Assembly (NCBI GenBank): GCA_050251615.1 | Contig: JBFWMM010000001.1 | Coordinates: forward strand, 88,687-152,686 | Reading direction: 5' to 3' | DNA: 64,000 nt | Source of the DNA: Phycisphaerae bacterium | GTDB taxonomy: Bacteria; Planctomycetota; Phycisphaerae; Sedimentisphaerales; Sedimentisphaeraceae | Shown: positions 1-64,000 of the stretch, piece by piece | How positions within the stretch are numbered: the stretch's first letter is position 1 | How the letters are laid out: the number at the start of each line of letters is the position of its first letter | The notes under the pieces: generated by a model | The model's input: only the letters and a program-made list of their open reading frames with translations | Told to the model about the DNA's origin: nothing | Databases searched by the model: none | Made by a program: the position numbers and the translations under genes

Positions 1-1
1 C

Positions 2-469
2 TACAAGCGCGGCGTACCGCTGATTCCGAGGATTATGAGCGAATACGCGCATCGTATGACGGGCATCGATATCCACCCTGGCGCCATAATTGGCAAATTT
101 TTCTTCGTTGACCACGGCACCGGAGTCGTTATTGGCGAGACGGCCATTATTGGCGAGCATGTGAAGATATATCAGGGTGTAACGCTCGGCGCGCTCAGCT
201 TCAAGAAAGATAAGGACGGCAACATCATAAAGGGTGGCAAGCGCCATCCTACAATCGGAGATCACGTAACCATCTATGCCGAAGCCACCATTCTCGGGGA
301 TGTTGTTATCGGGGAGGGTTCCGTCATCGCGGGAAACACGTGGGTGAAAGAATCCGTGGAGCCGGGAACCTCTGTTCGCAGTGTCGATCCGGAGCTTCTC
401 ATAAAAGGAATGCGCTGTGAATGCCCGAAACGGGCGCAGATTCAGCCCATGCAGACATCGGGGGATTAA
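2..469 (+). CDS. cysE: Serine O-acetyltransferase, 5'-truncated by window edge
   Basis: Frame is open from the window start ([17 protein letters not shown]). It has [20 protein letters not shown] and KRHPTIGD hexapeptide-repeat motifs. Confidence 0.9.
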
Positions 470-1399
470 ATGGACTTGAAAGATAAAATACTTGCGCTCA
501 AAGAGAAGCACAACGCTGTTATACTCGCGCACAACTATGTACCCGCAGATGTGCAGGACATTGCCGATTTTTCGGGCGATTCACTCGGGCTCAGCAAGCA
601 GGCCGCTACTACCAATGCCGATGTGATTGTTTTCTGCGGCGTACATTTTATGGCAGAAACGGCCAAGATTCTATCGCCGGAAAAGACGGTTCTGCTGCCC
701 GATAACACAGCCGGTTGTCCGATGGCGGATATGATAACCGCAGATGAGCTGCGCAAGTTTCAGGCAGAGCACCCCGGCTCGCTAACGGTCTGTTATGTAA
801 ACAGCGCGGCGGAAGTCAAGGCGCTTAGCGATTACTGCTGTACGAGCGGCAATGCCGTTGAGCTTGTTTCGAGACTTCCCGATGATAAGGAGATTTTATT
901 CGTGCCGGATAAGTATCTCGGCGCGTATGTGAAAGCAAAAACCCGCCGCAATCTTATTCTCTGGCCGGGATTCTGCCCCACGCATGCGGTGATTGCGGGC
1001 GAGGTCATTTCCGACCTCAAAGCGCTTCACCCGCAGGCTATTGTGATGGCGCATCCGGAATGTCCGGAATCTGCGAAGAATGTTGCGGATGTTTTGCTCA
1101 GTACCGGCCAGATGCTCGAATACGCCCGCAAAAGCGAGGCGCGGTCTTTTATTATAGCTACGGAGCCCGGCATTCTGCATGCACTTCGTAAAGGCAACCC
1201 TGATAAAAAGTTCTTCGCGGCAAGCCCCATAGAATGCTTCAATATGAAAAAAATCACCCTCGAAAGCCTCTACTTTTCTCTCGAATATATGCAATACGAA
1301 ATTGATGTGCCCGCGGAGATTGCATCAAGGGCAAGGCGCTCGCTCGACAGGATGCTTGAGGTGCTTCCGGCGACAAGCGCCAGGAGCAACATGCCATAG
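470..1399 (+). CDS. nadA: Quinolinate synthase A
   Basis: ILAHNY, GDSLGLS, FCGVHFMAETAK, AGCPMAD, YVNS, CCTSGNA and AHPEC motifs with the [4Fe-4S] cysteines. Confidence 0.95.
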   Translation: MDLKDKILALKEKHNAVILAHNYVPADVQDIADFSGDSLGLSKQAATTNADVIVFCGVHFMAETAKILSPEKTVLLPDNTAGCPMADMITADELRKFQAEHPGSLTVCYVNSAAEVKALSDYCCTSGNAVELVSRLPDDKEILFVPDKYLGAYVKAKTRRNLILWPGFCPTHAVIAGEVISDLKALHPQAIVMAHPECPESAKNVADVLLSTGQMLEYARKSEARSFIIATEPGILHALRKGNPDKKFFAASPIECFNMKKITLESLYFSLEYMQYEIDVPAEIASRARRSLDRMLEVLPATSARSNMP

Positions 1400-1491
1400 A
1401 ACATAATTTTATGGTTGAACGTAGAATAACAGTGAATATGATAACTGTCATTGCTGAAATCATTAGGGATTTTAATTTTTCGGAGAATTAG

Positions 1492-2466
1492 ATGTTTTCA
1501 AAGATGAAACCTGTCCTTTTTGCAGTTGTTCTCGCGTTGGTATGCTCAGGTTACGCGGCTGACGGCGTTGCCTCGATCCAAGTGAGCAATCCTGTTAAAG
1601 ACCTTGGCGAAGTCAAGCCGCATGAGGTGTTTGATTTTACTTATGATTTCAAAAATACAGGTGATGCCGAGCTGGTAATTTCGCACGTTCAGGCGACTTG
1701 CGGTTGTACGGTACCCGAGCTTGCCGACAAAAACTACGCTCCGGGCGAATCGGGTTCGGTGAAAGTGCGCTATACCGCTTCGCAGCGTGAGGGTGCGGTT
1801 ACCAAGCATCTCTACATTCACTCCAACGACCCGAAGATGCCCAGATATGAGCTTCAGATTAAATCAAACACGGTGCTCAAAGTGGAAGCGCTTCCCAAGG
1901 AGATGGAGCTTTCGCTGGCAGAAAATAATTGCGGCTTCAAGCCGATTGTTGTAACAAGCAAAGACGATCAGCCCTTCAGGATTACCTCCGTAACCTCAAT
2001 CGGCGATTCGATAAAGTTTGATTACGACTCCAGAGAACTCGCCACCTCACACACAATAAACGCCACGCTCACTCGCGAGCTCATAGAAAAGAATCTTACC
2101 GGCCTCATCACAATCAACACAAGCCACCCCGACTGCTCCGTTGTGAGTGTTTCCTACAGAGCCCAGCCGCTTTACAGCGCCTCGCCCGCACGAATCATTA
2201 TGCAGGATGCGAAGCCCGGCGACAAGGACAGCAGGGAAGTATGGGTGCGCAGCAATTACGGCAAAGAGGTAAATATTTCGGACGGCAAGAGCAAAAACGG
2301 CACAATGACATGGAGCCTGCTTGAGAGCAAAGGCGATATGGCCAAGCTTAAAATAGAGGTAACAGTGCCGCAGGACGGGACAAGCCGTTACTTCTCAGAT
2401 GAGCTTATCCTTACCGTTAATGACAGCGAGCTACCGGTTAAGTGCAGCGGTTGGTTCAAGAAATAA
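1492..2466 (+). CDS. Secreted DUF1573-domain (Ig-like) protein
   Basis: Signal peptide, then FKNTGDAELVISHVQATCGCT, the CGC motif typical of DUF1573, then further beta-rich segments. Confidence 0.7.
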   Translation: MFSKMKPVLFAVVLALVCSGYAADGVASIQVSNPVKDLGEVKPHEVFDFTYDFKNTGDAELVISHVQATCGCTVPELADKNYAPGESGSVKVRYTASQREGAVTKHLYIHSNDPKMPRYELQIKSNTVLKVEALPKEMELSLAENNCGFKPIVVTSKDDQPFRITSVTSIGDSIKFDYDSRELATSHTINATLTRELIEKNLTGLITINTSHPDCSVVSVSYRAQPLYSASPARIIMQDAKPGDKDSREVWVRSNYGKEVNISDGKSKNGTMTWSLLESKGDMAKLKIEVTVPQDGTSRYFSDELILTVNDSELPVKCSGWFKK

Positions 2467-2553
2467 ATTTTACAAGCAGACTGCGCATTTCTCACGAAAT
2501 GGCGCTGTCCGCGAGGCGTAAAATGACACAGCGGAGGCGCGCAAGCGCCCCGA

Positions 2554-2779
2554 AATTGTAGAGACGCAAAATCTTGCGTCTCATGCCAGTTACGAACGCA
2601 TATTATCCGTGGCACCGGTTTGGTTTTTCCGACATTGGTTGGCATTTACGTGAGCATTTTTTTCGCATCGCTTGCGCAATGGCGCTGTTTTGCGAAACGT
2701 CATAACATCCCGCACGAGAATTGTAGAGACGCAAAGTCTTGCGTCTCATGCCGCATTACGAACGTATATTTATCCGTGG
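2554..2779. repeat. Two ~60-bp direct-repeat copies (2554-2612, 2719-2779), each with a GTAGAGACGCAA..TTGCGTCTC hairpin (REP-like)
   Basis: aattgtagagacgcaaaatcttgcgtctcatgccagttacgaacgcatattatccgtgg vs aattgtagagacgcaaagtcttgcgtctcatgccgcattacgaacgtatatttatccgtgg; offset 165 bp. Confidence 0.85.
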
Positions 2780-2827
2780 GATGGGGACGAGGGCGCGATG
2801 ACCCCGAGCCTCTGCTCAAATACAACG

Positions 2828-2862
2828 AAAAACCCCGCAGTTTTTGACGCTGCGGGGTTTTT
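2828..2862. terminator. Bidirectional intrinsic terminator
   Basis: AAAAACCCCGCAG-loop-CTGCGGGGTTTTT between convergent genes. Confidence 0.8.
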
Positions 2863-2888
2863 GTGTTCGTTTCGTTTATAACAGCTAC

Positions 2889-4892
2889 TTACTTTATCAG
2901 TCCGAGCGGGCTGAAGAGGAAGTAAAGAACGAGCGTGATAAGGATAACAGCGATACCGGCCATCTTTGCACCCTTGTTTTCGCTGAGCTCAATGGTTGTA
3001 TTGGCCTTGATTACGTACGGCTCGGGGAGCGGCTTTACGATTGTCATGACAATCATCGCAACAACGCAAACCGCCAGGCAGATCGCCATCCTGTTAAGGA
3101 AGTTGATTCCGGGGGCGAAGTTCATAAGGCCGATGTAAACCACAGCGTTGAGAAGCAGTCCGACAACGCCACTGAACTTCGGTGCTCTCTTGCTTATGAG
3201 GCCGAATACAAATACCGCCAGAACACCCGGGCTCAAGATTCCCTGGCCTTCCTGAATCACCGTAAAGATGCTGCCGAATTTCGGGCTGCCGAGCGCCGGT
3301 GACAGAACAACGGCAATCAACGTAAACACAAGCACACTCCCTCGACCAAGCGCGAGGATGCCGTGCTGAGTTACATTCGGGTTCATATACTTCTTGTAGA
3401 TATCCAACGAGAAGATGGTAGAAGCGGCGTTGAGAAGAGCTGCCAGTGAGCTGACAACCGCGCCGAGAAGGGCTGCGAGAACAAAGCCGATAAGGCCTGT
3501 ACCCTGCGGAAGTACCTGCCCGAGGAGCTGGGCAAGAGCTGTGTCATACTTGTACGCGAGGAAGTTCTTTTCTGCGCCGATCTGTGTCGCGTTGTAGCTT
3601 TCCAGCTCTGCGGTGAGCGTCGGATAAACGCTGAGGACTGTCTTGTCCTTGCAGACAAACTTGCTGTCTGAGGCTTCAATAGCAGCGAAATCTTCAGCAA
3701 TGATCGGGTAAACGTATGGGTTGCCGACACCTGTGATTGCCTTTACGGCATCAGCGTCCGCGCAAACCGCGAGCATAATCTTATCGCCCATCTGCCATGC
3801 GGCGGCATCGTCTGTTGTAGCGCTTTCATTAAGTACGATAGCCTCAGTAGCGCTGTTGCTCTTGTAGTATTCCGCGATAACCTTGACATTGCCATCAACC
3901 GCTTCGGCCTGCATATCGCCTGCATAGAGATTGAACGCCATAATACCCGGCACAACAATCACAAACGGAATGAGAAGCTTCATAAACGCGCTGAACACGA
4001 TGCCCTTCTGGCCTTCTGACAGAGACGCCGCGCCCAGAGTGCGCTGTGTGATGTACTGGTTGAGGCCCCAGTAGTAGAAGTTCGGAATCCACAGGCCCAA
4101 GCACAGAGCCGTCCAGGGGAGCGTTGAATCTGTTGCGGGAAGAATCATATTCATGCGGGTTTTGTTGAGCGCCCAGAAACGTTCCATTGCGCCCTGGCTT
4201 GCGCTGAATGTTACTTCATTAACCTTGCCGCTTGTTGCATCAACAACCTGTGCGAGCTTTTCTGCAGCGCCAAGCTTGTCAAATGCGAAGTACATGATTA
4301 TACCGCCGCCTATGATAAGAGCAGAGCCTTGGAGCAGATCTGCCCAGGCACAGGCCTTGAGGCCGCCCGTGGCGACGTAGAACATAGCGATAAGGCCGAT
4401 GGCCAGAGAGCCAGGAAACAGACCGATGTTAATGCCCATCTTGCCGGCAAGCGTCTTGATTGTGAGCGCTCCGGAGTAGGTTACCGCGCCGAGAAGCAAA
4501 CAGTAAATAAGCAACGTTGCAGCTGACATCGCGAGCCTTGCCCACTGGTTGTATCGCTGTTCGAGGAATTCGGGCATCGTGTAGATGCCTGCCTTCAGGA
4601 AGAACGGCAGGAATCCGAACGCCACGACAACGAGCGTGATGGCGGCCATCCATTCATAGCTGGCTATTGCGAGTCCGATGTGGCTTGCGGCGTTGCCGCT
4701 CATACCCACAAACTGCTCCGTGGAGATGTTTGCGGCGATAAGCGAGAATCCGATCAGCCACCATTTCAGCCCGCGGCCGGCAAGGAAGAAATCCTCACCG
4801 CTTGATTCGCCGCGGCTTTTGAGCGTGCCGATGGCGATTACTGCGGCGATGAAGCCAAAAAAGATAACGTAGTCTAAAGGTGTGAACGTCAT
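2889..4892 (-). CDS. Sodium:solute symporter (SSS/SGLT family, probably sugar) with a large loop insertion
   Basis: FFLAGR, SLIAANISTEQFVGMSG, YEWMAA, GIYTMPEFLEQRY and NQYITQR motifs. Start moved to ATG 4892 (GAGG RBS); the ORF track starts at 4958. Confidence 0.9.
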   Translation of the reverse strand: MTFTPLDYVIFFGFIAAVIAIGTLKSRGESSGEDFFLAGRGLKWWLIGFSLIAANISTEQFVGMSGNAASHIGLAIASYEWMAAITLVVVAFGFLPFFLKAGIYTMPEFLEQRYNQWARLAMSAATLLIYCLLLGAVTYSGALTIKTLAGKMGINIGLFPGSLAIGLIAMFYVATGGLKACAWADLLQGSALIIGGGIIMYFAFDKLGAAEKLAQVVDATSGKVNEVTFSASQGAMERFWALNKTRMNMILPATDSTLPWTALCLGLWIPNFYYWGLNQYITQRTLGAASLSEGQKGIVFSAFMKLLIPFVIVVPGIMAFNLYAGDMQAEAVDGNVKVIAEYYKSNSATEAIVLNESATTDDAAAWQMGDKIMLAVCADADAVKAITGVGNPYVYPIIAEDFAAIEASDSKFVCKDKTVLSVYPTLTAELESYNATQIGAEKNFLAYKYDTALAQLLGQVLPQGTGLIGFVLAALLGAVVSSLAALLNAASTIFSLDIYKKYMNPNVTQHGILALGRGSVLVFTLIAVVLSPALGSPKFGSIFTVIQEGQGILSPGVLAVFVFGLISKRAPKFSGVVGLLLNAVVYIGLMNFAPGINFLNRMAICLAVCVVAMIVMTIVKPLPEPYVIKANTTIELSENKGAKMAGIAVILITLVLYFLFSPLGLIK

Positions 4893-5272
4893 ATCAACCT
4901 CGTATAATATAGTAACACAATAGAGCGGACTTTCCAACTGCCGCATACAACACTTCAACCATTAAAGTGCCGGGGTTATATTTAATGTGAAAGAGGCGAT
5001 TAGTCAAGCATAAAGAGCCTCGGTAGCCGAAACAACGCTGATTATAGATAGTTTTCAGCTAATTATCGGTGAGGGGCCGGCAAGTGGTTTGGGAAATATA
5101 GAAAACGACAGATTTGAGATTTATAATTCAAGATTCAAAATTCAAGACAATTCCGGTTCATCTCGCAATACAGTGGGAAAGGAAAAACCTGCCGGCAAGG
5201 TTAAGCCGGCAAATTATCGCTCATCCTGCACCGAAACTTCTGCCTGAGCATGTGCAAAAATGAATTATTTCT

Positions 5273-5299
5273 TTGACAGAACGGTTTTTATGTTATAAT
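5273..5299 (+). promoter_or_regulatory. Sigma70-type promoter for ilvBNC
   Basis: TTGACA (5273-5278) and extended -10 TGnTATAAT (5291-5299). The 15-bp spacer is short. Confidence 0.6.
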
Positions 5300-5366
5300 A
5301 GCCACCGGATACGTTTGTGATCAAGACGCGTATTACGCCTGATTCGCATTTTAGATTGTGATAAAA

Positions 5367-5466
5367 GGCTTGGCAACAGTGGCTGTATATGCTCGGTTTT
5401 CCGGTTTGTTCGCAAGGGATGAGCAGATTGGAGGCAGAGCCATAAGGCCCGGCGGGTTGCTGAGTT
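5367..5466 (+). promoter_or_regulatory. Candidate structured 5' leader RNA of ilvB
   Basis: Nested pairings read by eye: 5367-5377/5456-5466 (11 bp including G-U), 5379-5384/5438-5443, 5390-5395/5420-5425. Confidence 0.4.
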
Positions 5467-5505
5467 CTATATAGCTTACATTATTAGTTAGTCAGGGAGA
5501 TTAGA

Positions 5506-7224
5506 ATGAGTAATTCTTCCCAGTACCCTGTTTTGCAGGGTTCAGAAATTGTAGTAGAGGTTCTCAGAGAACAGGGTGTTGATACCATGTTCGGTTATCT
5601 CGGCGGGGTGGTTCTTCCGATTTTTGACAAGCTCTACGATGCCGACTTTCTCAACTTCATCATTCCACGCCACGAGCAGGGCGGTACTCACATGGCTGAT
5701 GCTTATGCGCGTGCAACCGGCAAGACGGGTGTATGCATTGCGACGAGCGGCCCCGGCGCGACAAACGTCGTTACGGGCGTTGCTACGGCTATGCTCGATT
5801 CGATTCCACTGGTTGTTATCACCGGACAGGTTCGCACGGACCTCATCGGCGGTGACGCGTTTCAGGAAGTTGACACAACCGGTATAACAAGGCCGATTAC
5901 AAAGCATAACGTGATCGTTAAAGATACAAAAGATCTGGCAAACGACCTTCGTCAGGCGTTTTACATCGCCTCGACAGGCCGTCCGGGCCCTGTTCTCGTT
6001 GATATTCCCGTTGATGTTGCAGTTGGTACGGCGGAGTTTCGCCCGATGGCGCCCGACGAGAATGTTGATATTCCCAGCTATAGGCCGCGCATGCATGGCC
6101 ATGCAAGGCAGATTGAAGCAGCTGCGGAAGCTATCAATGAGAGCGAAAAACCACTTCTCTATATTGGTGGCGGAATTGTCAGCTCGGATGCGTCAGAGGA
6201 GCTGACCGCTCTCGCCGAAAAGGCCAACATACCGGTAACCAGCACACTCATGGGCCTTGGCGCCTTTGACCAGAGCAATCCGCTCTCGCTGGATATGCTC
6301 GGCATGCACGGAGCAGCTTATGCAAACTACGCCGTTCAGCATTGTGATCTGCTGATTGCGGTAGGCTCTCGCTTTGACGACCGCGTTACGGGCCATCTTG
6401 GAAAGTTTGCCCCGAACGCTAAAATTGTTCACGTTGACATTGACCCTTCAAGCATTTCGAAGAATGTGTTTGTACATGTTCCTGTCGTTGGTGATGCAAA
6501 AGATATTTTGCCTCACCTCACAGCGATGGTTGAAGCGAGAGAGCGCAAAGACTGGTTTGAACAGCTCGACAACTGGCGCAAAACGCATCCGTTCGCTTAT
6601 GACAGGAACGCAGAGACAATTAAGCCGCAGTACGTAATTGAGGAGCTCTGGCGCCAGACAAACGGTGAAGCCGTTATTACTACGGGCGTTGGCCAGCATC
6701 AGATGTGGACGGCTCAGTTCTACAAGTTCAAGCGTCCGCGCCAGCTCATCACAAGCGGCGGCCTTGGCACAATGGGCTTCGGCCTTCCCGCGGCTATCGG
6801 CGCGCAGGCAGCTCTGCCGGGTGCAGTTGTTGTGGACATAGACGGCGACAGCAGTTACAATATGACTATGAGCGAGCTCTGTACGGCGGTTATGTACAAT
6901 CTGCCGGTTAAAGTTATCATTCTCAATAACGGCTTCATGGGAATGGTAAGGCAGTGGCAGGAGCTTTTCTACCAGCACAGGTACTCGCAGAGTCAGTTGC
7001 TCAACCCCGATTTTGCGAAAGTTGCAAACGCGATGGGCGCAAAGGGTATTCGCGTTACCGATAAGCAACAGGTTCCCGCGGCGATCAGTGAAATGCTCGC
7101 CCATGATGGTCCCTGCGTACTTAACGTTTTCGTGGACAGGGAAGAGAACGTATGGCCTATGGTTCCATCGGGCAAGGCGCTCGACGAGATGGACGGGCTT
7201 CAGATTTTTGAGAGCATGGCTTAA
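5506..7224 (+). CDS. ilvB: Acetolactate synthase large subunit
   Basis: RHEQG, TSGPGATN, GSRFDDRVTG, SGGLGTMGFG, TPP-binding GDSS..NN and GMVRQWQ motifs. Confidence 0.95.
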   Translation: MSNSSQYPVLQGSEIVVEVLREQGVDTMFGYLGGVVLPIFDKLYDADFLNFIIPRHEQGGTHMADAYARATGKTGVCIATSGPGATNVVTGVATAMLDSIPLVVITGQVRTDLIGGDAFQEVDTTGITRPITKHNVIVKDTKDLANDLRQAFYIASTGRPGPVLVDIPVDVAVGTAEFRPMAPDENVDIPSYRPRMHGHARQIEAAAEAINESEKPLLYIGGGIVSSDASEELTALAEKANIPVTSTLMGLGAFDQSNPLSLDMLGMHGAAYANYAVQHCDLLIAVGSRFDDRVTGHLGKFAPNAKIVHVDIDPSSISKNVFVHVPVVGDAKDILPHLTAMVEARERKDWFEQLDNWRKTHPFAYDRNAETIKPQYVIEELWRQTNGEAVITTGVGQHQMWTAQFYKFKRPRQLITSGGLGTMGFGLPAAIGAQAALPGAVVVDIDGDSSYNMTMSELCTAVMYNLPVKVIILNNGFMGMVRQWQELFYQHRYSQSQLLNPDFAKVANAMGAKGIRVTDKQQVPAAISEMLAHDGPCVLNVFVDREENVWPMVPSGKALDEMDGLQIFESMA

Positions 7225-7241
7225 TTCACAGGAGACGCAAA

Positions 7242-7727
7242 ATGAAGCATGTTATCAGCGCACTTGTACAGAATAAGCCCGGCGTTCTCGCGCATGTTGC
7301 GGGGATGTTTGCCGCGAGGGCTTTCAATATCGATTCGCTTGTTGTCGGACGCACCGACGACCCGAATCTCAGCCGTATGACAATCGTTGTTGTCGGCGAT
7401 AATAACGTGGTAGAGCAGGTTCGCAAGCAGCTCGGCAAGATTATTTCTGTAGTGAAGGTACAGGATTTTGTCGGCAGGGATATAGTATCGAGAGACCTGA
7501 TGCTCATCAGCATCCACTGCACTGCCGAAAAGCGCATAGAAATCAACGCGCTTGTCGATATGTTCGACAGTAAAGTTGTGGACATCAGCTCGAAAAACGT
7601 TATGGTTGAAATTTCAGGCCCCGAAAGTAAAATAGAGGCCTTTATCGAAGCTTGCAAGCCTTACGGCGTTAAAGCGATGGCCAGAACCGGCACAATCGCA
7701 ATGCCGCGTTGCAGGAAACCAATGTGA
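7242..7727 (+). CDS. ilvN: Acetolactate synthase small regulatory subunit
   Basis: ACT domain NKPGVL..FAARAFNIDSL; ARTG near the C-terminus; directly follows ilvB. Confidence 0.95.
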   Translation: MKHVISALVQNKPGVLAHVAGMFAARAFNIDSLVVGRTDDPNLSRMTIVVVGDNNVVEQVRKQLGKIISVVKVQDFVGRDIVSRDLMLISIHCTAEKRIEINALVDMFDSKVVDISSKNVMVEISGPESKIEAFIEACKPYGVKAMARTGTIAMPRCRKPM

Positions 7728-7772
7728 TTTTAAATATAAATGCTTTTTTTGAATAAAGGAGAAATAAGCACA

Positions 7773-8774
7773 ATGGCAAACGTATTATATGCAAAAGATG
7801 CACCGATCGATGCTCTCAAAGGTAAGAGAGTCGCGGTGATCGGCTATGGCAGCCAGGGCCATGCCCACTCACAGAACCTTCGCGACAGCGGCATAGAAGT
7901 AGCCGTTTCGGAAGTACCAGGTACAGCTAATTTCAAGCTCGCACAGGAACACGGCTTCGAGCCGACAGACATAGCCGGCGCTATGAACGGCGCCACGCTG
8001 ATCATCGTTACTCTGCCTGATGAGATTACCGCAAAGATTTACAAGGAGTCCATCGCTCCCAATCTTGTAGCCGGTCAGACACTCGGTGTATGCCACGGTT
8101 TCAACATTCACTTCGGTCTTGTTGATGTACCCGCGCACAACAACGTAGTTATGATTGCCCCTAAGGGCCCCGGACACCTCGTACGCAGTGAGTTCGTTAA
8201 GGGCGGCGGCGTTCCGTGTCTGATAGCTATCGCTCAGGATGAAGACGGCCACGGCCGTGAAGTTGCTCTTGCATGGGCAAACGGAATCGGCGGCGCACGC
8301 GCAGGCATCATTGAGACAACCTTCAAGGAAGAAACCGAAACTGACCTCTTCGGCGAACAGGTTGTGCTTTGCGGCGGTCTTTCCGCTCTCATCAAGGCAG
8401 GCTTCAATACTCTCGTAGAAGCAGGCTATCAGCCCGAAATCGCGTACTTCGAGTGCCTCCACGAGGTCAAGCTCATTGTTGACCTGATGTATGAAGGTGG
8501 TATCGACTACATGAGATACAGCATTTCAAACACAGCTGAATGGGGCGACCTAATCACCGGCCCGAAGATCATTACAGATGAAACCAGGGCTACAATGAAA
8601 CAGGTTCTCGCCGATATCCAGTCAGGCAAGTTCGCCAGGGAATGGATTGAAGAGTATCAGGGCGGCCTGAAGAACTTTACCGCGCTTTACGAAGCAGACC
8701 ACAATTCGACAATCGAAGTAGTTGGTAGAAAACTGCGTAAGATGATGAATTGGATCGACGCCAAGGAAGTCTGA
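7773..8774 (+). CDS. ilvC: Ketol-acid reductoisomerase
   Basis: [31 protein letters not shown] and SNTAEWG motifs. ATG 7773 follows an AAGGAG RBS. Confidence 0.95.
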
Positions 8775-8786
8775 GCAACAAACAAA

Positions 8787-8819
8787 AGGGGGGCGTGAAA
8801 TGCGCCTCCTTATCTTTTT
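8787..8819 (+). terminator. Probable intrinsic terminator after ilvC
   Basis: AGGGGGGCG-loop-CGCCTCCTT followed by a T-rich tract. Confidence 0.55.
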
Positions 8820-8860
8820 CGGATGCCAATAACAATTTTTGAATGTAGAAAGGGACTACG

Positions 8861-9763
8861 TTGAAAAAGACCCTCGCCATTATAGTTGTAACAGCTCTGA
8901 CTGTATTAACAGGCGGATGTAATCACCTCCCGCGCGGTACGGCGCCTTCACAGAAGCTTGTTTTTGATCGCTTTGACAATATGCAGGTAAGCTTCGACAC
9001 ATCGACCGACATCATCCCTGAGATACAGAACAAAGAGCTTGGTGAGTACATATCAAGGAATGAGAATTCCGTGGCGTCCTGGGGCGAAAATGGCGGAGCC
9101 GGCATCTGGATGAATGCCGCTGTCTTCGGCGAAGACAGCAACAGGCTTGCCAGAAAATATGCGTTTATGGTGGATGAGGACAGCCCCGGCTATAATCTTA
9201 TCGACACATCAAAATGCATGAGGATAGAGCTTGAATATGCTCTACCCGGTGATTTCGATGATATTACTTATGCCAGTGAGGCAGAACGCAAGAAAGAAAT
9301 TATCTTTACAGGTATCAATATGTTTATCACCGACATAGATGAGATTCGCCTCGACAGCGACTATGTCTATTCGGGAGCCATGATGGTCAAACAGGCATTT
9401 ACGCTTCTTATGTACGAAATCGAGAAGAATCCTTCAAAGATGTATTTGCTTGAAGAACGTCAGGGATTTGATTTTGACTACCCTACGCTCGGCCCTGCAA
9501 AGGCGAGAGTTCTTGTTAATCAGGAAAATAAAGTGCGCATAAAGGTCAAGGTCGGTACGTACATCAGGAATTTTGAGCATCAGAGGGATGTGATTGATAT
9601 GGATGCTTTCCTCGGCGGACCTGTCGGCTATGGCCAGTACAGCGAAGAAGGGGGATCGGCCGAGCCACAGAGCAAAAATCACGGATTTTTCTCAAATCTG
9701 ATGAACTTCAGATTTAAGCTTCCAGGTTTCGGCGGCGCAACGACTGCTGAACCGCAACAATAA
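8861..9763 (+). CDS. Hypothetical lipoprotein
   Basis: Basic N-terminus, hydrophobic stretch and LTGG-C lipobox; no recognised domain. Confidence 0.65.
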   Translation: MKKTLAIIVVTALTVLTGGCNHLPRGTAPSQKLVFDRFDNMQVSFDTSTDIIPEIQNKELGEYISRNENSVASWGENGGAGIWMNAAVFGEDSNRLARKYAFMVDEDSPGYNLIDTSKCMRIELEYALPGDFDDITYASEAERKKEIIFTGINMFITDIDEIRLDSDYVYSGAMMVKQAFTLLMYEIEKNPSKMYLLEERQGFDFDYPTLGPAKARVLVNQENKVRIKVKVGTYIRNFEHQRDVIDMDAFLGGPVGYGQYSEEGGSAEPQSKNHGFFSNLMNFRFKLPGFGGATTAEPQQ

Positions 9764-9783
9764 ACTGTAAGTTTGAGTGTTAC

Positions 9784-9825
9784 AGGCCTCTTTTGCCCGT
9801 TATAAGGCAGGAGAGGCCTTTTTTT
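9784..9825. terminator. Intrinsic terminator between convergent genes
   Basis: AGGCCTCTTTTGCC-loop-GGCAGGAGAGGCCT followed by a T6 run. Confidence 0.75.
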
Positions 9826-10003
9826 CGTTTCAGAAAGATAGTTACGGCAATCCGCCCAAAGCAAGTTGTAAGATGTGTCAATTTCAAATTGTCGCATCAT
9901 TCTCACGGCGTAGCATCGACTAATCGCCTGCTTCAAGCTTTGCCCTCCACATGCTGCTCTCTGAAAGCCTTCGCCACGAAGTATAACAGAGCAACGGTGA
10001 AAG

Positions 10004-10669
10004 TCAGTTCTTCGCGAGCATTCCGTTCACAAGGATAGTGAGTGCTTCAGTAATCATATTCAAGCCGGAAACGACGTATCCATCAAATTCTTCATTTGAA
10101 GAGATTTTACGTAAAGTTTCGCTGGGGCGCAAATAGGAATACCAGCCTGACTGAAAGGCGCAGGCATATTGCAAAAACATTCTGCCTTGAAGCGGAGTGA
10201 GACCGGTTATTTTGGAGCAGACTATTTCAGCGCCGAAATCAATCACGGGGCCAAGGTTTGCGCGGTAGGTATTGAACGTCTCAACGGAGCTGTTTCTTTC
10301 TATTGTCGTAGAGACTATAGGGCAAAGTCTCAGGAAGAAATCGCATTGTATGACATTCTCAATCCATCTGCGGCAAAATGCCTCGATGTCATCATTGTCA
10401 ATGTCGTCCAGATGTTTCTTCTGATATTCAAGCGCATCTACGAAGGACTTGAGTGCAAGATTCAGGAAAATATCTTCCTTGGAATCGAAATACTTGTATA
10501 TATTAGGCTTGGACATACCTGCCCCTTCGGCTATCATGGCCAAAGAGATCTGATCATACTCTTTGTCGATAAAAAGATTTGAGGTTGAGCTCAGTATGTC
10601 GTTTTTGCGTACTTCTTTTTGCTCACTTGACCGAGCTCTTTTCCAGTTTTTTCTCATTTTGCTTCTCAT
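10004..10669 (-). CDS. TetR/AcrR family transcriptional regulator
   Basis: N-terminal HTH ISLAMIAEGAGMSKPNIYKYFDSKEDIFL. Confidence 0.85.
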   Translation of the reverse strand: MRSKMRKNWKRARSSEQKEVRKNDILSSTSNLFIDKEYDQISLAMIAEGAGMSKPNIYKYFDSKEDIFLNLALKSFVDALEYQKKHLDDIDNDDIEAFCRRWIENVIQCDFFLRLCPIVSTTIERNSSVETFNTYRANLGPVIDFGAEIVCSKITGLTPLQGRMFLQYACAFQSGWYSYLRPSETLRKISSNEEFDGYVVSGLNMITEALTILVNGMLAKN

Positions 10670-10837
10670 AAAACTAATTAGTTCTTTTTTCTTGAAAAAA
10701 CTGCAATACTCCGAGGTTTACAGCAAATCCCCTTTTTGCCGATACCCTATTGAGATTACAACCGACAACAAGTATAATGAGCAGTTCAGCTGAGGTCAAT
10801 AAGATATTGCAAAGCAACCTGAAAATATGAGGAAAAG

Positions 10838-11713
10838 ATGAGATTTACCAAAATGCACGGACTTGGAAACGATTATGTTTACGTAAATTGTTTTGAAGAG
10901 CAGGTGATGAAGCCTGAAGAGATGGCGGTGAGAGTGAGCGATAGAAACTTCGGCATAGGCGCCGATGGTCTGATTTTGATTTGCCCTTCGGATGTAGCGG
11001 ATGTGCGTATGCGTATGTTCAACGCTGATGGAAGCGAGTCGGAGATGTGCGGCAACGGGCTAAGGTGTGTGGCAAAATATACCTTTGACCACAAGCTTGC
11101 AGAGCCGGGCACAGGCCTTTCGATTCCCGGACAGCAGCCTTGTGAGCATTCGCTCAATATCGAAACCGGCGCAGGGGTGCTGCGCGTTGGCATAATCCCC
11201 GGTGAAGACGGCAAGGCGGAAATGGTTTGCGTTAATATGGGCCGGCCGATCCTTGCGCCGGCAGAAATCCCCGTCAAAATGAGTGGCGATATGGTTATTA
11301 ATGAACCATACACCGGCCTCGGCAGTGAGCTCCGAATGAGCTGCGTTTCGATGGGCAACCCGCATGTAATCTTTTTTACCGACTGCCTTGAGGCAGTTGA
11401 GCTTGAGAAAATAGGCCCGATAATCGAAAACGACCCGATCTTCCCCGCGAGAATTAATGTGCATTTTGTGAAGGTGGAAGGGCCTGACGAAATCTCCATG
11501 CGTACATGGGAGCGCGGCAGCGGCATTACTCTGGCCTGCGGAACGGGCGCCTGCGCTTGTCTTGTGGCGTCTATCCTCAACGGCCTGACAGAACGGGCGC
11601 TGCTTTGCCATCTCCCGGGCGGAGACCTTCAGTTGCACTGGTGCGAGGAAGACGGCTGCGTTTATATGACCGGTCCGGCTAAGGAAGTCTATGAGGGGCT
11701 TTGGCTCGACTGA
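10838..11713 (+). CDS. dapF: Diaminopimelate epimerase
   Basis: FTKMHGLGND, EMCGNG, SMGNPH and ERGSGITLACGTG motifs. Confidence 0.95.
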   Translation: MRFTKMHGLGNDYVYVNCFEEQVMKPEEMAVRVSDRNFGIGADGLILICPSDVADVRMRMFNADGSESEMCGNGLRCVAKYTFDHKLAEPGTGLSIPGQQPCEHSLNIETGAGVLRVGIIPGEDGKAEMVCVNMGRPILAPAEIPVKMSGDMVINEPYTGLGSELRMSCVSMGNPHVIFFTDCLEAVELEKIGPIIENDPIFPARINVHFVKVEGPDEISMRTWERGSGITLACGTGACACLVASILNGLTERALLCHLPGGDLQLHWCEEDGCVYMTGPAKEVYEGLWLD

Positions 11714-11837
11714 CTGCCCGCGCAGGCGTTTGCTTCTGCCACTATGACAGACCGGCGAGGAAAGCGCCCGTCGGTTTTCTGAGGTAGATAAGCGTAATGG
11801 CTTATGTTACAAGCTTTTGTGTTTATTTGGAATCTAT

Positions 11838-11853
11838 TGGCACGGCACTTGCT
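11838..11853 (+). promoter_or_regulatory. Sigma54 (-24/-12) promoter of groESL
   Basis: TGGCACG-GCAC-TTGCT is an exact match to TGGCACG-N4-TTGCW and lies ~60 bp upstream of groES. Confidence 0.75.
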
Positions 11854-11910
11854 TGTTAGATTTGCAGTTATAACAATTAAACTTCTCTAACCATTAGGAG
11901 TAACATAAAA

Positions 11911-12201
11911 ATGAAACTTAAACCACTGTCTGATAATGTATTGCTCAAGAGAGTAGAAGAATCCTCCGTAACCACGGGAGGCATCGTACTGCCTGACAGC
12001 GCCAAGGAGCGCTCAAGCCGTGGGACCGTAATCAGTGTTGGCCCGGGCCGCCTCAAAGACGATGGTACGAGAGCCGCAATGAGCGTTAAAGCCGGTGATG
12101 TCGTGATCTTCGAGAGCTACGCCCCCAGAGACATAAAACTGAACGGCGAGGAATACCTCATCGTTGATCAGGGCAGTATCATCGCGGTAATCGAAGACTG
12201 A
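11911..12201 (+). CDS. groES: Co-chaperonin GroES
   Basis: MKLKPLSDNV..TGGIVLPDSAKE..VGPG; AGGAG RBS. Confidence 0.95.
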   Translation: MKLKPLSDNVLLKRVEESSVTTGGIVLPDSAKERSSRGTVISVGPGRLKDDGTRAAMSVKAGDVVIFESYAPRDIKLNGEEYLIVDQGSIIAVIED

Positions 12202-12222
12202 TAACAACAATGAACAGCCTGA

Positions 12223-13860
<1,638 letters not shown>

Positions 13861-13869
13861 CAGAATATA

Positions 13870-13909
13870 AGTGGGGAAAGGCTTACGGGTGTTTCCCCGC
13901 TTTGCTTTT
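13870..13909 (+). terminator. Probable terminator after groEL
   Basis: AGTGGGGAAA...TTTCCCCGCT followed by TTGCTTTT. Confidence 0.55.
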
Positions 13910-13942
13910 ATGCGCATAGCGTAGATGCAGAACGGAGGATAT

Positions 13943-14224
13943 ATGAACCTCAATTTTTATGCGAATATGTTGGCCTCGGCCACAAAAAGAGCGGCCGTCT
14001 GGCTGCTTGCCGCAGGGCTGGCGCTTATCGGGCTTTGCGCACTGATTTTCATTTTCAAGATAGTATTTATCATCATCGCGATAGCACTCATCGCATCAGC
14101 CGGATTCTGGTGTATCGGTATGTCTGTGAGAATGTTCCTTTCGCTATCCGGTAAAAACAGAATATCCGACAGGGATGATCCGTATCGGGAAAACGTCCGC
14201 ATACATCATCGCGATTGGAGCTGA
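13943..14224 (+). CDS. Small hypothetical membrane protein (2 TM)
   Basis: GGAGG RBS before ATG 13943; two long hydrophobic segments. Confidence 0.65.
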   Translation: MNLNFYANMLASATKRAAVWLLAAGLALIGLCALIFIFKIVFIIIAIALIASAGFWCIGMSVRMFLSLSGKNRISDRDDPYRENVRIHHRDWS

Positions 14225-14580
14225 TACAGGCAGATATCGCTGCCGGAACAGCCTGCGCCTGTGAGCGGCAGGAGGGTAAGTACGGTTTACACCGAGTTTA
14301 CGCACGGCGCCGTTTTTACGGTGCCATTGCGCCATCGATGTGAAGATGCTGCCGGATATAACTTTCAATTTCCGGTCGCTTTCGCGGCTTCTCTGTACTC
14401 ACGTAATACAATGTATCAATTCTATTCTTGATGACGTATCGTAAAACAGTATCATTTCGTAAGAAATGCGCCAATGTTGTGAATGCCCGCAACATAGGCC
14501 CGCTTCGATTAGACCATGCAAAAAGCCGACCGTCATTCAACGGCCGGCCTTCGCAGTATATGTTTTTTTGGAGGTACGTT

Positions 14581-14673
14581 ATGAAAAAGCTTTTATGTTT
14601 CTATTGTCTCACTTGTCAAAGTTATATACAGAACGGTTGGGGATTAGTTCGTAAAAATATCGCGCCTTATTAA
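14581..14673 (+). CDS. Candidate 30-aa small protein with CxxCxxC
   Basis: GGAGG (14570-14574) then ATG; MKKLLCFYCLTCQSYIQNGWGLVRKNIAPY*. Confidence 0.4.
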   Translation: MKKLLCFYCLTCQSYIQNGWGLVRKNIAPY

Positions 14674-14804
14674 AAAATATGGAAATAATTTTCGCGAGCC
14701 TCATTATCATCCGCTAAAACAGAACCCCGAACGCACAAAATAGGTGAATTGTTCGTGATTCCGTATATAATTACGGCTGACAGTTGTTCTATCGGTTTTC
14801 AGAG

Positions 14805-15314
14805 ATGAATTTTTTTAGATTTCTTCAGACAATACTTTACTGCGTTTGCGTAGTCGCAGGGTGCGCGTTGCTCGCGCTCGCCTACGTTGCGCCGGATATC
14901 GAAACGTACTTCAAAAACCGTATGACGCTCGTTGCCAGCGAGAAAAAGATTGAACAGCTTCGCGAGCAGGATGATATCTACATCTCCAAAATACTTATGC
15001 TCGAACGCGACCCGGGCCTTATACGCCGCTACCACGATAAAACTTTTCACGTGGAGACTGATGAACCGAAGTATCCCAAGCCAGACAAGGCCACGATAAA
15101 AATGGCCATGGATGCGTTGAGGGATGTGCAAGAGGAAAATGATACGCCGAACAAAGCTCCGGCGCTTGCGTGGCTCACTGTCGCGAATCGACAATCAAAC
15201 AGAACACTTCTGTATGTTGCAGGAGGCGTTCTTATAGCTACAGCAATTTTCTTTCTGAACGGGATTCGATGTCCGCGTGCAGTGAAGAACGAAATACAAG
15301 AAAGTACGGCCTGA
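14805..15314 (+). CDS. Hypothetical membrane protein (TM, coiled coil, second TM); FtsB/DivIC-like N-terminal half
   Basis: N-terminal TM, heptad stretch ending LERDPGLI, C-terminal TM; stop is 1 bp before the next ATG. Confidence 0.6.
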   Translation: MNFFRFLQTILYCVCVVAGCALLALAYVAPDIETYFKNRMTLVASEKKIEQLREQDDIYISKILMLERDPGLIRRYHDKTFHVETDEPKYPKPDKATIKMAMDALRDVQEENDTPNKAPALAWLTVANRQSNRTLLYVAGGVLIATAIFFLNGIRCPRAVKNEIQESTA

Positions 15315-15315
15315 T

Positions 15316-17400
15316 ATGCCAGACAACAAAAAGATTGAGTTGCTCGCTCCGGCGGGGAAAAAGGAATCCCTTATCGCGGCCATTGAAGCGGGTGCGGATG
15401 CCGTGTATCTGGGCCTCAAAACCCTCAACGCAAGGCGCGGGGCAGATAATTTTGAATATACAGAACTTGCCGATGTTGTCAGCCTGGCGCATGAGAAGGG
15501 TGTGAAGGTGCATCTTGCTCTCAACACGATCATCGCTGCGAGAGAGACGGGGCAGGCCGTGCGTGCGCTGGAAGTCGCATCGCAGGCGAAGGTTGATGCG
15601 GTTATCGTGACAGACCCTATGTTCTTCAGCTTCATCGCGCTTTATCCCGATATGGAATTTCATTTCAGCACGCAGGCGGCTATTGAAAACACTCTCGGCA
15701 TGTCGTTTGCGAAGAGGATCGGCGTGAAGCGGGTTGTTCTTGCCAGAGAGATGACATTCGAGGAAGTCAAAGCGGCCTCGGCTCAGGCAGGCGTTGAGAC
15801 TGAGATATTTGTGCAGGGCGCGATGTGCTTCGGAGTATCGGGTAAATGCCTTATGAGTAGCTGGGGCGGCGGCCGAAGCGGCAACCGAGGCACATGCACA
15901 AGTCCGTGCAGGGTGCTGTGGACAACCGGCGAAGGCGAAGGCGAGGCCTATATGTCCATGCATGACCTCAGCCTTATCGAGTATATGGATAAGATCAGAG
16001 AGGCGCACGTGAGCTGCCTGAAAATCGAAGGACGCTTGAAAAACGCGTCCTGGGTCTCACGCGCGGTGGGCGAGTATAGAAAAGCTCTCGACGGTGTCGC
16101 TTTCGATGAGCAGATTATATCGAGTCTTTCTGATGTAACCGGCAGAGAGCAAAGCGCCGCGTATTTCTCCGGCCATACCGAAGGCCTCTGCGGCAGGGCG
16201 GGCAGGGCGGCCTCGGCAGCGGAGTTTGTCTCCGACCTTCCACAGAACAAGCCCGATGGTTCCCGCCCCAAACGCGGATGGAATGTGGCAGTGAGTACAT
16301 CGCAAGGCGCATTCACGGTGAATGTGAGCATGGAGGGAGAAGACTTCAATGAGGAGTTTTCGCTTCCTCTTACCGTTCTCAAGCGCGAAAAGAAAGGTGT
16401 AACCGTTGCCTCTCTGGCAGGGAGAATCACCTGCGAAACAAGACCCGCTCTCACGCTTCTCAGCTTTACCTCTGATGAGCCCCATAAACTTCTCGCGAGA
16501 AAGACGGTAAACGGATTTGATGAACAGATTGCATCAATCTACTACCGCTGGCAGAAGAAGCAGGCCGATGATACAATCAGAATTGATTTGCCGGAGAACG
16601 TTGCCAGCGCCGCCGTGCAGGGCAGACGCTCCGAACAGAACACCCTTTCGCTGCGCAAGGACAGCAAGGTGAAATGCATCCGCCTTGACTACCGCAACGC
16701 GAAGAAGATTACCGGCACGCTTTCGGGAATAGAACAGATTGTTCTGGAAAATGTTCCCGCCGACAAGGAACGGACGCTGCAAAAGGGCTGGATTGTGAGT
16801 TTGCCTGCGGTTTTCTATGAATCACAGATTGATGAGCTTAGGGCTCTCGTCAGCGCTTGTGCCGCGAGCGGGAGGCTCGTGGAGGCAAACAGTTTCGCGG
16901 GCATAGAGCTTGCGAAAGAGGCCGGAGCGAAATTCTGTACAGGCCCTGAAATCTGGATTCTCAACCATCTTGCCGCAAGGGCGCTCAAAAAACTGGGCGC
17001 GCAGAGCGGATATGTCAGCATTGAGGCGGATAAGAGGCAGGTTACCGAGCTTTGTATGCGCAGTGAGCTACCGCTCAATATGCTGCTCTACGGCTACCCC
17101 ACTCTCTGTATCACGAGAGCGGAGATGTCGGAGGATTTGCAGGACGGGGCGATTATTGAGGACGCCCGCGGAATCAAGATGACGGTGAGCAGGGGCGATA
17201 TTACCGTGCTCAGGAGCGCGGAGCCATTCTCGCTGCTCGGTGCCTCCAATCCCGCGGTTCGCGTGCAGACATTCGTAGCAGACCTCTGCGCCATCACAGA
17301 TGAGACTCGGCTGATTGAGACGGTCAAAATGCTCAAGAGCGGCAAATACCCGACGAACGTTCCAGCCAAGCGCTTCAACTACAACCGAACATTGAAATAA
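15316..17400 (+). CDS. U32 'peptidase' family Fe-S hydroxylase, long RlhA-like type
   Basis: ELLAPAG, GADAVYLG..NAR, FVQGAMC and CX6CX15CX3C (CFGVSGKC..CTSPC), LKIEGR; long C-terminal extension. Confidence 0.8.
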   Translation: MPDNKKIELLAPAGKKESLIAAIEAGADAVYLGLKTLNARRGADNFEYTELADVVSLAHEKGVKVHLALNTIIAARETGQAVRALEVASQAKVDAVIVTDPMFFSFIALYPDMEFHFSTQAAIENTLGMSFAKRIGVKRVVLAREMTFEEVKAASAQAGVETEIFVQGAMCFGVSGKCLMSSWGGGRSGNRGTCTSPCRVLWTTGEGEGEAYMSMHDLSLIEYMDKIREAHVSCLKIEGRLKNASWVSRAVGEYRKALDGVAFDEQIISSLSDVTGREQSAAYFSGHTEGLCGRAGRAASAAEFVSDLPQNKPDGSRPKRGWNVAVSTSQGAFTVNVSMEGEDFNEEFSLPLTVLKREKKGVTVASLAGRITCETRPALTLLSFTSDEPHKLLARKTVNGFDEQIASIYYRWQKKQADDTIRIDLPENVASAAVQGRRSEQNTLSLRKDSKVKCIRLDYRNAKKITGTLSGIEQIVLENVPADKERTLQKGWIVSLPAVFYESQIDELRALVSACAASGRLVEANSFAGIELAKEAGAKFCTGPEIWILNHLAARALKKLGAQSGYVSIEADKRQVTELCMRSELPLNMLLYGYPTLCITRAEMSEDLQDGAIIEDARGIKMTVSRGDITVLRSAEPFSLLGASNPAVRVQTFVADLCAITDETRLIETVKMLKSGKYPTNVPAKRFNYNRTLK

Positions 17401-17495
17401 AAACGCCATTGCGCAAAACAATGCGACACTGCAAAGTGCAACGGGGCGTAGCGACGGCAAATGCTACGGCGGGTATGACTTTCAAATTCCGGCGC

Positions 17496-18275
17496 TCACA
17501 CGCCGAGAATTTCCGCTTCGAAAGCGCTATTTCCCCGTGCGAATCTTTGTTCAAGTCGTTTTAATGTGCCGTGGTGGGTCATGGCGTAGGAGAGCGGGGT
17601 AACCGTGCAATAGCCGTTGTGGATGGCGTGTCGGTCGGTGCCTTCCTCTGCGCCGTAGTGGTTTTCCGAGCCAATCTGAAATACGACTTTCCCATCCTCG
17701 CAATGCGTGCTTGTGTATTTTTCTTTGTACATTGATTCAGCCTGCCGTACGAGCTTTATACCTTTGCTGAGGCCCTCATCAAGAAGCGGCACGTTGATGT
17801 TGAATATGTCGCCGGCTTTGAGCTCTGCTATAAATTTCTTCAACACCCTCACTCCTTCCCGTGCGGCTTTTTTCAGGCAGCTTTGCCCTGCTTTCGAGCT
17901 GATAGCCACGGCCGGTATCCCGTAGAAAGCACCCTCGACAGCCGCGGCGACAGTTCCGGAGTAAAGCATATCCACGCCCACATTCGCCCCGATGTTCATC
18001 CCCGAAACCACAAGGTCAAAGTCTGTCTTGTACAGCTCAAGTATGGCCAGCTTTACGCAGTCTGCCGGAGTGCCGTCAATTGCCCAGCCGGTAAAGAAGC
18101 CGTCCACCGTCATCATTTCGCAAGGCACCGGCGTAAGGCTGAGGCTGTGGCTCGCGCCTGATTTCGCATTGAGGGGCGCCGCAACATACACCTCCCCCAG
18201 AGTACAGAGCTCTTCGTAGAGGTAGTGCAGGGCTTCGCAGTATATGCCGTCATCGTTTGTAAGAAGGATTTTCAT
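17496..18275 (-). CDS. surE: 5'/3'-nucleotidase SurE
   Basis: ILLTNDDGI, SGASHSLS, GTPADCV, SGMNIGANVG..YSGTV motifs. Confidence 0.93.
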   Translation of the reverse strand: MKILLTNDDGIYCEALHYLYEELCTLGEVYVAAPLNAKSGASHSLSLTPVPCEMMTVDGFFTGWAIDGTPADCVKLAILELYKTDFDLVVSGMNIGANVGVDMLYSGTVAAAVEGAFYGIPAVAISSKAGQSCLKKAAREGVRVLKKFIAELKAGDIFNINVPLLDEGLSKGIKLVRQAESMYKEKYTSTHCEDGKVVFQIGSENHYGAEEGTDRHAIHNGYCTVTPLSYAMTHHGTLKRLEQRFARGNSAFEAEILGV

Positions 18276-18414
18276 AAAGACTTTTACCCAGTAGGATTAT
18301 TTTAACGAAAGCCTATTATACGCCCCTGAGGCTTAATGGCAAGGCTCAGCAGCTTTGCCATTCCTAATGCTTTTTCTCTGTTGCAGAGGCAGTAATTGTG
18401 TAGAATACAGCGCT

Positions 18415-19566
18415 ATGACCTGTATCAAGATGCTTATCATAAACTACGAGTACCCTCCGCTCGGCGGCGGGGCGGGGATTGCCTGCCGCAACCTTCTGCG
18501 CTCGCTTGCGGAGCGCGGCGATATTTCGGTTGACCTGCTCACAAGCGACGCAGGCAAAGGAGTGGGCGTGGAAAGGCTCGCCGACAACATAACAATCCAC
18601 CGCGTTGGCATCAAAAAGCGCGATCTGCACCGCTGGCGCAAAAACGAAGTGATAGAATGGCTCTTCAAGGCAGGCTTCTATCACAAACGTCTGCTCAAAG
18701 AAAACCGCTACGATCTCACGCACTGCTTCTTTGCATTCCCCTCGGGCTTCCCTGCATGGATGGCGCGCTCAAAACAGCCGTACATCGTTTCACTGCGCGG
18801 TTCGGATGTGCCCGGCTACAACGACAAGCTCGGGCTCGATTATTATCTTCTTTCTCCGCTGTTTCGTTCAATCTGGAGTTCGGCGCAGGCGGTAGTTGCC
18901 AACAGCAGAGGTCTTCGAAGCCTTGCGGGGAACTTCTTCGATGTAAGCCGAATATCTGTAATCCCCAACGGCGTGGATAGAGAGACGTTTGCGTATTCGC
19001 GGAGAGAAATTGCCGCAGATAAGCTCAACATCCTTATGGTAGTCCGGTTTGTGTATCGCAAGCGGGTTGACCTTGCGATAGAAGCTGTTGCACTGCTTCG
19101 TGAAAGGGGCATCGCGGCAACGCTGAATCTTGTCGGCAGCGGCGAGCTTGAGCAACAGCTTCGTGGGCTGGTGCGCGGGAAAAATGCCGGTGAATTTGTG
19201 AATTTCCTCGGCGCGATAGAGCATCGCAACCTTCCTGAAATATATCGCTCAAACGACATATACCTGATGTGCAGCGAGAGCGAGGGGATGAGCAACTCCC
19301 TTCTCGAGGCAATATCGACGGGTATGCCGGTCGTGTCGAGTGCGTGCGAGGGCAGCGATGAACTTGTTCGCGGCAACGGGATTGTCGTTCCACGGCAGGA
19401 AGCGGCTTTGTTTGCCGGTTCTCTGGCTCGATTTATTGAGGAGCCGTTTTTGTTTGCGCAGTGCAGCAGGGCCGCTGATGAACTGGCGGGCGCTTATTCG
19501 ACCGCTGCCAACGCGAACAGTTATTTAGAGCTGTACCGCGAAATCCTCGCCGCTGTTGCACACTGA
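18415..19566 (+). CDS. Glycosyltransferase family 4
   Basis: YEYPPLGGGAG at the N-terminus, IPNGVD, EGMSNSLLEA (EX7E). Start uncertain (18415 or 18430). Confidence 0.85.
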   Translation: MTCIKMLIINYEYPPLGGGAGIACRNLLRSLAERGDISVDLLTSDAGKGVGVERLADNITIHRVGIKKRDLHRWRKNEVIEWLFKAGFYHKRLLKENRYDLTHCFFAFPSGFPAWMARSKQPYIVSLRGSDVPGYNDKLGLDYYLLSPLFRSIWSSAQAVVANSRGLRSLAGNFFDVSRISVIPNGVDRETFAYSRREIAADKLNILMVVRFVYRKRVDLAIEAVALLRERGIAATLNLVGSGELEQQLRGLVRGKNAGEFVNFLGAIEHRNLPEIYRSNDIYLMCSESEGMSNSLLEAISTGMPVVSSACEGSDELVRGNGIVVPRQEAALFAGSLARFIEEPFLFAQCSRAADELAGAYSTAANANSYLELYREILAAVAH

Positions 19567-19750
19567 GGAGGCACCGAGGTTGTTTTTAACCGCAAGGCAT
19601 CGCGTACCTTTTGCATTTTTTGGGGTTACGGCTCGACGGTCTGTGTGGCTTTGAAGTTTATAGTGCTTTAAGCTGTAAGCGGGCAAAGCGCGGTTGAAAA
19701 AAACTGAAAAAACGATAAACTCTTCGTTTTGAAAAGAAAGGCATTTGATA

Positions 19751-21061
19751 ATGGAAGTCAACTATTTTAATGAGGCTGTTGAAACAGCGTCCAGGGAGCA
19801 GATACAGAGCATACAGCTCGAACGCCTGAAGGAAATGGTGGCCTGCGGTTTCAAGTCGGAATACTACAAAAAGAAACTTGCACATATCGGCCTCGAAAGC
19901 GCCGAAGACATCAAATCCCTTGACGATCTCCGCCGGATACCTTTCTCCTCAAAGGACGACCTCCGCCTGAATTATCCCTGCGGCTTTCTCGCAACAGATT
20001 TCGAGAATGTAGTCCGCATTCATTCATCCAGCGGTACAACGGGTACGCCGACAGTTATCTACCTTTCTCAGCAAGACCTCAATATATGGGCAGACTACGT
20101 AGCAAGGAGCCTCGTAGCCGTCGGTTGCACCAGGAAAGACGTGTTTCAGAATATGATGAGCTACGGGCTCTTTACCGGCGGCCTCGGCTTCCATTACGGT
20201 GCCGAACGCGTCGGGATGGCCGTGCTTCCGATTGGCGGTGGCAATACAACCAGGCAAATCCGCTATATGCAGGATTTCAAAACCACAACACTCCATATTA
20301 CGCCCAGCTATCTGCTCCATATCGACGCCAGGCTTAAAGAAATCGGACTCGATGTGTCCGACCTCTACCTCAAGAGAGCGATAATCGGCGCCGAGCCGCA
20401 CAGCGAGCAGACAAGGCGCAAGCTTGAAGAACTTTACGGTATCCCATGCTACAATTCCTACGGTCTCAGTGAGATGAATGGCCCGGGCGTTGCCTTTGAA
20501 TGTGTTTACAGAACGGGCATGCATATCTGGGAAGACGGCTTCATCGCCGAGGTGATAAACCCTGAGACGGGGGAAGTGTTGCCGGATGGTGAAAAGGGTG
20601 AGCTCGTCTTAACCTGCCTCACGCGAACAGCGATGCCGCTTTTCAGGTATAGAACAAGAGACCTTACACACATTTACAGTGAGGAGTGCGAATGCGGCCG
20701 CACGCACAGAAAAATATCGCGCATAACCGGCCGTACCGATGATATGATGATTATCAACGGCGTAAACGTGTTCCCGTCGCAGATCGAAGAAGTGATAATG
20801 AACATACCGGAAGTGGGCACGAATTATCAGATCCTGCTCACAAAGGCTGGCGCGATTGATAAGCTTACTGTACGCGTGGAGATATACTCCAAGATGTTCA
20901 GCGGCGATGCTGCCCAGCTCGACAAGCTCAATCGCAGAATTGCCGATGAGCTCAAGGCGTCCATATACATCAAGCCGGCAGTGCAGTTGCACGAGCCGGG
21001 TGTCCTGCCTACGTTTGAAGGCAAGGGCGTAAGGGTTATTGACGAGCGCGGCGAAATTTGA
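19751..21061 (+). CDS. paaK: Phenylacetate-CoA ligase family (PaaK-like)
   Basis: HSSSGTTGTPT, YGLFTGGLG, YGLSE, GELVLT..RYRT.D, GRTDDM..GVNVFPSQIE motifs. Confidence 0.85.
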   Translation: MEVNYFNEAVETASREQIQSIQLERLKEMVACGFKSEYYKKKLAHIGLESAEDIKSLDDLRRIPFSSKDDLRLNYPCGFLATDFENVVRIHSSSGTTGTPTVIYLSQQDLNIWADYVARSLVAVGCTRKDVFQNMMSYGLFTGGLGFHYGAERVGMAVLPIGGGNTTRQIRYMQDFKTTTLHITPSYLLHIDARLKEIGLDVSDLYLKRAIIGAEPHSEQTRRKLEELYGIPCYNSYGLSEMNGPGVAFECVYRTGMHIWEDGFIAEVINPETGEVLPDGEKGELVLTCLTRTAMPLFRYRTRDLTHIYSEECECGRTHRKISRITGRTDDMMIINGVNVFPSQIEEVIMNIPEVGTNYQILLTKAGAIDKLTVRVEIYSKMFSGDAAQLDKLNRRIADELKASIYIKPAVQLHEPGVLPTFEGKGVRVIDERGEI

Positions 21062-21085
21062 CCCGCAGAGAAACGAGAGGCTATT

Positions 21086-21520
21086 ATGATTAAACAATTG
21101 AATGTGTTTGTGGAAAACAGGCCGGGTCGCGTGCGTAGCGTAACCGACATTATGGCAACCAACAATATAAACATCAGTGCTTTTACCATACAGGACCGCG
21201 GCGATTACGGCCTGATGAAAATGATTGTCGATAAGGCGGAAGATGCCAGGCTTGTGCTTTCGGAGATGGGTTTTGCCTGCGCGCTGAAAGATATTGTAGC
21301 GGTCTGCATTCCTGACAAGCCCGGCAATCTGCATAAACTCACGACAATTATGTACGATAACAATGTAAATATAGCTGATGTGTTCGGCTTCGTGATTGCC
21401 CCGAGCCGCACGGGCGTATGTTGTCTGGAAATTCACGACACAATCAAAAAAAGTGCGATTGAGAAGCTTGAGAGTGAAGGTTTCAAGCTCTTAGACAACT
21501 CAGACCTGACTGAACTCTGA
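21086..21520 (+). CDS. Tandem ACT-domain protein
   Basis: QLNVFVENRPGR and PDKPGNL; typical partner of paaK in anaerobes. Confidence 0.85.
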   Translation: MIKQLNVFVENRPGRVRSVTDIMATNNINISAFTIQDRGDYGLMKMIVDKAEDARLVLSEMGFACALKDIVAVCIPDKPGNLHKLTTIMYDNNVNIADVFGFVIAPSRTGVCCLEIHDTIKKSAIEKLESEGFKLLDNSDLTEL

Positions 21521-21537
21521 ACGTAGAAAGATACTTG

Positions 21538-22746
21538 ATGAAACTTAGCAGCATTCCTGACATATTGGAAGACTTGAAACAGGGCAAGATGATTGTCCTT
21601 GTCGATGATGAGCATAGAGAAAACGAAGGCGATCTCGTATGCGCCGCGGAGCTGACCACCGCGCAGCACGTTAACTTTATGGTTACTTACGGCAGGGGAC
21701 TTGTCTGTGTGCCTTTGGAGGCGGATACCTGTGAGCGGCTTTCTCTGCACCCTCAGACGCCTGTAAACACGGCTCAGCTTGCCACGGCTTTTACTGTAAG
21801 CGTGGATGCGGCCGAAGGGATTACGACGGGCGTCAGTGCGGAAGACCGTGCAAAGACGATTCGTCTTCTCGCCGCAGATACCACAGAATCCTACGACCTT
21901 GCACGTCCGGGTCATATTTTCCCTCTACGGGCCCGTGATGGCGGCGTTCTTACGCGCGAAGGGCAGACGGAAGGCTCCATAGACCTTATGAAACTTGCCG
22001 GCCTGAAGCCCGCAGGCGTTATCTGCGAGATAATGAACGACGACGGCACAATGATGAGAATGCCGGATCTGGAAAAGTACTGTGCACATTTCGGGCTCAA
22101 GATGACTTCCATAGAGAAGATTATCGAGTATCGAATGCTCCGCGAAATACAGGTGCGCAGGATACAGAAGGTGTCCATGCCGACCGATTTCGGCCATTTC
22201 GACCTCATTGGATACGAAAGCCCTGAGACGAATGAACCGCATCTGGCGCTTGTTAAAGGTGATATTTCCGGCGATGACCCTGTGCTGGTGCGCATGCATT
22301 CCGAATGCCTGACAGGCGACCTTTTCCACTCTCAGAGATGTGAGTGCGGCAAGCAGCTTGAAGCATCAATGAAGATGATAGAGAAGGAAGGGCGCGGTCT
22401 GCTCGTCTATCTGAGGCAGGAGGGGCGCGGTATCGGCCTGGCAAATAAGCTCAAGGCGTACAAGCTCCAGGAAGACGGCTCGGATACCTATGATGCCAAT
22501 GTGGCGCTGGGGTTTGCGCCGGATAAGCGAGATTATGGCATCGGTGCGCAGATTCTGCGCGACCTTGGCGTAACGAGGGTGCGGATTCTAACCAACAACC
22601 CGAAGAAGGTCGAGCGGTTGCGTGCATACGGCATTGAGGTTGTCGAGCAGCTCCCGATCGAGATGGAGACTTGTGAACATAACATAAACTATATGCGTAC
22701 AAAAAAACACAGGTTCGGTCATCTCTTGAAAAGTGAGGATTTATAA
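21538..22746 (+). CDS. ribBA: Bifunctional DHBP synthase / GTP cyclohydrolase II
   Basis: DDEHRENEGD, RPGHIFPL, VRMHSECLTGD, RCECG, RQEGRGIG and TNNP motifs. Confidence 0.95.
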   Translation: MKLSSIPDILEDLKQGKMIVLVDDEHRENEGDLVCAAELTTAQHVNFMVTYGRGLVCVPLEADTCERLSLHPQTPVNTAQLATAFTVSVDAAEGITTGVSAEDRAKTIRLLAADTTESYDLARPGHIFPLRARDGGVLTREGQTEGSIDLMKLAGLKPAGVICEIMNDDGTMMRMPDLEKYCAHFGLKMTSIEKIIEYRMLREIQVRRIQKVSMPTDFGHFDLIGYESPETNEPHLALVKGDISGDDPVLVRMHSECLTGDLFHSQRCECGKQLEASMKMIEKEGRGLLVYLRQEGRGIGLANKLKAYKLQEDGSDTYDANVALGFAPDKRDYGIGAQILRDLGVTRVRILTNNPKKVERLRAYGIEVVEQLPIEMETCEHNINYMRTKKHRFGHLLKSEDL

Positions 22747-23248
22747 TTTGAAAACACTGTCAGCTTTGCTTGCTCTTGTTTTTGCAGTCTCCGGTTGCGG
22801 TGGCCCCGCTGTGTCTTCAGGCTCCGTGCGCAACGTCCGGTTTGAGGGCTTCGCACCCGCAGGCATATATATAAGCCCGCTTACGAAGGTTGAGGCTGTT
22901 TCCGGCGGCTACAACGTGCGTATGTATGTCGAGCTGACCGATTCGTACAAGTCGAGAATCAAGTACCCGGGTCGTATGCGTGTTGAGCTGTTTGATAAGA
23001 AGCCTCAATCTGCCGCAGGACGTGGGGAGCGGATTTATATGTGGGACGAGCTCGACCTCACAAGACCCTCAGAGAATAATAAGCTCTGGCGCGATTCGCT
23101 TCGTTCATACGAGCTGAATCTGCTCGTTCCCGCCGATCGCGTAACGCCGGGCGAACACATCACTGAAGTTTCGTTGATCTCAAATGCGGGCATCATAAGC
23201 AACAGTATTGTTTTGAATTTCGGGCAAAGTGAACAGCCTGCCGGATGA
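22733..23248 (+). CDS. Hypothetical lipoprotein
   Basis: VSG-C lipobox; overlaps the ribBA stop and the ECF sigma start. Confidence 0.65.
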   Translation: MRIYNLKTLSALLALVFAVSGCGGPAVSSGSVRNVRFEGFAPAGIYISPLTKVEAVSGGYNVRMYVELTDSYKSRIKYPGRMRVELFDKKPQSAAGRGERIYMWDELDLTRPSENNKLWRDSLRSYELNLLVPADRVTPGEHITEVSLISNAGIISNSIVLNFGQSEQPAG

Positions 23249-23807
23249 ACAGCTTTTGAAGCTTTACCGCTCAGGCGATTCCTCAGCGCTCGGCGTTCTG
23301 CTTGAGCGCTACCAGTCCAGGCTCTACAACTCCATACTCAGGATTTGCAAAAATCATGATGACGCCATGGAACTTTCCGCCGATGCGTTTGTCAAAGCTA
23401 TTGAGAACGTTGAAAGGTTCGAGCAGGCCAGTGGGTTTTACACATGGCTGTTCAGGATCGGCGTAAACGGTGCGCTTAATTTTGTGCGCAGGAAAAGCCG
23501 TTTCAAGTTTTTTTCCTTTGACGGCTTCACTGATGCGGAGCAGAGCGGGGTGTATGAGCCCGGCTCCGCAGCTCCCGGCCCTGCAGAGGATATCGAGCGC
23601 AAGGAGCGTGAAACGCTCCTGACCGAAGCACTCGGCAGGCTTGAGCCCAATCACAGGACTGTCATTGTTCTCCGCGATATTGAGCAAATGAGTTACGAAG
23701 AAATTGCGGCAGTGCTTTCCATAAGCCTCGGGACGGTTAAAAGCCGTCTGTTCAGGGCGAGGGAGGCGCTGAGGAATGAGTTGCGGGACTATTATGAAAA
23801 TGACTGA
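23229..23807 (+). CDS. ECF sigma factor (sigma-70 group 4)
   Basis: Region 2 FYTWLFRIGVN; region 4 SYEEIAAVL..SLGTVKSRLFRAR. Confidence 0.9.
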   Translation: MNSLPDEQLLKLYRSGDSSALGVLLERYQSRLYNSILRICKNHDDAMELSADAFVKAIENVERFEQASGFYTWLFRIGVNGALNFVRRKSRFKFFSFDGFTDAEQSGVYEPGSAAPGPAEDIERKERETLLTEALGRLEPNHRTVIVLRDIEQMSYEEIAAVLSISLGTVKSRLFRAREALRNELRDYYEND

Positions 23808-24726
23808 CAAGAACATAGAGCAGATTGTTGAGTATGTTGACGGTTGCGCGAGCGCCGAGAAAACTGCTCAGATCGAGGAGATGATGCGTTGCGATGAGGC
23901 TCTCGCCGTCACGGTGCGAAGGCATTCCGAGCTTAAAGAGATGCTTACATCTCTTCCTGTTCAGAGCTGCGGTTCGGAGCTCGGCGATAAAGTTCGTGCC
24001 AGGCTCCACTCCCGCGGGCGCAACTTCCGGCGCATGAACAAACTTCATCGCTTTGCGGCCGGTCTTATTCTCGCGGCTTGCTTGGGCGCGGTTGTTTCAA
24101 TGGTTTATTTCGACGGTAGCCCCGAAGAGAAGACCCCCGTTCTCGCTATGGTTGCCGAGGTGCAGCCCGTTCAATTTGACACTTACCGCCAGACCGAAGC
24201 GGCTCCTGTGAAAAAGGCTGTTATTATGGCTCCGCGGCGGGAGAGAGATGTGGCGATGAGGTCGGTTGTGATTTCGGTGAAGGTGGAAGACAGAGCTACC
24301 GCGGAAAAACGCCTCACCCAGGCGCTGTATAATCATTCACTGCTCGGTTCTCTGACTCTCACACGAAATGAGACGAGTTCCGGTTATCATTTCCCTGTCA
24401 GCGGTTCGTCGCTTGCCTCTCTTGCGCGAGAGATTTCCCCAATTCTTACAGGCAACGACAATCACATCACAATAACCGATTATTCCAACGCGTGCAACTT
24501 CGAGCTTGACAACATCAAGGGCGACCAGATCGTAAGCGTTTTCACAGCCAATAAACGTGGCGACACAGCGCTTGCTCTCGCGGCGGCTCAGGTTGAGAAT
24601 TCCATCGCTGCCGGCCTTACGCCCGAGGAGCTTGCAATAACGCAGCCCGTTCTTGCCGCAACACCCTGCGAACCCGCCGATAATTTCGGCACCGTGAGCG
24701 TTTTTATCGAAATCAGCTCTCAGTAG
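23794..24726 (+). CDS. Membrane-anchored anti-sigma factor (putative)
   Basis: Overlaps the ECF gene; N-terminal YVDG helical ASD-like segment without a ZAS motif, one TM, periplasmic domain. Confidence 0.65.
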   Translation: MKMTDKNIEQIVEYVDGCASAEKTAQIEEMMRCDEALAVTVRRHSELKEMLTSLPVQSCGSELGDKVRARLHSRGRNFRRMNKLHRFAAGLILAACLGAVVSMVYFDGSPEEKTPVLAMVAEVQPVQFDTYRQTEAAPVKKAVIMAPRRERDVAMRSVVISVKVEDRATAEKRLTQALYNHSLLGSLTLTRNETSSGYHFPVSGSSLASLAREISPILTGNDNHITITDYSNACNFELDNIKGDQIVSVFTANKRGDTALALAAAQVENSIAAGLTPEELAITQPVLAATPCEPADNFGTVSVFIEISSQ

Positions 24727-24880
24727 TCCTCATTCAGGACGCCTGATTTCTCCTGCATCGGCCTGCATTTGCGCAGGCGGTTATTCCTCGCCACCATTCT
24801 ATACGGCTCCGCTTACTTACGCGCGCAGCTTGGATTGTCGGTTTGGCTTCTCTTGTATTACGCCTCAAAGCAAAAACGAA

Positions 24881-24912
24881 AAAAGCCGACGGCTGTTAAA
24901 CCATCGGCTTTT
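24881..24912. terminator. Bidirectional terminator
   Basis: AAAAGCCGACGG-loop-CCATCGGCTTTT. Confidence 0.75.
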
Positions 24913-24934
24913 AATTTCTGTTCCGTATGACAGG

Positions 24935-25291
24935 TTATGCTTCGATGCTGTCAATGACAACCTGAAGGTATTTCTGCCTGTGGCCGACTCTCTTGCGGCT
25001 GTTTTTGCGCTTGCGGAAAAATGCGGGGAAAACCTTCCTGCCTTTAAATACGGCAGTCTTATCGGCTTCGCCCTCTTCGTTTGTTGTCTCGAAGATCTTA
25101 ACCTTCGCGGTTATCTTCGCGCCATCGATGTAAGGCTTGCCAACCTTGACTTCCTGTCCATCGCTGACTAAAAGCACTTTGTCCATCTCTACAACTTCAA
25201 CGCCGTCTGCGAGGTCAACGAGTTCAATGTTAATCACGTCGCCCTGAGACACCTTATATTGCTTTCCACCCTGTTCAACTATAGCGTACAT
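24935..25291 (-). CDS. rplU: 50S ribosomal protein L21
   Basis: MYAIVEQGGKQYKV ... RKRKNSRKRVGHRQ. Confidence 0.95.
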   Translation of the reverse strand: MYAIVEQGGKQYKVSQGDVINIELVDLADGVEVVEMDKVLLVSDGQEVKVGKPYIDGAKITAKVKIFETTNEEGEADKTAVFKGRKVFPAFFRKRKNSRKRVGHRQKYLQVVIDSIEA

Positions 25292-25335
25292 ATTTGTTAT
25301 CTCACCTTTTTTTCAAGTTAGTAATAGAACGCCGT

Positions 25336-25363
25336 ATGATATGGATTTTGAGTCTGCTGTAAA
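25336..25363 (-). promoter_or_regulatory. Possible sigma70 promoter for rplU
   Basis: Minus strand TTTACA-N16-TATCAT. Confidence 0.35.
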
Positions 25364-25563
25364 GCCAAAACTTGCAAAAATCAGCTTCTTGCAGGCATTT
25401 TACTTCTCTTTTGCGCCGCAGATCGCGTTTTCAGTTGCCCGCGGCCGAAATTTCCGTATTCGCGGCGAAGCTCAGCCGGCATTCGCAATATCGGCAGCGA
25501 TACAACCATCTCCGGCTGCGTTGTGATTAGCGGATTGTCGCATTTGCCGTGCGGTATGTAACG

Positions 25564-26547
25564 TTACAACTGCTTCTTCAGCTCAGCGAGAAGTTTTTCC
25601 TTCGCCTCATTCATCGGGCAGGTAAGTGTAACGCCCGCTGCGAGGTCGTGCCCGCCGCCTCCAAGTGCTTCGGCTATCTCGCGCACGATTACAGGCCCTT
25701 CGCTGCGCAGCGAGCATCGGATTTCGCCGCCTTGCCGTTCGGTGAGCATCATCGCGACCTTTATCCCTGTCAGAGCCTGCAATTTATTCACGAGTCCTTC
25801 GGTATCTGTGCCGCGAGCTCCGGTATCGGTGAAGTCGGAGTAATTCAGGCAACCGACAACTGTACTGTCAAAATAAATCTCTGCCGAATCGAGCAGGCGG
25901 CCGGAGAGTTTGAGCTTGGCAAAGCTGTCCTGCTCATATATCCGCTTGTAAACCTCTCGCGTATCCACGCCCATAGCTACCAGCACCCCCGCGATTTTGT
26001 ACGCATCTTTCAAACGGCTGCCGTAGCGGAACCAGCCGGTGTCTGTGGCGATGGAAGCGAACAGGGCGGTTGCGATGGAGATGTCAAATTCGGCATCGAT
26101 GGATTTAAGAAAGCGGAACAGTATTATTCCCGTAGCTGCGGCGGTTTTGTCTATTACGCGCACATCGCCGAAGTTGCGTTGGGTGTTGTGGTGGTCGAAC
26201 ACGATACACTTCCTTCCCTCGAAGAGCGGCTCAAGCCCATCGGTTCTGTCAGGGTGGCCGGCGTCTGCGAGTATAATAAGCTCCGCGTTCTTCCACGGAG
26301 CGCTCTTGTGAAGCTCAGGGTCGCCATGGTGCATAACTACAGGCTTATCGCTCTCAAAGAGCATATCAATCCATGGGTCGTAATTCCCCATAACGATGGG
26401 CAGCGGCTCCTTGCCGAGTTTACGCAGGGCGCGGCAGAGAACGCTTATGCTTCCGCAAGCGTCGCCGTCAGGGCGGCTATGCGCGGTTACGATAATAGAC
26501 TTGGCGTCCTTTATCAGGTTTAATGCTTTACTGTATTTTTTTTGCAT
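25564..26547 (-). CDS. DHH/DHHA1 phosphoesterase (NrnA-like)
   Basis: HSRPDGDACGS, FDHH, ATDTGWF and GGGH motifs. Start moved to ATG 26547 (327 aa). Confidence 0.88.
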   Translation of the reverse strand: MQKKYSKALNLIKDAKSIIVTAHSRPDGDACGSISVLCRALRKLGKEPLPIVMGNYDPWIDMLFESDKPVVMHHGDPELHKSAPWKNAELIILADAGHPDRTDGLEPLFEGRKCIVFDHHNTQRNFGDVRVIDKTAAATGIILFRFLKSIDAEFDISIATALFASIATDTGWFRYGSRLKDAYKIAGVLVAMGVDTREVYKRIYEQDSFAKLKLSGRLLDSAEIYFDSTVVGCLNYSDFTDTGARGTDTEGLVNKLQALTGIKVAMMLTERQGGEIRCSLRSEGPVIVREIAEALGGGGHDLAAGVTLTCPMNEAKEKLLAELKKQL

Positions 26548-26858
26548 AGATTTAAGTTCCCCGTAAAGTCCTTGCAGTATATAGCGGCGGCTCGTACGGT
26601 CAACCAAAATCGATTTTTGATGTGATTTTTGCGAAAATGAAGCAAATTGCCTTGCAAATAGGGCTCGGCTTGCTAAGATAATCGGTTCGTATAATGGTTT
26701 GCCTGCGTAAGGCGTACGCGGTTCGGCAGCCTCAGGCGAGAGCAACTTATTCCACAGAATTGCTCTAAGCTTGTTGAGCTGTTCCTTTTTAGCCCGTTCA
26801 ACTATCAAGGCCGCCGCTCGATGCGGGAAAATTTTTAACTTGTGGAGAAAGCATAATA

Positions 26859-27287
26859 ATGAAAAGTTTCATGGCAAAAAAAGGCCAGGTAGAGCAAAAA
26901 TGGCTCCTGGTTGACGCTACCGACATGGTACTCGGTCGTCTGGCGGTATCTGTTGCTACTATCCTTATGGGTAAGCACAAGCCGACATACACCCCCCATG
27001 TTGATACGGGCGATTACGTTATTATCGTAAACGCGGACAAGATCAAAGTTACCGGTAAAAAAGCTGACCAGAAGTTCTACGACTACTACACCCGCTATCC
27101 AGGCGGACGTAAGGTTGTGTCGTTCAAGGAAATGATGGAGAAGAAGCCGGAACAGGTTGTAAGACTGGCAGTAAAGCGCATGCTTCCGAAGACGAAGATG
27201 GGCGATGCCATGCTTGGCAAGCTTAAAATCTACAGTGGCCCCGAGCACCAGCAGGTTGCTCAGATGCCCGAGAAAATTGAACTGTAA
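26859..27287 (+). CDS. rplM: 50S ribosomal protein L13
   Basis: LGRLA, GKHKPTYTPHVDTGD, YTRYPGG. Confidence 0.97.
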   Translation: MKSFMAKKGQVEQKWLLVDATDMVLGRLAVSVATILMGKHKPTYTPHVDTGDYVIIVNADKIKVTGKKADQKFYDYYTRYPGGRKVVSFKEMMEKKPEQVVRLAVKRMLPKTKMGDAMLGKLKIYSGPEHQQVAQMPEKIEL

Positions 27288-27304
27288 TTGAAGGGTTTAG
27301 AAGA

Positions 27305-27790
27305 ATGACAGAAACAACTCAAACCCCGCTTATCGACCCGGCAGCAGTCGGCATTCAGACAGAAGCAGTTTCCACCGGCCCCAAGGCAACCCCCGACAAG
27401 GGCGGTTTTATCTGGGGAGTGGGCAGGCGCAAAAGCTCAGTAGCACGCGTCCGCATCAAACCCGGCAAAGGCGAGCTTAAAGTCAACGGTAAAGAGCTCA
27501 ACGAGTACTTCAAGCTTGAGCAGGACCAGGAGGCGGTTGTCGCTCCCCTGAAGACCTGCAATGTATTGAAGAACTTTGATGTGTTCGTAAACGTTAATGG
27601 CGGCGGCACAACCGGCCAGGCAGGCGCTACGCTTCTCGGCGTTGCAAGAGCTTTGGTTAACTACGATGAAGCGGGCTTCAGTAAGGAACTGCGCGAGGCA
27701 GGTCTGCTTACACGCGACGGCCGCATGAAAGAGCGTAAGAAACCGGGCCAGAGGGGCGCAAGAAGGAAGTTCCAGTTCTCCAAACGTTAA
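27305..27790 (+). CDS. rpsI: 30S ribosomal protein S9 with N-terminal extension
   Basis: GRRKSSVARV, GGGTTGQAGA, ERKKPG..ARRKFQFSKR. Confidence 0.97.
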   Translation: MTETTQTPLIDPAAVGIQTEAVSTGPKATPDKGGFIWGVGRRKSSVARVRIKPGKGELKVNGKELNEYFKLEQDQEAVVAPLKTCNVLKNFDVFVNVNGGGTTGQAGATLLGVARALVNYDEAGFSKELREAGLLTRDGRMKERKKPGQRGARRKFQFSKR

Positions 27791-27819
27791 CAGGGTTCCA
27801 CCTCTCAAACGAGACATAC

Positions 27820-27856
27820 AAAACCGCGCCGGCATAATATCGGTGCGGTTTTTTTA
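27820..27856 (+). terminator. Intrinsic terminator after rpsI
   Basis: AAAACCGCGCCG-loop-CGGTGCGGTTTTTTT. Confidence 0.8.
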
Positions 27857-27991
27857 TTGCAACGCCTGAACCTCCCTTATTGCTGGGGGGGGGCGAAACC
27901 AAATCTGAACTGTACATCGCACGGCTTATGCCGTTGCGCTGTTTGCCGATTTGATATCTCCTGCGTCGGATTGATTTGACGCTACCGTTTC

Positions 27992-28015
27992 GGGCGTGAT
28001 GAATCACGCCCCTAC
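27992..28015 (-). repeat. GTAG-type REP-like palindrome
   Basis: Minus strand GTAGGGGCGTGATTCATCACGCCC: GTAG followed by a GGGCGTGAT/ATCACGCCC stem. Confidence 0.6.
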
Positions 28016-28041
28016 GGCGGCGAATCGCGGTTCCCCTGCGA

Positions 28042-28896
28042 TTACCTGCGTGCGGGCAACGTCTTGTACCAGACGTTCATATCCTCGAAGCTGCCGCCGA
28101 TCTGTGTATTGCGGATGAGTCTGCCGCCGAACTCATAACCTTGCGTAGCGAAGGTGATATTCATTCCGAATGATGCCGCGCGAGCTATCGTGTATGCTGT
28201 TATGATGCCTTTTGCCTGCACAACCTCTTCCATCTGGGCAAGAAGCACGCTTGCAAGCGATTGGCCACGAGCCTCGGGTAGCGTGGCAAAATCTGTCATC
28301 TCGGCGTTTTTCAGCTCATTGTCAACCTCGGCCGAGGAGAGTGCGATGAGCTTGCCGTCCGCATTTCGGACGCCGAAATAATACACGTTGTCTGCCATGG
28401 TTTCCCTTATGTATGCAGGGTCAAAAATAGGGAACGGGTAGCTGTCAAAGACTACATCATAGATTCTGGCCATCGCTTCTGCGTCATCGGGAGTGCACTT
28501 AGATATGTTGAATCCCTCCGGCAGCTCCGCAGCGGGCTTATTCTGCGCCTGCTTCTCCCTGCACGCCTTCATTACGTCTTCGTTGGCCTGCGGGCTGGCG
28601 CTCTTGTGTCTCTCATCGCTCAGATAGTACCCGAGCAGCTTTGCGGCCATATGCCCCTTGTAGAAGCCTGGAATCCTCGCCTCATCCTCAAAGCCGGCGT
28701 GTCTGAAGGCCTGTGCATAGTCTGCGGGAACCTTCACAAAGACTTTGGAGTATCCCTTTGCTTCGGCGAGTTTTATCAGCTCCGCCGGCACGCCTTCACT
28801 GCCTACCAGATTGAATTTCATAAGGTATATGCGGTCGTTGGATTTTCCGTGCTGGATTGTCTGATTGTGAAAGATTTCGATTGTATCAGGACTCAT
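28042..28896 (-). CDS. ablB: Beta-lysine N-acetyltransferase (GNAT)
   Basis: QHGKSNDRIYLMK, AEMTDFATLPEARG, AYTIARA.S.GMN, G.L..NTQIGG.FEDMNVWYK; in an operon with a lysine 2,3-aminomutase gene. Confidence 0.85.
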   Translation of the reverse strand: MSPDTIEIFHNQTIQHGKSNDRIYLMKFNLVGSEGVPAELIKLAEAKGYSKVFVKVPADYAQAFRHAGFEDEARIPGFYKGHMAAKLLGYYLSDERHKSASPQANEDVMKACREKQAQNKPAAELPEGFNISKCTPDDAEAMARIYDVVFDSYPFPIFDPAYIRETMADNVYYFGVRNADGKLIALSSAEVDNELKNAEMTDFATLPEARGQSLASVLLAQMEEVVQAKGIITAYTIARAASFGMNITFATQGYEFGGRLIRNTQIGGSFEDMNVWYKTLPARR

Positions 28897-28911
28897 TGTA
28901 GTGTTTAACCT

Positions 28912-29598
28912 CTATTCTGTTTGCTCTAAAATGATTCTGTCTATATTTCCGGTTGTTTTAATTACGCCTTCCTCCAGGAAGACTCCGTGTGTTGCCGTCT
29001 GCTTTGCAAATGCAAGGTCGTGTGTTACTATAACAAATTTAGTTTCGCCTTGAAGCTCCGAAAGCCACGAGGCAAAGTCTGTAGTTGTTCGGGCGTCAAG
29101 GGCGCTTGTTGGCTCATCGAGGAGCATATAACGCGGCTGTAGCATCAGCCCACGGGCAATCGCAACCCTTTGCGCCTGTCCGCCGCTTATCTGAGCAGGA
29201 TACCTTTCGGCGAGCTCAGCAATCGAAAGTTTTTCAAGCATAGCTTCCGCATTCTCTCTCGCGGCCGAAGGGTTGCTGCCGAGCGCTTTAATTGGCGCAA
29301 GTGTCATATTGTCCATAACCGTCAGATGTGGAAACAGATTGAGCTTCTGAAATACAACGCCCAGTTTCGTGCGAAACTCCTTTTTGGCAATCAGAGCCGA
29401 ATCTTCGCCATCAATAAAGATCTTTCCACTTGATGGTGTAAGAAATCTTGCGATACAGTTCAGCAGGGTGGTTTTTCCCGAACCGCTTTGGCCGAGAATT
29501 GCGGATATATGGTCTTGAGCCAGTTTTACACTGATATTGTCCAGTGCATTCTGCTTAGAGCCTCGATATCTATAGCAAAGGTTTTGTATTTCTATCAC
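28912..29598 (-). CDS. Polar amino acid ABC transporter ATP-binding protein
   Basis: Walker A GQSGSGKT, VFQKLNLFPHLT, ISGGQ, LLDEPT and VTHD; GTGA overlap with the upstream gene. Confidence 0.9.
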   Translation of the reverse strand: MIEIQNLCYRYRGSKQNALDNISVKLAQDHISAILGQSGSGKTTLLNCIARFLTPSSGKIFIDGEDSALIAKKEFRTKLGVVFQKLNLFPHLTVMDNMTLAPIKALGSNPSAARENAEAMLEKLSIAELAERYPAQISGGQAQRVAIARGLMLQPRYMLLDEPTSALDARTTTDFASWLSELQGETKFVIVTHDLAFAKQTATHGVFLEEGVIKTTGNIDRIILEQTE

Positions 29599-31046
29599 TG
29601 GCTGAATCCCCTCGAGCGAATCTTATTTTCTAAAGACGCGGCAAGTTTCATAAGCGGGAACGTAACTACGAAAAACATCACTGCTACAATGAAGTAAAAC
29701 CGACCCGGCTCAAATGTAACCGATATGATTGCCTGCGCTTCACGTATAACTTCGGAAACCGAAATCACAGCTACAAGGGCCGTGTCCTTAGTAAGCGCTA
29801 CGACCGAATTCATAAGCGGGGGCAAAGCTATGCGAAACGCCTGCGGCCAGACAACATACCTGAATACCTGATAGTGCGAAAGGCTCAGCGCACGGCCGGC
29901 AAGAATCTGGCCTCTGTCAACGCTCATCAATCCCGAGCGAATGACCTCAGCCATATATGCCATGGAATTTACGCCGAGTGTGCCTATTGCGGCTGCGTAC
30001 GGAGAGAGGCCGAGCCCCATCCATGCGAACAGCAATTGTATGAGCACGGGCGTTCCGCGCAGGAAATCGACGATTGTGCGAACCGGCCAGTAAGCCAGCT
30101 TCCACGCACCCTCGGCGTGGTTGAGGATAATTGCGCAAGGCACGGCGAAAACGAAGCCGACCAGAAGCGAAGATGCGGCTATGAGCAGGGTTACCGCAAA
30201 ACCTGAAGCAAGCTTTCTGACTATAACAGATGCAGGTAAGCCGTCTGAGGTACCGTCAGCGGGGGAAGAGGTGATGCCGAAGTATCTACCCCGTATTTTC
30301 TGCATTGTACCGTCAGCGCGCATCTGCCGCAAGGCGCCATTTATCTGCGAGAGCAGGGCGTTGTCTTCCTTGCGTACGGGGATGGCAATATCTTCGCTGT
30401 AGAGCAATTCGCCTACCGGAACGAACGGTCTCTGTGCGCTTTTGATCTGCCACAAGCCTACAAGCTTGTCCGATACAAACCCGTCAATACGCATTGATTT
30501 GAGCAGGTCAAATATCTCCACGCTTGATTTCAGCGTTACAACATCAATCTCAGGGTGCTTCTCGTCGAGATAATGCTGGTACGTTTCGCCGAGCACCGCG
30601 GCTATTCTTTTGCCGCCGCATTCGTTAATATCGTAGAGACGAGAGGGGTTTTCCCTGTGAACGAAGAGCTGCGCACCGGAGCGGTAATAAGGCTCCGAAA
30701 AGTTTACTACCTCAGCGCGTTCCGGTGTAATCGCCATCGAACTGACAATCGCATCGTACTTGCCCGCAAGCAATCCGGCCAGAATGCCGTCCCACTCTGT
30801 CGAGGTGATCTGTGGCTCGCGATTGATTCGCTTTGCAATCTCGCGAGAAACGTCCACATCGAAACCGGCAAGCTCACCGGTGTTGTCGTAAAAGCTGAAC
30901 GGAGGGTATTTCCCCGTCAAAGCTATGCGAAGCGGTAGCCCTTCTACGGCCTGGTCTGCTTCTGCCGCGGTTGCAGATATTGCCGGCAAAAGCAGGAAGC
31001 AGATTACAGTAAAAGGCAGCGTAAAGAGTGTTTTTTTAAGCGTCAT
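29595..31046 (-). CDS. Fused polar amino acid ABC substrate-binding protein plus permease
   Basis: Signal peptide; family-3 SBP (YPPFSF, GFDVDV, ITPER..FSEPYY); permease ([19 protein letters not shown]). Start at ATG 31046 overlaps the ablA stop. Confidence 0.88.
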
Positions 31047-32349
31047 CTCTGCGGTCGTATCTGGCATTTCCTTCCGGAACAAGCGATATTGTGTCATCGT
31101 CGTCCGCCAGTAGTTTCTGTATGCCGACGGTCGCTCTCTCAACGGCGTCATCAAGCGCCAGTTGCAAGTTACAGTGTTCACAGTCTCTGTCGCAGTACCA
31201 CGGTTCATAACTGTCGGGTTCTTTGTACGTGGTAATTACGCCCTCATAGTTTCTCAGGATAACCTTGTTGGTTGACCAGGAGATGAGGTAATTGGGCATA
31301 ATGGGGATTTTGCCACCACCGCCGGGCGCATCAATGACGTACGTAGGCACGCAGAGGCCGCTTGTGTGGCCGATGAGGCTCTCCAGTATTTCGATTCCCT
31401 TACCGATTGGTGTGCGGAAATGCGAAAGACCTTCGGAGAGGTCGCACTGATAAAGGTAGTACGGGCGCACCCTGTTGGCCACGAGCTTATTCACGAGCGA
31501 GCGCATAATACGCGGGCAGTCGTTCACGCCTGCAAGCAGGACAGACTGATTGCCCAGCGGTACTCCCGCATCGGCAAGCCTCGCCAGCGCAAACCTCGAT
31601 GACGCTGTAATCTCGCGCGGATGGTTGAAGTGCGTGTTAATCCATATGGGGTGATGCTTCTTTATCATCTCGCAAAAATCTTCGGTAATCCTCTGCGGCA
31701 GAACGACCGGTGTTCTTGTGCCGATGCGTACCATTTCAACGTGCTCTATTTTGTCCAGCTCGGTGAGGATTTCATCGAGAAGCTCATCGGAGAGCAGAAG
31801 CGGGTCGCCGCCGGAAAGCAGCACGTCTCTGATCTGTGGCGTGTTGCGGATATAATCCAGTCCGGCGTTAAGGTCTTCACGCGAGGGTACTGAATCGACA
31901 TCACCCACTTTCCTCTTTCTCGTGCAGTGGCGGCAGTACATCGAGCAGACATTGCTCACGAGAAACAGCACACGGTCGGGGTATCTGTGCGTGATGCAGG
32001 GAGCGGGGGAGTCCTCGTCTTCGTGGAGCGGGTCGGCCATATCATTCTTCGATATGACCAGCTCCAGCGGAGAGGGAAATGCCTGTAAGAAAATCGGGTC
32101 GTATTTCAGGTTGTCTGTGTCAATCAGGGAGAGGTAGTAGGGAGTTATGGAAATAGGAAACTTCTTTACCGTACGGTTGAAATCCTCACGTGTTTCTTCG
32201 TCGAGCTTGATGTCGAGAAGTTCCTCGAAGGTTTCCAGGTCTTTTACCTGATGTTTCATCTGCCATTTCCAGTTGTTCCAGAGGCTGTGTACAGCTTTCG
32301 AATCTATGGCGTTTATGATATGTTTCTGTTGTGTTGTAAGTTTTCGCAT
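31036..32349 (-). CDS. ablA: Lysine 2,3-aminomutase (radical SAM), AblA/KamA type
   Basis: [42 protein letters not shown]; C-terminal CDRDCEHC extension. Confidence 0.9.
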
Positions 32350-32915
32350 TATAATTCCTCTGAGTTTATTTCATTTATTTTAACTCTTTCGCCAGACATC
32401 AAATTCGGCGATGAGTCGAGCTCGCAGGCTCCCATCATTGATACTGTCTGTTCGAGTGAAAGTGTGAGCGTGGCCTGCTCAAGCTCGGAGAGCTCTTCAA
32501 AAGCCTCGGAAAACTGCTCCTGGAGCAGCGTGGGCGCGGTCCTGGCAACTTCTTTGCCCGTTTCTGTAATCGTCAGTGCTATCTTTCTCCTGTCATGGCT
32601 GCTTTGGACGCGGTTGACCATTTTTCTTGCCACAAGCCTGTCAACGATACCGGTTGTAGTGCTCATCCCGAGCGAAATGTCTTCGGCGAGCTCTGAGAGT
32701 GTCTTGGGCTTGCCGTCCATTAACGAGTGCAGGCAGATGAGCTGCGGGGTGGTTATATTGTATTCTTTGTGCAGGCGGCGGGAGTGTATATCAACCGCTC
32801 TGATTATCTTTCTGAGCGATCGAAGTATCCGGACCTGATAATCCGTTGCCCTGTTTGAGCCTGCCTGTTTATATTTGTCCATTGTATTTGAGTCTATCTG
32901 TTTATGGTTATCCAT
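32349..32915 (-). CDS. MarR family regulator, EctR/CosR-like
   Basis: [53 protein letters not shown]; TAATG overlap with ablA. Confidence 0.8.
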
Positions 32916-32947
32916 TGTATTTGTTGCCGGTGGTGTGCATGTAAAAA

Positions 32948-32965
32948 CGTTTCGTACACGAAGTA
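32948..32965 (-). promoter_or_regulatory. Candidate MarR operator (8-2-8 pseudopalindrome)
   Basis: Minus strand TACTTCGT-GT-ACGAAACG, directly downstream of and touching the -10 box. Confidence 0.55.
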
Positions 32966-32992
32966 TTATCGCTATTCCGCCCGTAAAGTCAA
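32965..32992 (-). promoter_or_regulatory. Sigma70 promoter of the marR-abl operon
   Basis: Minus strand TTGACT-N16-GATAAT. Confidence 0.55.
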
Positions 32993-33022
32993 ATCAGACG
33001 ATTTGTCATCCCCTGCGTAATA

Positions 33023-33038
33023 TGGCAGGGCGTTTGCC
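33023..33038 (+). promoter_or_regulatory. Possible sigma54 promoter upstream of pgi
   Basis: TGGCAGGGCGTTTGCC fits GG-N10-GC with mismatches to consensus. Confidence 0.3.
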
Positions 33039-33097
33039 GGTGACCTTTTATTTGCGCAATCTTTCCGTATAATACTCACCGACACTTTTTATCATAA

Positions 33098-34759
<1,662 letters not shown>

Positions 34760-34785
34760 CAGCCGCTTTAATATGTTTACGCATT

Positions 34786-34813
34786 GTAGAGACGCGAAAT
34801 TTCGCGTCTCTAC
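34786..34813. repeat. Perfect 28-bp REP-like palindrome
   Basis: GTAGAGACGCGAAATTTCGCGTCTCTAC; same family as the copies at 2558 and 2723. Confidence 0.85.
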
Positions 34814-34839
34814 TTCATCCTGCCTTTTAGGGATTGAAT

Positions 34840-35799
34840 ATGTTTTTAAAACCGCTGAAGATTGTTACACTTGCAGGTTTGCTTTGTGTTCATGCAGTTG
34901 CAGTTGTAAGGACAATCAAGATTGAAGTTGATGATAAAATGAGAAGCTATGAGCTTTATATGCAGGACAATCAGCATTCCGGCGAGCCTGTTGGCGTTGT
35001 AATAATGCTTCACGGCGGTGGCGGAAGGGCGACATCTGCGATGCGAGTAACCCGCTGGAACGAAAAAGCAGAAAAGGAAGGCTTTGCGGTTGTCTATCCA
35101 GAGGGTACAAGGCCCTCCCCTGAAAAGCCTGCCAGTTTTTCTCGCAACCCGCAAACCTGGAACGATGGCTCACGCAGACTGCATATCGGGGCGGTGAGAA
35201 AAAACATTGACGACATCGCTTTCCTCGCGGGGCTCATAGACAGCTTGCGGTCTCGGGATGATATAGACAGCTCAAGGATATACGTTACGGGCTTCTCCAA
35301 CGGCGCCTCAATGGCGTTCAGAGTGGCAAGAGAGCTTTCCGGTAGAATAGCGGCCGTTGCGCCGGTAGCGGGGGCGGACTGGCTTCAGGAGAAAATCCCC
35401 GCACGGAAAGTTCCCGTTATGTATATTACTGGAACGAATGACCCGCTGAATCCGATAAAGGGCGGTCCTGTCAAAATGGGGCAAAAGTATTACGGCGAAA
35501 AAGCTCCCGTCAAGCAAATTATAGACGCCTGGACTAAGTTGCACGGTTGCGCTGCGGAGCCCGTAATCGAGCATAGAGAAAACGCAACGTTATACAGCTA
35601 CTCACCCGAAGCCGCTGAAACCGCGGCGTTTGTTTACTGCGAAATCGAGGGGCACGGACATATCTGGCCGGGAGGCATATCGTTGCTACCGGGGAGCATG
35701 GGTGGCTCAAATACGTCAAAGATAGACGCAACCGACCTGATATGGGACTTCTTCAAAAAACATAAATTGCCGGAGCAAGCTGCTAAATCAGCCGATTGA
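34840..35799 (+). CDS. Secreted alpha/beta-hydrolase esterase (LpqC/PHB-depolymerase-like)
   Basis: Signal peptide, MLHGGGG, VYPEG, GFSNG nucleophile elbow, GTNDP and GHIWPGG. Confidence 0.8.
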   Translation: MFLKPLKIVTLAGLLCVHAVAVVRTIKIEVDDKMRSYELYMQDNQHSGEPVGVVIMLHGGGGRATSAMRVTRWNEKAEKEGFAVVYPEGTRPSPEKPASFSRNPQTWNDGSRRLHIGAVRKNIDDIAFLAGLIDSLRSRDDIDSSRIYVTGFSNGASMAFRVARELSGRIAAVAPVAGADWLQEKIPARKVPVMYITGTNDPLNPIKGGPVKMGQKYYGEKAPVKQIIDAWTKLHGCAAEPVIEHRENATLYSYSPEAAETAAFVYCEIEGHGHIWPGGISLLPGSMGGSNTSKIDATDLIWDFFKKHKLPEQAAKSAD

Positions 35800-35824
35800 G
35801 CTGAAGCCTGCAACATGGCGGCCA

Positions 35825-38800
35825 TTATTCCGCCAGCAGCTTTACGGGCCCGAGCAGACCGCCCGGCTCTTTTTTCCAGTCCGAGCCAACCCTGATATTG
35901 GTATTCGTAATGCGCTGCTCTGCGGGTTTGGCGCTGTCTGAAATCAATCTGTTGCGCCAGCTGTTTACCACTGTTACTTCAAGCTCATTATCACCGTTCT
36001 TGATTACTCCTGTCGCTTCTATCCTGAACGGCTTAATCCAGGTTATTCCAAGATCGCTGCCATTAAGTTTAACCGAAGCAATACCAACGTCCTGAACATT
36101 GGCAAGTTCAATCCAATATCGTTTGCCGGTTGTGATTTTCTCTGCGCTGAATGCTGTCCTGTACGTTGCGGGGCCGGAATAGTCGCAGATTGCGTTCTCT
36201 TTTATACTTCTCCAGTCTGCAAGCGCGTTAAAAACAACTTCTCCGCAGCCGCCGTACTCAGGCGGGAAGTTTACACTCCAGGGGCCCTTGATCGTCATCA
36301 CGCTTCGCTTCGCGGGGAAGTTCGGCTTGCCGTTGCCGCTAACGGATTCAGAAATCTCATCATCGAATACGACAATGAGCGAACCGTTCGGGCCGAATTC
36401 AAGCGGGAGAGTGGTTTTGCCGTCTTTCTGAGAAAATGTCGTTGCAGTTGATACTTCACCGGTAACGGGATTCCATATCTGTGGCTGCCGGCCGCTTACG
36501 CGGAATGTGCAGTTCGAGCGGATTGCATCGGTGCAGAACGAGGTTACAAAATACACGTCTTTGCCGTCTATATTGTAATGGATATAGTCGATGTTGGCGT
36601 TGGCGGGAAGGGTGCAGCTGAAATCGGGATCGATGCCTTGCGATTGGAGGTATTCATGCGTCGTCATGCCGCTGATAAGCTTGCCTTTGCCGGTTTCTTT
36701 CCTGTCCCACAGCGAGGCGGCTGTTTTCCTGAAGAACTCCTGAGCCTCCTTGCCGCCCGAGAGGCTCACCATCCGTTCGGGCTTTTCCCCGAGCACGGTA
36801 GCTCCGTCGTGCAGCAGCTCCGCAACCTTCTCCAGCGCTGCTTTTGAGAGTACTCTGTGCGCCGGCAAAGCGAGCAACTTGTAGCTTGTGCCACTGGGAG
36901 TTACGATATTGCCCGCCTGATCTACCGAGAGCTGCAATAAAACATCCTCGTTTGTTACATCATAATCGTAGCCCGGCAAAACTCCCGCCGGGTCTGACTC
37001 CTTCAGGCCGAATATGTTTGGGACATGGTCGCCGTAGTAGTAGAGCGCGTCCGCCTGGAATTTTCCCTGCTGCAAGACGTACTGCACGCGCGAAATGTAG
37101 TCCATAAACCCGTCGCAATAAGGCCACCATGTTACCTGCGGGTTGATGTGGGTGCCGGCGAAGTATTCCTGGCCGGGCAGCCCCATCTCTTTCGGCGAGC
37201 AGGTAAATGTATGGAAGAAGATGAGGTTGAGCCCCGAGCAGAATTCGTGGTTCATGCTCGGCAACTGTGATGCCCAGAGCACATCGTTCCAGTGCCGGCC
37301 GATTGTGGTAAAGGATTCCGCGCCCACAAGCTGTTTGCCGTAGATATGCGCGGCGGATGCCGCCTGCTTTACGAAGAATCTCTGCGGCGGCGTGGGGCGG
37401 TGCGGTGAGGGCGCCCAGAACTCGCTCATCATTATGCTGCTGTGGGAGTAGTTTTTGAGCCCGTCAAATGGTCCTGCGTGCGGGCCAGCGGATTCCGGCT
37501 GAATGCCGATGCCGTATTCATCTGCTCTTTCGGCGAAACGCCGGTAATGGTTTTCGCTGATGCAGTTTCCGATGGTCTTTCTGAAATCTGCCAGAAACGC
37601 GTTACTCGCCTCGCGGCTGTCCACAATCTTCCCTGCGATTACGGGCAGATACTGCTTGATGTCGTAGCCGCAGTAATCGAAGAATTCGCGCTCCATTTCG
37701 GGCGTCCAGTTCATTCCCCCGCATTCCCAGCTGTCGGTTTCGAGCTGCGTCAGGACGGTTCCCGCGAGCGGGCCTGCGAGCTCAAGCAGGGGGCTTACGT
37801 TTCTGTTCCAGTAGTCATCAAACGCCTCTACGCTGAGGTGATCGATTACTCGTCCCTGCCATTTGCCGCTTGATGTGGAGACGTGTGAGTTTGCAACTGT
37901 ATAGCCGAATCTGAGGATTGTCCAGCTGCCTTGCGGGGCGTTCCAGTCGAGCGAGCCATCCGGCTGCAATTTGTCGGATACGTCAATAATCTCTGAGCTG
38001 AAAACATCCTCCTCGCCTGCGGTTGCGGGCAGGTCGGTAAGGAGGAATGTCGTATCGGGTGCGCTCATGCCGATCTCGCTGAAAGCGCTTTTAAGAGCCA
38101 GATCTCTAATCGGCGCCACTACTCTGTTGCGTGCAACAATCTTTCGCCCGTTCTCATCGAGCATGGTCAACTCTGCTATTTGAACATTTCGCGGATTATC
38201 AGGGAATTTGGGGTCGTAAGATTCTGTAACCAGGATTGTGAGCTCTGCCGTTTCCTGCGGCGCGAAGAAAATTTCCGAGCCCGTCAGCTTGACTGAAATG
38301 TCAAAGGATGTGTCTTTGCACTTAATGCGGCAGCTCTTTGCTCCGTATCCCTGCCTGCCTTCGATTTTGATGCCGCTGATCGTTTTTTTGCCTGCAAACT
38401 CCAATTTGAGCCACTCGGGGTGTTGGGAAGTGGGCCCCTGCCCCTGCTCTGTGCCGCCGCTTACCCAGAATGTATCGGGGTTTCCGTCAAAAGCTGCATC
38501 GGCAGGGTAGCCGCGCTGGCTTGAGCTTGCGCTGAATTCAGCCGCGTTTTTATCGGTTTTGTTTTTGTATGCAAGTACGCAGATGTCTCTGTAAAAACCG
38601 TCTCTGGCGGGTGGTTCGGGAAGTGAAACTGACTGACGGGGAGTTGTCTGAACCTCTGACCACGTGAGAACTTTCGCCGCATATTTGCTTGTAACGCCGG
38701 GGCCGCCGAGATTCCAGCCGCTCATAATGGAGAGGCCAAGCTGCAAATCAAGCCTGTTCGCCTCGTGCAGGGCGTGGAGATAAAGCTCTCTCCAGGCGGG

Positions 38801-39070
38801 CGAGCCGAACATCGGCCCCTCGGGCACCTGCGCATTGCCGCGCTGCTCTGCGCCGCCGGCATCGAAAAGCATTGCGCCGCTGAAGCCTTTGTCTGCCATA
38901 GCTTCGAGGTCTTTTGTGATTGCTTCTTTTGTTACGTTGCCGTTGAGCCACCACCACCAGCATCTCGGGCCCGATTGCGAGGTTGGAGATGTGAAGTTGC
39001 CTGTAAGCAGTTCGCCACCGGATGAGGCAAGCAGAATTGTAAAACAAATTAAAACAGCCAGTCTTTTCAT
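35825..39070 (-). CDS. GH106-type alpha-L-rhamnosidase with an inserted F5/8-type C module
   Basis: PRCWWWWLNGNVT, DLEAMADKGF, TDSWE, KQAASAAHIYGK..GAESFT, CSGLN..FHTF; insert AAFDGNPDTFW. Confidence 0.8.
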   Translation of the reverse strand: MKRLAVLICFTILLASSGGELLTGNFTSPTSQSGPRCWWWWLNGNVTKEAITKDLEAMADKGFSGAMLFDAGGAEQRGNAQVPEGPMFGSPAWRELYLHALHEANRLDLQLGLSIMSGWNLGGPGVTSKYAAKVLTWSEVQTTPRQSVSLPEPPARDGFYRDICVLAYKNKTDKNAAEFSASSSQRGYPADAAFDGNPDTFWVSGGTEQGQGPTSQHPEWLKLEFAGKKTISGIKIEGRQGYGAKSCRIKCKDTSFDISVKLTGSEIFFAPQETAELTILVTESYDPKFPDNPRNVQIAELTMLDENGRKIVARNRVVAPIRDLALKSAFSEIGMSAPDTTFLLTDLPATAGEEDVFSSEIIDVSDKLQPDGSLDWNAPQGSWTILRFGYTVANSHVSTSSGKWQGRVIDHLSVEAFDDYWNRNVSPLLELAGPLAGTVLTQLETDSWECGGMNWTPEMEREFFDYCGYDIKQYLPVIAGKIVDSREASNAFLADFRKTIGNCISENHYRRFAERADEYGIGIQPESAGPHAGPFDGLKNYSHSSIMMSEFWAPSPHRPTPPQRFFVKQAASAAHIYGKQLVGAESFTTIGRHWNDVLWASQLPSMNHEFCSGLNLIFFHTFTCSPKEMGLPGQEYFAGTHINPQVTWWPYCDGFMDYISRVQYVLQQGKFQADALYYYGDHVPNIFGLKESDPAGVLPGYDYDVTNEDVLLQLSVDQAGNIVTPSGTSYKLLALPAHRVLSKAALEKVAELLHDGATVLGEKPERMVSLSGGKEAQEFFRKTAASLWDRKETGKGKLISGMTTHEYLQSQGIDPDFSCTLPANANIDYIHYNIDGKDVYFVTSFCTDAIRSNCTFRVSGRQPQIWNPVTGEVSTATTFSQKDGKTTLPLEFGPNGSLIVVFDDEISESVSGNGKPNFPAKRSVMTIKGPWSVNFPPEYGGCGEVVFNALADWRSIKENAICDYSGPATYRTAFSAEKITTGKRYWIELANVQDVGIASVKLNGSDLGITWIKPFRIEATGVIKNGDNELEVTVVNSWRNRLISDSAKPAEQRITNTNIRVGSDWKKEPGGLLGPVKLLAE

Positions 39071-39324
39071 TGTGCCGGATTACCTTTCAAACCATAATTA
39101 TCAAGCTTGCTGAAAGTATATCCGTTTTCGTCGTGATTTCTGCAAAAAAAAGGTTCATCGCGCAATTTAGCGGCATTCATCATTACAGGGATGATGCATA
39201 TCCCTCGCGATTCGGAAAGCCGTTTCGTTGTTCACGAGATGTGATATGAAACAGCGGAGGCTCACGAGCGCCACGCTAATATTGCAATCTTTGGATTGTT
39301 TGTGCAATGGCACTTTTTGCCGGT

Positions 39325-40728
39325 TTAGAGCTCTATGCCGAAGTAGTTCTTTGCGTTGTTGAAAGAGATATTTTCGACCATATCGCCGAGGAGATCCATA
39401 TCGCGCGGGATAAGCCCGTTTTCTGCATCATTGCCGAGTATGTTGCAGAGGATTCGGCGGAAATACTCGTGCCTGGGATATGAGAGCAGGCTGCGTGAGT
39501 CTGTCAGCATGCCGACAAACCTGCTCAGTAGCCCGAGATTGCTCAGCGCTTCGATCTGCTTTTCCATGCCGTCTTTCTGGTCGAGGAACCACCATCCCGA
39601 GCCGTACTGCATCTTGCCGGCGATTGAACCGTCCTGGAAGTTGCCGATCATTGTGGCCATAAGCTCGTTGTCGCGGGGGTTCAGGTTGTACAGAATCGTC
39701 TTCGGGAGGCTGTCGCTCATGTCGAGGCGGTTGAGCATCTTCGAGAGCGATTCTGCTATCGGGTAATCTGCGATGGAGTCGAAGCCTGTATCGGGGCCGA
39801 GCGCGTTGAACATACGCGTGCTGTTGTTTCTAAGTGCGCCGATATGGAGCTGCATTGTCCAGCCTCGGGAGTGGTCGAGCAGGGCGGTTTCGTGCAGGAC
39901 GGCGGATTTAAACTTTTCTGCTTCATCCGTCGAAAGGGCCTGCTTTGCCCTTATCTTATCGAAAATCGCGCTCACTTCTTTATCAGTGTAGTCTGCGGCG
40001 TAGGGGCGGTCGAGACCTCTGTCCGAGATTCGGCATCCGATTTCGTGAAAGAACGCATGTCTGATGTCGAGCGCCCTTATATAGCTCTCGAAGCTGAATA
40101 CATCCATATCCGCAAGAGAAGCCAGCTTGTCAATCCATTGATTGAGCGCGTCAAGATTCTCTACCGCCATCGCCTTGTCGGGGCGCCAGGTTGGCAATAC
40201 TTTCACCTCAAAGCTGTCAGCGGCTATTTTTGCGTGATGTTCGAGCGAGTCTGTCGGGTCGTCAGTCGTGCAGACCGCCGCCACGTTCATCTTGCGCATA
40301 AACTCGCGCGCGCTGTAATGGTTGCGGATCTGCTCGTTGCAACGCTCGTAGATGCTCTTAGCTGTCTGTGGGCAGAGCAGTTCATCGATGCCGAACCAGC
40401 GTTTCAGCTCAAGATGTGTCCAGTGGTAGAGCGGGTTGCGAAGCGTATGGGGCACGGTCTGCGCCCATTTCTCGAACTTCTCCCAATCGCTTGCGTTGCC
40501 CGTGCAGAAGCGTTCGGGCGTGCCGTTGGTACGCATGGCGCGCCATTTGTAATGATCGCCGTAGAGCCAGGCCTGCGTGATATTCTCAAACTTCTCATCA
40601 TCTGCAATCTGCTTCGGGGGCAGGTGGCAGTGGTAGTCGAAGATGGGCATATCTGCTGCGCGATCGTGGTAAAGCCTGCGGGCTGTTTCCGTTTGAAGTA
40701 GAAAATTGTCCGATATGAAACTTGTCAT
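39325..40728 (-). CDS. uxaC: Uronate isomerase
   Basis: DYHCHL, GDHYKWRAMR, NPLYHWTHLEL, GSGWWFLD, GMLTDSRS.LSYPRHEYFRR. Confidence 0.97.
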   Translation of the reverse strand: MTSFISDNFLLQTETARRLYHDRAADMPIFDYHCHLPPKQIADDEKFENITQAWLYGDHYKWRAMRTNGTPERFCTGNASDWEKFEKWAQTVPHTLRNPLYHWTHLELKRWFGIDELLCPQTAKSIYERCNEQIRNHYSAREFMRKMNVAAVCTTDDPTDSLEHHAKIAADSFEVKVLPTWRPDKAMAVENLDALNQWIDKLASLADMDVFSFESYIRALDIRHAFFHEIGCRISDRGLDRPYAADYTDKEVSAIFDKIRAKQALSTDEAEKFKSAVLHETALLDHSRGWTMQLHIGALRNNSTRMFNALGPDTGFDSIADYPIAESLSKMLNRLDMSDSLPKTILYNLNPRDNELMATMIGNFQDGSIAGKMQYGSGWWFLDQKDGMEKQIEALSNLGLLSRFVGMLTDSRSLLSYPRHEYFRRILCNILGNDAENGLIPRDMDLLGDMVENISFNNAKNYFGIEL

Positions 40729-40746
40729 GGTAATCTTTCAAAAGGA

Positions 40747-40781
40747 AACGGGCCGATTGCCGCCTCTGCAGCCGGCCCGTT
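40747..40781 (-). terminator. Hairpin between gnd and uxaC (possible partial terminator)
   Basis: AACGGGCCG/CGGCCCGTT stem followed on the minus strand by TCCTTTT. Confidence 0.45.
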
Positions 40782-40788
40782 CGGTTAA

Positions 40789-42240
40789 TCATACAACGTA
40801 GGTTCTTGCTGCCGTCGTGCCGCCGTGTCCTGTCCAGTTGGTGTGGAAGAACTCGCCGCGGGGTGAATCGAGGCGCTCGTAGGTGTGCGCTCCGAAGTAA
40901 TCTCTTTGGGCCTGAAGCAGATTAGCGGGCAAGCGCTCCGCGCGGTAGCCGTCGAAATAGGCCAGCGCGCTGGATATGGCCGGCATCGGGATGCCCAGCT
41001 CAACCGCCGCCACGATAACGCGCCTCCAGGCTGCCTGTGCGTTTTCCACGGCATCCCTGAAGAACGGGTCGAGCAGGAGGTTTACAAGCTCGGGGTTGTT
41101 GTCGAAGGCTTCCTTGATCTTGCCCAGGAACGCCGAGCGGATGATACAGCCACCGCGCCACATCAGTGCGATGCTGCCGTTGTTGAGGTTCCAGTTGTAT
41201 TCCTTTGCCGTTGCGCGCATGAGCTGGTAGCCCTGTGCGTAAGAAACAATCTTGCTTGCGTACAGCGCCTGCTTGAGGTCTGCAACGAGAGCCGTCTTAT
41301 CGCCTTTATACTTCTTTTCGGGGCCGCTGAGAATCTTCGCCGCTTTAACGCGCTCGTCTTTGAGCGCCGAGAGGCAACGCGCGAAAACGGCCTCGGTAAC
41401 GAGCGTTAGCGGCTGGCCGCTGTCGAGCGCGGCTTCGGCCGTCCATTTGCCCGTGCCTTTCTGGCCGGCGGTGTCGAGAATCATATCAACAACAGCGTTT
41501 CCGTCTTCGTCGCGGTATTTGAGGATGTCGCGGGTGATTTCGATGAGGTACGAATCAAGCTCGCCTTCGTTCCATTCCTTGAACACTTCGTACATCTCTT
41601 CGTTGCTCATGCCGAGCCCCTGCTTCATCAGCTGGTATGTTTCGCAGATCATCTGCATATCGCCGTATTCGATGCCGTTGTGCACCATCTTCACGAAGTG
41701 CCCTGCGCCGTTCTCGCCTACCCACTCGCAACATGGTTCGCCGGAGCCGGTGTGTGCGGAAATCTTCTGGAATATAGGCTTCACGGTTTCCCAGGCGGCA
41801 GGCGAACCGCCGGGCATAATCGACGGGCCGAGAAGCGCGCCTTCTTCGCCGCCTGAAACGCCCGTGCCGATGAAGAGCTTGCCTTTGCTCTCAACGTATT
41901 CTGTGCGGCGAATTGTGTCGGGGAAGTGGCTGTTGCCGCCGTCGATGATGATGTCGCCGTCGTCGAGGAGTGGGAGAAGTTGCTCGATGACCATATCAAC
42001 GGGCTTTCCCGCCTTGACCATTATCATCACCTTGCGCGGGCTTGTCAGGCTTGCAACCAGCTCTTCCGGGCTGTGGCAGCCGATGATGTTCTTGCCGCTC
42101 GCACGGCCTTTGATGAATTTATCCACAACGCTTGTCGTGCGATTGTAACAGGCTACTGTGAAGCCCTTGCTTTCCATATTGAGGATGAGGTTTTCCCCCA
42201 TCACTGCCAAACCGATTACTGCAATATCTGCTTGTGCCAT
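40789..42240 (-). CDS. gnd: 6-phosphogluconate dehydrogenase (decarboxylating, NADP)
   Basis: [45 protein letters not shown] and AQRDYFGAH motifs. Confidence 0.97.
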
Positions 42241-42289
42241 TTGTTATTTTGCTCCGTATTATAAGGGTTTTAAGATTGTGTCTATCCGG

Positions 42290-43363
42290 TTATCGTTTTA
42301 CTCTGGCATTTCCTGCCCAGATGCTCCAAAGCTGGTCTTCATCGGCGGGCTGAGCGTAATCAGTGAGCATTGTCGCGGCCAGTGCACCGCTTGCCCAGCC
42401 GAATCTTGCGCATTTCTGCACGTCCCAGCCTTTAAGTATGCCGTAAAGCAGGCCGCCGACGAATCCATCGCCGCCGCCGATGCGGTCAAGAACGCCAATC
42501 TCGCGTGGCATTATAACTTCCCAATCTTTTGAGTCTGTTACGACGGCGCCCCACATATGCAGGTTCGCCGAGATGACCTCACGCAGCGTTGTGGCGAAGT
42601 ATGTTGCGTTGGGAAAGGCCTTCTGAACGCGGCCGATCATCTCTTTGAAGCCGTCTATCTTCTCCTCAAGACCTTTTCCTCCCGATTCGGGGCCTTCAAT
42701 GCCGAGGCAGAGCTGGAAGTCCTCTTCGTTGCCGATGAGGATGTCGCTCAGGGACGCTATTTCAGCGAAAGCCGCGGAGAGTTCTTTTTCTCTACCTTTC
42801 CAGAAGCTTGCTCTGTGGTTGAGGTCAAAGGAAATGCGCGAGCCGTTCGCTTTGGCTATCCTTGCTATGTCGAGGCAGAACTGGCTTGTCTTGGGTGAAA
42901 GCGCGGCGATAAGGCCCGAAAGGTGAACGATTTCAACGCCTTCCTGCGCGAAAATCCTGTCCAGGTCGAAATGCTCGCTTGAAAGCTCCCGCCCGACTTC
43001 CCCCGCTCTGTCGTTCTGCACCCTCGGCCCTCTTGATCCCCAGCCGCTGTCGGCCATGTTTATCTGGTGGCGGTAGCCCCAGGGGCCGGCTTGGTCGAAT
43101 TCAGGCGCTTCAAAATCCATCCTGCGGCTCTTGATGTTGTCCTTGATGAAATGCGAAACGGGGCTCCCCTTTACGAAAGCCGTCAGCACCTTGACCGGCA
43201 GCCCCAGATATGAGGCAACGCTTGCAACATTGCTTTCGGCGCTTGTCGCCTGCATCTTGAATGTGTCGCTACAATGAAAGGGCTGGGAGCCCGCGGGAGT
43301 GAGCCGCAGCCCCATGCTCGTGGGGATGAGAAGGGCGTATTTCTTTTGTGAAGTTGAAGCCAT
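42290..43363 (-). CDS. PfkB-family sugar-acid kinase (KdgK-like)
   Basis: ISFDLNHRASFW, GNEEDF, C-terminal DRIGGGDGF anion hole. Start at ATG 43363 (AAGGA RBS). Confidence 0.8.
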   Translation of the reverse strand: MASTSQKKYALLIPTSMGLRLTPAGSQPFHCSDTFKMQATSAESNVASVASYLGLPVKVLTAFVKGSPVSHFIKDNIKSRRMDFEAPEFDQAGPWGYRHQINMADSGWGSRGPRVQNDRAGEVGRELSSEHFDLDRIFAQEGVEIVHLSGLIAALSPKTSQFCLDIARIAKANGSRISFDLNHRASFWKGREKELSAAFAEIASLSDILIGNEEDFQLCLGIEGPESGGKGLEEKIDGFKEMIGRVQKAFPNATYFATTLREVISANLHMWGAVVTDSKDWEVIMPREIGVLDRIGGGDGFVGGLLYGILKGWDVQKCARFGWASGALAATMLTDYAQPADEDQLWSIWAGNARVKR

Positions 43364-43379
43364 ATTGTGTTTCCTTAAT

Positions 43380-44651
43380 TTATTTTTCAAATCTGTTGCG
43401 CCAAGCCCAGAGCCCGAGCGCGGGGTTTGAGATGTAGAAAATCTCTTCGCCGCCAACGCGGTTATAGCCGTCTTTGAGCTTCTCGGGGTCGTAGAGCTTT
43501 GTCATTTCTTCGAGGTCTGCGAAGGCGAAGTTTACCGATTCAACTTCTTCGCGCGTGAGGCCGCCGGTGCAGTAGGTAATTTTGAACCTGCCCTCGCTTG
43601 AGCCGTGGATCAGGTGCGCCGCGGCGCTGAGGTTGCCGGCGAGCTCGGGCTCACTCTCAATGAGCTTAAGCACCTTCTCTGAGCCTACGTACCCGTACTT
43701 TCTTATAAGCCGGTCGATTTCTTTGTCTTCCCCGAACTCCTTCACACCCGGAGCAAGCACAATCAGCTCGCCGTCATCGGCCATTGCCATACGCGTGCGA
43801 TAGATGCTCTTATTGCCCAGCCACGTGCTTTTGAACTCATCGGGCTCAAGGTAAACAACGCATTTCTTCAGCGGCTCATCGAGCATTTGAAAATTGACTT
43901 CAAGCGAAAGCGCCGCGGCGAGCTCGTAGCATTCAATATCATCGCCGATAAACATCCCGCGAACAACCTGCCCGTTATCGGTGCCCTCGATGACAGTCTG
44001 TACATAGAGGATTGGTGGCAATGAGTCCATGAAGTTGTCGCTGGCGTAGTTGAGCACCTTTCTCACGGGGCTGTCGGCGCGGCCCATAATCCGTTCCATG
44101 CCGTACGCGGCGCCGAGGAAGTGGCTCTTGTTGATGCCTTCGGAGCCGCCGGTGCCGACGAAGATGTTTTTGTTGTAGTTGGCCATGCCTATCACTTCGT
44201 GCGGCACAACCTGCCCGACCGAGAGTATGAGGTCGAATCCGCCGCCCGAGAGCAGGCTGTTGACCTGCGCGGGCCAGTCAAAGCTGACCTTCCCTCCGCT
44301 CACTTCGCTGACATATTCACCCGGAACGATGCCGAGAGTTTTCAGGTCGCTGCGCCAGTTGTGTACGCGAAACAGCTCGTGCGGCATCCTGCCGAACATT
44401 CTGCTGATCTCGCTGTTGGTCATAGGGGCGTGGGTGCCGAGCGCCGGCAGGACGTCTGTGAGCCTGTCGCCGAGAATCTCCCATGCGTATTCTGTGAGCA
44501 GGCCCGCGCGGCTGTGAAAACGCGTCGCGTCCGGCGGTATTGCCAGCACCTTCCTGCAATCTGTAAAATGTTCCAGAGCCTCTGCCAGGCCGGATCTTAA
44601 ATCGGCCGCTGAGAGCGAGTCGTCCCTGGAACCTCTTTTGTAGTACAACAT
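43380..44651 (-). CDS. LarA (lactate racemase) superfamily / DUF2088 2-hydroxyacid epimerase
   Basis: PPDATR, ALGTH, VPHE, NYNKN and INKSH align by eye with the LarA D/R, H, H, K and H active-site positions. Confidence 0.8.
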   Translation of the reverse strand: MLYYKRGSRDDSLSAADLRSGLAEALEHFTDCRKVLAIPPDATRFHSRAGLLTEYAWEILGDRLTDVLPALGTHAPMTNSEISRMFGRMPHELFRVHNWRSDLKTLGIVPGEYVSEVSGGKVSFDWPAQVNSLLSGGGFDLILSVGQVVPHEVIGMANYNKNIFVGTGGSEGINKSHFLGAAYGMERIMGRADSPVRKVLNYASDNFMDSLPPILYVQTVIEGTDNGQVVRGMFIGDDIECYELAAALSLEVNFQMLDEPLKKCVVYLEPDEFKSTWLGNKSIYRTRMAMADDGELIVLAPGVKEFGEDKEIDRLIRKYGYVGSEKVLKLIESEPELAGNLSAAAHLIHGSSEGRFKITYCTGGLTREEVESVNFAFADLEEMTKLYDPEKLKDGYNRVGGEEIFYISNPALGLWAWRNRFEK

Positions 44652-44867
44652 TGATACACCTTTCTGTTACCCTTTATCCGCCTCGCTTTGGGAGGCCGGA
44701 TAATCTATATGATACAGATATTAAATCAGAATGCGATATAAACTTGGCTCTCAACGCAATTTTTTGACGTAAAATAGCGCTCGGAGCCTTCACCTTGTGT
44801 GAGAACCGGCGTATTGTGGTTTTGTTTTTCAGCTTACGACAACGCAGTTGCAACGGAACGGCAAAAA

Positions 44868-45104
44868 CACGAAAAGCACGAAAGCGAAGCAATTTAAAAT
44901 TTCATGTTTAAGATTTAAAAATCTCCGTACCTCCGTGAACTCCGTATCAAACATATAAACCTATCGGCAGTAATGAGTTAGTGCAGGAAAGGCGCGTTGC
45001 GGTGGGCTTTGTTTACTTAGTATTATTTGTGGTTTCGTCCGATTGGCAGGGCGCTTGTGCACCTCCGCTCTATAATCTTCGTGTGCTTCGCGCGCTTAGT
45101 GGTT
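44868..45104. repeat. Short-period degenerate repeats in the intergenic region
   Basis: CACGAAAAG-CACGAAAG (44868); CTCCGT x3 (44923, 44931, 44940); CTTCG/CTTAG x3 with 9-bp period (from ~45077). Confidence 0.5.
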
Positions 45105-45141
45105 AATCAATACAAACTCCGCTTGTGTGGCTAAAGTGTCG

Positions 45142-45327
45142 TCAGTCGTCAAGTATCTCATCTTCCGGTCTGGCGATTACCTTGTAATCTTCTTCCAACC
45201 AGCCGTTCAGGTCGGCAAGTTTGCAACGTTCGCTGCAAAATGGGAAAAACTTGTTTTTAGATGGCAGCTCAATTGCGGTGGCACATTTGCGGCATTTATA
45301 CATCGTATTGTTTGATTTTTCGGTCAT
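45142..45327 (-). CDS. yacG: DNA gyrase inhibitor YacG
   Basis: CRKC...FPFCSERCKLADLNGWL zinc finger. Confidence 0.9.
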   Translation of the reverse strand: MTEKSNNTMYKCRKCATAIELPSKNKFFPFCSERCKLADLNGWLEEDYKVIARPEDEILDD

Positions 45328-45393
45328 TTTCCTTATCCTTTCCGGCTTAGCCGGCGCTGTGCCAGCGTTTATTATCTAAAAACGCATATTATT

Positions 45394-45810
45394 ATGTTCC
45401 CTGATAAAATTTACAAGCCCAAAATCGAGATCGAGATCGTGCCTCGCTACAACGAGACCGATCAGGGAGGTATCGTGCATCACTGCACATACCCTGTTTA
45501 CTTTGAAATCGCTCGTACCGAGCTGCTTCGTGCCAACGGCATGGCGTACGCAGAGCTTGAAAAAAACGGTTGCCGCATGGTTGTCGCCGAGCTGAATGTG
45601 AAATATCGCTCGCCTGCGTTCTACGATGAGAAGCTGACGATGGAAGTGGAGTGTACAAAGGTAACTCGCGCGAGAATCGAACACAGCTACCGCCTGTATC
45701 GTGCCGAGACGAATCAGACCGTCTGCGAGGGCAACACAATCCTTGCCTGCATAGACGAAGCGGGGCGGCCGAGACAGGTGCCTGCGTTTTTACACGTGGA
45801 CGAGCAATGA
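45394..45810 (+). CDS. Acyl-CoA thioesterase (YbgC/4HBT hotdog family)
   Basis: RYNETDQGGIVHH..Y..YFEIARTE; YRSPAFYDE. Confidence 0.85.
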   Translation: MFPDKIYKPKIEIEIVPRYNETDQGGIVHHCTYPVYFEIARTELLRANGMAYAELEKNGCRMVVAELNVKYRSPAFYDEKLTMEVECTKVTRARIEHSYRLYRAETNQTVCEGNTILACIDEAGRPRQVPAFLHVDEQ

Positions 45811-45844
45811 AGCTTGAAAAAACGTAAATTTTACGTGAAAAAGC

Positions 45845-45872
45845 TGGACAACCGCCCCTTTAACGCTAAAAT
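45845..45872 (+). promoter_or_regulatory. Possible sigma70 promoter for rpmA
   Basis: TGGACA-N16-TAAAAT. Confidence 0.4.
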
Positions 45873-45932
45873 GCGTTGTTCTTAAACTAACGCAGAATGT
45901 AATTGTTGATAATTTGACGCGAGGATTTATAC

Positions 45933-46178
45933 ATGGCACATAAAAAAGGACAGGGTTCTTCAAGGAACGGTCGCGACAGCAACCCGCAGTACCGCGGCGT
46001 TAAGCTATATGGCGGCCAGAAGGCAAAGGCCGGTTCAATTATCGTTCGTCAGGTTGGCACGAAGTTCCACCCGGGCTTTAATGTCGGTCTCGGCAACGAC
46101 TACACCCTCTTTGCTCTTAAAGAAGGCGTTGTAAGGTTCCAGGGCAAGAAGGTACATATCGACTGCCCCGAGGCCTGA
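45933..46178 (+). CDS. rpmA: 50S ribosomal protein L27
   Basis: [40 protein letters not shown]. Confidence 0.97.
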
Positions 46179-46212
46179 TAAGACTGTCGGTTTCGATCGA
46201 CCCGAATAAAAC

Positions 46213-46245
46213 AAGGCGACTCCCGTAACGGGCGGTCGCCTTTTG
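46213..46245 (+). terminator. Terminator after rpmA
   Basis: AAGGCGACTCCCG-TAA-CGGGCGGTCGCCTT followed by TT. Confidence 0.7.
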
Positions 46246-46264
46246 CTTTTCAGCAGAGTAAGAT

Positions 46265-47356
46265 TTGTTAAACAAAATCAAAGACGCCTTCCAATGTTTT
46301 GATGTTCCCGGTGACTTCGAGCGGGCCGTTGAGCTTTCCTGCGGCAACATCAACGATACCTGGCGCATAACCGCCGGCTCCGGCGGCAGGCAGCTGGAGT
46401 ACATACTCCAGCGCGTTAACACGAATGTGTTCAGGGCTCCTGAGGCGATGATGAGCAATATCGTACGTGTAGTACAACACCACCGCGAGGCGCTCATAAT
46501 CAGCGGCAGCAGTGATATTGAGCAGCGCGTTCTCAACGTTTACAAGACACTTAACGGCTCACATTACCACATAGATGCCGGCGGCAATTTCTGGCGTTGT
46601 CATCAGTTTATAGAAGGCACAACCTACGAAGCAATCTCCGCCCCCGAGTATCTTTACGGTGCGGCTTTTGCGTTCGGTTCATTCTTAGCCACTCTCGACA
46701 CACTCCCCTGCGATATGCACGAGACCATACCCGATTTTCACAACGGCCGCATACGACTGGCACAGCTTCAGGAAGCGGTCAGTGAGGACCGGCTCGGCCG
46801 AGTGAGCGCGGTGCGTGAGGAAGTGGATTTTGTGTTTGAGCGCCAGAGCGTGCTTACGGAGATTCAGCAGCTTATCGATTCAGGCCGCCTGCCACTGCGC
46901 ATCACTCACAACGATACAAAGATAAGCAACGTCATCTTCAAGAAGGGTAGTGCGGAACCGCTCTGCGTGATTGACCTTGATACTGTTATGGGTGGTTCGG
47001 CGCTGTTTGATTTCGGCGACCTTGTCCGCTCTGCGGCGAATACGGTAAACGAGGAAGAGGGTGATTTCGCAAAAGCAAGCTTTGAGCTGGAGCGCTTCAG
47101 GCATATCCATCGCGGCTACCGCGATGCAACCGCCAATATCCTCACCGAAAAGGAAATAGAACACCTCGCTGACGGCATAAAGCTCATTACGCTTATGCTT
47201 GTGGCACGTTATCTTTCGGACTATCTTCGCGGCGATGTCTATTTCAAAACCAGAGACCCCAAGCACAACCTTCGCCGCGCGATGAATCACATCAATCTCT
47301 ACCGCTCGATAACGGGGCAGGAAGACGCAATCAGAAGTATCATTCAGGCATATTGA
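46265..47356 (+). CDS. APH/choline-kinase-fold phosphotransferase, N-acetylhexosamine 1-kinase-like
   Basis: GNINDT, YILQRVN, ETIPDFH, RITHNDTKISN, VIDLDTVM and DFGD motifs. Confidence 0.75.
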   Translation: MLNKIKDAFQCFDVPGDFERAVELSCGNINDTWRITAGSGGRQLEYILQRVNTNVFRAPEAMMSNIVRVVQHHREALIISGSSDIEQRVLNVYKTLNGSHYHIDAGGNFWRCHQFIEGTTYEAISAPEYLYGAAFAFGSFLATLDTLPCDMHETIPDFHNGRIRLAQLQEAVSEDRLGRVSAVREEVDFVFERQSVLTEIQQLIDSGRLPLRITHNDTKISNVIFKKGSAEPLCVIDLDTVMGGSALFDFGDLVRSAANTVNEEEGDFAKASFELERFRHIHRGYRDATANILTEKEIEHLADGIKLITLMLVARYLSDYLRGDVYFKTRDPKHNLRRAMNHINLYRSITGQEDAIRSIIQAY

Positions 47357-47515
47357 AGCTAAGTATTCCTCAGGGCACATACATCCAAAATTAGACAGCG
47401 AGAGAGCTGGAATTATTTGTCAAATCAGCCAAATTACTTACACTTGAACAAACCGGTTTGAGTATAGCCCGAGCCGGACGGTTAGATATTGTCAGTAATT
47501 AGAGAAAGGATGATT

Positions 47516-49291
47516 ATGCTCAGAAGAATTATGTTTGCGCTGCTGCCGGCTGTGGTTGCCGCGGCCGCTCCGAACCTCGCCTACCGCACCAATGCGCCAA
47601 CACCCCCTATGGGCTGGAACAGCTGGGATATTTTCGGTACGACAGTTACCGAAGAGCAGATAATGCAACAGGCCGATGCTATGGCCGAAAAACTGTTGCC
47701 GAACGGCTGGCAATACCTCACAGTCGATATTCAGTGGTATGAGCCGAACGCTAAGGGCCATGTTTACCAGGAGGGTGCGCCGCTCCAGATGGATGAGTAC
47801 AGCAGGCTCACTCCCGCGCTTACGAAATTCCCCTCCGCCGCAGAGGGAGCGGGCTTCAAGCCGCTCGCAGACTACGTACACTCAAAGGGGCTCAAGTTCG
47901 GTATCCATATCATGCGCGGCATCTCAAGGCAGGCAGTAAAGCAGAATATGCCCATTATCGGCACAGCAGCGAAGGCCGCAGATATTGCCCTGACAAACCA
48001 CACCTGCCCGTGGAATCCCGATATGTACGGCGTGGATATGAGCAGGCAGGGTGCGCAGGAATACTACGATTCCATCTTTGCGCTGTACGCATCGTGGGGC
48101 GTGGATTTTGTGAAAGTGGACGATATCTCCCGCCCCTATGATGATGTTCAGAAGGCCGAGATCGAAGCTATACGCAAGGCAATAGACAAAACAGGGCGAC
48201 CGATTGTGCTGAGCCTCTCTCCCGGTGATACGCCGATTGAGCGTGGCAGCCACGTTATGAACTATGCGAATATGTGGCGTATCTCGGACGACTTCTGGGA
48301 CCGCTGGCTACCTTTGCGCAATATGTTCGGCAGGCTCGAAAAATGGTCGCAGTACCGCGCGCAGGGCGCATGGCCGGATGCGGATATGCTGCCGTTCGGC
48401 TTCGTGGAATTCGGCCGCCCCACACGCTTCACGAAAAATGAACAGCGGCTTTGCATGAGCCTCTGGTGTATCGCACGCTCACCGCTTATCTTCGGCGGCG
48501 ATATGACGCGTCTCGACGAGTTTACCGTGAATCTGCTTGCCAACAGCGAGGTGCTTGCGGTCAATCAGGCCAGTGAGAACAACCGCCAGATTTCGCGTGA
48601 TAACAACCTGATTGTCTGGGCGGCGGACGTGTTAGGCAGCAGTGATAAGTATGTGGCGCTGTTCAACGCGCAGAGCGAGAATGAGGATGCCGATTTCTTC
48701 AGCTGTACCTATAAAAGCCCGCTTCTGGATGCCGGCAGAAATACTGTGGGCATTGCAGTTTCCATCAAGGGCAAGAGCCGGCTGACGCTTGCCGTGAGCA
48801 ACGCCGATGACAACTTCAGCTGGGATCACGCCGTATGGGTGAACCCCTTGCTTACAGGCGCTAAAGGCACTCTGAGTCTGACAGATCTCAAATGGACCTC
48901 TGCAACCGCCGGCTGGGGCAGGCCCATGGTAAACAGAACTTGCGAAGACAAGCCGCTTGAGGTGGGTGGGAAGAGCGTTGAGGGAATCGGTACACACGCC
49001 GAATCCACTATCGTTTACGATATTCCCGAGGGCTACGACACCTTCAGCGCAATCGGCGCTCTCACTACAAATCAAGGCTCCATCAGGTTTGGTGTGCTTG
49101 CGGAGAATGTTAGCGCGGAGAAGCCGGAATCAAGTGAAGTGTCGGTTGCTTTTTCCGAGCTTGGCCTTGGCGACAAAGTAAAGGTGAGAGACCTCTGGGA
49201 GAAGAAAGACGTTGGTGTCTTTGAGGGAGAGTTCGGCGTTGCTTTGAAATATCATCAGGCCGGTCTATACCGCCTTAGCCCACAGCAGTAG
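47516..49291 (+). CDS. Secreted GH27 alpha-galactosidase with an inserted NPCBM-like module
   Basis: TPPMGWNSW, VDIQW, GLKFGIH, WGVDFVKVD and MWRISDD; NPCBM-like GWG..GIGTHA. Start 47510 or 47516. Confidence 0.88.
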   Translation: MLRRIMFALLPAVVAAAAPNLAYRTNAPTPPMGWNSWDIFGTTVTEEQIMQQADAMAEKLLPNGWQYLTVDIQWYEPNAKGHVYQEGAPLQMDEYSRLTPALTKFPSAAEGAGFKPLADYVHSKGLKFGIHIMRGISRQAVKQNMPIIGTAAKAADIALTNHTCPWNPDMYGVDMSRQGAQEYYDSIFALYASWGVDFVKVDDISRPYDDVQKAEIEAIRKAIDKTGRPIVLSLSPGDTPIERGSHVMNYANMWRISDDFWDRWLPLRNMFGRLEKWSQYRAQGAWPDADMLPFGFVEFGRPTRFTKNEQRLCMSLWCIARSPLIFGGDMTRLDEFTVNLLANSEVLAVNQASENNRQISRDNNLIVWAADVLGSSDKYVALFNAQSENEDADFFSCTYKSPLLDAGRNTVGIAVSIKGKSRLTLAVSNADDNFSWDHAVWVNPLLTGAKGTLSLTDLKWTSATAGWGRPMVNRTCEDKPLEVGGKSVEGIGTHAESTIVYDIPEGYDTFSAIGALTTNQGSIRFGVLAENVSAEKPESSEVSVAFSELGLGDKVKVRDLWEKKDVGVFEGEFGVALKYHQAGLYRLSPQQ

Positions 49292-49328
49292 GAAGCATAA
49301 AAACATCTTACAAAATCCGTTGATTTGT

Positions 49329-49366
49329 AAAACAGGGCAGGTTGTCGTAACCTGCCCTGTTTTTTT
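49329..49366 (+). terminator. Intrinsic terminator after GH27
   Basis: AAAACAGGGCAGGTT-loop-AACCTGCCCTGTTTTTTT. Confidence 0.85.
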
Positions 49367-49545
49367 GTATGGGTTCTCCGGCAGCTTTTGCGCAGAGTTT
49401 GTCAGCGACCTGTTACGACTGACAGAAACTGCACACACTATTAACGAAATACTGTTTTTTTTATCGCATTCGCCTTACAGTGATACATATCATTTTGCTT
49501 ATGACAGCAACTCTAAAACTCAATTACTTAACTGGAAGGAAAAAA

Positions 49546-52500
49546 ATGAAAAAGAAACTGTTTACATCCGCACTGGCACTTTTACTTTCGGTGAATGCTT
49601 GGACGTTCGCAAGCTCGCCGGGACAATCGTTCAAAATTGCTGTACTGCCCGACACGCAGCACTATTCACGTAACTACCCCGAGACATTCGCCGCCCAGAC
49701 ACAATGGGTCGCCGACAATAAAGAGGCCGAGAACATTGCATTTCTCACGCAACTCGGCGATATTGTTAATAACGGCGGTAGCGATCCGAACCAGTGGGTA
49801 AACGCTGATGCCGCTATCGACATTCTCGATGGCGTCCTGCCTTACTCGGTTACTCTCGGCAACCATGACTTACACACGCCTCACGAAAGATATGATGGCG
49901 CCGCGGAATATCTCTATTTCTTCGGCCCGCAACGTTACGAGAATTACAACTGGTACGGCGGCAGCGACAGAAAGGGCTGGTGTCATTATCAGATATTTAC
50001 GGCAGGCGAAAAAGAATGGCTTCACCTCAACCTCCCCGTCTTTCCTGATGATGAAGAGTTGAAGTGGGCGCAGGACGTTCTTGATGAGTATCCCACAATG
50101 CCGGCCATCTATTCAACCCACGCCTATCTCTCCGATATGGAAGACCCCAACGAACCTTTCCTTCCCCTCTATTCAGGCTTGAGCTACAATCAAGTCGGCT
50201 GCAATTCGGGGCTGGGGCAGTGGCAGAAGTTCGTTGCCAACAACGACCAGATCTTTCTCGTGCTCAATGGCCATCACTCCGGAGATGAAACCGAAATGAC
50301 CGGCGATGACGGTGAAGCGGTTCTCGTTTCTCAAAATGTTTACGGCAAGGACGTTGTTCAGCTCTGCCAGGACTATCAGGCACTTGATAACGGCGGCAAC
50401 GGCTATATGCGTCTGATCGAGCTTGACCTTGTTAATGGCAAGATTAACGTGAAGACATATTCTCCCACTCTCAACGCGTACATGACAGACGAAAGCAGCG
50501 AGTTCAGCATTGACCTCGATTTTGCGGCACGTTTCGAGAGCGTTATGTCGCGCGAAAGTACAACTATCCCGACGGTTCAGGCGGCCAACATTACGGTTGA
50601 GCAGTACAGCCCTGATAATGAGCCCACAGATATACTTGCGTTCATTCCCTACGAACAGAGCACGCCTCTTTTCTTCATGAACGACCCGAACGCAACCGAG
50701 GGCGGAAGCAACCGTGGCGACATTGCGATAAAGGTCGGTGAGAACCCTTATGATGATGCCATCAACGGCATTTATATTGCCACAATTGCCGAAAATGAGC
50801 GTATGAACGCCGACCACTATGAGCATTCCGGCTATTCGCACGTCAGCTCGCCCGCGATCGGCTACGGCAGCGGTAACAATTGGATCGCCACTTTCACGAC
50901 ATCTCGCATGTATATGGACAGCACCGTATTGTATGCTGGCGGCCACGAAGAAAACGTAAATGTTTCTGCCGCATACTTCCCCTTTGAACAGGGTTGGATC
51001 GGTGCTCATGGATCAAACTGGACCAATAATCTTGCGCTTTCAATGGTTATCAGTGGCGGTCAGATCACTCTCCACGATGAGCTCAAAGACATTATGTACG
51101 ACAGCGTTATAATACCGCGATTTTATGCCGGATCCGCGGATTTCCCCGAGCAGGATGGCATCTGGAAACTTACGCTTGACGGCATAAACAGCATCCGCGA
51201 TGGCGTTTTGCTGGCCTGTGGCGGAAAGAACGAAGACAACTACTCAGCAGCTGCTCCGACATCCGACGGCGAGGGTTGGTCAATCTTTACCAAGGATAAC
51301 GGCGCTAACGGCCTCTCAACCGGAGAAGAAGACCCGTTCAATATAGTTTACATTCCTTATGAGACCCCGGGTATCGCTGCGGGCGTTGTATCGGGCAGAG
51401 GCGGCATCAGAAACGGTACCGAAAACTTCCGTGTTTACCACGAGGCAAACGGCACCTACCGCCTGACTATTGAAGGCCACAGCCCCGAAACAGGCGCACT
51501 GCTTCTTACACAGGGTACAGGCACTTACGCGGCTGATAACACTATGACTTATGAGCCGGATGGCGAGGCGTGGATTATTCAGACGCGCGACCTGCCCAAT
51601 GGCGGCCTGCAGAGCAATAAATATAAGGATGTCGGCTTCGTGTTCGCGTTCATCCCGTTTGCTGACGCTCCCGCGGCGCCGGGCCCGAACAGGATATTCA
51701 ATGAGTCTGAAATCTCTGCCGGCGACTTTGTTGTAACCTCCAATGCAAGTACTGAGGTTGGGGAAATCCATAGAATTGCCGGACGTAACTACCTCACAGC
51801 CGACCACAGCGACAGAGGTGATTTCGGTATGGCGCGCTGCGGTTTCCAGATGCCGATTGAAGAGGGCATTATGATGGTAACTGCTCGTGAGGCTTTCCGT
51901 ACAGATGAAGGATCCACCTTTATGGCCACATTCTCCGCTGACCGCACATGTATGTATGGCGGTGCCGGGCTTACTCTGCATAAGGCACAGACGGATGCCG
52001 CGGAATGTAACGCCAATTTTGCGGCGGTATGGCTGCCCTTCAACGGCGGATATGCCGGCGGTCATATCAACATTGACGATGCCGTTGAGGCATCAGACGG
52101 CCCCGCGGTGACTGTAACTGCGGGTTCCCTTGCCGGCGACCACGAAATCAAACTTGCAGGCGTTACTCCCGAGCAGGGCGCATTGTTTGTAACTATTCAG
52201 TGTAACGACGACAAAACTGCCTGCATCAGCAGAAATGCTGACAATACCGGCTGGAGGCTTGTAACCCGAGACAACGCCCAGGTGTTCGGATTTGAAGACG
52301 ATGAGTTCGGCTACCTCTACCTGCCTTACGGAAGCAAAGAATTTATTGTCGCGCAGGTTAACGCAGCAGGTACAACGGAAAAGGCAAACGGTGAGTTCAC
52401 TGTTTCAAAGACCTCAACGGGCTCGTACCGCGTAACAATCCCAGGCGCAACACCTGCAACCGGTATGCTTCTGCTGAACAGCTGCGACACAAACAGCTTT

Positions 52501-52815
52501 GACGAACCCAAGCACGTACGCATGAGTTATGAAGCCGATGGCGACAGCTTTGTCGTTTCAGCTTACGAGCTCGGCGCTGACGTTCAGAACCTCTCCGATA
52601 CGGCGTTTGAACTTGCATTCATTCCGTTCGACAGAACCTGGACGTTCGAGAATACTTTCGCTGCCGCTCTCACGTTTGCAGACTTCGGTTCATTTGCCGC
52701 GAGCTGGAACAGTGTCGCCGGTGATGATAAGTTCAATGCGGACTGGGATCTCAACGGCGATAATGCCATCAATACATTTGACCTGATTGAGTTCGCTTCT
52801 TCCTGGCTCAAATGA
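49546..52815 (+). CDS. Large secreted calcineurin-like metallophosphoesterase with internal repeats and a C-terminal dockerin/EF-hand-like motif
   Basis: Signal peptide; LPDTQ, LGDIVN, GNHD, THAYL and NGHH motifs; duplicated repeat region; C-terminus DLNGDNAINTFDLIEFASSWLK. Confidence 0.8.
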   Translation: MKKKLFTSALALLLSVNAWTFASSPGQSFKIAVLPDTQHYSRNYPETFAAQTQWVADNKEAENIAFLTQLGDIVNNGGSDPNQWVNADAAIDILDGVLPYSVTLGNHDLHTPHERYDGAAEYLYFFGPQRYENYNWYGGSDRKGWCHYQIFTAGEKEWLHLNLPVFPDDEELKWAQDVLDEYPTMPAIYSTHAYLSDMEDPNEPFLPLYSGLSYNQVGCNSGLGQWQKFVANNDQIFLVLNGHHSGDETEMTGDDGEAVLVSQNVYGKDVVQLCQDYQALDNGGNGYMRLIELDLVNGKINVKTYSPTLNAYMTDESSEFSIDLDFAARFESVMSRESTTIPTVQAANITVEQYSPDNEPTDILAFIPYEQSTPLFFMNDPNATEGGSNRGDIAIKVGENPYDDAINGIYIATIAENERMNADHYEHSGYSHVSSPAIGYGSGNNWIATFTTSRMYMDSTVLYAGGHEENVNVSAAYFPFEQGWIGAHGSNWTNNLALSMVISGGQITLHDELKDIMYDSVIIPRFYAGSADFPEQDGIWKLTLDGINSIRDGVLLACGGKNEDNYSAAAPTSDGEGWSIFTKDNGANGLSTGEEDPFNIVYIPYETPGIAAGVVSGRGGIRNGTENFRVYHEANGTYRLTIEGHSPETGALLLTQGTGTYAADNTMTYEPDGEAWIIQTRDLPNGGLQSNKYKDVGFVFAFIPFADAPAAPGPNRIFNESEISAGDFVVTSNASTEVGEIHRIAGRNYLTADHSDRGDFGMARCGFQMPIEEGIMMVTAREAFRTDEGSTFMATFSADRTCMYGGAGLTLHKAQTDAAECNANFAAVWLPFNGGYAGGHINIDDAVEASDGPAVTVTAGSLAGDHEIKLAGVTPEQGALFVTIQCNDDKTACISRNADNTGWRLVTRDNAQVFGFEDDEFGYLYLPYGSKEFIVAQVNAAGTTEKANGEFTVSKTSTGSYRVTIPGATPATGMLLLNSCDTNSFDEPKHVRMSYEADGDSFVVSAYELGADVQNLSDTAFELAFIPFDRTWTFENTFAAALTFADFGSFAASWNSVAGDDKFNADWDLNGDNAINTFDLIEFASSWLK

Positions 52816-52838
52816 CAATAATCCCTTATTTATACACG

Positions 52839-52860
52839 GGTGCGTCTTTACAGGCGCACC
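52839..52860 (+). other. Intra-operon hairpin
   Basis: GGTGCGTCT-TTAC-AGGCGCACC between the first two operon genes. Confidence 0.45.
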
Positions 52861-52882
52861 TGTTTCTGAAAAGAAAAAACTG

Positions 52883-53692
52883 ATGAAAATAATGAAAGTT
52901 GGAACAACAGCTCTTTTTCTGATCTGCACAGCCGCAATCACTTTTGCGGGTTTGCCGGAAATCATAGCTCATCGCGGTGCATCATTTCTTGCCCCCGAGA
53001 ACACTATGGCTTCAGTGATGCTTGCCTGGGAGCTCGGCACGGACGCGATTGAGATTGATGTGTATCTGTCCGGAGACGGCAGAATCGTAACCCTGCACGA
53101 CAAAACAACAAAACGAACCGGTAATGCGGATTACGCCGTCGCCGAAACAGACTCCTCAACCCTGCGCACTGTTGATGTGGGCAGCTTCAAGGATGAGAAA
53201 TACGCAGGAGAAAGGATTCCTTTTCTCGAAGAAGTTGTCGCTTCGATACCGAAAGGTAAAAGGCTCTATATAGAAGTGAAATGCGGCAAGGATATTGTAC
53301 CTGTTCTCAAAGAGGCGGTAGAAAAAAGCGGTAAAATCAAGCAGATCTCCGTTATCAGCTTTAACTTTGATGTGTGCTGTGAAACGAAGAAAGCCGTTAA
53401 GGGAGTGCCGGTTTACTGGCTGGCAAGCTCAAAGAAAAATGATTCAGGACGATATCTGCCGTATTCTGAAGAACTGCTTGATAAATCAATTGAGAATAAG
53501 CTTGACGGGCTCGACCTGCACAGTGCCGGTATTACTGCCGATTTTATGCGTGTCGCAAAAAGAAAAAACGTGCCGATATATTGCTGGACAGTTGATTCGC
53601 CTGAAGAGGCTGAAAGACTCTCCGCATTAGGTGTAAAAGGAATTACGACAAACAGGCCGAAGTGGCTTAAAGAAAAGATGACTGAAAAGTAA
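52883..53692 (+). CDS. Secreted glycerophosphodiester phosphodiesterase (GDPD)
   Basis: IIAHRGAS..APENT, IEIDV, LHD, IEVK, WTVD, ITTNRP. Start at ATG 52883. Confidence 0.9.
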   Translation: MKIMKVGTTALFLICTAAITFAGLPEIIAHRGASFLAPENTMASVMLAWELGTDAIEIDVYLSGDGRIVTLHDKTTKRTGNADYAVAETDSSTLRTVDVGSFKDEKYAGERIPFLEEVVASIPKGKRLYIEVKCGKDIVPVLKEAVEKSGKIKQISVISFNFDVCCETKKAVKGVPVYWLASSKKNDSGRYLPYSEELLDKSIENKLDGLDLHSAGITADFMRVAKRKNVPIYCWTVDSPEEAERLSALGVKGITTNRPKWLKEKMTEK

Positions 53693-53718
53693 TTTGTATT
53701 TTATTTTAACGGATAAAA

Positions 53719-54543
53719 ATGAACAAGAAGAATAAAAGTGCGTTTACGCTTATTGAGTTGTTGGTAGTTATATCAATTATCGCAATGCTGATGGCCATCC
53801 TGATGCCGGCTCTGGGCAGGGCAAGGCAGGCAGGGCAGAAGATTGTCTGTGCGGCGCATCAGAGATCTTTCGGTGTGGGCTTTGAGGCGTACCTGCAAGA
53901 CAACCGATACGTTTCACACTGGGGCCCTAACAGAGGATACTGGTATGTACCGAATACCAGGAACAAATTGATGCCGCAGAACAGCACCTACGCATATTGG
54001 GGTGTCGCGTATTTCCCTTATCTCAAGAACAGAGATGTGTTCCACTGCCCTACCTCACGCTACAAACTTCAAACTTGGAACGAGGCAGATGACACCATCG
54101 AGGTGTACAACTGGGCGCATTACGGCTTCAACGGATTCGTATCAAACAGGTATATCTCAAGAGTGAAACGCCCTGGTGAAGTGATTGTTATGCAGGACCA
54201 TTTTGAGCAGAAGCTTGATAATAACGGCGATATGTTTATGGTAAAGCCAGGTGAATCATACAATCTTACGCAGTGGAGAAACCGCGACTCGCTTCCAGAT
54301 GCGATTGTGGAATGTTTCAGGCATTCAAGGAGCTCAAGGGCGGTTGAATCTGAAGAGCCATGGAGCCCCAAACAAAAGGGCTATTCGAACACGCTCTGGC
54401 TCGACGGGCATGTGGAGCCGATAAAGCAAAGTACCGGCGAAGATCTGAAAGTGTTCAACTATACCGGCGGCTACGGCAACGGCACGCAGAGTGCTTTCAT
54501 GGGCAACACACCCGAAGAAGCGCTCAGCAGAGTAATCAGATAA
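53719..54543 (+). CDS. Prepilin-type N-terminal cleavage protein, DUF1559/H-X9-DG-like
   Basis: AFTLIELLVVISIIAMLMAILMPALGRARQ; C-terminal RH...NTLWLDGHV. Confidence 0.85.
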   Translation: MNKKNKSAFTLIELLVVISIIAMLMAILMPALGRARQAGQKIVCAAHQRSFGVGFEAYLQDNRYVSHWGPNRGYWYVPNTRNKLMPQNSTYAYWGVAYFPYLKNRDVFHCPTSRYKLQTWNEADDTIEVYNWAHYGFNGFVSNRYISRVKRPGEVIVMQDHFEQKLDNNGDMFMVKPGESYNLTQWRNRDSLPDAIVECFRHSRSSRAVESEEPWSPKQKGYSNTLWLDGHVEPIKQSTGEDLKVFNYTGGYGNGTQSAFMGNTPEEALSRVIR

Positions 54544-54564
54544 CTATATTACTGAGAGAAGTTA

Positions 54565-55848
54565 ATGAAGACAATACATTTTACATTGTTGTGCCTGATC
54601 GCGGTAATTGCTCAGGCAGCTGATACCGAACGTTTCATTAAAACGGACCGTTCATCGAATGTCAAGCTTACTGCCCCCTCGGATGAAGAGAGCTTTAGCT
54701 TCGCAGTCTTTGGCGACAGAACCAGCGGCAGAGATTCGGGGCTTCCGATTCTTGAAAGGGCTGTGAGTGAGGTTAATACGATCTCCCCCGACCTTGTCAT
54801 GACTATCGGTGATCTGGTTCAGGGCTATAACTCCGGCGAGCAGTGGATTGCCCAGATGCACGACTACAAGAAGGTTATGAGCAAGCTTGAAATGCCCTGG
54901 TTCCCCGTTGCCGGCAATCACGATATTTACTGGCGCGGCGAAGAAGGTAAGCGTCCTGAAGGTGAAAACGAAAGCAAATTCGAGGAAAACTTCGCTCCAC
55001 TCTGGTATGCTTTTGAACACAAAAACTGCTGGTTTGTGGCGCTTTTTTCGGACGAGGGCGACGAAGAAACCGGCGAAAAGAATTTCAAAAAGCCTGAGTG
55101 CCAGCAGATGAGTGAGGAGCAGATGAGGTTTCTTGAGGACATTCTAAAGCGTGCAAAAGAAGCGAAGCATGTGTTCCTTTTTCTGCACCATCCCCGCTGG
55201 ACGGAAGACAATTACGGTGATGACTGGCAGAAGGTGCACAAGTTGCTCGCACAAGCCGGCAATGTTTCGGCATGCTTCGCCGGTCATACTCACAGAATGA
55301 AGTTTGACGGCAAGAAAGACGGGATTGAGTATTATACTCTCGCTACTACCGGCGCTAACGTCCCAGGTGATAAATTGAGCCGTTATGACGGCGTATTCCA
55401 TCATTTCGATCTCATAACCGTCCGAGGCGATGATTTTCATGTCGCGGCGATACCTGTTGAAGAGGTGATCGACCCGAAGGCGAATCATTTCTCAAAAACT
55501 CTCCTTAATGAGCTTCCCTGGACAGTTAAGTCTGAAGAAACGAGGTATCTGGAATACGCAGTCTGCATCCCCGAATTCAACACGGGCAAGGCCGTACTCA
55601 AGGTTGGTGTGGGGCATGCCGCGGACAACGCCGGAGATAAAGGCGTTACGTACAAGCTTGTTACCGCTGACGGCGCGGTGGTAAAGGAAGGTTTTATTAA
55701 ATCCAGTGATTTCGACTGGATCAGCTGCCCGGCAAGTTCAGGGGCCGAGTTCACATTCATCATCTCCGACCTGGATACAAGCTTTGAAGGAAAAGCACCG
55801 GGTAACGGCGGCAGGATTAAGGTTGAAATGGACTGGTTCAGAGAGTAA
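54565..55848 (+). CDS. Secreted calcineurin-like metallophosphoesterase
   Basis: Signal peptide; FGD, IGDLV, AGNHD, LHHP and AGHTH motifs. Confidence 0.85.
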   Translation: MKTIHFTLLCLIAVIAQAADTERFIKTDRSSNVKLTAPSDEESFSFAVFGDRTSGRDSGLPILERAVSEVNTISPDLVMTIGDLVQGYNSGEQWIAQMHDYKKVMSKLEMPWFPVAGNHDIYWRGEEGKRPEGENESKFEENFAPLWYAFEHKNCWFVALFSDEGDEETGEKNFKKPECQQMSEEQMRFLEDILKRAKEAKHVFLFLHHPRWTEDNYGDDWQKVHKLLAQAGNVSACFAGHTHRMKFDGKKDGIEYYTLATTGANVPGDKLSRYDGVFHHFDLITVRGDDFHVAAIPVEEVIDPKANHFSKTLLNELPWTVKSEETRYLEYAVCIPEFNTGKAVLKVGVGHAADNAGDKGVTYKLVTADGAVVKEGFIKSSDFDWISCPASSGAEFTFIISDLDTSFEGKAPGNGGRIKVEMDWFRE

Positions 55849-55897
55849 GATATATATAACTGAATAATCACACATCAGCAATACGAAAGAAACTGTA

Positions 55898-56959
55898 ATG
55901 AAAATATTTTTGAACACCGCGATCATTCTGCTACTTTTGACCGTTTCGGTTTTTGCCGGCAACTACTTTCCCGATACGACAGATTATAAGACTCTTATTT
56001 GTGATTTTCACATGCACACAGTTTTCTCCGACGGGCTCGTCTGGCCGACGGTAAGGGTGGACGAAGCCGAGAGAGAAGGTATTGACATGATTGTCATCAG
56101 CGATCATGTCGAGTATCAGCCGCATAAGGATGATATTCCCACTAATCACAATCGCCCGTTTGAGATCGTGAAGGAAAGGGCCAGGGAGAAAAATGTCCTT
56201 CTGGTAAGAGCGGCCGAGATTACCCGCAGCACCCCTCCCGGACATTACAACGCTATTTACCTCAATGACATCAACCCCCTTGATACACCCGAGTTTCTTG
56301 ATTCTATCGAGGGTGCCAACAAACAAAGCGCCTTTGTGTTCTGGAACCACCATGAGTGGAAGGGCAAGGAAAAGGGCGACTGGAAAGAAGTGCAGACAAC
56401 CATGTACGATAACGGCTGGCTCCACGGTATGGAAGTGGCCAACGGCAGGGTATATTACCCGAACGCGCATAAGTGGTGCCTTGAGAAAAATATGACTTTA
56501 ATTGGCAATTCCGATATTCACGAGCCGTCCATTCATTACAACTACATCGCCGATAAACACCGCACGCTTACGCTTGTGTTTGCTAAGGAGCGAACGGTCG
56601 AATCAATTAAGGAAGCTCTCAAAGCCCGCCGCACAGTTGCCTGGTATAACAACAGCCTCATCGGCTCAAAGGATACACTTGCGCCTCTCTTTGACAGCCT
56701 GGTTTCTGTAGCCAAGGCTCACTGCGTCAAAGATGGTGTTGCTTTCTTTGAGGTTGAGAACAAAGGCCTTATCGACCTTGAATTGACTGCTCTCGGCAAA
56801 ACATCGCCCAAATCCATGAGTATTCCGGCGCAGTCCAGCAAGATATTTAAGACAAGGCTTCCCGAAGACGGCAAACCAGCAAAGCTTCGGTACAGCGTAA
56901 CCAATATGCTCGCCATGCCGGAAGAGGGTTTGCAGGTTGAGCTGGTTGTCAGCCCATAA
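55898..56959 (+). CDS. Secreted PHP-domain phosphoesterase
   Basis: Signal peptide; DFHMHTVFSDG, ISDH, EIT..GHYNA, WNH and NSDIH motifs. Confidence 0.85.
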   Translation: MKIFLNTAIILLLLTVSVFAGNYFPDTTDYKTLICDFHMHTVFSDGLVWPTVRVDEAEREGIDMIVISDHVEYQPHKDDIPTNHNRPFEIVKERAREKNVLLVRAAEITRSTPPGHYNAIYLNDINPLDTPEFLDSIEGANKQSAFVFWNHHEWKGKEKGDWKEVQTTMYDNGWLHGMEVANGRVYYPNAHKWCLEKNMTLIGNSDIHEPSIHYNYIADKHRTLTLVFAKERTVESIKEALKARRTVAWYNNSLIGSKDTLAPLFDSLVSVAKAHCVKDGVAFFEVENKGLIDLELTALGKTSPKSMSIPAQSSKIFKTRLPEDGKPAKLRYSVTNMLAMPEEGLQVELVVSP

Positions 56960-56974
56960 GCAGAAGAGTATGAA

Positions 56975-57838
56975 ATGAAAAGAATCTTTGTCATTGTCTT
57001 GATTGCGCTCCGGAGCTTGAGCTTTGCATCTGATGTGCAGCAGTGGAGCAGGCTGTGCCGCGGGATTGATTTTATTATGTACAAATCGCAGGAGCCTGTT
57101 TTGCAGGCAGTTTATGCGGTTCGTGTGGATCTGCAAGATAAATCGCTATACTTTTTCACGACTCCGGATAATGGTGAGAGACCTTTTGAGACGGACACTC
57201 AAACAACGGGTGCCTTTCTCACACAGTACAAACTCGCGCTTGCCGTGAACGCGAATTTTTTCAATCCCTGTTGCTCGAAAGATGTTCAGCCCGTTGACCT
57301 GCTCGGATATGCCGTATCATCAGGCAGGCTGGTTTCAGAAAATTTACAAATTGCAGAGGATTCGGGGGTTGCTGAAGTGCCTGTTCAGGGCAGCGCGGTA
57401 ATGATGATAACCAAGGACAATAAGGTAAGTTTCAGCCGGTGTGATTCTGACGAAATGCCGGCTCTGATGAAAAACGCTTACAACGCCGTAACAGGTGGGC
57501 CTGTCCTTCTGAAAAAGGGCACTAATCTTATCGAGGAGCCTGATGATGCCGTGAGACATCCCCGCACGGCCGCCGGCACATCAAAGGACGGCCGCTATTT
57601 GTACTTTGTTGTCATTGACGGCCGGCAAAAGGGCTATTCAGACGGCGCTAATTTGAAGGAAACCGCCGAATGGCTTCTCAAAATCGGAGCTTACGATGGA
57701 ATCAACCTTGATGGCGGCGGCTCCTCATCGCTCGTATGGATAGGCGAAGAGGAAACACCTGTTACCCTCAATAAACCCAGCGGTGGGGCTCAAAGACTTG
57801 TTGGCAACAATATCGGAATCGGCATACGTCAGGACTGA
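56975..57838 (+). CDS. Secreted phosphodiester glycosidase (NAGPA family)
   Basis: AVNANFF, GGPVL, HPRTAAG, VIDGRQ and NLDGGGSS motifs. Confidence 0.88.
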   Translation: MKRIFVIVLIALRSLSFASDVQQWSRLCRGIDFIMYKSQEPVLQAVYAVRVDLQDKSLYFFTTPDNGERPFETDTQTTGAFLTQYKLALAVNANFFNPCCSKDVQPVDLLGYAVSSGRLVSENLQIAEDSGVAEVPVQGSAVMMITKDNKVSFSRCDSDEMPALMKNAYNAVTGGPVLLKKGTNLIEEPDDAVRHPRTAAGTSKDGRYLYFVVIDGRQKGYSDGANLKETAEWLLKIGAYDGINLDGGGSSSLVWIGEEETPVTLNKPSGGAQRLVGNNIGIGIRQD

Positions 57839-57843
57839 AAAAT

Positions 57844-57875
57844 AAAAACACCCGTCATTTTTGACGGGTGCTTTT
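57844..57875. terminator. Bidirectional terminator
   Basis: AAAAACACCCGTCA-TTTT-TGACGGGTGCTTTT between convergent genes. Confidence 0.8.
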
Positions 57876-57922
57876 GTTTTTACTTTGGAGCGCGTTTGAA
57901 AATCATCCGCATATCGGGCAGA

Positions 57923-59227
57923 TTATAACGCCGTTATCGTGATTGTATGGTCAACAGGCTTGAAACTATCCGCGAGCTCGCGTGCGAGTTTATCGTGTAC
58001 TTTCTCTGTCAGCGCGACGGTTGCCTCCATATCGGCCTTGCCTTCGTCGCCATGAAAAAGGCTCTTGATTTGTGTGGTTTCGTACTCCTGCTTGCGCTTG
58101 ACCGCTTCAAGAACATTTCTGAACGGCTCGCAGAAAGGATTGCTGACGTAGTCTGCCGCAAGGTTGACGCCGTCGGCGAGCTGCTCGGAGCTGTATGTCT
58201 TTTCCCACTGCCCCCATTTAACCTTATAGTCACCTTTGCTCAGCCCGCTCGCCTTGAGCATATAGCGGTTGAGCTCTTCGTTGAACGGTACGATTGTCAT
58301 GCCTGCTCTGCCGCTTGTATGTACGGCGGGTTCGCCGTCATCGCAGTAGGGGTATCTTGTGCTGTGCAGGTTGATGGTGATTGAATTGCCGAATGAGCTT
58401 GATGTGATTTCGTGCCCTGCGGTGGCTTCGGCTTTGCCCGCCGCCGCGTCAACGCTGATAGTCGCAAGCTCGCCGTCAAGGCCAAGGCCTTTCAGGAATG
58501 CGTACGCCATAACGATATGCCCGGCCCAGTCGGGATGTACGCCATCATCTCCGTTGAGGTGAAAGTCAATGCCGTAGAGAGTAAGCGCTTTATAGCTGCC
58601 GAGAAGCATAGGCGTAAAGACATCCGCAAAGGCAACGTTTTGTTCCTGTGCCACTTTCAACGCCGTATTGCGGAATTTGGCAAGGCTTCTGTTGAGGTCG
58701 TCATTGTTAATGTCTTTATTCTGCCACCAGGGCCTTTTGCCGATGCTGCCGGATGAGCCTACGAGCACCCTCGTTCCTGCCGCCTTGAATTTCTCCACGA
58801 TTTTCGTGGTATTGTTGTAGTAATCGTTGCAGGCGTTTTCGTCAAATGGCACGTAGTGAAAGTCGTTCATACCGTAGCAGGTTGTTGCGATTGTCGGCTT
58901 GAAGCGCAGGCAATCGTTGTCCATACGTCCGAGGAAGCCGCCTGCCTGCTCGCCGCCCCAGCCGTACTGGCGGGTGGTTATTTCAAGTTGCGGCGTACAA
59001 ACCGTAAGGTATGCTTCGATTATTCTGGAGTAGATCTTCTGCTCTGTGATTGAATCGCCGCAGATAGCGAGGCGATCGCCTTTTTTGAGCATAAGCGCAC
59101 CCTGTTCGGGCGCCTTTACTACGTTGTACCCATCAAGATAAGAGTTGATGTCAAGTTTCTCATACTGTACCGCCTGAGCCGTAAGAGCGAACGCGCCGGC
59201 CAGACACAAAGCGACAATTTTCTTCAT
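57923..59227 (-). CDS. Secreted SGNH/GDSL hydrolase
   Basis: Signal peptide; GDSITE, GMND and DGVHP..GH motifs. Confidence 0.85.
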   Translation of the reverse strand: MKKIVALCLAGAFALTAQAVQYEKLDINSYLDGYNVVKAPEQGALMLKKGDRLAICGDSITEQKIYSRIIEAYLTVCTPQLEITTRQYGWGGEQAGGFLGRMDNDCLRFKPTIATTCYGMNDFHYVPFDENACNDYYNNTTKIVEKFKAAGTRVLVGSSGSIGKRPWWQNKDINNDDLNRSLAKFRNTALKVAQEQNVAFADVFTPMLLGSYKALTLYGIDFHLNGDDGVHPDWAGHIVMAYAFLKGLGLDGELATISVDAAAGKAEATAGHEITSSSFGNSITINLHSTRYPYCDDGEPAVHTSGRAGMTIVPFNEELNRYMLKASGLSKGDYKVKWGQWEKTYSSEQLADGVNLAADYVSNPFCEPFRNVLEAVKRKQEYETTQIKSLFHGDEGKADMEATVALTEKVHDKLARELADSFKPVDHTITITAL

Positions 59228-59416
59228 TGCCTTTCCTTTCGGATTTGTAAAATAATGTTACCAAAACAGCCCGCGGCTAACGCCCCGAAGCGTCTTCAAT
59301 TTTACTCCTGCTCGTTTTTATCGCAATAATAAAACGAGCTATAAATCTTGCCCTTTACAATTCGCCCGCTTTACATAGCATACCATGATATGTAATTCTT
59401 TGGTAAGTGCAGGAAA

Positions 59417-60427
59417 ATGAGCTATCTTGACAGAAAAATATCAGAGCAGACAAAGATACCGGGGCTTGGCGTTCTTGCCGCGGCGGACGGGTTGCTTGAG
59501 CTTGACAGATCAAGCGATTCCCTGCATGTAAGCGGCAAGGGTGGCGTTGAGGGGATTCTCTCTACGGGTGATGGGAAGCTGGAGTTTATATGTTTCGCTT
59601 CGCAGACGCTTGCGTATGTGAAGAGCCTCAGCGGGTATCCTGCATACTATCCGCTCCGTGATGTTTCGATGGATGAGCCTGTCAAAGCGGTGCTTATGGA
59701 TCTCGACGGCACAACTGTAAACAGCGAGCAGTTCTGGGTATGGATAATCGAGCGCACCGTTGCGTTTTTTCGCGGCGACAATTTATTCACTCTCGAACCC
59801 GAGGATATACCGTTTGTCTCGGGGCACAGCACTACAGAGCATCTGCAATACTGCATTGGAAAATATCTCAGTGGCGTTGCCATTGAGGAAGTTCGTGCGC
59901 GATACTTCACTATATTCCGTCATGAGATGGCCGAGATAGCCGCCGGTAGGGGGCGCCCCGACGCGTTTACTCCATCCCGCGGTATCAGGGATTTTCTGTT
60001 GAGACTCAAAGAGAGCAAAATCAAAATTGCCTTGGTAACGAGCGGGCTCTACGAAAAGGCGATGCCTGAAATACTTGCCGCATTCAAGACGCTCGGTCTC
60101 GGCGCACCCGAAGACTTCTACGACTCGATAATAACCGCAGGCTTTCAGCCCGGCCATAACAACTACGGCACAATCGGCGAGCTTTCTCCAAAGCCGCATC
60201 CATGGCTTTACGCTGAGAGTGCGGTTGTGGGGCTGGGGCTTTCTTTCGAGCAGCGCGGCACGATTGTGGGCATTGATGACAGCGCGGCGGGGGTTTGCTC
60301 TGTGAGGCTTGCCGGATTCTCTGCAATAGGTGTTGGCGGCGGCAATATCGCCCACGCCGGCACAAAAGCTCTCTGCACGCATTTTTGCGAAGGCTTTGAT
60401 GATGTCTCCGATCTGCTTTTCGGCTGA
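59417..60427 (+). CDS. HAD-superfamily hydrolase with an N-terminal extension
   Basis: MDLDGT, LVTSG, SPKPHP and GIDDS; ~85 aa precede motif I. Confidence 0.8.
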   Translation: MSYLDRKISEQTKIPGLGVLAAADGLLELDRSSDSLHVSGKGGVEGILSTGDGKLEFICFASQTLAYVKSLSGYPAYYPLRDVSMDEPVKAVLMDLDGTTVNSEQFWVWIIERTVAFFRGDNLFTLEPEDIPFVSGHSTTEHLQYCIGKYLSGVAIEEVRARYFTIFRHEMAEIAAGRGRPDAFTPSRGIRDFLLRLKESKIKIALVTSGLYEKAMPEILAAFKTLGLGAPEDFYDSIITAGFQPGHNNYGTIGELSPKPHPWLYAESAVVGLGLSFEQRGTIVGIDDSAAGVCSVRLAGFSAIGVGGGNIAHAGTKALCTHFCEGFDDVSDLLFG

Positions 60428-60470
60428 TAATGCCTTTACAGATCGCTCCGAAAAACAATAATCTTAAACC

Positions 60471-61337
60471 ATGGCAAAGAATAAACCTATTTTTAATAAA
60501 CCGCCTCTCTCGATGCAGGTAACTACGCTCTGGGATTATCCCTCCCAGCACTACGGTGATTCACTGCAAGGCGATCCATCGTATATCGGCGCAACACCCA
60601 GCTATATCATCTGGAATCTGCTCAGCCGCTATACAAAGGAAAAAGACCTCGTGGTTGACCCTATGTGCGGCAGTGGTACAACGCTTGATGTGGCGCGTGA
60701 TTTGAACCGCAAGGCGCTCGGCTACGATCTGAATCCTATGCGCCCCGATATTTTCCACGTCGATGCGCGCGAGCTGCCTCTTGAGGATGAGAAGGTTGAT
60801 TTTGTCTTTGTTGACCCGCCATATTCCACACACGTTGACTATAGTGACGATGAGCGCTGTATCGGCAAATTGCACGCCGGAGGAACAGAATACTACGACT
60901 CTATGCGTCAGGTGATAGGCGAGATCTACCGCATACTCAAGCCAGGCAAATATATGGGGCTTTATGTCAGCGATTCGCATGAGGTGAAGAAGGGCTTCTT
61001 CCCGATTGGATTCGAGCTGTTCGCGATTATGCGTGAGCTGTTCGAGCCGATAGACATAATATCTGTCGTGCGGCACAACAAAACGCTTGAAATGGGCAAC
61101 TACCGCAAAGCGGCAGATGAAGGCAATTTCTATCTGCGTGGATTCAACTACCTGTTCATAATGAGAAAACCGCTCCCCGATCGCAAGCAGAGCAAGGTAA
61201 AGCCTGCTCGGAGACGGCCTGAACATTCAAGCTCAGGCAAAGGGTACAACAGAAATAGAAAACATACTTCGCGGCCGGATAAAAACACAGGCTCGCAACC
61301 AAAGTCTCAGCGTAACCGGAAGCGGCCTGCTGAATAG
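60471..61337 (+). CDS. Orphan N4/N6 amino-methyltransferase (DNA or RNA)
   Basis: VDPMCGSGTT (motif I) then DPPY (motif IV); basic low-complexity tail. Confidence 0.8.
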   Translation: MAKNKPIFNKPPLSMQVTTLWDYPSQHYGDSLQGDPSYIGATPSYIIWNLLSRYTKEKDLVVDPMCGSGTTLDVARDLNRKALGYDLNPMRPDIFHVDARELPLEDEKVDFVFVDPPYSTHVDYSDDERCIGKLHAGGTEYYDSMRQVIGEIYRILKPGKYMGLYVSDSHEVKKGFFPIGFELFAIMRELFEPIDIISVVRHNKTLEMGNYRKAADEGNFYLRGFNYLFIMRKPLPDRKQSKVKPARRRPEHSSSGKGYNRNRKHTSRPDKNTGSQPKSQRNRKRPAE

Positions 61338-61411
61338 CCTGTTTCATTATAGGCAACTGTTTCCGCATGAATCGTTGTTCCAATGAGGACGATGATTCAT
61401 CGGCGCCTGTC

Positions 61412-62608
61412 TTACCAAGCGCGTTCCTTGCTCTCGTACTTGCGCGACTTTGCTATGTAGCAGAATACACCCGCAATGGTTGCAAATGAAAACACGGGAA
61501 TGTACAGTACGGAAAACGGCACCGCGAGCAGAGCGACATACCACTTGCGCCAGCTTGGAATCAGCGGCAGTACGTACGGCACGGAGAAGAATGTGAAGGC
61601 GAATGTCATAATGAGTCCGAGTACCAATTTCAGTCCATCGTGGGCGAAGGCTGTCAGCCGGAGGGTTACCAGGAGTGAGTAAGTTTTGTGTAGCGCGGCA
61701 AACGTATCAACAACGTTGCCCACAGCCATTACGTTCTGTGCCAGCCCCACAACCATCGACAGCATAAAGCTGAAATACGAAAAAATAAAGAAAAGATGTA
61801 TCGGGTTCTTTATCCAGACACGCCAGTGCCTTACAATACACTGAGCTCCGCCTGAGCTCCAGCGCAGCTTTTGGTGATACCAGCTCGAAAACGTATCAGG
61901 AACATGCGTATGAATCGGCTTGAAGCTCTGCTCAACCTTCCAACCATGTTCGTTGAGCTTGAGCGCGAGATCCATATCCTCTGTGATTGCGTTGGTGCTG
62001 AATCTGCCCACCTGCTCGAATGCGGCTTTCTTCACAGCCACAAACCCGCCCCAGAGGGCGATCGTGCTGAAGACGTTATATGCGCCCTGAATGAGCGTGA
62101 GCATACTATATTCGATGTGCTGCATCAGCGGTATAACACCCTTGTTTTCAGGCACATACGGACAACTCACCGCCGCCACGCGCTCATAGGAAAGCCTCGT
62201 GATGGCGTCTGTAAACGCATCCTCTTTGACAATAACGTCGGCATCCACAAACACAATAACTTCCGTTACGACAAGCTCGCTGACGCGATTCAGCGTCTGG
62301 CTTTTGCCGAGATTAGATTCGTTGTTATGCAGTGTGAAACCAAGCTCGCCGGCAAGCCTTTCAAGTAACTTGCCGCTATCGTCTGTGCTGCAATCGTTGA
62401 CGACAATCACATTCGCCTTGCCTCCCGCAACATCATAGATGCTGCGAATTGTAGCCTCGACTGTATCGACATCGTTGTAGCATGGCACGACAAACGTGAC
62501 CGCCGGCATCTTCCTTAGTATGCGCTTTCTGCGCTTATCGCTGCTCGCAAGCAGGATTACAAGCGCCAGAAATATAATAAACAAAGCGCCGGATATAAAT
62601 TGTATCAT
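61412..62608 (-). CDS. Processive-type GT2 membrane glycosyltransferase
   Basis: VPCYND, DCSTD, DAD, TED and QKLRW (D,D,D,QxxRW); TM helices at both ends. Confidence 0.85.
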   Translation of the reverse strand: MIQFISGALFIIFLALVILLASSDKRRKRILRKMPAVTFVVPCYNDVDTVEATIRSIYDVAGGKANVIVVNDCSTDDSGKLLERLAGELGFTLHNNESNLGKSQTLNRVSELVVTEVIVFVDADVIVKEDAFTDAITRLSYERVAAVSCPYVPENKGVIPLMQHIEYSMLTLIQGAYNVFSTIALWGGFVAVKKAAFEQVGRFSTNAITEDMDLALKLNEHGWKVEQSFKPIHTHVPDTFSSWYHQKLRWSSGGAQCIVRHWRVWIKNPIHLFFIFSYFSFMLSMVVGLAQNVMAVGNVVDTFAALHKTYSLLVTLRLTAFAHDGLKLVLGLIMTFAFTFFSVPYVLPLIPSWRKWYVALLAVPFSVLYIPVFSFATIAGVFCYIAKSRKYESKERAW

Positions 62609-62713
62609 TAAGTTCCTTGATATTTTTCAGAGTCACATTATCGTGCAGGCATTCAAAGCTCAAAGATGTATTTTATCATACAATCATTTGTTTTCAAGTA
62701 AAGAGTCTCTGTG

Positions 62714-64000
62714 TTAATCTTTTTCTTCTTTTTTACCGAGCCGGTTCGGGTACATTTCTTCGGCGAATTGGCGGCTCGCTGCCACCATCTCGGGGTAGGG
62801 GTTGTCGCAGATATCAATGAAGCCGATCTGGTAATTCTCGCCGTCAAAGCGGCCCGAGCAAACCTGGTCTGTGTACTGAAACCAGTGAGCACCAATGCAG
62901 GCGGAGTCTGAAAGAGCGGATTTTAGATAGTTTTCGTAGATATCTGCTCGCTGTTGCTGGTTATAAACGCTGCGCAGTCCCGTATGAAAAAGGCCACGGT
63001 CCAGCGCGCCGAAATGAAACTCGCCGATAATGAACGGCTTGTCAATTCCCGCAGGCATTGAGATCGAGCCAGGGAGGTAGTTGTACCTGTTCACGCTGAC
63101 AACATCGCAGTACCTTGCCGAAGCATCAAGCACCTCGCGTTCGCCGGTATGTATGCGGCTGCCGAGATAAAGCTTGTCCGGTGCGATTTTCTTCAGCTCC
63201 TCGCTCACGATACGATAGTATGCCTCGGCCACCTTCCCCGCATCACGGCCGGGCCAGTGCAACTCGTTGTCCACGAAATACCCGATGCACCACGGGTCCG
63301 TGGCGGTGTCTCCAAGCCCGCGTAGAAGCGCATGCGCACAGCTCTTTCTGAATTGCGCCTCGTCAATCTCGCTCGGCATATCTTTGGGAATAGAGGAAGA
63401 AAGGGTTGCTGTGTATGGCGTGCGCCGCATCGAGCAGAACGACCTGTCAGACCAGTTTGCTATCGTGTTTATCCCCCAGCTCCTCAGGCGTTTATGCATA
63501 ACATTGCCGGCTATGTTGCGGGTCTGCTCGGCGGACTCGGTCTTGTATTTACGGGAGAGGTTGGCGAACAGGAAATTCGTGTCGGAAGTTGCCTTCTCGA
63601 AGTACTTTTCTCTGCCTTGAAGCGGCGAGTCCTGTGAGTATATCATGCAGGTTATGCCGTCAGACCAGAACAATCGTCCGAGAGGGTCAACAAGCCACCA
63701 TTTGCCATTGTATTTCTCAGTGCGGAAATGACCGGTTGCTTCAAGTTGGGGGCCTTCGCTCCATCCGCCATACTCATCCCGCTGCGGCGCTGAGGGGTGC
63801 TCGTTCAAATCTTTTCGCTCCGCCTCTGCGGCAACGACCATATCCTCCGCGGACTTCGTCTTGCCGGGCCAATCCTTGTGCTTGTACTGCCCGAACTCAT
63901 CAACGAAAGGAAAGAAGCCGCCGGAAAGCTCTTCCTCGCTCGGCAGTTTGTACTCTCCCACGAGCCGCGGGGTGCTCAGGCGCACTTTCGCCGTGCCCTT
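62714..64000 (-). CDS. GH50 beta-agarase-like glycoside hydrolase, 5'-truncated by window edge
   Basis: VDEFGQY...WPGK, KWWLVDP.G..FWS.G, WGINTIANWS, GYFVDNE, IGEFHFGA, G.HWFQY.DQ...GRFDGENY; frame is open to position 64000. Confidence 0.75.
   Translation of the reverse strand, partial: KGTAKVRLSTPRLVGEYKLPSEEELSGGFFPFVDEFGQYKHKDWPGKTKSAEDMVVAAEAERKDLNEHPSAPQRDEYGGWSEGPQLEATGHFRTEKYNGKWWLVDPLGRLFWSDGITCMIYSQDSPLQGREKYFEKATSDTNFLFANLSRKYKTESAEQTRNIAGNVMHKRLRSWGINTIANWSDRSFCSMRRTPYTATLSSSIPKDMPSEIDEAQFRKSCAHALLRGLGDTATDPWCIGYFVDNELHWPGRDAGKVAEAYYRIVSEELKKIAPDKLYLGSRIHTGEREVLDASARYCDVVSVNRYNYLPGSISMPAGIDKPFIIGEFHFGALDRGLFHTGLRSVYNQQQRADIYENYLKSALSDSACIGAHWFQYTDQVCSGRFDGENYQIGFIDICDNPYPEMVAASRQFAEEMYPNRLGKKEEKD

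Follow-up and report, generated by a model that had tools for sequence, protein, structure and literature searches.

Why does a complete ABC importer lie between the two genes of an osmolyte pathway, behind a gene for a MarR-family regulator, and what does it carry? We explored this in a 64-kb window (the whole stretch of Phycisphaerae DNA analysed, 64,000 nucleotides), where the order on the minus strand is marR, ablA, a binding protein-permease fusion, an ABC ATPase and ablB (Table 1). Methanogens use N-epsilon-acetyl-beta-lysine as a major osmolyte, and the loci we found suggest that many bacteria of sediments, digesters and the sea do so too. The operon is probably a MarR-repressed module for both synthesis and uptake of osmolyte, with the acetylated product, or else lysine, as the cargo of its importer.

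Table 1. Features of the abl operon and its flanks, in window positions
Feature	Position	Strand	Description
Candidate promoter	32965..32992	-	sigma-70-like (TTGACT, 16 nt, GATAAT), upstream of marR; consensus match alone
Candidate MarR operator	32951..32962		palindrome TTCGT-N2-ACGAA, TTCGTGTACGAA on the coding strand
marR	32349-32915	-	winged-helix regulator of the MarR family, 188 aa; heads the operon
ablA (kamA)	31036-32349	-	lysine 2,3-aminomutase, radical SAM and PLP, 437 aa
SBP-permease fusion	29595-31046	-	signal peptide, family-3 substrate-binding domain and ABC permease, 483 aa
ABC ATPase	28912-29598	-	228 aa, without extra regulatory domain
ablB	28042-28896	-	GNAT-family beta-lysine N6-acetyltransferase, 284 aa
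GC-rich hairpin	27820..27852		A and T runs at its flanks; between ablB and convergent rpsI

The five genes form one coupled unit. Reading the junctions directly, we found that the TAA stop of marR and the ATG start of ablA share 1 base (TAATG), with a ribosome-binding site (GAGGAA) upstream. The overlap of ablA with the fusion gene is 11 bp with the fusion ATG at 31046; an alternative ATG at 31067 (JGI gene call P0001, 490 aa) gives a 32-bp overlap. A 4-bp overlap joins the permease gene to the ATPase gene, and a 15-bp gap separates the latter from ablB. A second public contig carries the same locus with identical gene calls, and one promoter-like site and one terminator-like hairpin bracket the whole unit. 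An earlier note on this DNA had given the same five minus-strand reading frames, order and coordinates, and the same three overlaps and gap. Its gene identities also hold: AblA and AblB exceed the NCBI equivalog cut-offs, the importer between them matches PF00497, PF00528 and PF00005, and the regulator matches the Pfam MarR family.

Among the enzymes, AblA scored 768 bits against TIGR03820 (equivalog cut-off 525) and 518 bits against the Clostridium subterminale lysine 2,3-aminomutase (2A5H); the models for glutamate and arginine aminomutases scored below their own cut-offs. Aligned to 2A5H, AblA keeps the radical SAM CxxxCxxC motif as well as counterparts of D293, D330 and K337, of which we take K337 to be the PLP lysine and the two aspartates to hold the epsilon-ammonium group of lysine. 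AblA is predicted to convert L-lysine into beta-lysine. AblB contains a GNAT domain (PF00583), scored 334 bits against TIGR03827 (equivalog cut-off 205) and is encoded in the same coupled unit and on the same strand as the aminomutase, with just two transporter genes between. [quoted passage not shown] Sixteen NCBIfam MarR-family models match the protein, none at its cut-off, and its closest solved relatives are generic MarR structures. The promoter candidate upstream of its gene matches the consensus at 10 of 12 positions and is the best site in the region scanned (27700-33300). The palindrome begins 2 nt past the -10 hexamer, and this copy is the sole perfect one within the window. The motif is conserved: we compared 36 non-identical upstream regions of marR-ablA taken from other genomes, and 19 contain an operator-like palindrome vs 0.3 expected by chance, with nine perfect copies (0.015 expected from shuffles) and ten with one mismatch (0.285 expected). 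Several of these copies come straight after a TATAAT-like box. Overall, a marR homologue precedes ablA in about 34 of 155 ablB loci. At the other end of the operon, the hairpin (listed on the plus strand) has a 13-pair stem with seven G-C pairs, and on the minus strand the T run after the stem is just four bases long; it is likely a bidirectional terminator.

The importer is built from two proteins. The fusion contains SBP_bac_3 (PF00497, residues 39-257) and BPD_transp_1 (PF00528, residues 316-477), and its AlphaFold model has an N-terminal helix (9-34), a binding domain (39-256), a disordered linker (258-269) and a helical membrane domain (272-478). Its permease part scored 56.1 bits against TIGR01726 (cut-off 42.2). 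The ATPase matches ABC_tran (PF00005, 130.6 bits), and its translation holds Walker A (GQSGSGKT), signature (ISGGQ) and Walker B (LLDEPT) motifs; a CBS-type osmosensing domain is absent from it, a point against the osmolyte reading. Its best NCBIfam matches are GlnQ, ArtP and EhuA, all below cut-off. By domain content, the fusion and the ATPase are predicted to form a type I ABC importer of the PAAT family (TC 3.A.1.3). Since the permease carries the binding domain in its own chain, the homodimer would have two binding domains and two ATPases.

We found that this arrangement is widespread and recurs in other genomes far more often than chance would give, although the earlier note had implied that it was peculiar to one genome. 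Importer orthologues (48-75% identity) adjoin ablA, ablB or both in roughly 25 of the 55 species genomes, with at least seven phyla represented; around half of all orthologues lack an abl neighbour. In the transporter tree, abl-linked loci occur throughout, with unlinked ones nested between them. Hence, the linkage looks ancestral. The earlier note had proposed looking for the five-gene order in other genomes, and the full order recurs in Lentisphaeria and at several Planctomycetota loci (L004, L006, L007 and L009); ablA-fusion-ATPase-ablB is present in Phycisphaerae, Fibrobacterota, Chitinivibrionales, Verrucomicrobiota and others. Directly adjacent ablA and ablB, which the note had called typical, are indeed the commonest layout (96 of the 155 ablB loci), and 13 loci have this ABC system. 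By a pattern-based scan, we saw no ablB in three related Planctomycetota genomes (L002, L005 and L008). Hence, the importer would also work outside the pathway.

At other loci, another transporter takes the importer's place. A Na+/solute symporter of the SSS family (about 470 aa) lies inside the abl cluster, mostly between ablA and ablB, at 26 of the 155 ablB loci, and about 59 of its 80 nearest orthologues are within abl clusters. It is unrelated to the ABC importer and would be a non-homologous replacement for it. Some related clusters contain an MscS-type channel (L033, L222, L223 and L226); the operon in the window has no MscS gene. MscS-like channels have also been described beside kamA-ablB in 'Candidatus Methanoperedens' (PMC11337218) and in a syntrophic propionate oxidiser (PMC11201294). 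Hence, such clusters would couple synthesis to both a valve for release and a system for uptake. The tree-wide linkage, the symporter in the same slot and the MscS neighbours together strengthen the note's idea of a pathway-dedicated transporter.

The cargo was approached through the binding pocket, which is nearly invariant in 57 orthologues. The fold of the binding domain resembles ArgBP, AncQR, NocT and LAO, and the closest binding proteins of known structure take arginine, lysine, ornithine or opines. R110, D193 and S103, which correspond to LAO R77, D161 and S70, are invariant. Hence, the pocket should hold the head group of an amino acid. Asp63, which corresponds to LAO D30, is invariant too, and this leaves room for a cationic side chain. 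At the LAO D11 position, an acidic residue contacts the cationic end of the side chain (Asp in LAO and GlnPQ, Glu in AncQR); all 57 orthologues have Thr or Ser at this position (Thr44 in our protein). Relative to LAO, the pocket has gained two conserved residues, K46, an invariant Lys two residues past the D11 position, and E154. The binding domain lacks the acidic D11 residue and scored 160.7 bits against the LAO/HisJ subfamily model (TIGR01096, cut-off 256.35), and we rejected that assignment. The ectoine binder EhuB (TIGR02995, 77.9 bits vs cut-off 190.9) was likewise rejected; EhuB is nevertheless a precedent for an osmolyte binder among family-3 proteins.

Our tentative choice of ligand is N-epsilon-acetyl-beta-lysine; the competing cargoes divide this evidence differently. 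Import of L-lysine, perhaps also ornithine or arginine, would feed the pathway and spare the cost of lysine biosynthesis, and it draws on the closest relatives by sequence and fold, all cationic amino acid binders (TmArgBP, AncQR, TTC0807 and LAO), and on the conserved head-group residues and D30 equivalent. Some loci fit it as well: in Desulfobacteraceae, an ABC system of the LAO subfamily lies upstream of ablB (TIGR01096, 286 bits, cut-off 256), and at L015 and L182 the ABC system and the SSS symporter occur together, as expected of a precursor carrier and a product carrier for different solutes. Glycine betaine clusters, which include betT and choline transporters, provide a precedent for precursor uptake. 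However, lysine would have to be bound with Thr or Ser in place of the acidic contact and an invariant Lys two residues on, in a domain below the LAO cut-off, while the LAO-type protein of L079 retains Glu at that position; moreover, free lysine is presumably scarce in natural waters and sediments relative to the needs of an osmolyte pool. Characterised SSS carriers (TC 2.A.21) transport neutral, zwitterionic or anionic solutes, such as proline, and not basic amino acids. Hence, the symporter in the same slot favours the zwitterionic product, and we regard lysine as rather unlikely. Beta-lysine, leaked by the cell or released by neighbours and then acetylated by AblB, would suit the loci with transporter and ablB but no ablA within the flank (L020, L036, L079, L112, L126 and L229), yet ablA may lie elsewhere in those genomes, the pocket objection applies equally to this cationic compound, and the literature examined presents it as a pathway intermediate only, not as an environmental solute. 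Beta-lysine is therefore a very improbable cargo.

An unrelated polar amino acid (such as glutamine, glutamate or cystine), imported under shared osmotic-stress regulation or by a transporter simply carried along as the cluster passed between genomes, is improbable, if less so than beta-lysine. The best NCBIfam match of the binding domain is the cystine binder TcyJ/FliY, the GlnP, GlnQ and GlnH models match too, and the fused architecture is that of GlnPQ. The conserved Lys and acidic pair could also recognise an amide or a second zwitterion, as judged from the GlnBP site. The orthologues without abl linkage, about half of the total, fit this reading, as does a pyridine nucleotide-disulphide oxidoreductase close by at three Omnitrophota-type loci. 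Yet the TcyJ score (NF008426, 163.7 bits vs cut-off 312), on which we rejected a cystine binder, and the Gln-model scores are far below cut-off, and solved cystine binders (2YLN and 6A80, 85-96 bits) rank well below cationic amino acid binders (AncQR, 138 bits). Linkage to abl genes, too, is present in at least seven phyla and in all parts of the tree. A mostly abl-confined symporter of an unrelated family usually fills the same slot, which is hard to square with hitch-hiking, and we found no consistent alternative neighbour among the unlinked loci.

If the cargo is N-epsilon-acetyl-beta-lysine, the two middle genes would encode a pathway-dedicated PAAT importer of GlnPQ-like build that recaptures solute leaked from the cell or released via mechanosensitive channels and also scavenges it from outside. 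MarR, bound to TTCGT-N2-ACGAA by the -10 box, would act as a repressor of the entire operon including its own gene, and an osmotic or ligand signal would lift this repression, so that the operon may be salt-induced. More broadly, the fusion and ATPase may represent one form of a modular bacterial osmolyte operon that follows a 'make, release, recapture' scheme. Such a module would possibly combine AblA and AblB with an ABC or SSS importer and sometimes an MscS valve; conceivably, it stands under MarR with TTCGT-N2-ACGAA as predicted operator in at least seven mostly uncultured anaerobic phyla.

In the literature searched, we found no description of a transporter or regulator serving N-epsilon-acetyl-beta-lysine, nor of an importer or MarR regulator for abl clusters. 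Candidates come from the present locus and its relatives: two families of importer, unrelated to each other, and one MarR regulator whose operator is predicted. With these, it becomes testable whether this solute is recaptured and exchanged in anaerobic communities, like ectoine and glycine betaine. If the assignment is true, a solute-specific binding domain would be a useful sensor or purification reagent, and the conserved candidate operator gives a handle on regulon prediction in uncultured phyla.

Compared with known systems, the locus shares its two enzymes, their order and the product from lysine with the ablA-ablB operon known from methanogens, Methanosarcina mazei among them (Pflueger et al. 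2003, cited in PMC3543383), and with bacterial kamA-ablB pairs; here, in contrast, a complete ABC importer splits ablA from ablB and a MarR gene precedes them. The kamA-ablB systems with MscS (PMC11337218, PMC11201294) also co-encode a membrane protein for solute flux, but MscS is a release valve whereas the transporter of our locus is an importer driven by ATP. GlnPQ of Lactococcus lactis (6H30, 4KPT, 8B5D) is likewise a PAAT importer with a signal peptide and a family-3 domain N-terminal to the permease; it has two tandem binding domains rather than one, an Asp-x-Ser pocket signature where ours is Thr-Gly-Lys, and, unlike our importer, no linkage to an osmolyte pathway. EhuABCD, for ectoine and hydroxyectoine, is a PAAT ABC system with a family-3 binder for a zwitterionic compatible solute, and Ehu models match all three parts of our importer. 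Since every score falls far short of its Ehu cut-off, the importer is not an Ehu orthologue; EhuABCD also has separate subunits in place of a fusion and is linked to ectoine catabolism, not synthesis.

The retrieval logic proposed here would be that of TeaABC (ectoine), GgtABCD (glucosylglycerol) and OpuE (proline), by which osmolyte makers retrieve leaked solute. These belong to other transporter families (TRAP-T and CUT1 ABC; OpuE is of the SSS family, like the symporter of the alternative abl clusters), and their genes are mostly not embedded between biosynthetic genes. For regulation, the site of EctR1, like the palindrome here, has two half-sites 2 bp apart; the EctR1 site overlaps the -10 box. 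EctR1 and CosR are MarR-type regulators that, at low salinity, repress genes for compatible-solute synthesis or uptake, and autoregulation has been reported for EctR1 (bioRxiv 10.1101/845297). In both, as here, the MarR gene lies beside osmolyte genes; EctR1 and CosR are encoded divergently, whereas our marR is predicted to be transcribed together with the operon, as its first gene.

Reading the junctions directly, we found the gene order, coordinates and spacings that the earlier note had claimed for a coupled five-gene operon with an embedded amino-acid ABC importer, and its interpretation is supported at the level at which it was stated; the finding is real. The five reading frames are tightly packed on the minus strand (28042-32915). 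The marR stop and the ablA start have one base in common (TAATG), with a GAGGAA ribosome-binding site upstream, and the fusion gene overlaps ablA by 11 bp from its ATG at 31046 (the JGI gene call, P0001, starts at an alternative ATG at 31067, for which the overlap would be 32 bp). The ATPase gene in turn overlaps the permease gene by 4 bp and is followed, after a 15-bp gap, by ablB. The same locus is present, with the same gene calls, on a second contig in public metagenome data; the contig derives from JGI metagenome 3300042254. The closest homologues are in metagenome-assembled genomes (MAGs) of Lentisphaerota, Kiritimatiellota and Planctomycetota.

Both biosynthetic enzymes score above their cut-offs. 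AblA scores 768 bits against the NCBI lysine 2,3-aminomutase equivalog (cut-off 525) and aligns at 518 bits with the Clostridium subterminale enzyme (2A5H), an alignment in which its CxxxCxxC cluster motif, its PLP lysine and the two aspartates binding the epsilon-ammonium of the substrate are all retained. AblB scores 334 bits against the beta-lysine N-acetyltransferase equivalog (cut-off 205), and the MarR protein is a generic family member. The fusion protein combines PF00497 (residues 39-257) with PF00528 (residues 316-477), and its AlphaFold model (pLDDT 76) runs from an N-terminal signal/anchor helix through a binding domain of two lobes and a disordered linker (residues 258-269) to a helical membrane domain, an architecture of the GlnPQ type. 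Its ATPase is a minimal 228-aa cassette without CBS or other regulatory domains.

Features of the operon and of related abl clusters (L-numbers are loci in other genomes, with coordinates local to the locus; all other coordinates are those of the window)
Feature	Position	Strand	Remark
marR	32349-32915	minus	reading frame
ablA	31036-32349	minus	reading frame
Fusion of family-3 substrate-binding domain and ABC permease	29595-31046	minus	reading frame, 483 aa
ABC ATPase	28912-29598	minus	reading frame
ablB	28042-28896	minus	reading frame
Promoter-like site, TTGACT-16-GATAAT	32992-32965		upstream of marR
Palindrome, TTCGT-N2-ACGAA	32951-32962		candidate MarR operator
GC-rich hairpin	27820-27852		between ablB (-) and convergent rpsI (+)
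SSS-family symporter	L063, L064, L076-L078, L119, L127, L185, L186, L193, L217-L282; e.g. L230:4001-5410
MscS-like channel	L222:3073-3978, L223:3093-3995, L226:3087-3992, L033:7039-7926
ABC system and symporter in one cluster	L015:5915-11865, L182:1085-8479
Four-gene PAAT ABC system	L079:4783-8855, L112, L126		Desulfobacteraceae
Divergent KamA-family protein	L058:4189-5655, L061:4213-5682, L110:5109-6584, L085, L100, L116, L270, L277, L282		488-491 aa
ATP-grasp/GNAT fusion	L026:6160-8010		Omnitrophota, 616 aa
PtsI-like PEP-utilising enzyme	L052:10053-11702		Planctomycetaceae
MarC-family membrane protein	L042:7291-7908, L043:11232-11843, L052:12604-13275		adjoins ablB

The abl operon with marR and an importer is not peculiar to this genome. 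Scanning one genome per GTDB species for orthologues of the fusion protein, we obtained 55 loci (48-75% identity) in Planctomycetota, Lentisphaerota, Kiritimatiellota, Verrucomicrobiota, Omnitrophota, Fibrobacterota, Sumerlaeota, Marinimicrobia and Desulfobacterota. About 25 of them have ablA immediately upstream and/or ablB downstream of the fusion gene, at least 15 have the exact order ablA-fusion-ATPase-ablB, and the complete five-gene order including marR, which the earlier note proposed to look for in other genomes, was found in four. A search starting from AblB added further linked examples (L056-L061, L141, L191, L194 and L201). In a neighbour-joining tree of 57 orthologues, every major branch contains linked loci and the unlinked ones are nested among them; hence, linkage to the abl genes looks ancestral and repeatedly lost. 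Around the unlinked importers, ORF clustering with Pfam found no consistent metabolic partner; their neighbours include an amidase, PilZ, an IS200 transposase, AbiEii, DUF364 and a Na+/H+ exchanger, and three loci have a pyridine nucleotide-disulphide oxidoreductase nearby. In one Omnitrophota MAG, the importer and ablA-ablB lie on separate contigs (L029 and L074, respectively). Separately, one Planctomycetaceae locus has a gene for a PtsI-like enzyme between its ATPase gene and ablB, and MarC-family genes lie beside ablB in three loci.

Among 155 non-identical ablB loci, the canonical adjacent ablA-ablB pair accounts for 96, an SSS-family Na+/solute symporter lies within the cluster in 26 and the fused ABC system in 13; three Desulfobacteraceae loci have an LAO-type ABC system upstream of ablB, nine have other layouts and eight are on truncated contigs. 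Bacterial abl clusters come in at least two widespread transporter-bearing versions, of which the fused-ABC operon is one. The symporter (about 470 aa, PutP-like, PF00474; about 165 bits for TIGR00813, slightly under the cut-off of 184) is not homologous to the ABC system, usually occupies the slot between ablA and ablB and often stands behind the same MarR. It is tied to the pathway even more tightly than the ABC system: about 59 of its nearest 80 orthologues belong to abl clusters, and 45 of these show exactly the order ablA-SSS-ablB. One is that of the cultured Oligosphaera ethanolica DSM 24202 (L230), where MarR comes in front of AblA.

Some clusters also hold a gene for an MscS-like mechanosensitive channel (about 300 aa, PF00924) between ablA and the transporter gene, and such clusters, judged from their gene content, would pair synthesis with both a valve for release and a system for uptake. 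The AblA slot itself varies: in Phycisphaerae and Bacteroidota clusters it can hold a divergent KamA-family protein that is extended at its N-terminus, shares about 35% identity with AblA and, at 260-275 bits, stays under the TIGR03820 cut-off. An Omnitrophota locus (L026) without ablB has, in the slot from ablA to the fused ABC importer, a protein in which a PurD-like ATP-grasp domain (310 bits, cut-off 288) is joined to an EctA-like GNAT domain; this protein may make a different beta-lysine derivative.

The pocket of the binding domain was mapped via alignments onto LAO, the lysine/arginine/ornithine binding protein, with site positions confirmed by the PDB series of LAO mutants. By sequence and fold, the domain comes closest to proteins that bind cationic amino acids and opines (TmArgBP, AncQR, AncCDT-1, NocT, TTC0807 and LAO), not to cystine binders; it falls below all curated subfamily cut-offs, including those for LAO, TcyJ, GlnH, ArtJ and EhuB. 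The residues that hold the amino acid carboxylate and amine (R110, D193 and S103, equivalent to LAO R77, D161 and S70) are invariant, and the stacking aromatics Y47 and W85 are retained. At the position of LAO D11, which contacts the positively charged end of lysine or arginine and is Glu in AncQR and Asp in GlnPQ, all 57 orthologues have Thr or Ser instead. Two residues are new relative to LAO: K46, an invariant Lys, and E154, a Glu that is almost invariant; LAO Q122 is replaced by Tyr or Phe. The pocket is identical between linked and unlinked orthologues; hence, the family appears, from these alignments, to have one specificity. The window protein departs from its family at a single pocket-region position, residue 102 (LAO S69), which is Ser versus Gly in 56 of 56 other orthologues.

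Such a pocket favours a zwitterion that resembles an amino acid and has an uncharged polar tail; N-epsilon-acetyl-beta-lysine, the pathway product, is a molecule of this kind. We tentatively take this product as the ligand, at somewhat under an even chance. Characterised SSS carriers are known for neutral, zwitterionic or anionic substrates, for example proline, and not for basic amino acids; hence, the symporter in abl clusters also points to the zwitterionic product. The MscS association fits a logic of release and recapture.

Lysine, the precursor, is a rather unlikely ligand given the loss of the acidic residue at D11 in all 57 orthologues, although D63, the equivalent of LAO D30, is conserved. 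The Desulfobacteraceae loci also bear on it: there a classical four-gene PAAT system, whose separate binding protein scores 286 bits (above the LAO subfamily cut-off of 256), immediately precedes ablB, the flank contains no ablA, and the system looks like a lysine importer. A further point against the product is that the ABC system and the symporter share a cluster in two cases, where they may carry different solutes and could be one precursor and one product carrier. Beta-lysine we consider very improbable. The importer also occurs in genomes for which a pattern-based scan with the AblB of a linked locus (L006) returned no ablB (those of L002, L005 and L008), which speaks against the product. 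An unrelated amino acid is improbable. Cystine or glutamine, proposed from the presence of TcyJ and GlnP/Q/H among the top NCBIfam matches, survives as a minor rival, but all these scores are far under their cut-offs and solved cystine binders rank low.

Upstream of marR lies the top promoter-like site of the scanned region, and two bases past its -10 hexamer begins TTCGTGTACGAA, the sole perfect TTCGT-N2-ACGAA in the 64-kb window. This palindrome came out of a cross-locus k-mer and palindrome census; a generic inverted-repeat search upstream of marR yielded no more than an unrelated pair of 9 nt. Nine perfect and ten one-mismatch copies occur among 36 non-identical marR-ablA upstream regions of other genomes (composition-matched shuffles predict 0.015 and 0.285), many directly preceded by a TATAAT-like box, and flanks lengthen the palindrome towards AATATTTCGT-N2-ACGAAATATT. 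An operator for an autoregulating MarR repressor at the transcription start would be expected to look like this. Several marR upstream regions (L193, L009, L150 and L142) have a second TTCGTGT-like half-site a few bases downstream of the main palindrome, which may form tandem operators. At the other end of the operon, the hairpin, flanked on either side by A and T runs, is likely a shared bidirectional terminator of rpsI and ablB. Rfam, searched over window positions 27000-34000 even at E 0.1, gave no riboswitch or other RNA leader or element.

In the openly searchable literature we found no description of importers, a MarR regulator or an operator of abl clusters. The operon offers concrete candidates, open to test, for the transporter and regulator of N-epsilon-acetyl-beta-lysine that are still missing. 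In about 34 of the 155 ablB loci, with or without a transporter, ablA is preceded by a MarR homologue, and known repressors of genes for making and taking up compatible solutes include the MarR-type EctR1 and CosR (bioRxiv 10.1101/845297). The four MscS-bearing relatives match published gene neighbourhoods of 'Ca. Methanoperedens' and of a syntrophic propionate oxidiser, where an MscS gene lies beside kamA-ablB (PMC11337218, PMC11201294).

Follow-up and report, generated by a model that had tools for sequence, protein, structure and literature searches.

The close packing of genes for a LarA homologue, a PfkB-family kinase, a 6-phosphogluconate dehydrogenase and a uronate isomerase raises the question of how uronic acids could be carried to 6-phosphogluconate in this bacterium, and of whether the epimerase or the kinase would act first. 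The DNA is a 64-kb metagenome fragment (the window, meaning the whole stretch analyzed) from a marine-sediment planctomycete, a host assignment already made in the initial annotation and borne out by a GroEL 87% identical to that of Sedimentisphaera salicampi. The gene identities given there were also correct: positions 39325-44651 hold four co-directional minus-strand genes in the order larAH18-pfkB-gnd-uxaC, separated by gaps of 16, 49, and 60 nt in an operon-like layout.

The operon, its flanks, and the proposed route

43380..44651, minus strand: LarAH group-18 homologue, 423 aa, putative hexonate C2-epimerase dependent on the nickel-pincer nucleotide (NPN) (NF052594, Lar_N, 4NAR)
42290..43363, minus strand: PfkB-family sugar-acid kinase of 357 aa, here called type A, proposed to phosphorylate C6 of a hexonate, either gluconate or mannonate (Pfam PfkB)
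40789..42240, minus strand: gnd, NADP-dependent decarboxylating 6-phosphogluconate dehydrogenase (TIGR00873, 6PGD, NAD_binding_2)
39325..40728, minus strand: uxaC, glucuronate/galacturonate (uronate) isomerase (Pfam UxaC, NF002794)
35825..39070, minus strand: GH106 alpha-L-rhamnosidase (Glyco_hydro_106, 530 bits, with F5_F8_type_C)
44652..45134, no strand assigned: 483-nt region between the epimerase gene and yacG, presumed promoter region from its position upstream of the epimerase gene

The gnd product scored 776 bits on TIGR00873 (cutoff 426.7), 456 bits on Pfam 6PGD, and 169 bits on NAD_binding_2, and the uxaC product 643 bits on NF002794 (cutoff 387) and 678 bits on Pfam UxaC. Terminator-like sites were sought in the intergenic gaps of the operon on the minus strand and none was found; the sole minus-strand match (43292-43280) falls within the kinase gene, and shuffled sequences gave at least as many such matches overall. 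The GH106 gene lies 254 nt downstream of uxaC on the same strand, and two contigs, L081 and L082, each from a different sample, show this arrangement. It is a possible last gene of the predicted transcription unit, and its product would be expected to supply glycan fragments that contain uronate. At the opposite end, the presumed promoter region contains weak sigma-70-like matches only, and searches of it for inverted repeats, Rfam families, and remnants of an SDR reductase, UxaE, or ROK regulator, the genes that fill this position in relatives, returned none.

Delivery of uronic acids to the pentose-phosphate pathway is the most likely role of the four-gene operon. We judge it fairly probable that larAH18-pfkB-gnd-uxaC is the lower half of such a hexuronate route, with the epimerase acting before the kinase, so that free mannonate would give gluconate and then 6-phosphogluconate. 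UxaC would isomerize glucuronate to fructuronate (galacturonate would give tagaturonate and then need UxaE), a fructuronate reductase of the SDR type, with its gene elsewhere in the genome, would form D-mannonate, the LarA homologue would invert C2 from manno to gluco through transient hydride abstraction at C2 by its nickel-pincer nucleotide, the PfkB kinase would phosphorylate C6, and Gnd would convert 6-phosphogluconate to ribulose-5-P by oxidative decarboxylation. Since the NAD(P)H that the reductase uses up would be regained at the Gnd step, the route would be redox-neutral, which suits a fermenter.

The initial annotation noted that the cluster lacks uxuA, uxaA, and eda, and this extends to the entire 64-kb window, in which no homologue of these genes, of kduI or uxaE, or of the SDR mannonate oxidoreductase was found; a further 10 kb leftward on the same contig held no called gene with a matching Pfam family, the reductase included. 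The reductase gene (uxuB) is adjacent in 91% of related loci, and its absence here, both in the window and in the 10 kb to the left of it, counts against the proposed route. We infer that the reductase is encoded elsewhere in the genome, as would be larB, larC, and larE, which were not found in the 74 kb of contig examined.

The LarA homologue

The epimerase matched NCBIfam NF052594 (NPN_18_hexonate, "nickel-dependent putative hexonate epimerase", LarAH group 18) over its full length at 647.8 bits, against a curated cutoff of 500, and Pfam Lar_N at 32.3 bits; we see no essential difference from this family, of which it is one more member. The suggested kinship to a Thermotoga maritima gluconate 2-epimerase was upheld, as the best PDB match and closest solved structure is GntE2 (4NAR, E = 4e-35, 28% identity). 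GntE2 is itself assigned to another group, LarAH20, and among NCBIfam families it scores best on the group-18 model, at 192 bits against the cutoff of 500. Residues D41, R44, H74, H151, K161, H177, and K281 align with GntE2 D38, R41, H73, H154, K164, H180, and K287, the catalytic and NPN residues being identical. Through the GntE2 equivalences of Desguin et al. 2020 (PMC7583248), H151, K281, R44, K161, and H177 correspond to LarA H174, K298, R75, K184, and H200, and our own alignment assigns D41 and H74 to LarA D72 and H108. The cofactor residues are therefore retained, as first claimed: all seven mapped positions are present, six of them invariant in 75 of 75 family members and D41 kept in 74. 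Little or no variation is seen in the group signatures HEV (151-153), W277, N280-K281, and N340, and the protein shares with GntE2 a Glu placed first in the loop behind the catalytic His and a conserved alpha-11 Trp. These features point to a putative NPN-dependent hexonate C2-epimerase acting on D-mannonate/D-gluconate or on their 6-phosphates. We found no report of an assayed group-18 enzyme in the literature searched.

Gene context across phyla

The comparison took in 43 related loci, spread over five phyla or more and each flanked by at least 5 kb on either side, with gnd counted as a neighbor when it lay within 7 kb of LarAH18. An SDR D-mannonate oxidoreductase (NF006132, 385 bits) was near LarAH18 in 91% of these loci, gnd in 84%, the PfkB kinase in 70%, uxaC in 56%, and uxaE in 49%; uxuA (7%) and eda (14%) were rare. 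Gene orders vary by phylum (LAR-KIN-GND, KIN-LAR-GND, KIN-GND-LAR). Since the same partners recur, with their order shuffled, in dozens of genomes from different phyla, the clustering is far beyond chance. An SDR fructuronate reductase, UxaE, UxaC, and Gnd together demand a conversion of mannonate to 6-phosphogluconate, and as genomic context this neighbor set strongly supports a predicted route from mannonate through 6-phosphogluconate to ribulose-5-P. The route put forward in the initial annotation, by way of gluconate, is to that extent sustained by cross-phylum context; the order of epimerase then kinase within it is a proposal.

The same context bears on whether the epimerase might act instead on L-gulonate/L-idonate, D-altronate/D-allonate, or an aldarate, with the adjacency of gnd reflecting general sugar-acid metabolism. 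Group 18 is named only as a putative hexonate epimerase, identity to the assayed GntE2 is low, and for group 19 the native substrate was suspected to be something other than mannonate (Desguin et al., PMC7583248). We nevertheless consider such a substrate very improbable: mannonate and 6-phosphogluconate are precisely what the main neighbors (SDR mannonate oxidoreductase, UxaE, Gnd) produce or use up, UxaE funnels tagaturonate to fructuronate, and the annotated recurrent neighbor clusters include no altronate, idonate, or glucarate families.

The T. maritima operon gnd-uxaRED-gntEK (PMC3750489) follows the same pathway logic, with a uronate isomerase, UxaE, SDR fructuronate reductase, LarA-family C2 epimerase, kinase, and Gnd (hexuronate locus of Rodionova 2012, as cited in PMC6978723), and GntE2 epimerizes mannonate in vitro (PMC7583248); the operon in the window differs in lacking uxaE and the reductase. 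The novelty first attached to a nickel-dependent route was overstated. The LarAH18 context is widespread, Desguin et al. 2020 (PMC7583248) already tabulated it and predicted a hexonate epimerase, and NCBI has named the family; their Table S1 lists the same neighbors for group 18 (SDR 36%, 6-phosphogluconate dehydrogenase 32%, ribokinase-family kinase 16%, glucuronate isomerase 12%). Our survey gives a much denser context and separates the linked kinase from 2-keto-3-deoxygluconate (KDG) kinase, KdgK. The operon makes a useful annotation, as a relative of the route already proposed for Thermotoga and not a new kind of system.

The kinase and the order of steps

The kinase open reading frame as listed (42290-43456) begins at an upstream TTG; we place the start at ATG 43363, with AAGGAA 8 nt upstream, a choice that fits the lengths of homologues and the gene call by JGI. 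Of the Thermotoga-like gntK/gnd locus described initially, gnd stands, but the kinase is not a gluconokinase of the gntK type and instead resembles KdgK within the PfkB family (Pfam PfkB, 65.9 bits), a different family from that of Thermotoga gntK, which we take to be FGGY-type. Its nearest characterized relatives are KDG kinases, the best PDB match being T. maritima KdgK (TM0067, 2AFB, E = 1e-31). With this enzyme and T. thermophilus KdgK (1V19) it shares the PfkB fold, the GxGD catalytic motif (GGGD at residue 296), two arginines at the aligned positions of T. thermophilus Arg105 and Arg167, residues that presumably bind carboxylate, and an open-chain C6 sugar acid as likely substrate. It differs in identity (~30% or less for type A), in Asn102 and Asn117, invariant in 38 of 38 type A sequences, which replace T. 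thermophilus Tyr103 and its partner tyrosine, in the exchange of Ile134 for Leu, in the added His99 and Gln100, and in gene linkage to LarAH18 and gnd rather than Eda. All NCBIfam KdgK models gave scores far short of their cutoffs (32-93 bits against 400-440), and on the KdgK half of NF041633 type A reached 160 bits versus 511 for Eda-adjacent kinases. By these comparisons type A is a distinct, very conserved PfkB subfamily, separate from KdgK; no report of an assayed member was found in the literature searched, and we infer its substrate, which is not read from homology.

The kinase gene could alternatively be the lineage's own KDG kinase, in a UxuA-KdgK-Eda cluster with an epimerase/Gnd side branch and a gluconokinase elsewhere. 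T. maritima KdgK as best solved relative fits this, as do the public labels of type A homologues (KdgK, 'sugar kinase', '2-dehydro-3-deoxygluconokinase'), the placement of this gene directly after uxuA in five Bacteroidota loci, Pirellulaceae orthologues at 75% identity without LarAH18 or gnd, and LarAH18-gnd loci without any PfkB kinase (e.g., L002, L007, L048). The low KdgK scores, the invariant Asn residues, and a window free of uxuA and eda make it quite improbable, as do about a dozen loci in three or four phyla (~10 from Bacteroidota/Ignavibacteriota, plus L089 and L100) in which a second, KdgK-like kinase stands beside Eda and type A beside LarAH18 and gnd. L089 and L100 are examples from close relatives, in which both branches therefore coexist, and an Entner-Doudoroff bypass operating "instead of KDG" was too strong a claim for a 64-kb metagenome fragment. 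In a reciprocal search, all homologues of the kinase of at least 79% identity with enough flank lay beside LarAH18, usually with gnd too. Orthologues at 74-77% identity (Pirellulaceae, Roseibacillus, others) had the SDR reductase as their only partner or lacked even that, and neither LarAH18 nor gnd lay within 8 kb of them; two scans found no LarAH18 in such genera, and the kinase may act there without the epimerase.

A hexonate 6-kinase could also work in the opposite order, as a mannonate 6-kinase followed by the LarA homologue as a 6-phosphomannonate 2-epimerase. This pathway was shown enzymatically in Lactobacillus suebicus extracts, the genes not being identified there (Valk 2020, PMC6978723), and we found no later paper naming them in the literature searched. 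It likewise starts at mannonate from the isomerase pathway, ends with 6-phosphogluconate, Gnd, and ribulose-5-P, and has a redox-neutral rationale for anaerobes; it differs in the order of kinase and epimerase and would have LarAH18 act on a phosphorylated substrate. Mechanistically, the L. suebicus order fits equally well. The kinase lies outside both gluconokinase families, Pirellulaceae keep the UxuB-SDR and type A kinase paired with no epimerase nearby, and the Bacteroidota gene order UxuB-KIN-LAR-GND matches this reaction order, although gene order indicates reaction order only weakly. The Km of assayed GntEs for free mannonate is high (9-120 mM; PMC7583248, PMC11770544), leaving room for another physiological substrate, but the related GntE2 and GntE1 are active on free mannonate.

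We regard kinase-first as rather unlikely. In the acidobacterial operons (LAR-UxaE-GntK-UxuB), a LarAH18 64-68% identical to that in the window, with the same invariant active site (NF052594, 659 bits), is accompanied by a classical P-loop gluconokinase, GntK (TIGR01313, 159 bits). E. coli GntK reportedly rejects mannonate (as cited in PMC6978723), which together with this pairing implies free gluconate as the epimerase product. The epimerase-first order is further favored by the exchange of kinases at one pathway position, with GntK in Acidobacteria, its own gntK in Thermotoga (PMC3750489), and PfkB type A here, which argues that type A is a hexonate kinase and that the epimerase would release free gluconate.

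The operon and its surroundings

The four-gene cluster claimed in the initial annotation at window positions 39325-44651 was confirmed as a LarA homologue, a PfkB kinase, gnd and uxaC, and its host had correctly been called a planctomycete: the window GroEL shares 87% identity with its Sedimentisphaera salicampi counterpart, which places the host in the Sedimentisphaeraceae (Phycisphaerae, Planctomycetota). The window lies on a JGI metagenome scaffold of 170.7 kb (Ga0451647_000059, JGI 3300042257).

Genes of the operon and its flanks (window coordinates, strand where given, identity and model scores)
33122-34759, pgi, beside the operon's glycan-degradation neighbourhood
35825-39070, minus, GH106 alpha-L-rhamnosidase, 254 nt downstream of uxaC on the same strand
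39325-40728, minus, uxaC (NF002794, 643 bits versus 387; PF02614 positions 1-464 of 464)
40789-42240, minus, gnd (TIGR00873, 776 bits versus cutoff 426.7; NAD_binding_2 and 6PGD domains)
42290-43363, minus, PfkB kinase, 357 aa (Pfam PfkB, 65.9 bits)
43380-44651, minus, LarA homologue, 423 aa (Pfam Lar_N, 32.3 bits; NF052594, 647.8 bits versus cutoff 500)
45135-45320, minus, yacG, 61 aa, a small gene upstream of the operon
45394-45810, plus, 4HBT thioesterase, upstream of the operon
45933-46178, plus, ribosomal protein L27 gene, upstream of the operon

For the kinase, the mechanical open reading frame opens with a TTG further upstream (43456); we placed the start at the ATG at 43363, which is supported by the JGI gene call, by the lengths of homologues and by an AAGGAA ribosome-binding site. 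The spacers between the operon genes are 16, 49 and 60 nt long and carry no terminator-like site on the coding strand. Promoter and terminator scans gave a yield not above that of shuffled sequence, the 483-nt region upstream of the LarA homologue (LarAH18) is without a recognisable element, a riboswitch/Rfam search returned zero matches, and no operator-like inverted repeat was found upstream of the operon.

The operon is set in glycan-degradation surroundings (33122-39070 and 47489-59227) that comprise the GH106 rhamnosidase, a PHB-depolymerase-like esterase, an alpha-galactosidase with an NPCBM domain, two large metallophosphoesterases, a GDPD, an NAGPA phosphodiester glycosidase and a GDSL esterase. 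Further along the minus strand, positions 28042-32915 encode a MarR regulator, a lysine 2,3-aminomutase (LAM_C and radical SAM domains), a GNAT acetyltransferase, a fused substrate-binding/permease ABC component and an ABC ATPase, which together look like an N-epsilon-acetyl-beta-lysine compatible-solute locus and would fit a halophilic Sedimentisphaera relative. The dnaA gene lies just outside the window (3101-4411 of locus L085, about 6 kb beyond window position 1) and cumulative GC skew climbs almost monotonically over the window, so the region may lie near the replication origin.

Upstream of LarAH18, the yacG, 4HBT thioesterase and L27 genes hold the slot that in the closest relatives belongs to uxaE, an SDR-type D-mannonate oxidoreductase (SDR reductase, UxuB) and a ROK regulator, from which we conclude that this genome has lost or relocated the upstream half of the cassette. 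Neither the 64 kb nor the 10 kb past its left end contains the SDR reductase, UxaE or the ROK/LacI regulator that precede LarAH18 in relatives; the 10-kb stretch holds PFK, dnaA, a DAHP synthase family gene and others, and no lar or uxu genes. The contig matched at the right end was a different, shorter one and contributed nothing of relevance. Homologues from related loci, used as tblastn queries alongside positive controls that worked, detected neither intact copies nor remnants of the SDR reductase, UxaE, Eda, UxuA or KduI genes in the window. The initial annotation had proposed searching the genome for uxuB, uxuA and eda; the search, run on the window and the 10 kb to its left, found none of them there. 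The cofactor genes larB, larC and larE are missing from the same two stretches, and a direct lar link among the related loci was seen in one acidobacterial locus only (L056), where LarE (E = 1.5e-44 to 5UDQ) is encoded 9 kb from the epimerase.

LarAH18 as a candidate C2-epimerase

In the proposed pathway the SDR reductase would yield mannonate and Gnd would consume 6-phosphogluconate. With mannonate entering and 6-phosphogluconate leaving, two steps have to be filled, a C2 inversion and a C6 phosphorylation, for which the LarA homologue and the kinase are therefore the obvious candidates. We are fairly confident that these genes would take mannonate through 6-phosphogluconate to ribulose-5-phosphate.

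LarAH18 carries the Lar_N (DUF2088) domain that defines the LarA superfamily (PF09861, 32.3 bits versus a cutoff of 23.3), and the placement in that superfamily proposed at the outset puts it in LarAH group 18, since it passes the NF052594 equivalog cutoff (647.8 bits versus 500) over model positions 2-410 of 411, its full length. The sole solved structure that it matches is 4NAR (E = 4e-35, 28% identity), the Thermotoga maritima enzyme GntE2, which was shown to be a D-gluconate 2-epimerase dependent on the nickel-pincer nucleotide (NPN) (Desguin et al. 2020, PMC7583248). The catalytic set D41, H74, H151 and K281 of LarAH18 aligns with D38, H73, H154 and K287 of GntE2, so that counterparts of all four reference residues of LarA (the histidines H108 and H174 together with D72 and K298) are in place. 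The NPN-binding residues R44, K161 and H177 align with GntE2 R41, K164 and H180 (LarA R75, K184 and H200, by the equivalences of PMC7583248). The earlier claim that the nickel-pincer cofactor residues are retained was borne out across the family as well, with six of the seven catalytic and NPN residues invariant in all 75 aligned full-length members and D41 present in 74 of the 75. LarAH18 also bears the signature of groups 18-20, a Glu-Val/Ser after the catalytic His and a Trp in helix alpha-11 (PMC7583248), as H151-E152-V153, W277 and N280-K281, and both the HEV motif and W277 are invariant in the 75 sequences.

LarAH18 proved not to be orthologous to the assayed GntEs (LarAH19, LarAH20 and LarAH15), being 28% identical to GntE2, which itself scores just 192 bits on the group-18 model, under the cutoff of 500; it is therefore a sister of those enzymes. 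A literature search found no assayed group-18 member. The family numbers more than 8000 database proteins at E < 1e-20, and its sequences have diverged unusually little, those from Planctomycetota, Bacteroidota, Ignavibacteriota, Acidobacteriota and Verrucomicrobiota sharing 65-76% identity. We regard LarAH18 as a putative mannonate/gluconate C2-epimerase.

A PfkB kinase subfamily and its cassette across phyla

The nearest solved relatives of the window kinase are KDG kinases (2AFB, E = 1e-31), and in public databases it goes by "sugar kinase" or "2-dehydro-3-deoxygluconokinase". Several features nevertheless argue that it is something other than KdgK. It scores far under all curated KdgK cutoffs (NF041332, 92.9 of 440 bits; NF040938, 39.5 of 400; NF052444, 32.4 of 400), and against the kinase portion of NF041633, a model of the Eda-KdgK fusion, it reaches 160 bits, compared with 258-265 for the other LarAH18-linked PfkB kinases (type B) and 511 for Eda-adjacent kinases. 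Neither eda nor uxuA, the expected linkage partners of KdgK, lies within the 64-kb window. Four residues of Thermus thermophilus KdgK, Tyr103, Arg105, Ile134 and Arg167, are ones that we take to line its KDG site, in roles reportedly described by Ohshima et al. in 2004. The two arginines are kept in all kinase classes (Arg119 and Arg184 in the window kinase), whereas Tyr103 is replaced by Asn117 in 38 of 38 sequences of the window gene's subfamily (type A) and is Tyr in 21 of 21 KdgK-like sequences. Ile134 is likewise Leu151 in 38 of 38 type A sequences, a second conserved KdgK tyrosine is Asn102, and His99 and Gln100 stand where hydrophobic or Gly residues occur in others. Such a pocket, acid-binding yet more polar, would accommodate 2,3-dihydroxy acids more readily than 2-keto-3-deoxy acids. 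Type B kinases keep the Tyr and Ile signature and are therefore treated as KdgK-like, so that a shared function with type A was rejected; a classical gluconokinase of the GntK/IdnK P-loop (TIGR01313) or FGGY type was rejected for the window kinase, which matches PfkB models only.

Genomic context separates the two kinases in the same way. In loci with two kinases the paralogue adjoining Eda is the other one and not type A: about ten Bacteroidota/Ignavibacteriota loci have a KdgK-like kinase by Eda and type A by LarAH18 and gnd, and the same arrangement occurs on a Sedimentisphaerales chromosome (L089, kinase 90% identical to that of the window) and a Kiritimatiellales contig (L100). The initial proposal that this route runs instead of KDG was thus not sustained; the window is without uxuA, kdgK and eda, yet close relatives carry both branches in one locus. 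In a reciprocal search, every kinase homologue of at least 79% identity with enough flank adjoins an NF052594-positive LarAH18, usually with gnd too. The very conserved type A subfamily, with 75-90% identity from one phylum to another, probably carries the KdgK name in error.

To place the operon in context, 80 LarAH18 loci were fetched, their open reading frames called and clustered, and recurrent clusters annotated; neighbour shares refer to the 43 loci flanked by 5 kb or more on each side and to genes no more than 7 kb from the epimerase.

Genes neighbouring LarAH18 (share of 43 loci)
SDR D-mannonate oxidoreductase (NF006132, 385 bits): 91%
gnd: 84%
PfkB kinase: 70% (type A 56%, type B 14%)
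uxaC: 56%
LacI regulator: 56%
UxaE tagaturonate epimerase: 49%
Canonical KdgK: 21%
TRAP transporter: 21%
MFS transporter: 21%
Eda: 14%
UxuA: 7%

The make-up of a GntE-type locus (reductase, hexonate kinase and gnd) is therefore found in the family at 91%, 70% and 84% of the 43 loci, and the window has the kinase and gnd without the reductase. This leaves the hexuronate route proposed in the initial annotation well supported at the level of gene families, and short of its reductase in the window itself. Gene order differs by lineage, UxuB-LarAH18-kinase-gnd-UxaC in Phycisphaerae, UxuB-kinase-LarAH18-gnd in Bacteroidota and kinase-gnd-LarAH18-UxaC in Kiritimatiellota, from which we conclude that the association has been selected and not merely inherited; chance adjacency of gnd was rejected on its 84% co-occurrence over phyla with rearranged gene order. 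The cassette proteins are unusually alike across phyla (epimerase 65-76%, kinase 62-90%; window Gnd 73-84% identical to that of the four loci compared directly) when set against a GroEL 87% identical to that of the nearest named genus, which suggests horizontal spread or very strong constraint.

Order of the two steps, precedent and consequences

In the order that we favour, LarAH18 would invert C2 of free mannonate, the PfkB kinase would phosphorylate the product and Gnd would convert it to ribulose-5-phosphate, as in the Thermotoga model, where GntE2 acts on free mannonate (PMC7583248). This order is favoured because acidobacterial operons pair LarAH18 with a bona fide gluconokinase: three such loci read LarAH18-UxaE-GntK-UxuB with a GntK/IdnK-type enzyme (TIGR01313, 159 bits; 40% identity to Escherichia coli GntK), and the acidobacterial LarAH18 has the invariant active site too. 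We hold the epimerase-first order to be slightly better than an even bet. The same loci are evidence that non-orthologous families, type A PfkB and in Acidobacteria TIGR01313 GntK, may fill the kinase step.

The reverse order, in which mannonate is phosphorylated and 6-phosphomannonate then epimerised, has a precedent in Lactobacillus suebicus: in extracts of this species mannonate is converted only when ATP is supplied, and 6-phosphomannonate is interconverted with 6-phosphogluconate (PMC6978723). Published GntE Km values for free mannonate are high, and in Pirellulaceae the SDR mannonate oxidoreductase and a type A kinase (75% identical) remain paired where neither the epimerase nor gnd lies within 8 kb. 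When a Pirellulales LarAH18 and a Phycisphaeraceae variant were each used to seed a scan, no LarAH18 from these kinase-only genera (Pirellulaceae and Roseibacillus) was among the best 80 loci of either. We nevertheless judge this order unlikely, given the GntK-type gluconokinase in the kinase slot of the acidobacterial LarAH18 operons, and it is equally doubtful that LarAH18 and the PfkB kinase beside it account for the orphan 6-phosphomannonate 2-epimerase and mannonate kinase activities of L. suebicus.

The kinase-only pattern extends over loci L139-L166 (Rhodopirellula, Rubripirellula, Stieleria, Roseibacillus, Akkermansiaceae and Lentisphaeria), in which type A orthologues of 74-77% identity either form a pair with the gene of an SDR mannonate oxidoreductase (NF006132, 337 bits) or stand by themselves; neither LarAH18 nor gnd lies within 8 kb of them. 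A gluconate-kinase reading leaves this pattern unexplained unless the partners lie elsewhere in those genomes.

The novelty implied by the initial annotation was not upheld. The route is said to have been proposed for Thermotoga by Rodionova in 2012. Desguin et al. demonstrated the epimerase activity in sister groups in 2020 (PMC7583248), and Table S1 of that study gives an SDR, 6-phosphogluconate dehydrogenase, a ribokinase-family kinase, glucuronate isomerase and KduI as group-18 neighbours. The T. maritima gnd-uxaRED-gntEK operon (PMC3750489) is functionally the same gene set, and the NCBI pipeline already names the LarAH18 protein a putative hexonate epimerase. The operon is thus not new in kind, both the pathway idea and the group-18 context having been published; a literature search found no characterised group-18 enzyme, PfkB gluconate/mannonate kinase or L. 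suebicus genes. What is new here is the quantitative cross-phylum picture of the LarAH18 module, an apparently dedicated PfkB subfamily set apart from KdgK by a residue signature, the evidence of non-orthologous families in the kinase step, and a connection, open to experiment, with the orphan activities of L. suebicus, for which the cluster offers concrete candidate genes.

Taken by itself, the window gains a better annotation. If the assignment holds, a large share of the polysaccharide degraders among Planctomycetota, Bacteroidota, Ignavibacteriota, Acidobacteriota and PVC bacteria could route carbon from glucuronate and galacturonate to the pentose-phosphate pathway via a nickel-cofactor epimerase, as an alternative to, or beside, the textbook KDG/KDPG route. 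Metabolic models would then change in redox balance (the route being redox-neutral to ribulose-5-phosphate) and in CO2 yield, since C1 is lost, and uronate fermentation in sediments and guts would acquire a nickel requirement. Were the L. suebicus reading true, LarAH18 would be the first known nickel-pincer enzyme acting on a phosphorylated sugar acid, and the 'KdgK' label would be wrong for thousands of annotated genes of Planctomycetota, Kiritimatiellota, Verrucomicrobiota and Bacteroidota.

Several loci carry additional genes within the cassette. A PdxB-like 4-phosphoerythronate dehydrogenase (NF001309, 452 bits; cutoff 434) lies between LarAH18 and gnd in 14 of the 43 full loci (L003, L008, L009, L012, L014 and others, from Bacteroidota/Ignavibacteriota). 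PdxB-type enzymes oxidise C2 of a phosphorylated 2-hydroxyacid, a chemistry near the epimerase half-reaction, and the gene may either work together with the cassette or simply be a housekeeping pdxB that lies next to it. At seven loci of Pirellulales type or from some Sedimentisphaeraceae (L005, L017, L018, L019, L101, L111 and L126), the interval from the SDR reductase to LarAH18 encodes a PfkA-family phosphofructokinase homologue (421 aa), a HAD-like protein of 301 aa or both, which at some of these loci occupy the place of the PfkB kinase. A second LarA-like match, 44% identical, sits between kinase and gnd in L125 (Pirellulales), and two gnd-like matches flank the epimerase in L099; these extra copies may be paralogue duplications inside the cassette.

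Follow-up and report, generated by a model that had tools for sequence, protein, structure and literature searches.

The window, a stretch of 64,000 nucleotides of DNA from a Phycisphaerae bacterium, carries on its minus strand a group of four genes in the order LarAH18, kinase, gnd and uxaC. The spacers between them measure 16, 49 and 60 nt. The first gene (43380..44651) encodes a LarA-family 2-hydroxyacid epimerase that depends on the nickel-pincer cofactor (NPN), with the Pfam domain Lar_N, assigned to group LarAH18 by NF052594 (647.8 bits, cut-off 500) and annotated as a putative hexonate epimerase. The protein shares about 30% identity (E 4e-35) with 4NAR from T. maritima, which was deposited as a 'putative uronate isomerase'. 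Its predicted reaction is the interconversion of D-mannonate and D-gluconate or that of the corresponding 6-phosphates. The second gene (42290..43363) encodes a PfkB-fold kinase of 357 aa, with an ATG at 43363 and the stop codon at 42290-42292. It is followed by gnd (40789..42240; TIGR00873, 776 bits), for a decarboxylating NADP-dependent 6-phosphogluconate dehydrogenase, and by uxaC (39325..40728; PF02614, 678 bits; NF002794, 643 bits), for the glucuronate (uronate) isomerase UxaC. No terminator-like sites were found on the minus strand between these four genes, and the scans for promoters and terminators did not rise above background. The genes are presumably co-transcribed. A GH106 alpha-L-rhamnosidase-family glycoside hydrolase gene (35825..39070, minus strand; PF17132, 530 bits) lies co-directionally 254 nt 3' of uxaC and is not conserved across the loci of the kinase orthologues. 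It may belong to the same transcription unit, although this is uncertain, and would then supply glycan fragments that contain uronates.

The kinase protein

The longest reading frame of the kinase gene starts at TTG 43456, and this start was rejected. It would create an overlap of 77 nt with the LarAH gene, and the orthologues (354-361 aa) have nothing that corresponds to the 31 extra residues. The ATG at 43363 lies 16 nt past the LarAH stop (43380), and residue 17 of the protein read from it pairs with residue 21 of the TM0067 KdgK at the start of the alignment.

The Pfam model PF00294 (PfkB) recognizes the protein with 66.4 bits (cut-off 25.8), the aligned part being residues 142-331 only. 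The best matches in NCBIfam are KdgK-like families, every one of them far under its cut-off. The kinase half of NF041633, a model for fusions of a KHG/KDPG aldolase with a kinase, gave 158.4 bits (cut-off 700), and the KdgK equivalog models NF052444, NF041332 and NF040938 gave 32.7, 93.4 and 39.9 bits against cut-offs of 400, 440 and 400. The gluconokinase models TIGR01313 (P-loop) and TIGR01314 (FGGY) do not match the protein. Its AlphaFold (AF2) model has a pLDDT of 93.3 and a pTM of 0.92, and the top Foldseek matches are 2afb, 4gm6, 3ktn and 1v19, with TM scores of 0.73-0.94. The best superposition, on the TM0067 KdgK (2afb), reaches a TM of 0.85-0.94. As modelled, the protein has the alpha/beta ribokinase fold with a beta-sheet lid, a fold that leaves the substrate undecided. 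The nearest characterised protein, both by sequence and by fold, is a KDG kinase, 2afb, and the names given to its relatives by JGI and UniRef include 2-dehydro-3-deoxygluconokinase. Both facts speak for a plain second KdgK paralogue, whose place beside LarAH18 and gnd would have no bearing on its substrate; the scores far below every KdgK equivalog cut-off speak against it.

The kinase shares with the TM0067-type KdgK and the kinase half of NF041633 the PfkB fold, a size near 350 aa, the GxGD aspartate and the conserved arginines of sugar-acid kinases. Like KdgK, it is predicted to phosphorylate a six-carbon acid at its terminal CH2OH group. However, the identity to these enzymes is 26-34%, and residues of the substrate motifs that are invariant among the KdgK relatives are replaced, which again disfavours a plain KdgK. 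The di-glycine (GG) substrate/hinge motif of the PfkB family has become T40-S41 (ATSAESN in the window, ATSAE[ST]N in the clade); at its second position glycine is found in 37/37 outgroup KdgK-like sequences and serine in 33/33 clade members. E43 and N45 of the same region are retained. The N-terminal G-E-x-M has changed to T15-S16-M-G18, and the C-terminal P-G-D to T334-D-Y336 (also given as G334 to T). These replacements are found throughout the clade, in members of as little as 41% identity, and in every LarAH18-linked copy, the lowest of them at 61%. The clade has in addition gained R80, W95, H99 and N117, all invariant, and has kept R20, R119 and R184, which are common to the KdgK relatives. 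The DxxGxGD motif is present as D293-R-I-G-G-G-D299, with the catalytic D299; G296 and G298 do not vary across 38 relatives, in which D293 and D299 are at least 90% conserved. Judged from the sequences, this signature fits a sugar-acid kinase with a remodelled pocket, the mapping onto ligand contacts being a predicted one. The protein is best described as a sugar-acid kinase of a distinct PVC clade and as a predicted hexonate 6-kinase, with gluconate as the most likely substrate and mannonate as a possible one.

The metabolic setting in the genome

The assembly comprises 2.68 Mb with a completeness of 97.4% and contains five PfkB genes. The one on contig C32 is a much better KdgK-like match than the window kinase, with 266.7 bits to the kinase half of NF041633 as against 158.4. 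It shares a 4-bp overlap with the gene of a KDPG/KHG aldolase (PF01081), the sole one in the genome. A gene for UxuA lies on contig C5, so that the classical branch of UxuA, KdgK and KdgA is separate from the cluster and uses a different PfkB paralogue as its KdgK. The window kinase is 34% identical to this kdgA-coupled KdgK, a further point against a plain KdgK paralogue, and is very unlikely to be the KDG kinase of the cell.

Neither a P-loop gluconokinase of the GntK/IdnK type (best match 20 bits, cut-off 113.75) nor an FGGY gluconokinase was found in the genome, the three FGGY kinases being XylB-like, a rhaA-adjacent kinase and AraB. Neither G6PD nor Edd was found in the genome, and gnd is present as a single copy (one PF00393 match). 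Taken together, these absences leave the single Gnd without a visible source of 6-phosphogluconate except a hexonate kinase. An SDR-type D-mannonate oxidoreductase is encoded on contig C21 (NF006132, 377.8 bits, cut-off 281). LarB (285 bits), LarC (204 bits) and LarE (255 bits) are all above their cut-offs, and LarAH18 is the sole Lar_N protein of the genome. The machinery for the nickel-pincer cofactor (LarB, LarC, LarE) appears to serve LarAH18 alone.

An earlier note on this DNA had described a kinase that is KdgK-like by sequence and located between a putative epimerase and gnd, with the phosphorylation of gluconate to 6-phosphogluconate as the missing step, and had suggested looking for another gntK or kdgK in the genome. 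The description of the protein and of its place is borne out by the KdgK-like matches in NCBIfam and to the fold of 2afb, by NF052594 upstream and by TIGR00873 downstream. The search revealed, elsewhere in the genome, a further kdgK that is more canonical and shows translational coupling to the only kdgA, and no gluconokinase of either the GntK/IdnK or the FGGY type. The missing step is likewise supported, as neither G6PD and Edd nor a gluconokinase of a known family was found that could feed the single gnd.

Distribution and neighbourhood of the orthologues

Orthologues of the kinase were found in at least 549 genome stretches from species-representative genomes of Planctomycetota, Kiritimatiellota, Verrucomicrobiota and Lentisphaerota. 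Across the genome and metagenome sets their identity is 61-90%. The best 120 protein matches, with 84-100% identity, carry names such as 'sugar kinase' and '2-dehydro-3-deoxygluconokinase' (JGI, UniRef) and include proteins from Pontiella, Anaerohalosphaeraceae, unclassified Planctomycetes, Verrucomicrobia and Kiritimatiellales MAGs. This family is highly conserved and has a sharp boundary: among the full-length representatives in a library clustered at 50% identity, one level lies at 60%, the next at 41-48%, and the rest do not exceed 38%. The clade is monophyletic in the tree and stands apart from the clades that hold kdgA-linked kinases.

Gene neighbourhoods were compared for 80 loci kept from the at least 549 stretches, with kinases 74-90% identical to that of the window. 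At 66 of them at least one of LarAH18, gnd, SDR-type uxuB and uxaC lies co-directionally within 5 kb of the kinase. The individual partners (same strand, within 5 kb) are LarAH18 at 46 loci, uxuB at 45, gnd at 41 and uxaC at 18, and gnd is the commonest immediate downstream neighbour. The partner SDR is assigned to the D-mannonate oxidoreductase subfamily and is neither a KduD nor an IdnO nor a 2-ketogluconate reductase. Unlike the KdgK relatives, the kinase is never linked to kdgA, which lies within 5 kb at 0/80 loci and thus weighs against a plain KdgK. The order uxuB-larAH-kinase-gnd-uxaC is found in Phycisphaerae and other Planctomycetota, and the order uxuB-kinase-gnd-larAH-uxaC in Kiritimatiellales. 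Pirellulales and Verrucomicrobiae have uxuB-kinase only, with LarAH18 elsewhere. At some Kiritimatiellales loci a UxuA-like dehydratase is encoded upstream of the kinase and is divergently transcribed, an arrangement that would suit a KDG kinase.

The phyletic pattern of the kinase, as distinct from that of KdgK, tracks LarAH18, gnd and uxuB rather than kdgA or uxuA. Twenty-five kinase-positive genomes were searched, including ones in which the kinase does not adjoin LarAH18. LarAH18 is present in all 25 (frameshifted in two), gnd in 24 and G6PD in 23. As most relatives have G6PD, the argument that there is no other source of 6-phosphogluconate holds for the lineage of the window only. None of the 25 has a GntK/IdnK or an FGGY GntK over the cut-off; nine weak FGGY matches are near 280 bits. 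UxuA was detected in three of these genomes (not found in 22) and KdgA in 18 (not found in seven). Some of the genomes with such absences are incomplete MAGs, and one (G001) is the draft of an isolate. In the draft genome of the isolate Roseibacillus ishigakijimensis the kinase, LarAH18 and gnd are present, and no KdgA, UxuA or second paralogue was found. These absences count against a kinase devoted to KDG. KdgA abuts the second KdgK-like paralogue in nine of the 25 genomes and lies 3-7 kb from it in three; it adjoins the window-type kinase in none. Four of the 25 have KdgA and no second long KdgK-like paralogue (E <= 1e-30), so that the window-type enzyme is their only long KdgK-like kinase. 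This is the pattern expected of a KdgK, and a dual specificity for KDG and a hexonate is possible there.

An even sample of 301 Planctomycetota contained 13 genomes with both LarAH18 and the kinase, four with the kinase only, 14 with LarAH18 only and 270 with neither. LarAH18 was accordingly present in 13 of the 17 kinase-positive and in 14 of the 284 kinase-negative genomes, related genomes not being independent observations. The association of the two proteins is strong and not obligate. One of the kinase-only loci (L114) reads uxaE-uxuB-kinase at a contig end, where LarAH18 may be unassembled; the neighbourhoods of the others (L115-L117) gave no clue.

Other kinases beside LarAH18

Genomes that have LarAH18 and lack the PfkB kinase are instructive. 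Two of them (G026 and G316) encode a gluconokinase of the TIGR01313 type directly beside LarAH18, with 180 bits against a cut-off of 113.75. The junction is a 3-nt gap in one genome and a 1-nt overlap in the other, and the other flanking genes are unrelated. These are the sole P-loop gluconokinases among the 30 genomes searched. A sister genus of the same family includes a genome with uxaC-PfkB-LarAH18. In a third LarAH18-only genome the gene directly next to LarAH18 encodes an FGGY kinase. The remaining 11 of the 14 LarAH18-only Planctomycetota have no adjacent kinase, their neighbours being unrelated (MFS, SDR, peptidase M17, DprA and others) or without a Pfam match.

A similar alternation was seen at 80 diverse metagenomic LarAH18 loci. 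The window-type PfkB kinase is present at 24 of them (61-88% identical), a P-loop GntK at four (48-56% identical to the one scored above) and an FGGY kinase at two, for example in the order uxuB-FGGY-larAH-gnd. A different PfkB clade with an SGGE motif occupies the same slot at one locus (L177), and a weak kdgA-like match occurs at one. Kinases of the TIGR01313 type stand at or near LarAH18 at L100, L101, L144, L181, L207 and L210, and FGGY kinases at L106, L162 and L178. Three unrelated kinase folds thus alternate in one conserved context, a classical sign of non-orthologous displacement. The P-loop TIGR01313 and FGGY TIGR01314 gluconokinases have the reaction predicted for the window kinase and share its slot by LarAH18, whereas the PfkB fold is unrelated to either. 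The proposal of the earlier note, that a PfkB gluconate kinase replaces the GntK/IdnK or FGGY types non-orthologously, is probably right, since the canonical types fill the slot beside LarAH18 where the PfkB kinase is missing.

A proposed hexuronate route through gluconate

A comparable route has been proposed for T. maritima by Rodionova et al. (2012), as related in PMC3750489 and PMC6978723, from mannonate by GntE to gluconate and further by GntK and Gnd. The genes form a gnd-uxaRED-gntEK operon, apart from a kdgAK-uxuBA operon (PMC3750489). Desguin et al. proved that LarAH19 and LarAH20 possess GntE activity (PMC7583248); free D-mannonate is epimerised to D-gluconate by LarAH19, LarAH20 and LarAH15 (PMC7583248, PMC11770544), and LarAH15 and LarAH10 were added as gluconate epimerases (PMC11770544). 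Table S1 of Desguin et al. lists for group 18 SDR proteins (36%), 6PGD (32%), ribokinase-family kinases (16%) and UxaC (12%), without interpretation (PMC7583248). Our literature search yielded no description of a gluconokinase or mannonate kinase of the PfkB family, and mannonate kinase and 6-phosphomannonate only in PMC6978723.

The cluster in the window resembles the T. maritima system of GntE (LarAH20), GntK (FGGY) and Gnd, as a LarA-family epimerase, a kinase and gnd are clustered with uxaC and a fructuronate reductase. Both genomes also have a separate kdgA-kdgK unit for the classical branch. In contrast to T. maritima, the kinase has the PfkB and not the FGGY fold, the epimerase is a putative one of group LarAH18, and the lineage is PVC and not Thermotogae. 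A further difference is the lack of zwf and edd in the genome studied here, where the route would be the only conceivable supply of substrate for Gnd. As a concept the pathway is known. New are the PfkB fold of the enzyme in the kinase slot, its pairing with LarAH18 and its breadth across the PVC group.

The enzyme is probably a PfkB-fold hexonate 6-kinase that acts as a gluconokinase (EC 2.7.1.12) in a hexuronate bypass; we infer the substrate of the kinase and the direction and substrate of LarAH18. Glucuronate would be isomerised to fructuronate by the UxaC of the window, and fructuronate would be reduced to D-mannonate by the SDR-type mannonate oxidoreductase of contig C21. The nickel-pincer epimerase LarAH18 would convert D-mannonate to D-gluconate, which the PfkB kinase would phosphorylate with ATP to 6-phosphogluconate. 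Gnd would finally yield ribulose-5-phosphate, CO2 and NADPH. Whichever hexonate it phosphorylates, the kinase is almost certain to feed Gnd in a bypass that depends on LarA. This would be the only apparent reason why the genome retains gnd, LarB, LarC and LarE. The LarAH18 group of putative epimerases would in addition acquire a concrete partner and a substrate hypothesis, and gluconokinase (or mannonate kinase) activity would gain a third, independently evolved fold.

The two central steps could also run in the reverse order, with the kinase as a D-mannonate 6-kinase and LarAH18 as a nickel-pincer 2-epimerase of 6-phosphomannonate and 6-phosphogluconate. Such an order was measured by Valk et al. 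in extracts of L. suebicus, in which mannonate is phosphorylated by a mannonate kinase and then epimerised by a 6-phosphomannonate 2-epimerase, with no genes assigned (PMC6978723). Both routes lead from mannonate to 6-phosphogluconate in two steps and on to Gnd, and are redox neutral from uronate to ribulose-5-phosphate; L. suebicus, however, is a Firmicute, its kinase acts first, and its gene candidates are GntK homologues. The reverse order would agree with the Km of 120 mM of the related LarAH19 for free mannonate (PMC7583248), which suggests another native substrate, the activity of LarAH18 itself being only predicted. It would also agree with the loci of Pirellulales and Verrucomicrobiae, where the kinase directly follows the mannonate-producing SDR. 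On the other hand, the slot beside LarAH18 is filled elsewhere by gluconokinases of the GntK/IdnK type, and the E. coli enzyme GntK is cited by Valk et al. as not using mannonate (PMC6978723). The assayed LarAH20, LarAH15 and LarAH10 act on unphosphorylated mannonate or gluconate, and in the four kinase-only Planctomycetota without LarAH18 6-phosphomannonate would be a dead end. The reverse order is therefore possible, if doubtful. If it held, two orphan activities of L. suebicus would receive their first gene assignments, and LarAH18 would be the first LarA-family enzyme known to act on a phosphorylated substrate.

A kinase for 2-ketogluconate, 5-ketogluconate, L-idonate or fructuronate, or a broadly promiscuous hexonate kinase, is unlikely. 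PfkB KdgK-like enzymes can bind 2-keto-6-phosphogluconate (2dcn), LarAH18 is annotated only as a 'putative hexonate epimerase', and the SGGE kinase of L177 shows a different PfkB clade in the same slot. Nevertheless, Gnd accepts only 6-phosphogluconate and gnd is the gene met most often directly downstream of the kinase (41/80 loci having it as a partner), and the conserved SDR is of the D-mannonate oxidoreductase subfamily and not KduD, IdnO or a 2-ketogluconate reductase. The plain KdgK of the database annotation is very improbable in view of the sequence, locus and genome evidence given above, and would in addition leave the Gnd of this genome with no source of substrate.

With the kinase as the predicted gluconokinase, a systematic mis-annotation ('2-dehydro-3-deoxygluconokinase' or 'sugar kinase') would be corrected in hundreds of genomes of Planctomycetota, Kiritimatiellota, Verrucomicrobiota and Lentisphaerota. 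Metabolic models that use the KdgK name allow uronic acids no other path than that by KDG and the Entner-Doudoroff aldolase. An output of ribulose-5-phosphate, NADPH and CO2 would alter the redox and carbon balance that is predicted for degraders of polysaccharides in the sea and the gut.

Conservation of the kinase and its cluster partners

The window kinase (42290-43363, minus strand), a predicted hexonate 6-kinase, is the most conserved of the cluster proteins across four PVC phyla. Its orthologues at the 80 loci retained (L015-L094) have a median identity of 84.5% to the window copy, followed by gnd (80%), uxaC (61%), the putative hexonate epimerase LarAH18 (56%) and the SDR-type uxuB (45%). 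Such conservation reflects either a rate of evolution that is unusually low among sugar kinases or a recent spread of the gene. In two Pirellulaceae MAGs (G010 and G011; loci L076 and L080), LarAH18 is found as two adjacent frames; G011 has, in addition, a split kdgA and a gnd with an in-frame stop. These broken genes are probably assembly errors, not pseudogenes.

Metabolic and genomic context

In a search of the whole genome that contains the window, gnd was present and neither glucose-6-phosphate dehydrogenase nor Edd was found, so that this bacterium lacks an oxidative pentose-phosphate entry from glucose. Glucose-6-phosphate dehydrogenase was likewise not found in two relatives (G014 and G022). 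On another contig of the window's genome (C32, 27518-29290, corresponding to L012:7519-9290), kdgA and kdgK overlap by 4 bp, an arrangement mirroring the fused KHG/KDPG aldolase-kinase proteins of NF041633 (NCBIfam).

In the metagenome contig Ga0315278_10015748, the uxuB-larAH-kinase-gnd slot (L177:4872 onwards) is occupied by a different KdgK-like PfkB clade. This kinase, which bears the motif HVSGGEFNV and shares 35% identity with the window kinase, may represent a second independent PfkB recruitment. In G032, a genome with the kinase at a contig end, uxaE (tagaturonate epimerase; L114:5589-7040; PF16257, 533 bits) lies upstream of uxuB-kinase. The proposed uronate route is also fed by galacturonate in this lineage, as in T. 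maritima.

At six Kiritimatiellales loci (L026, L027, L037, L038, L042, and L058), the gene for a long UxuA-like mannonate dehydratase is oriented divergently to the kinase-gnd-larAH operon. The dehydratase, about 490 aa as called, matches NF003027 (288 bits) and has 32% identity to the UxuA of the window's genome. One control region may be common to both mannonate-use branches at these loci.

Upstream of the window operon, no convincing ORF was found in a gap of about 490 nt (44652-45141). The gap is flanked by a 61-aa protein with CxxC...CxxxC cysteines (45142-45327, minus strand), possibly a YacG-type zinc ribbon, and by ribosomal protein L27 (45933-46178, plus strand), identified by its N-terminal sequence.
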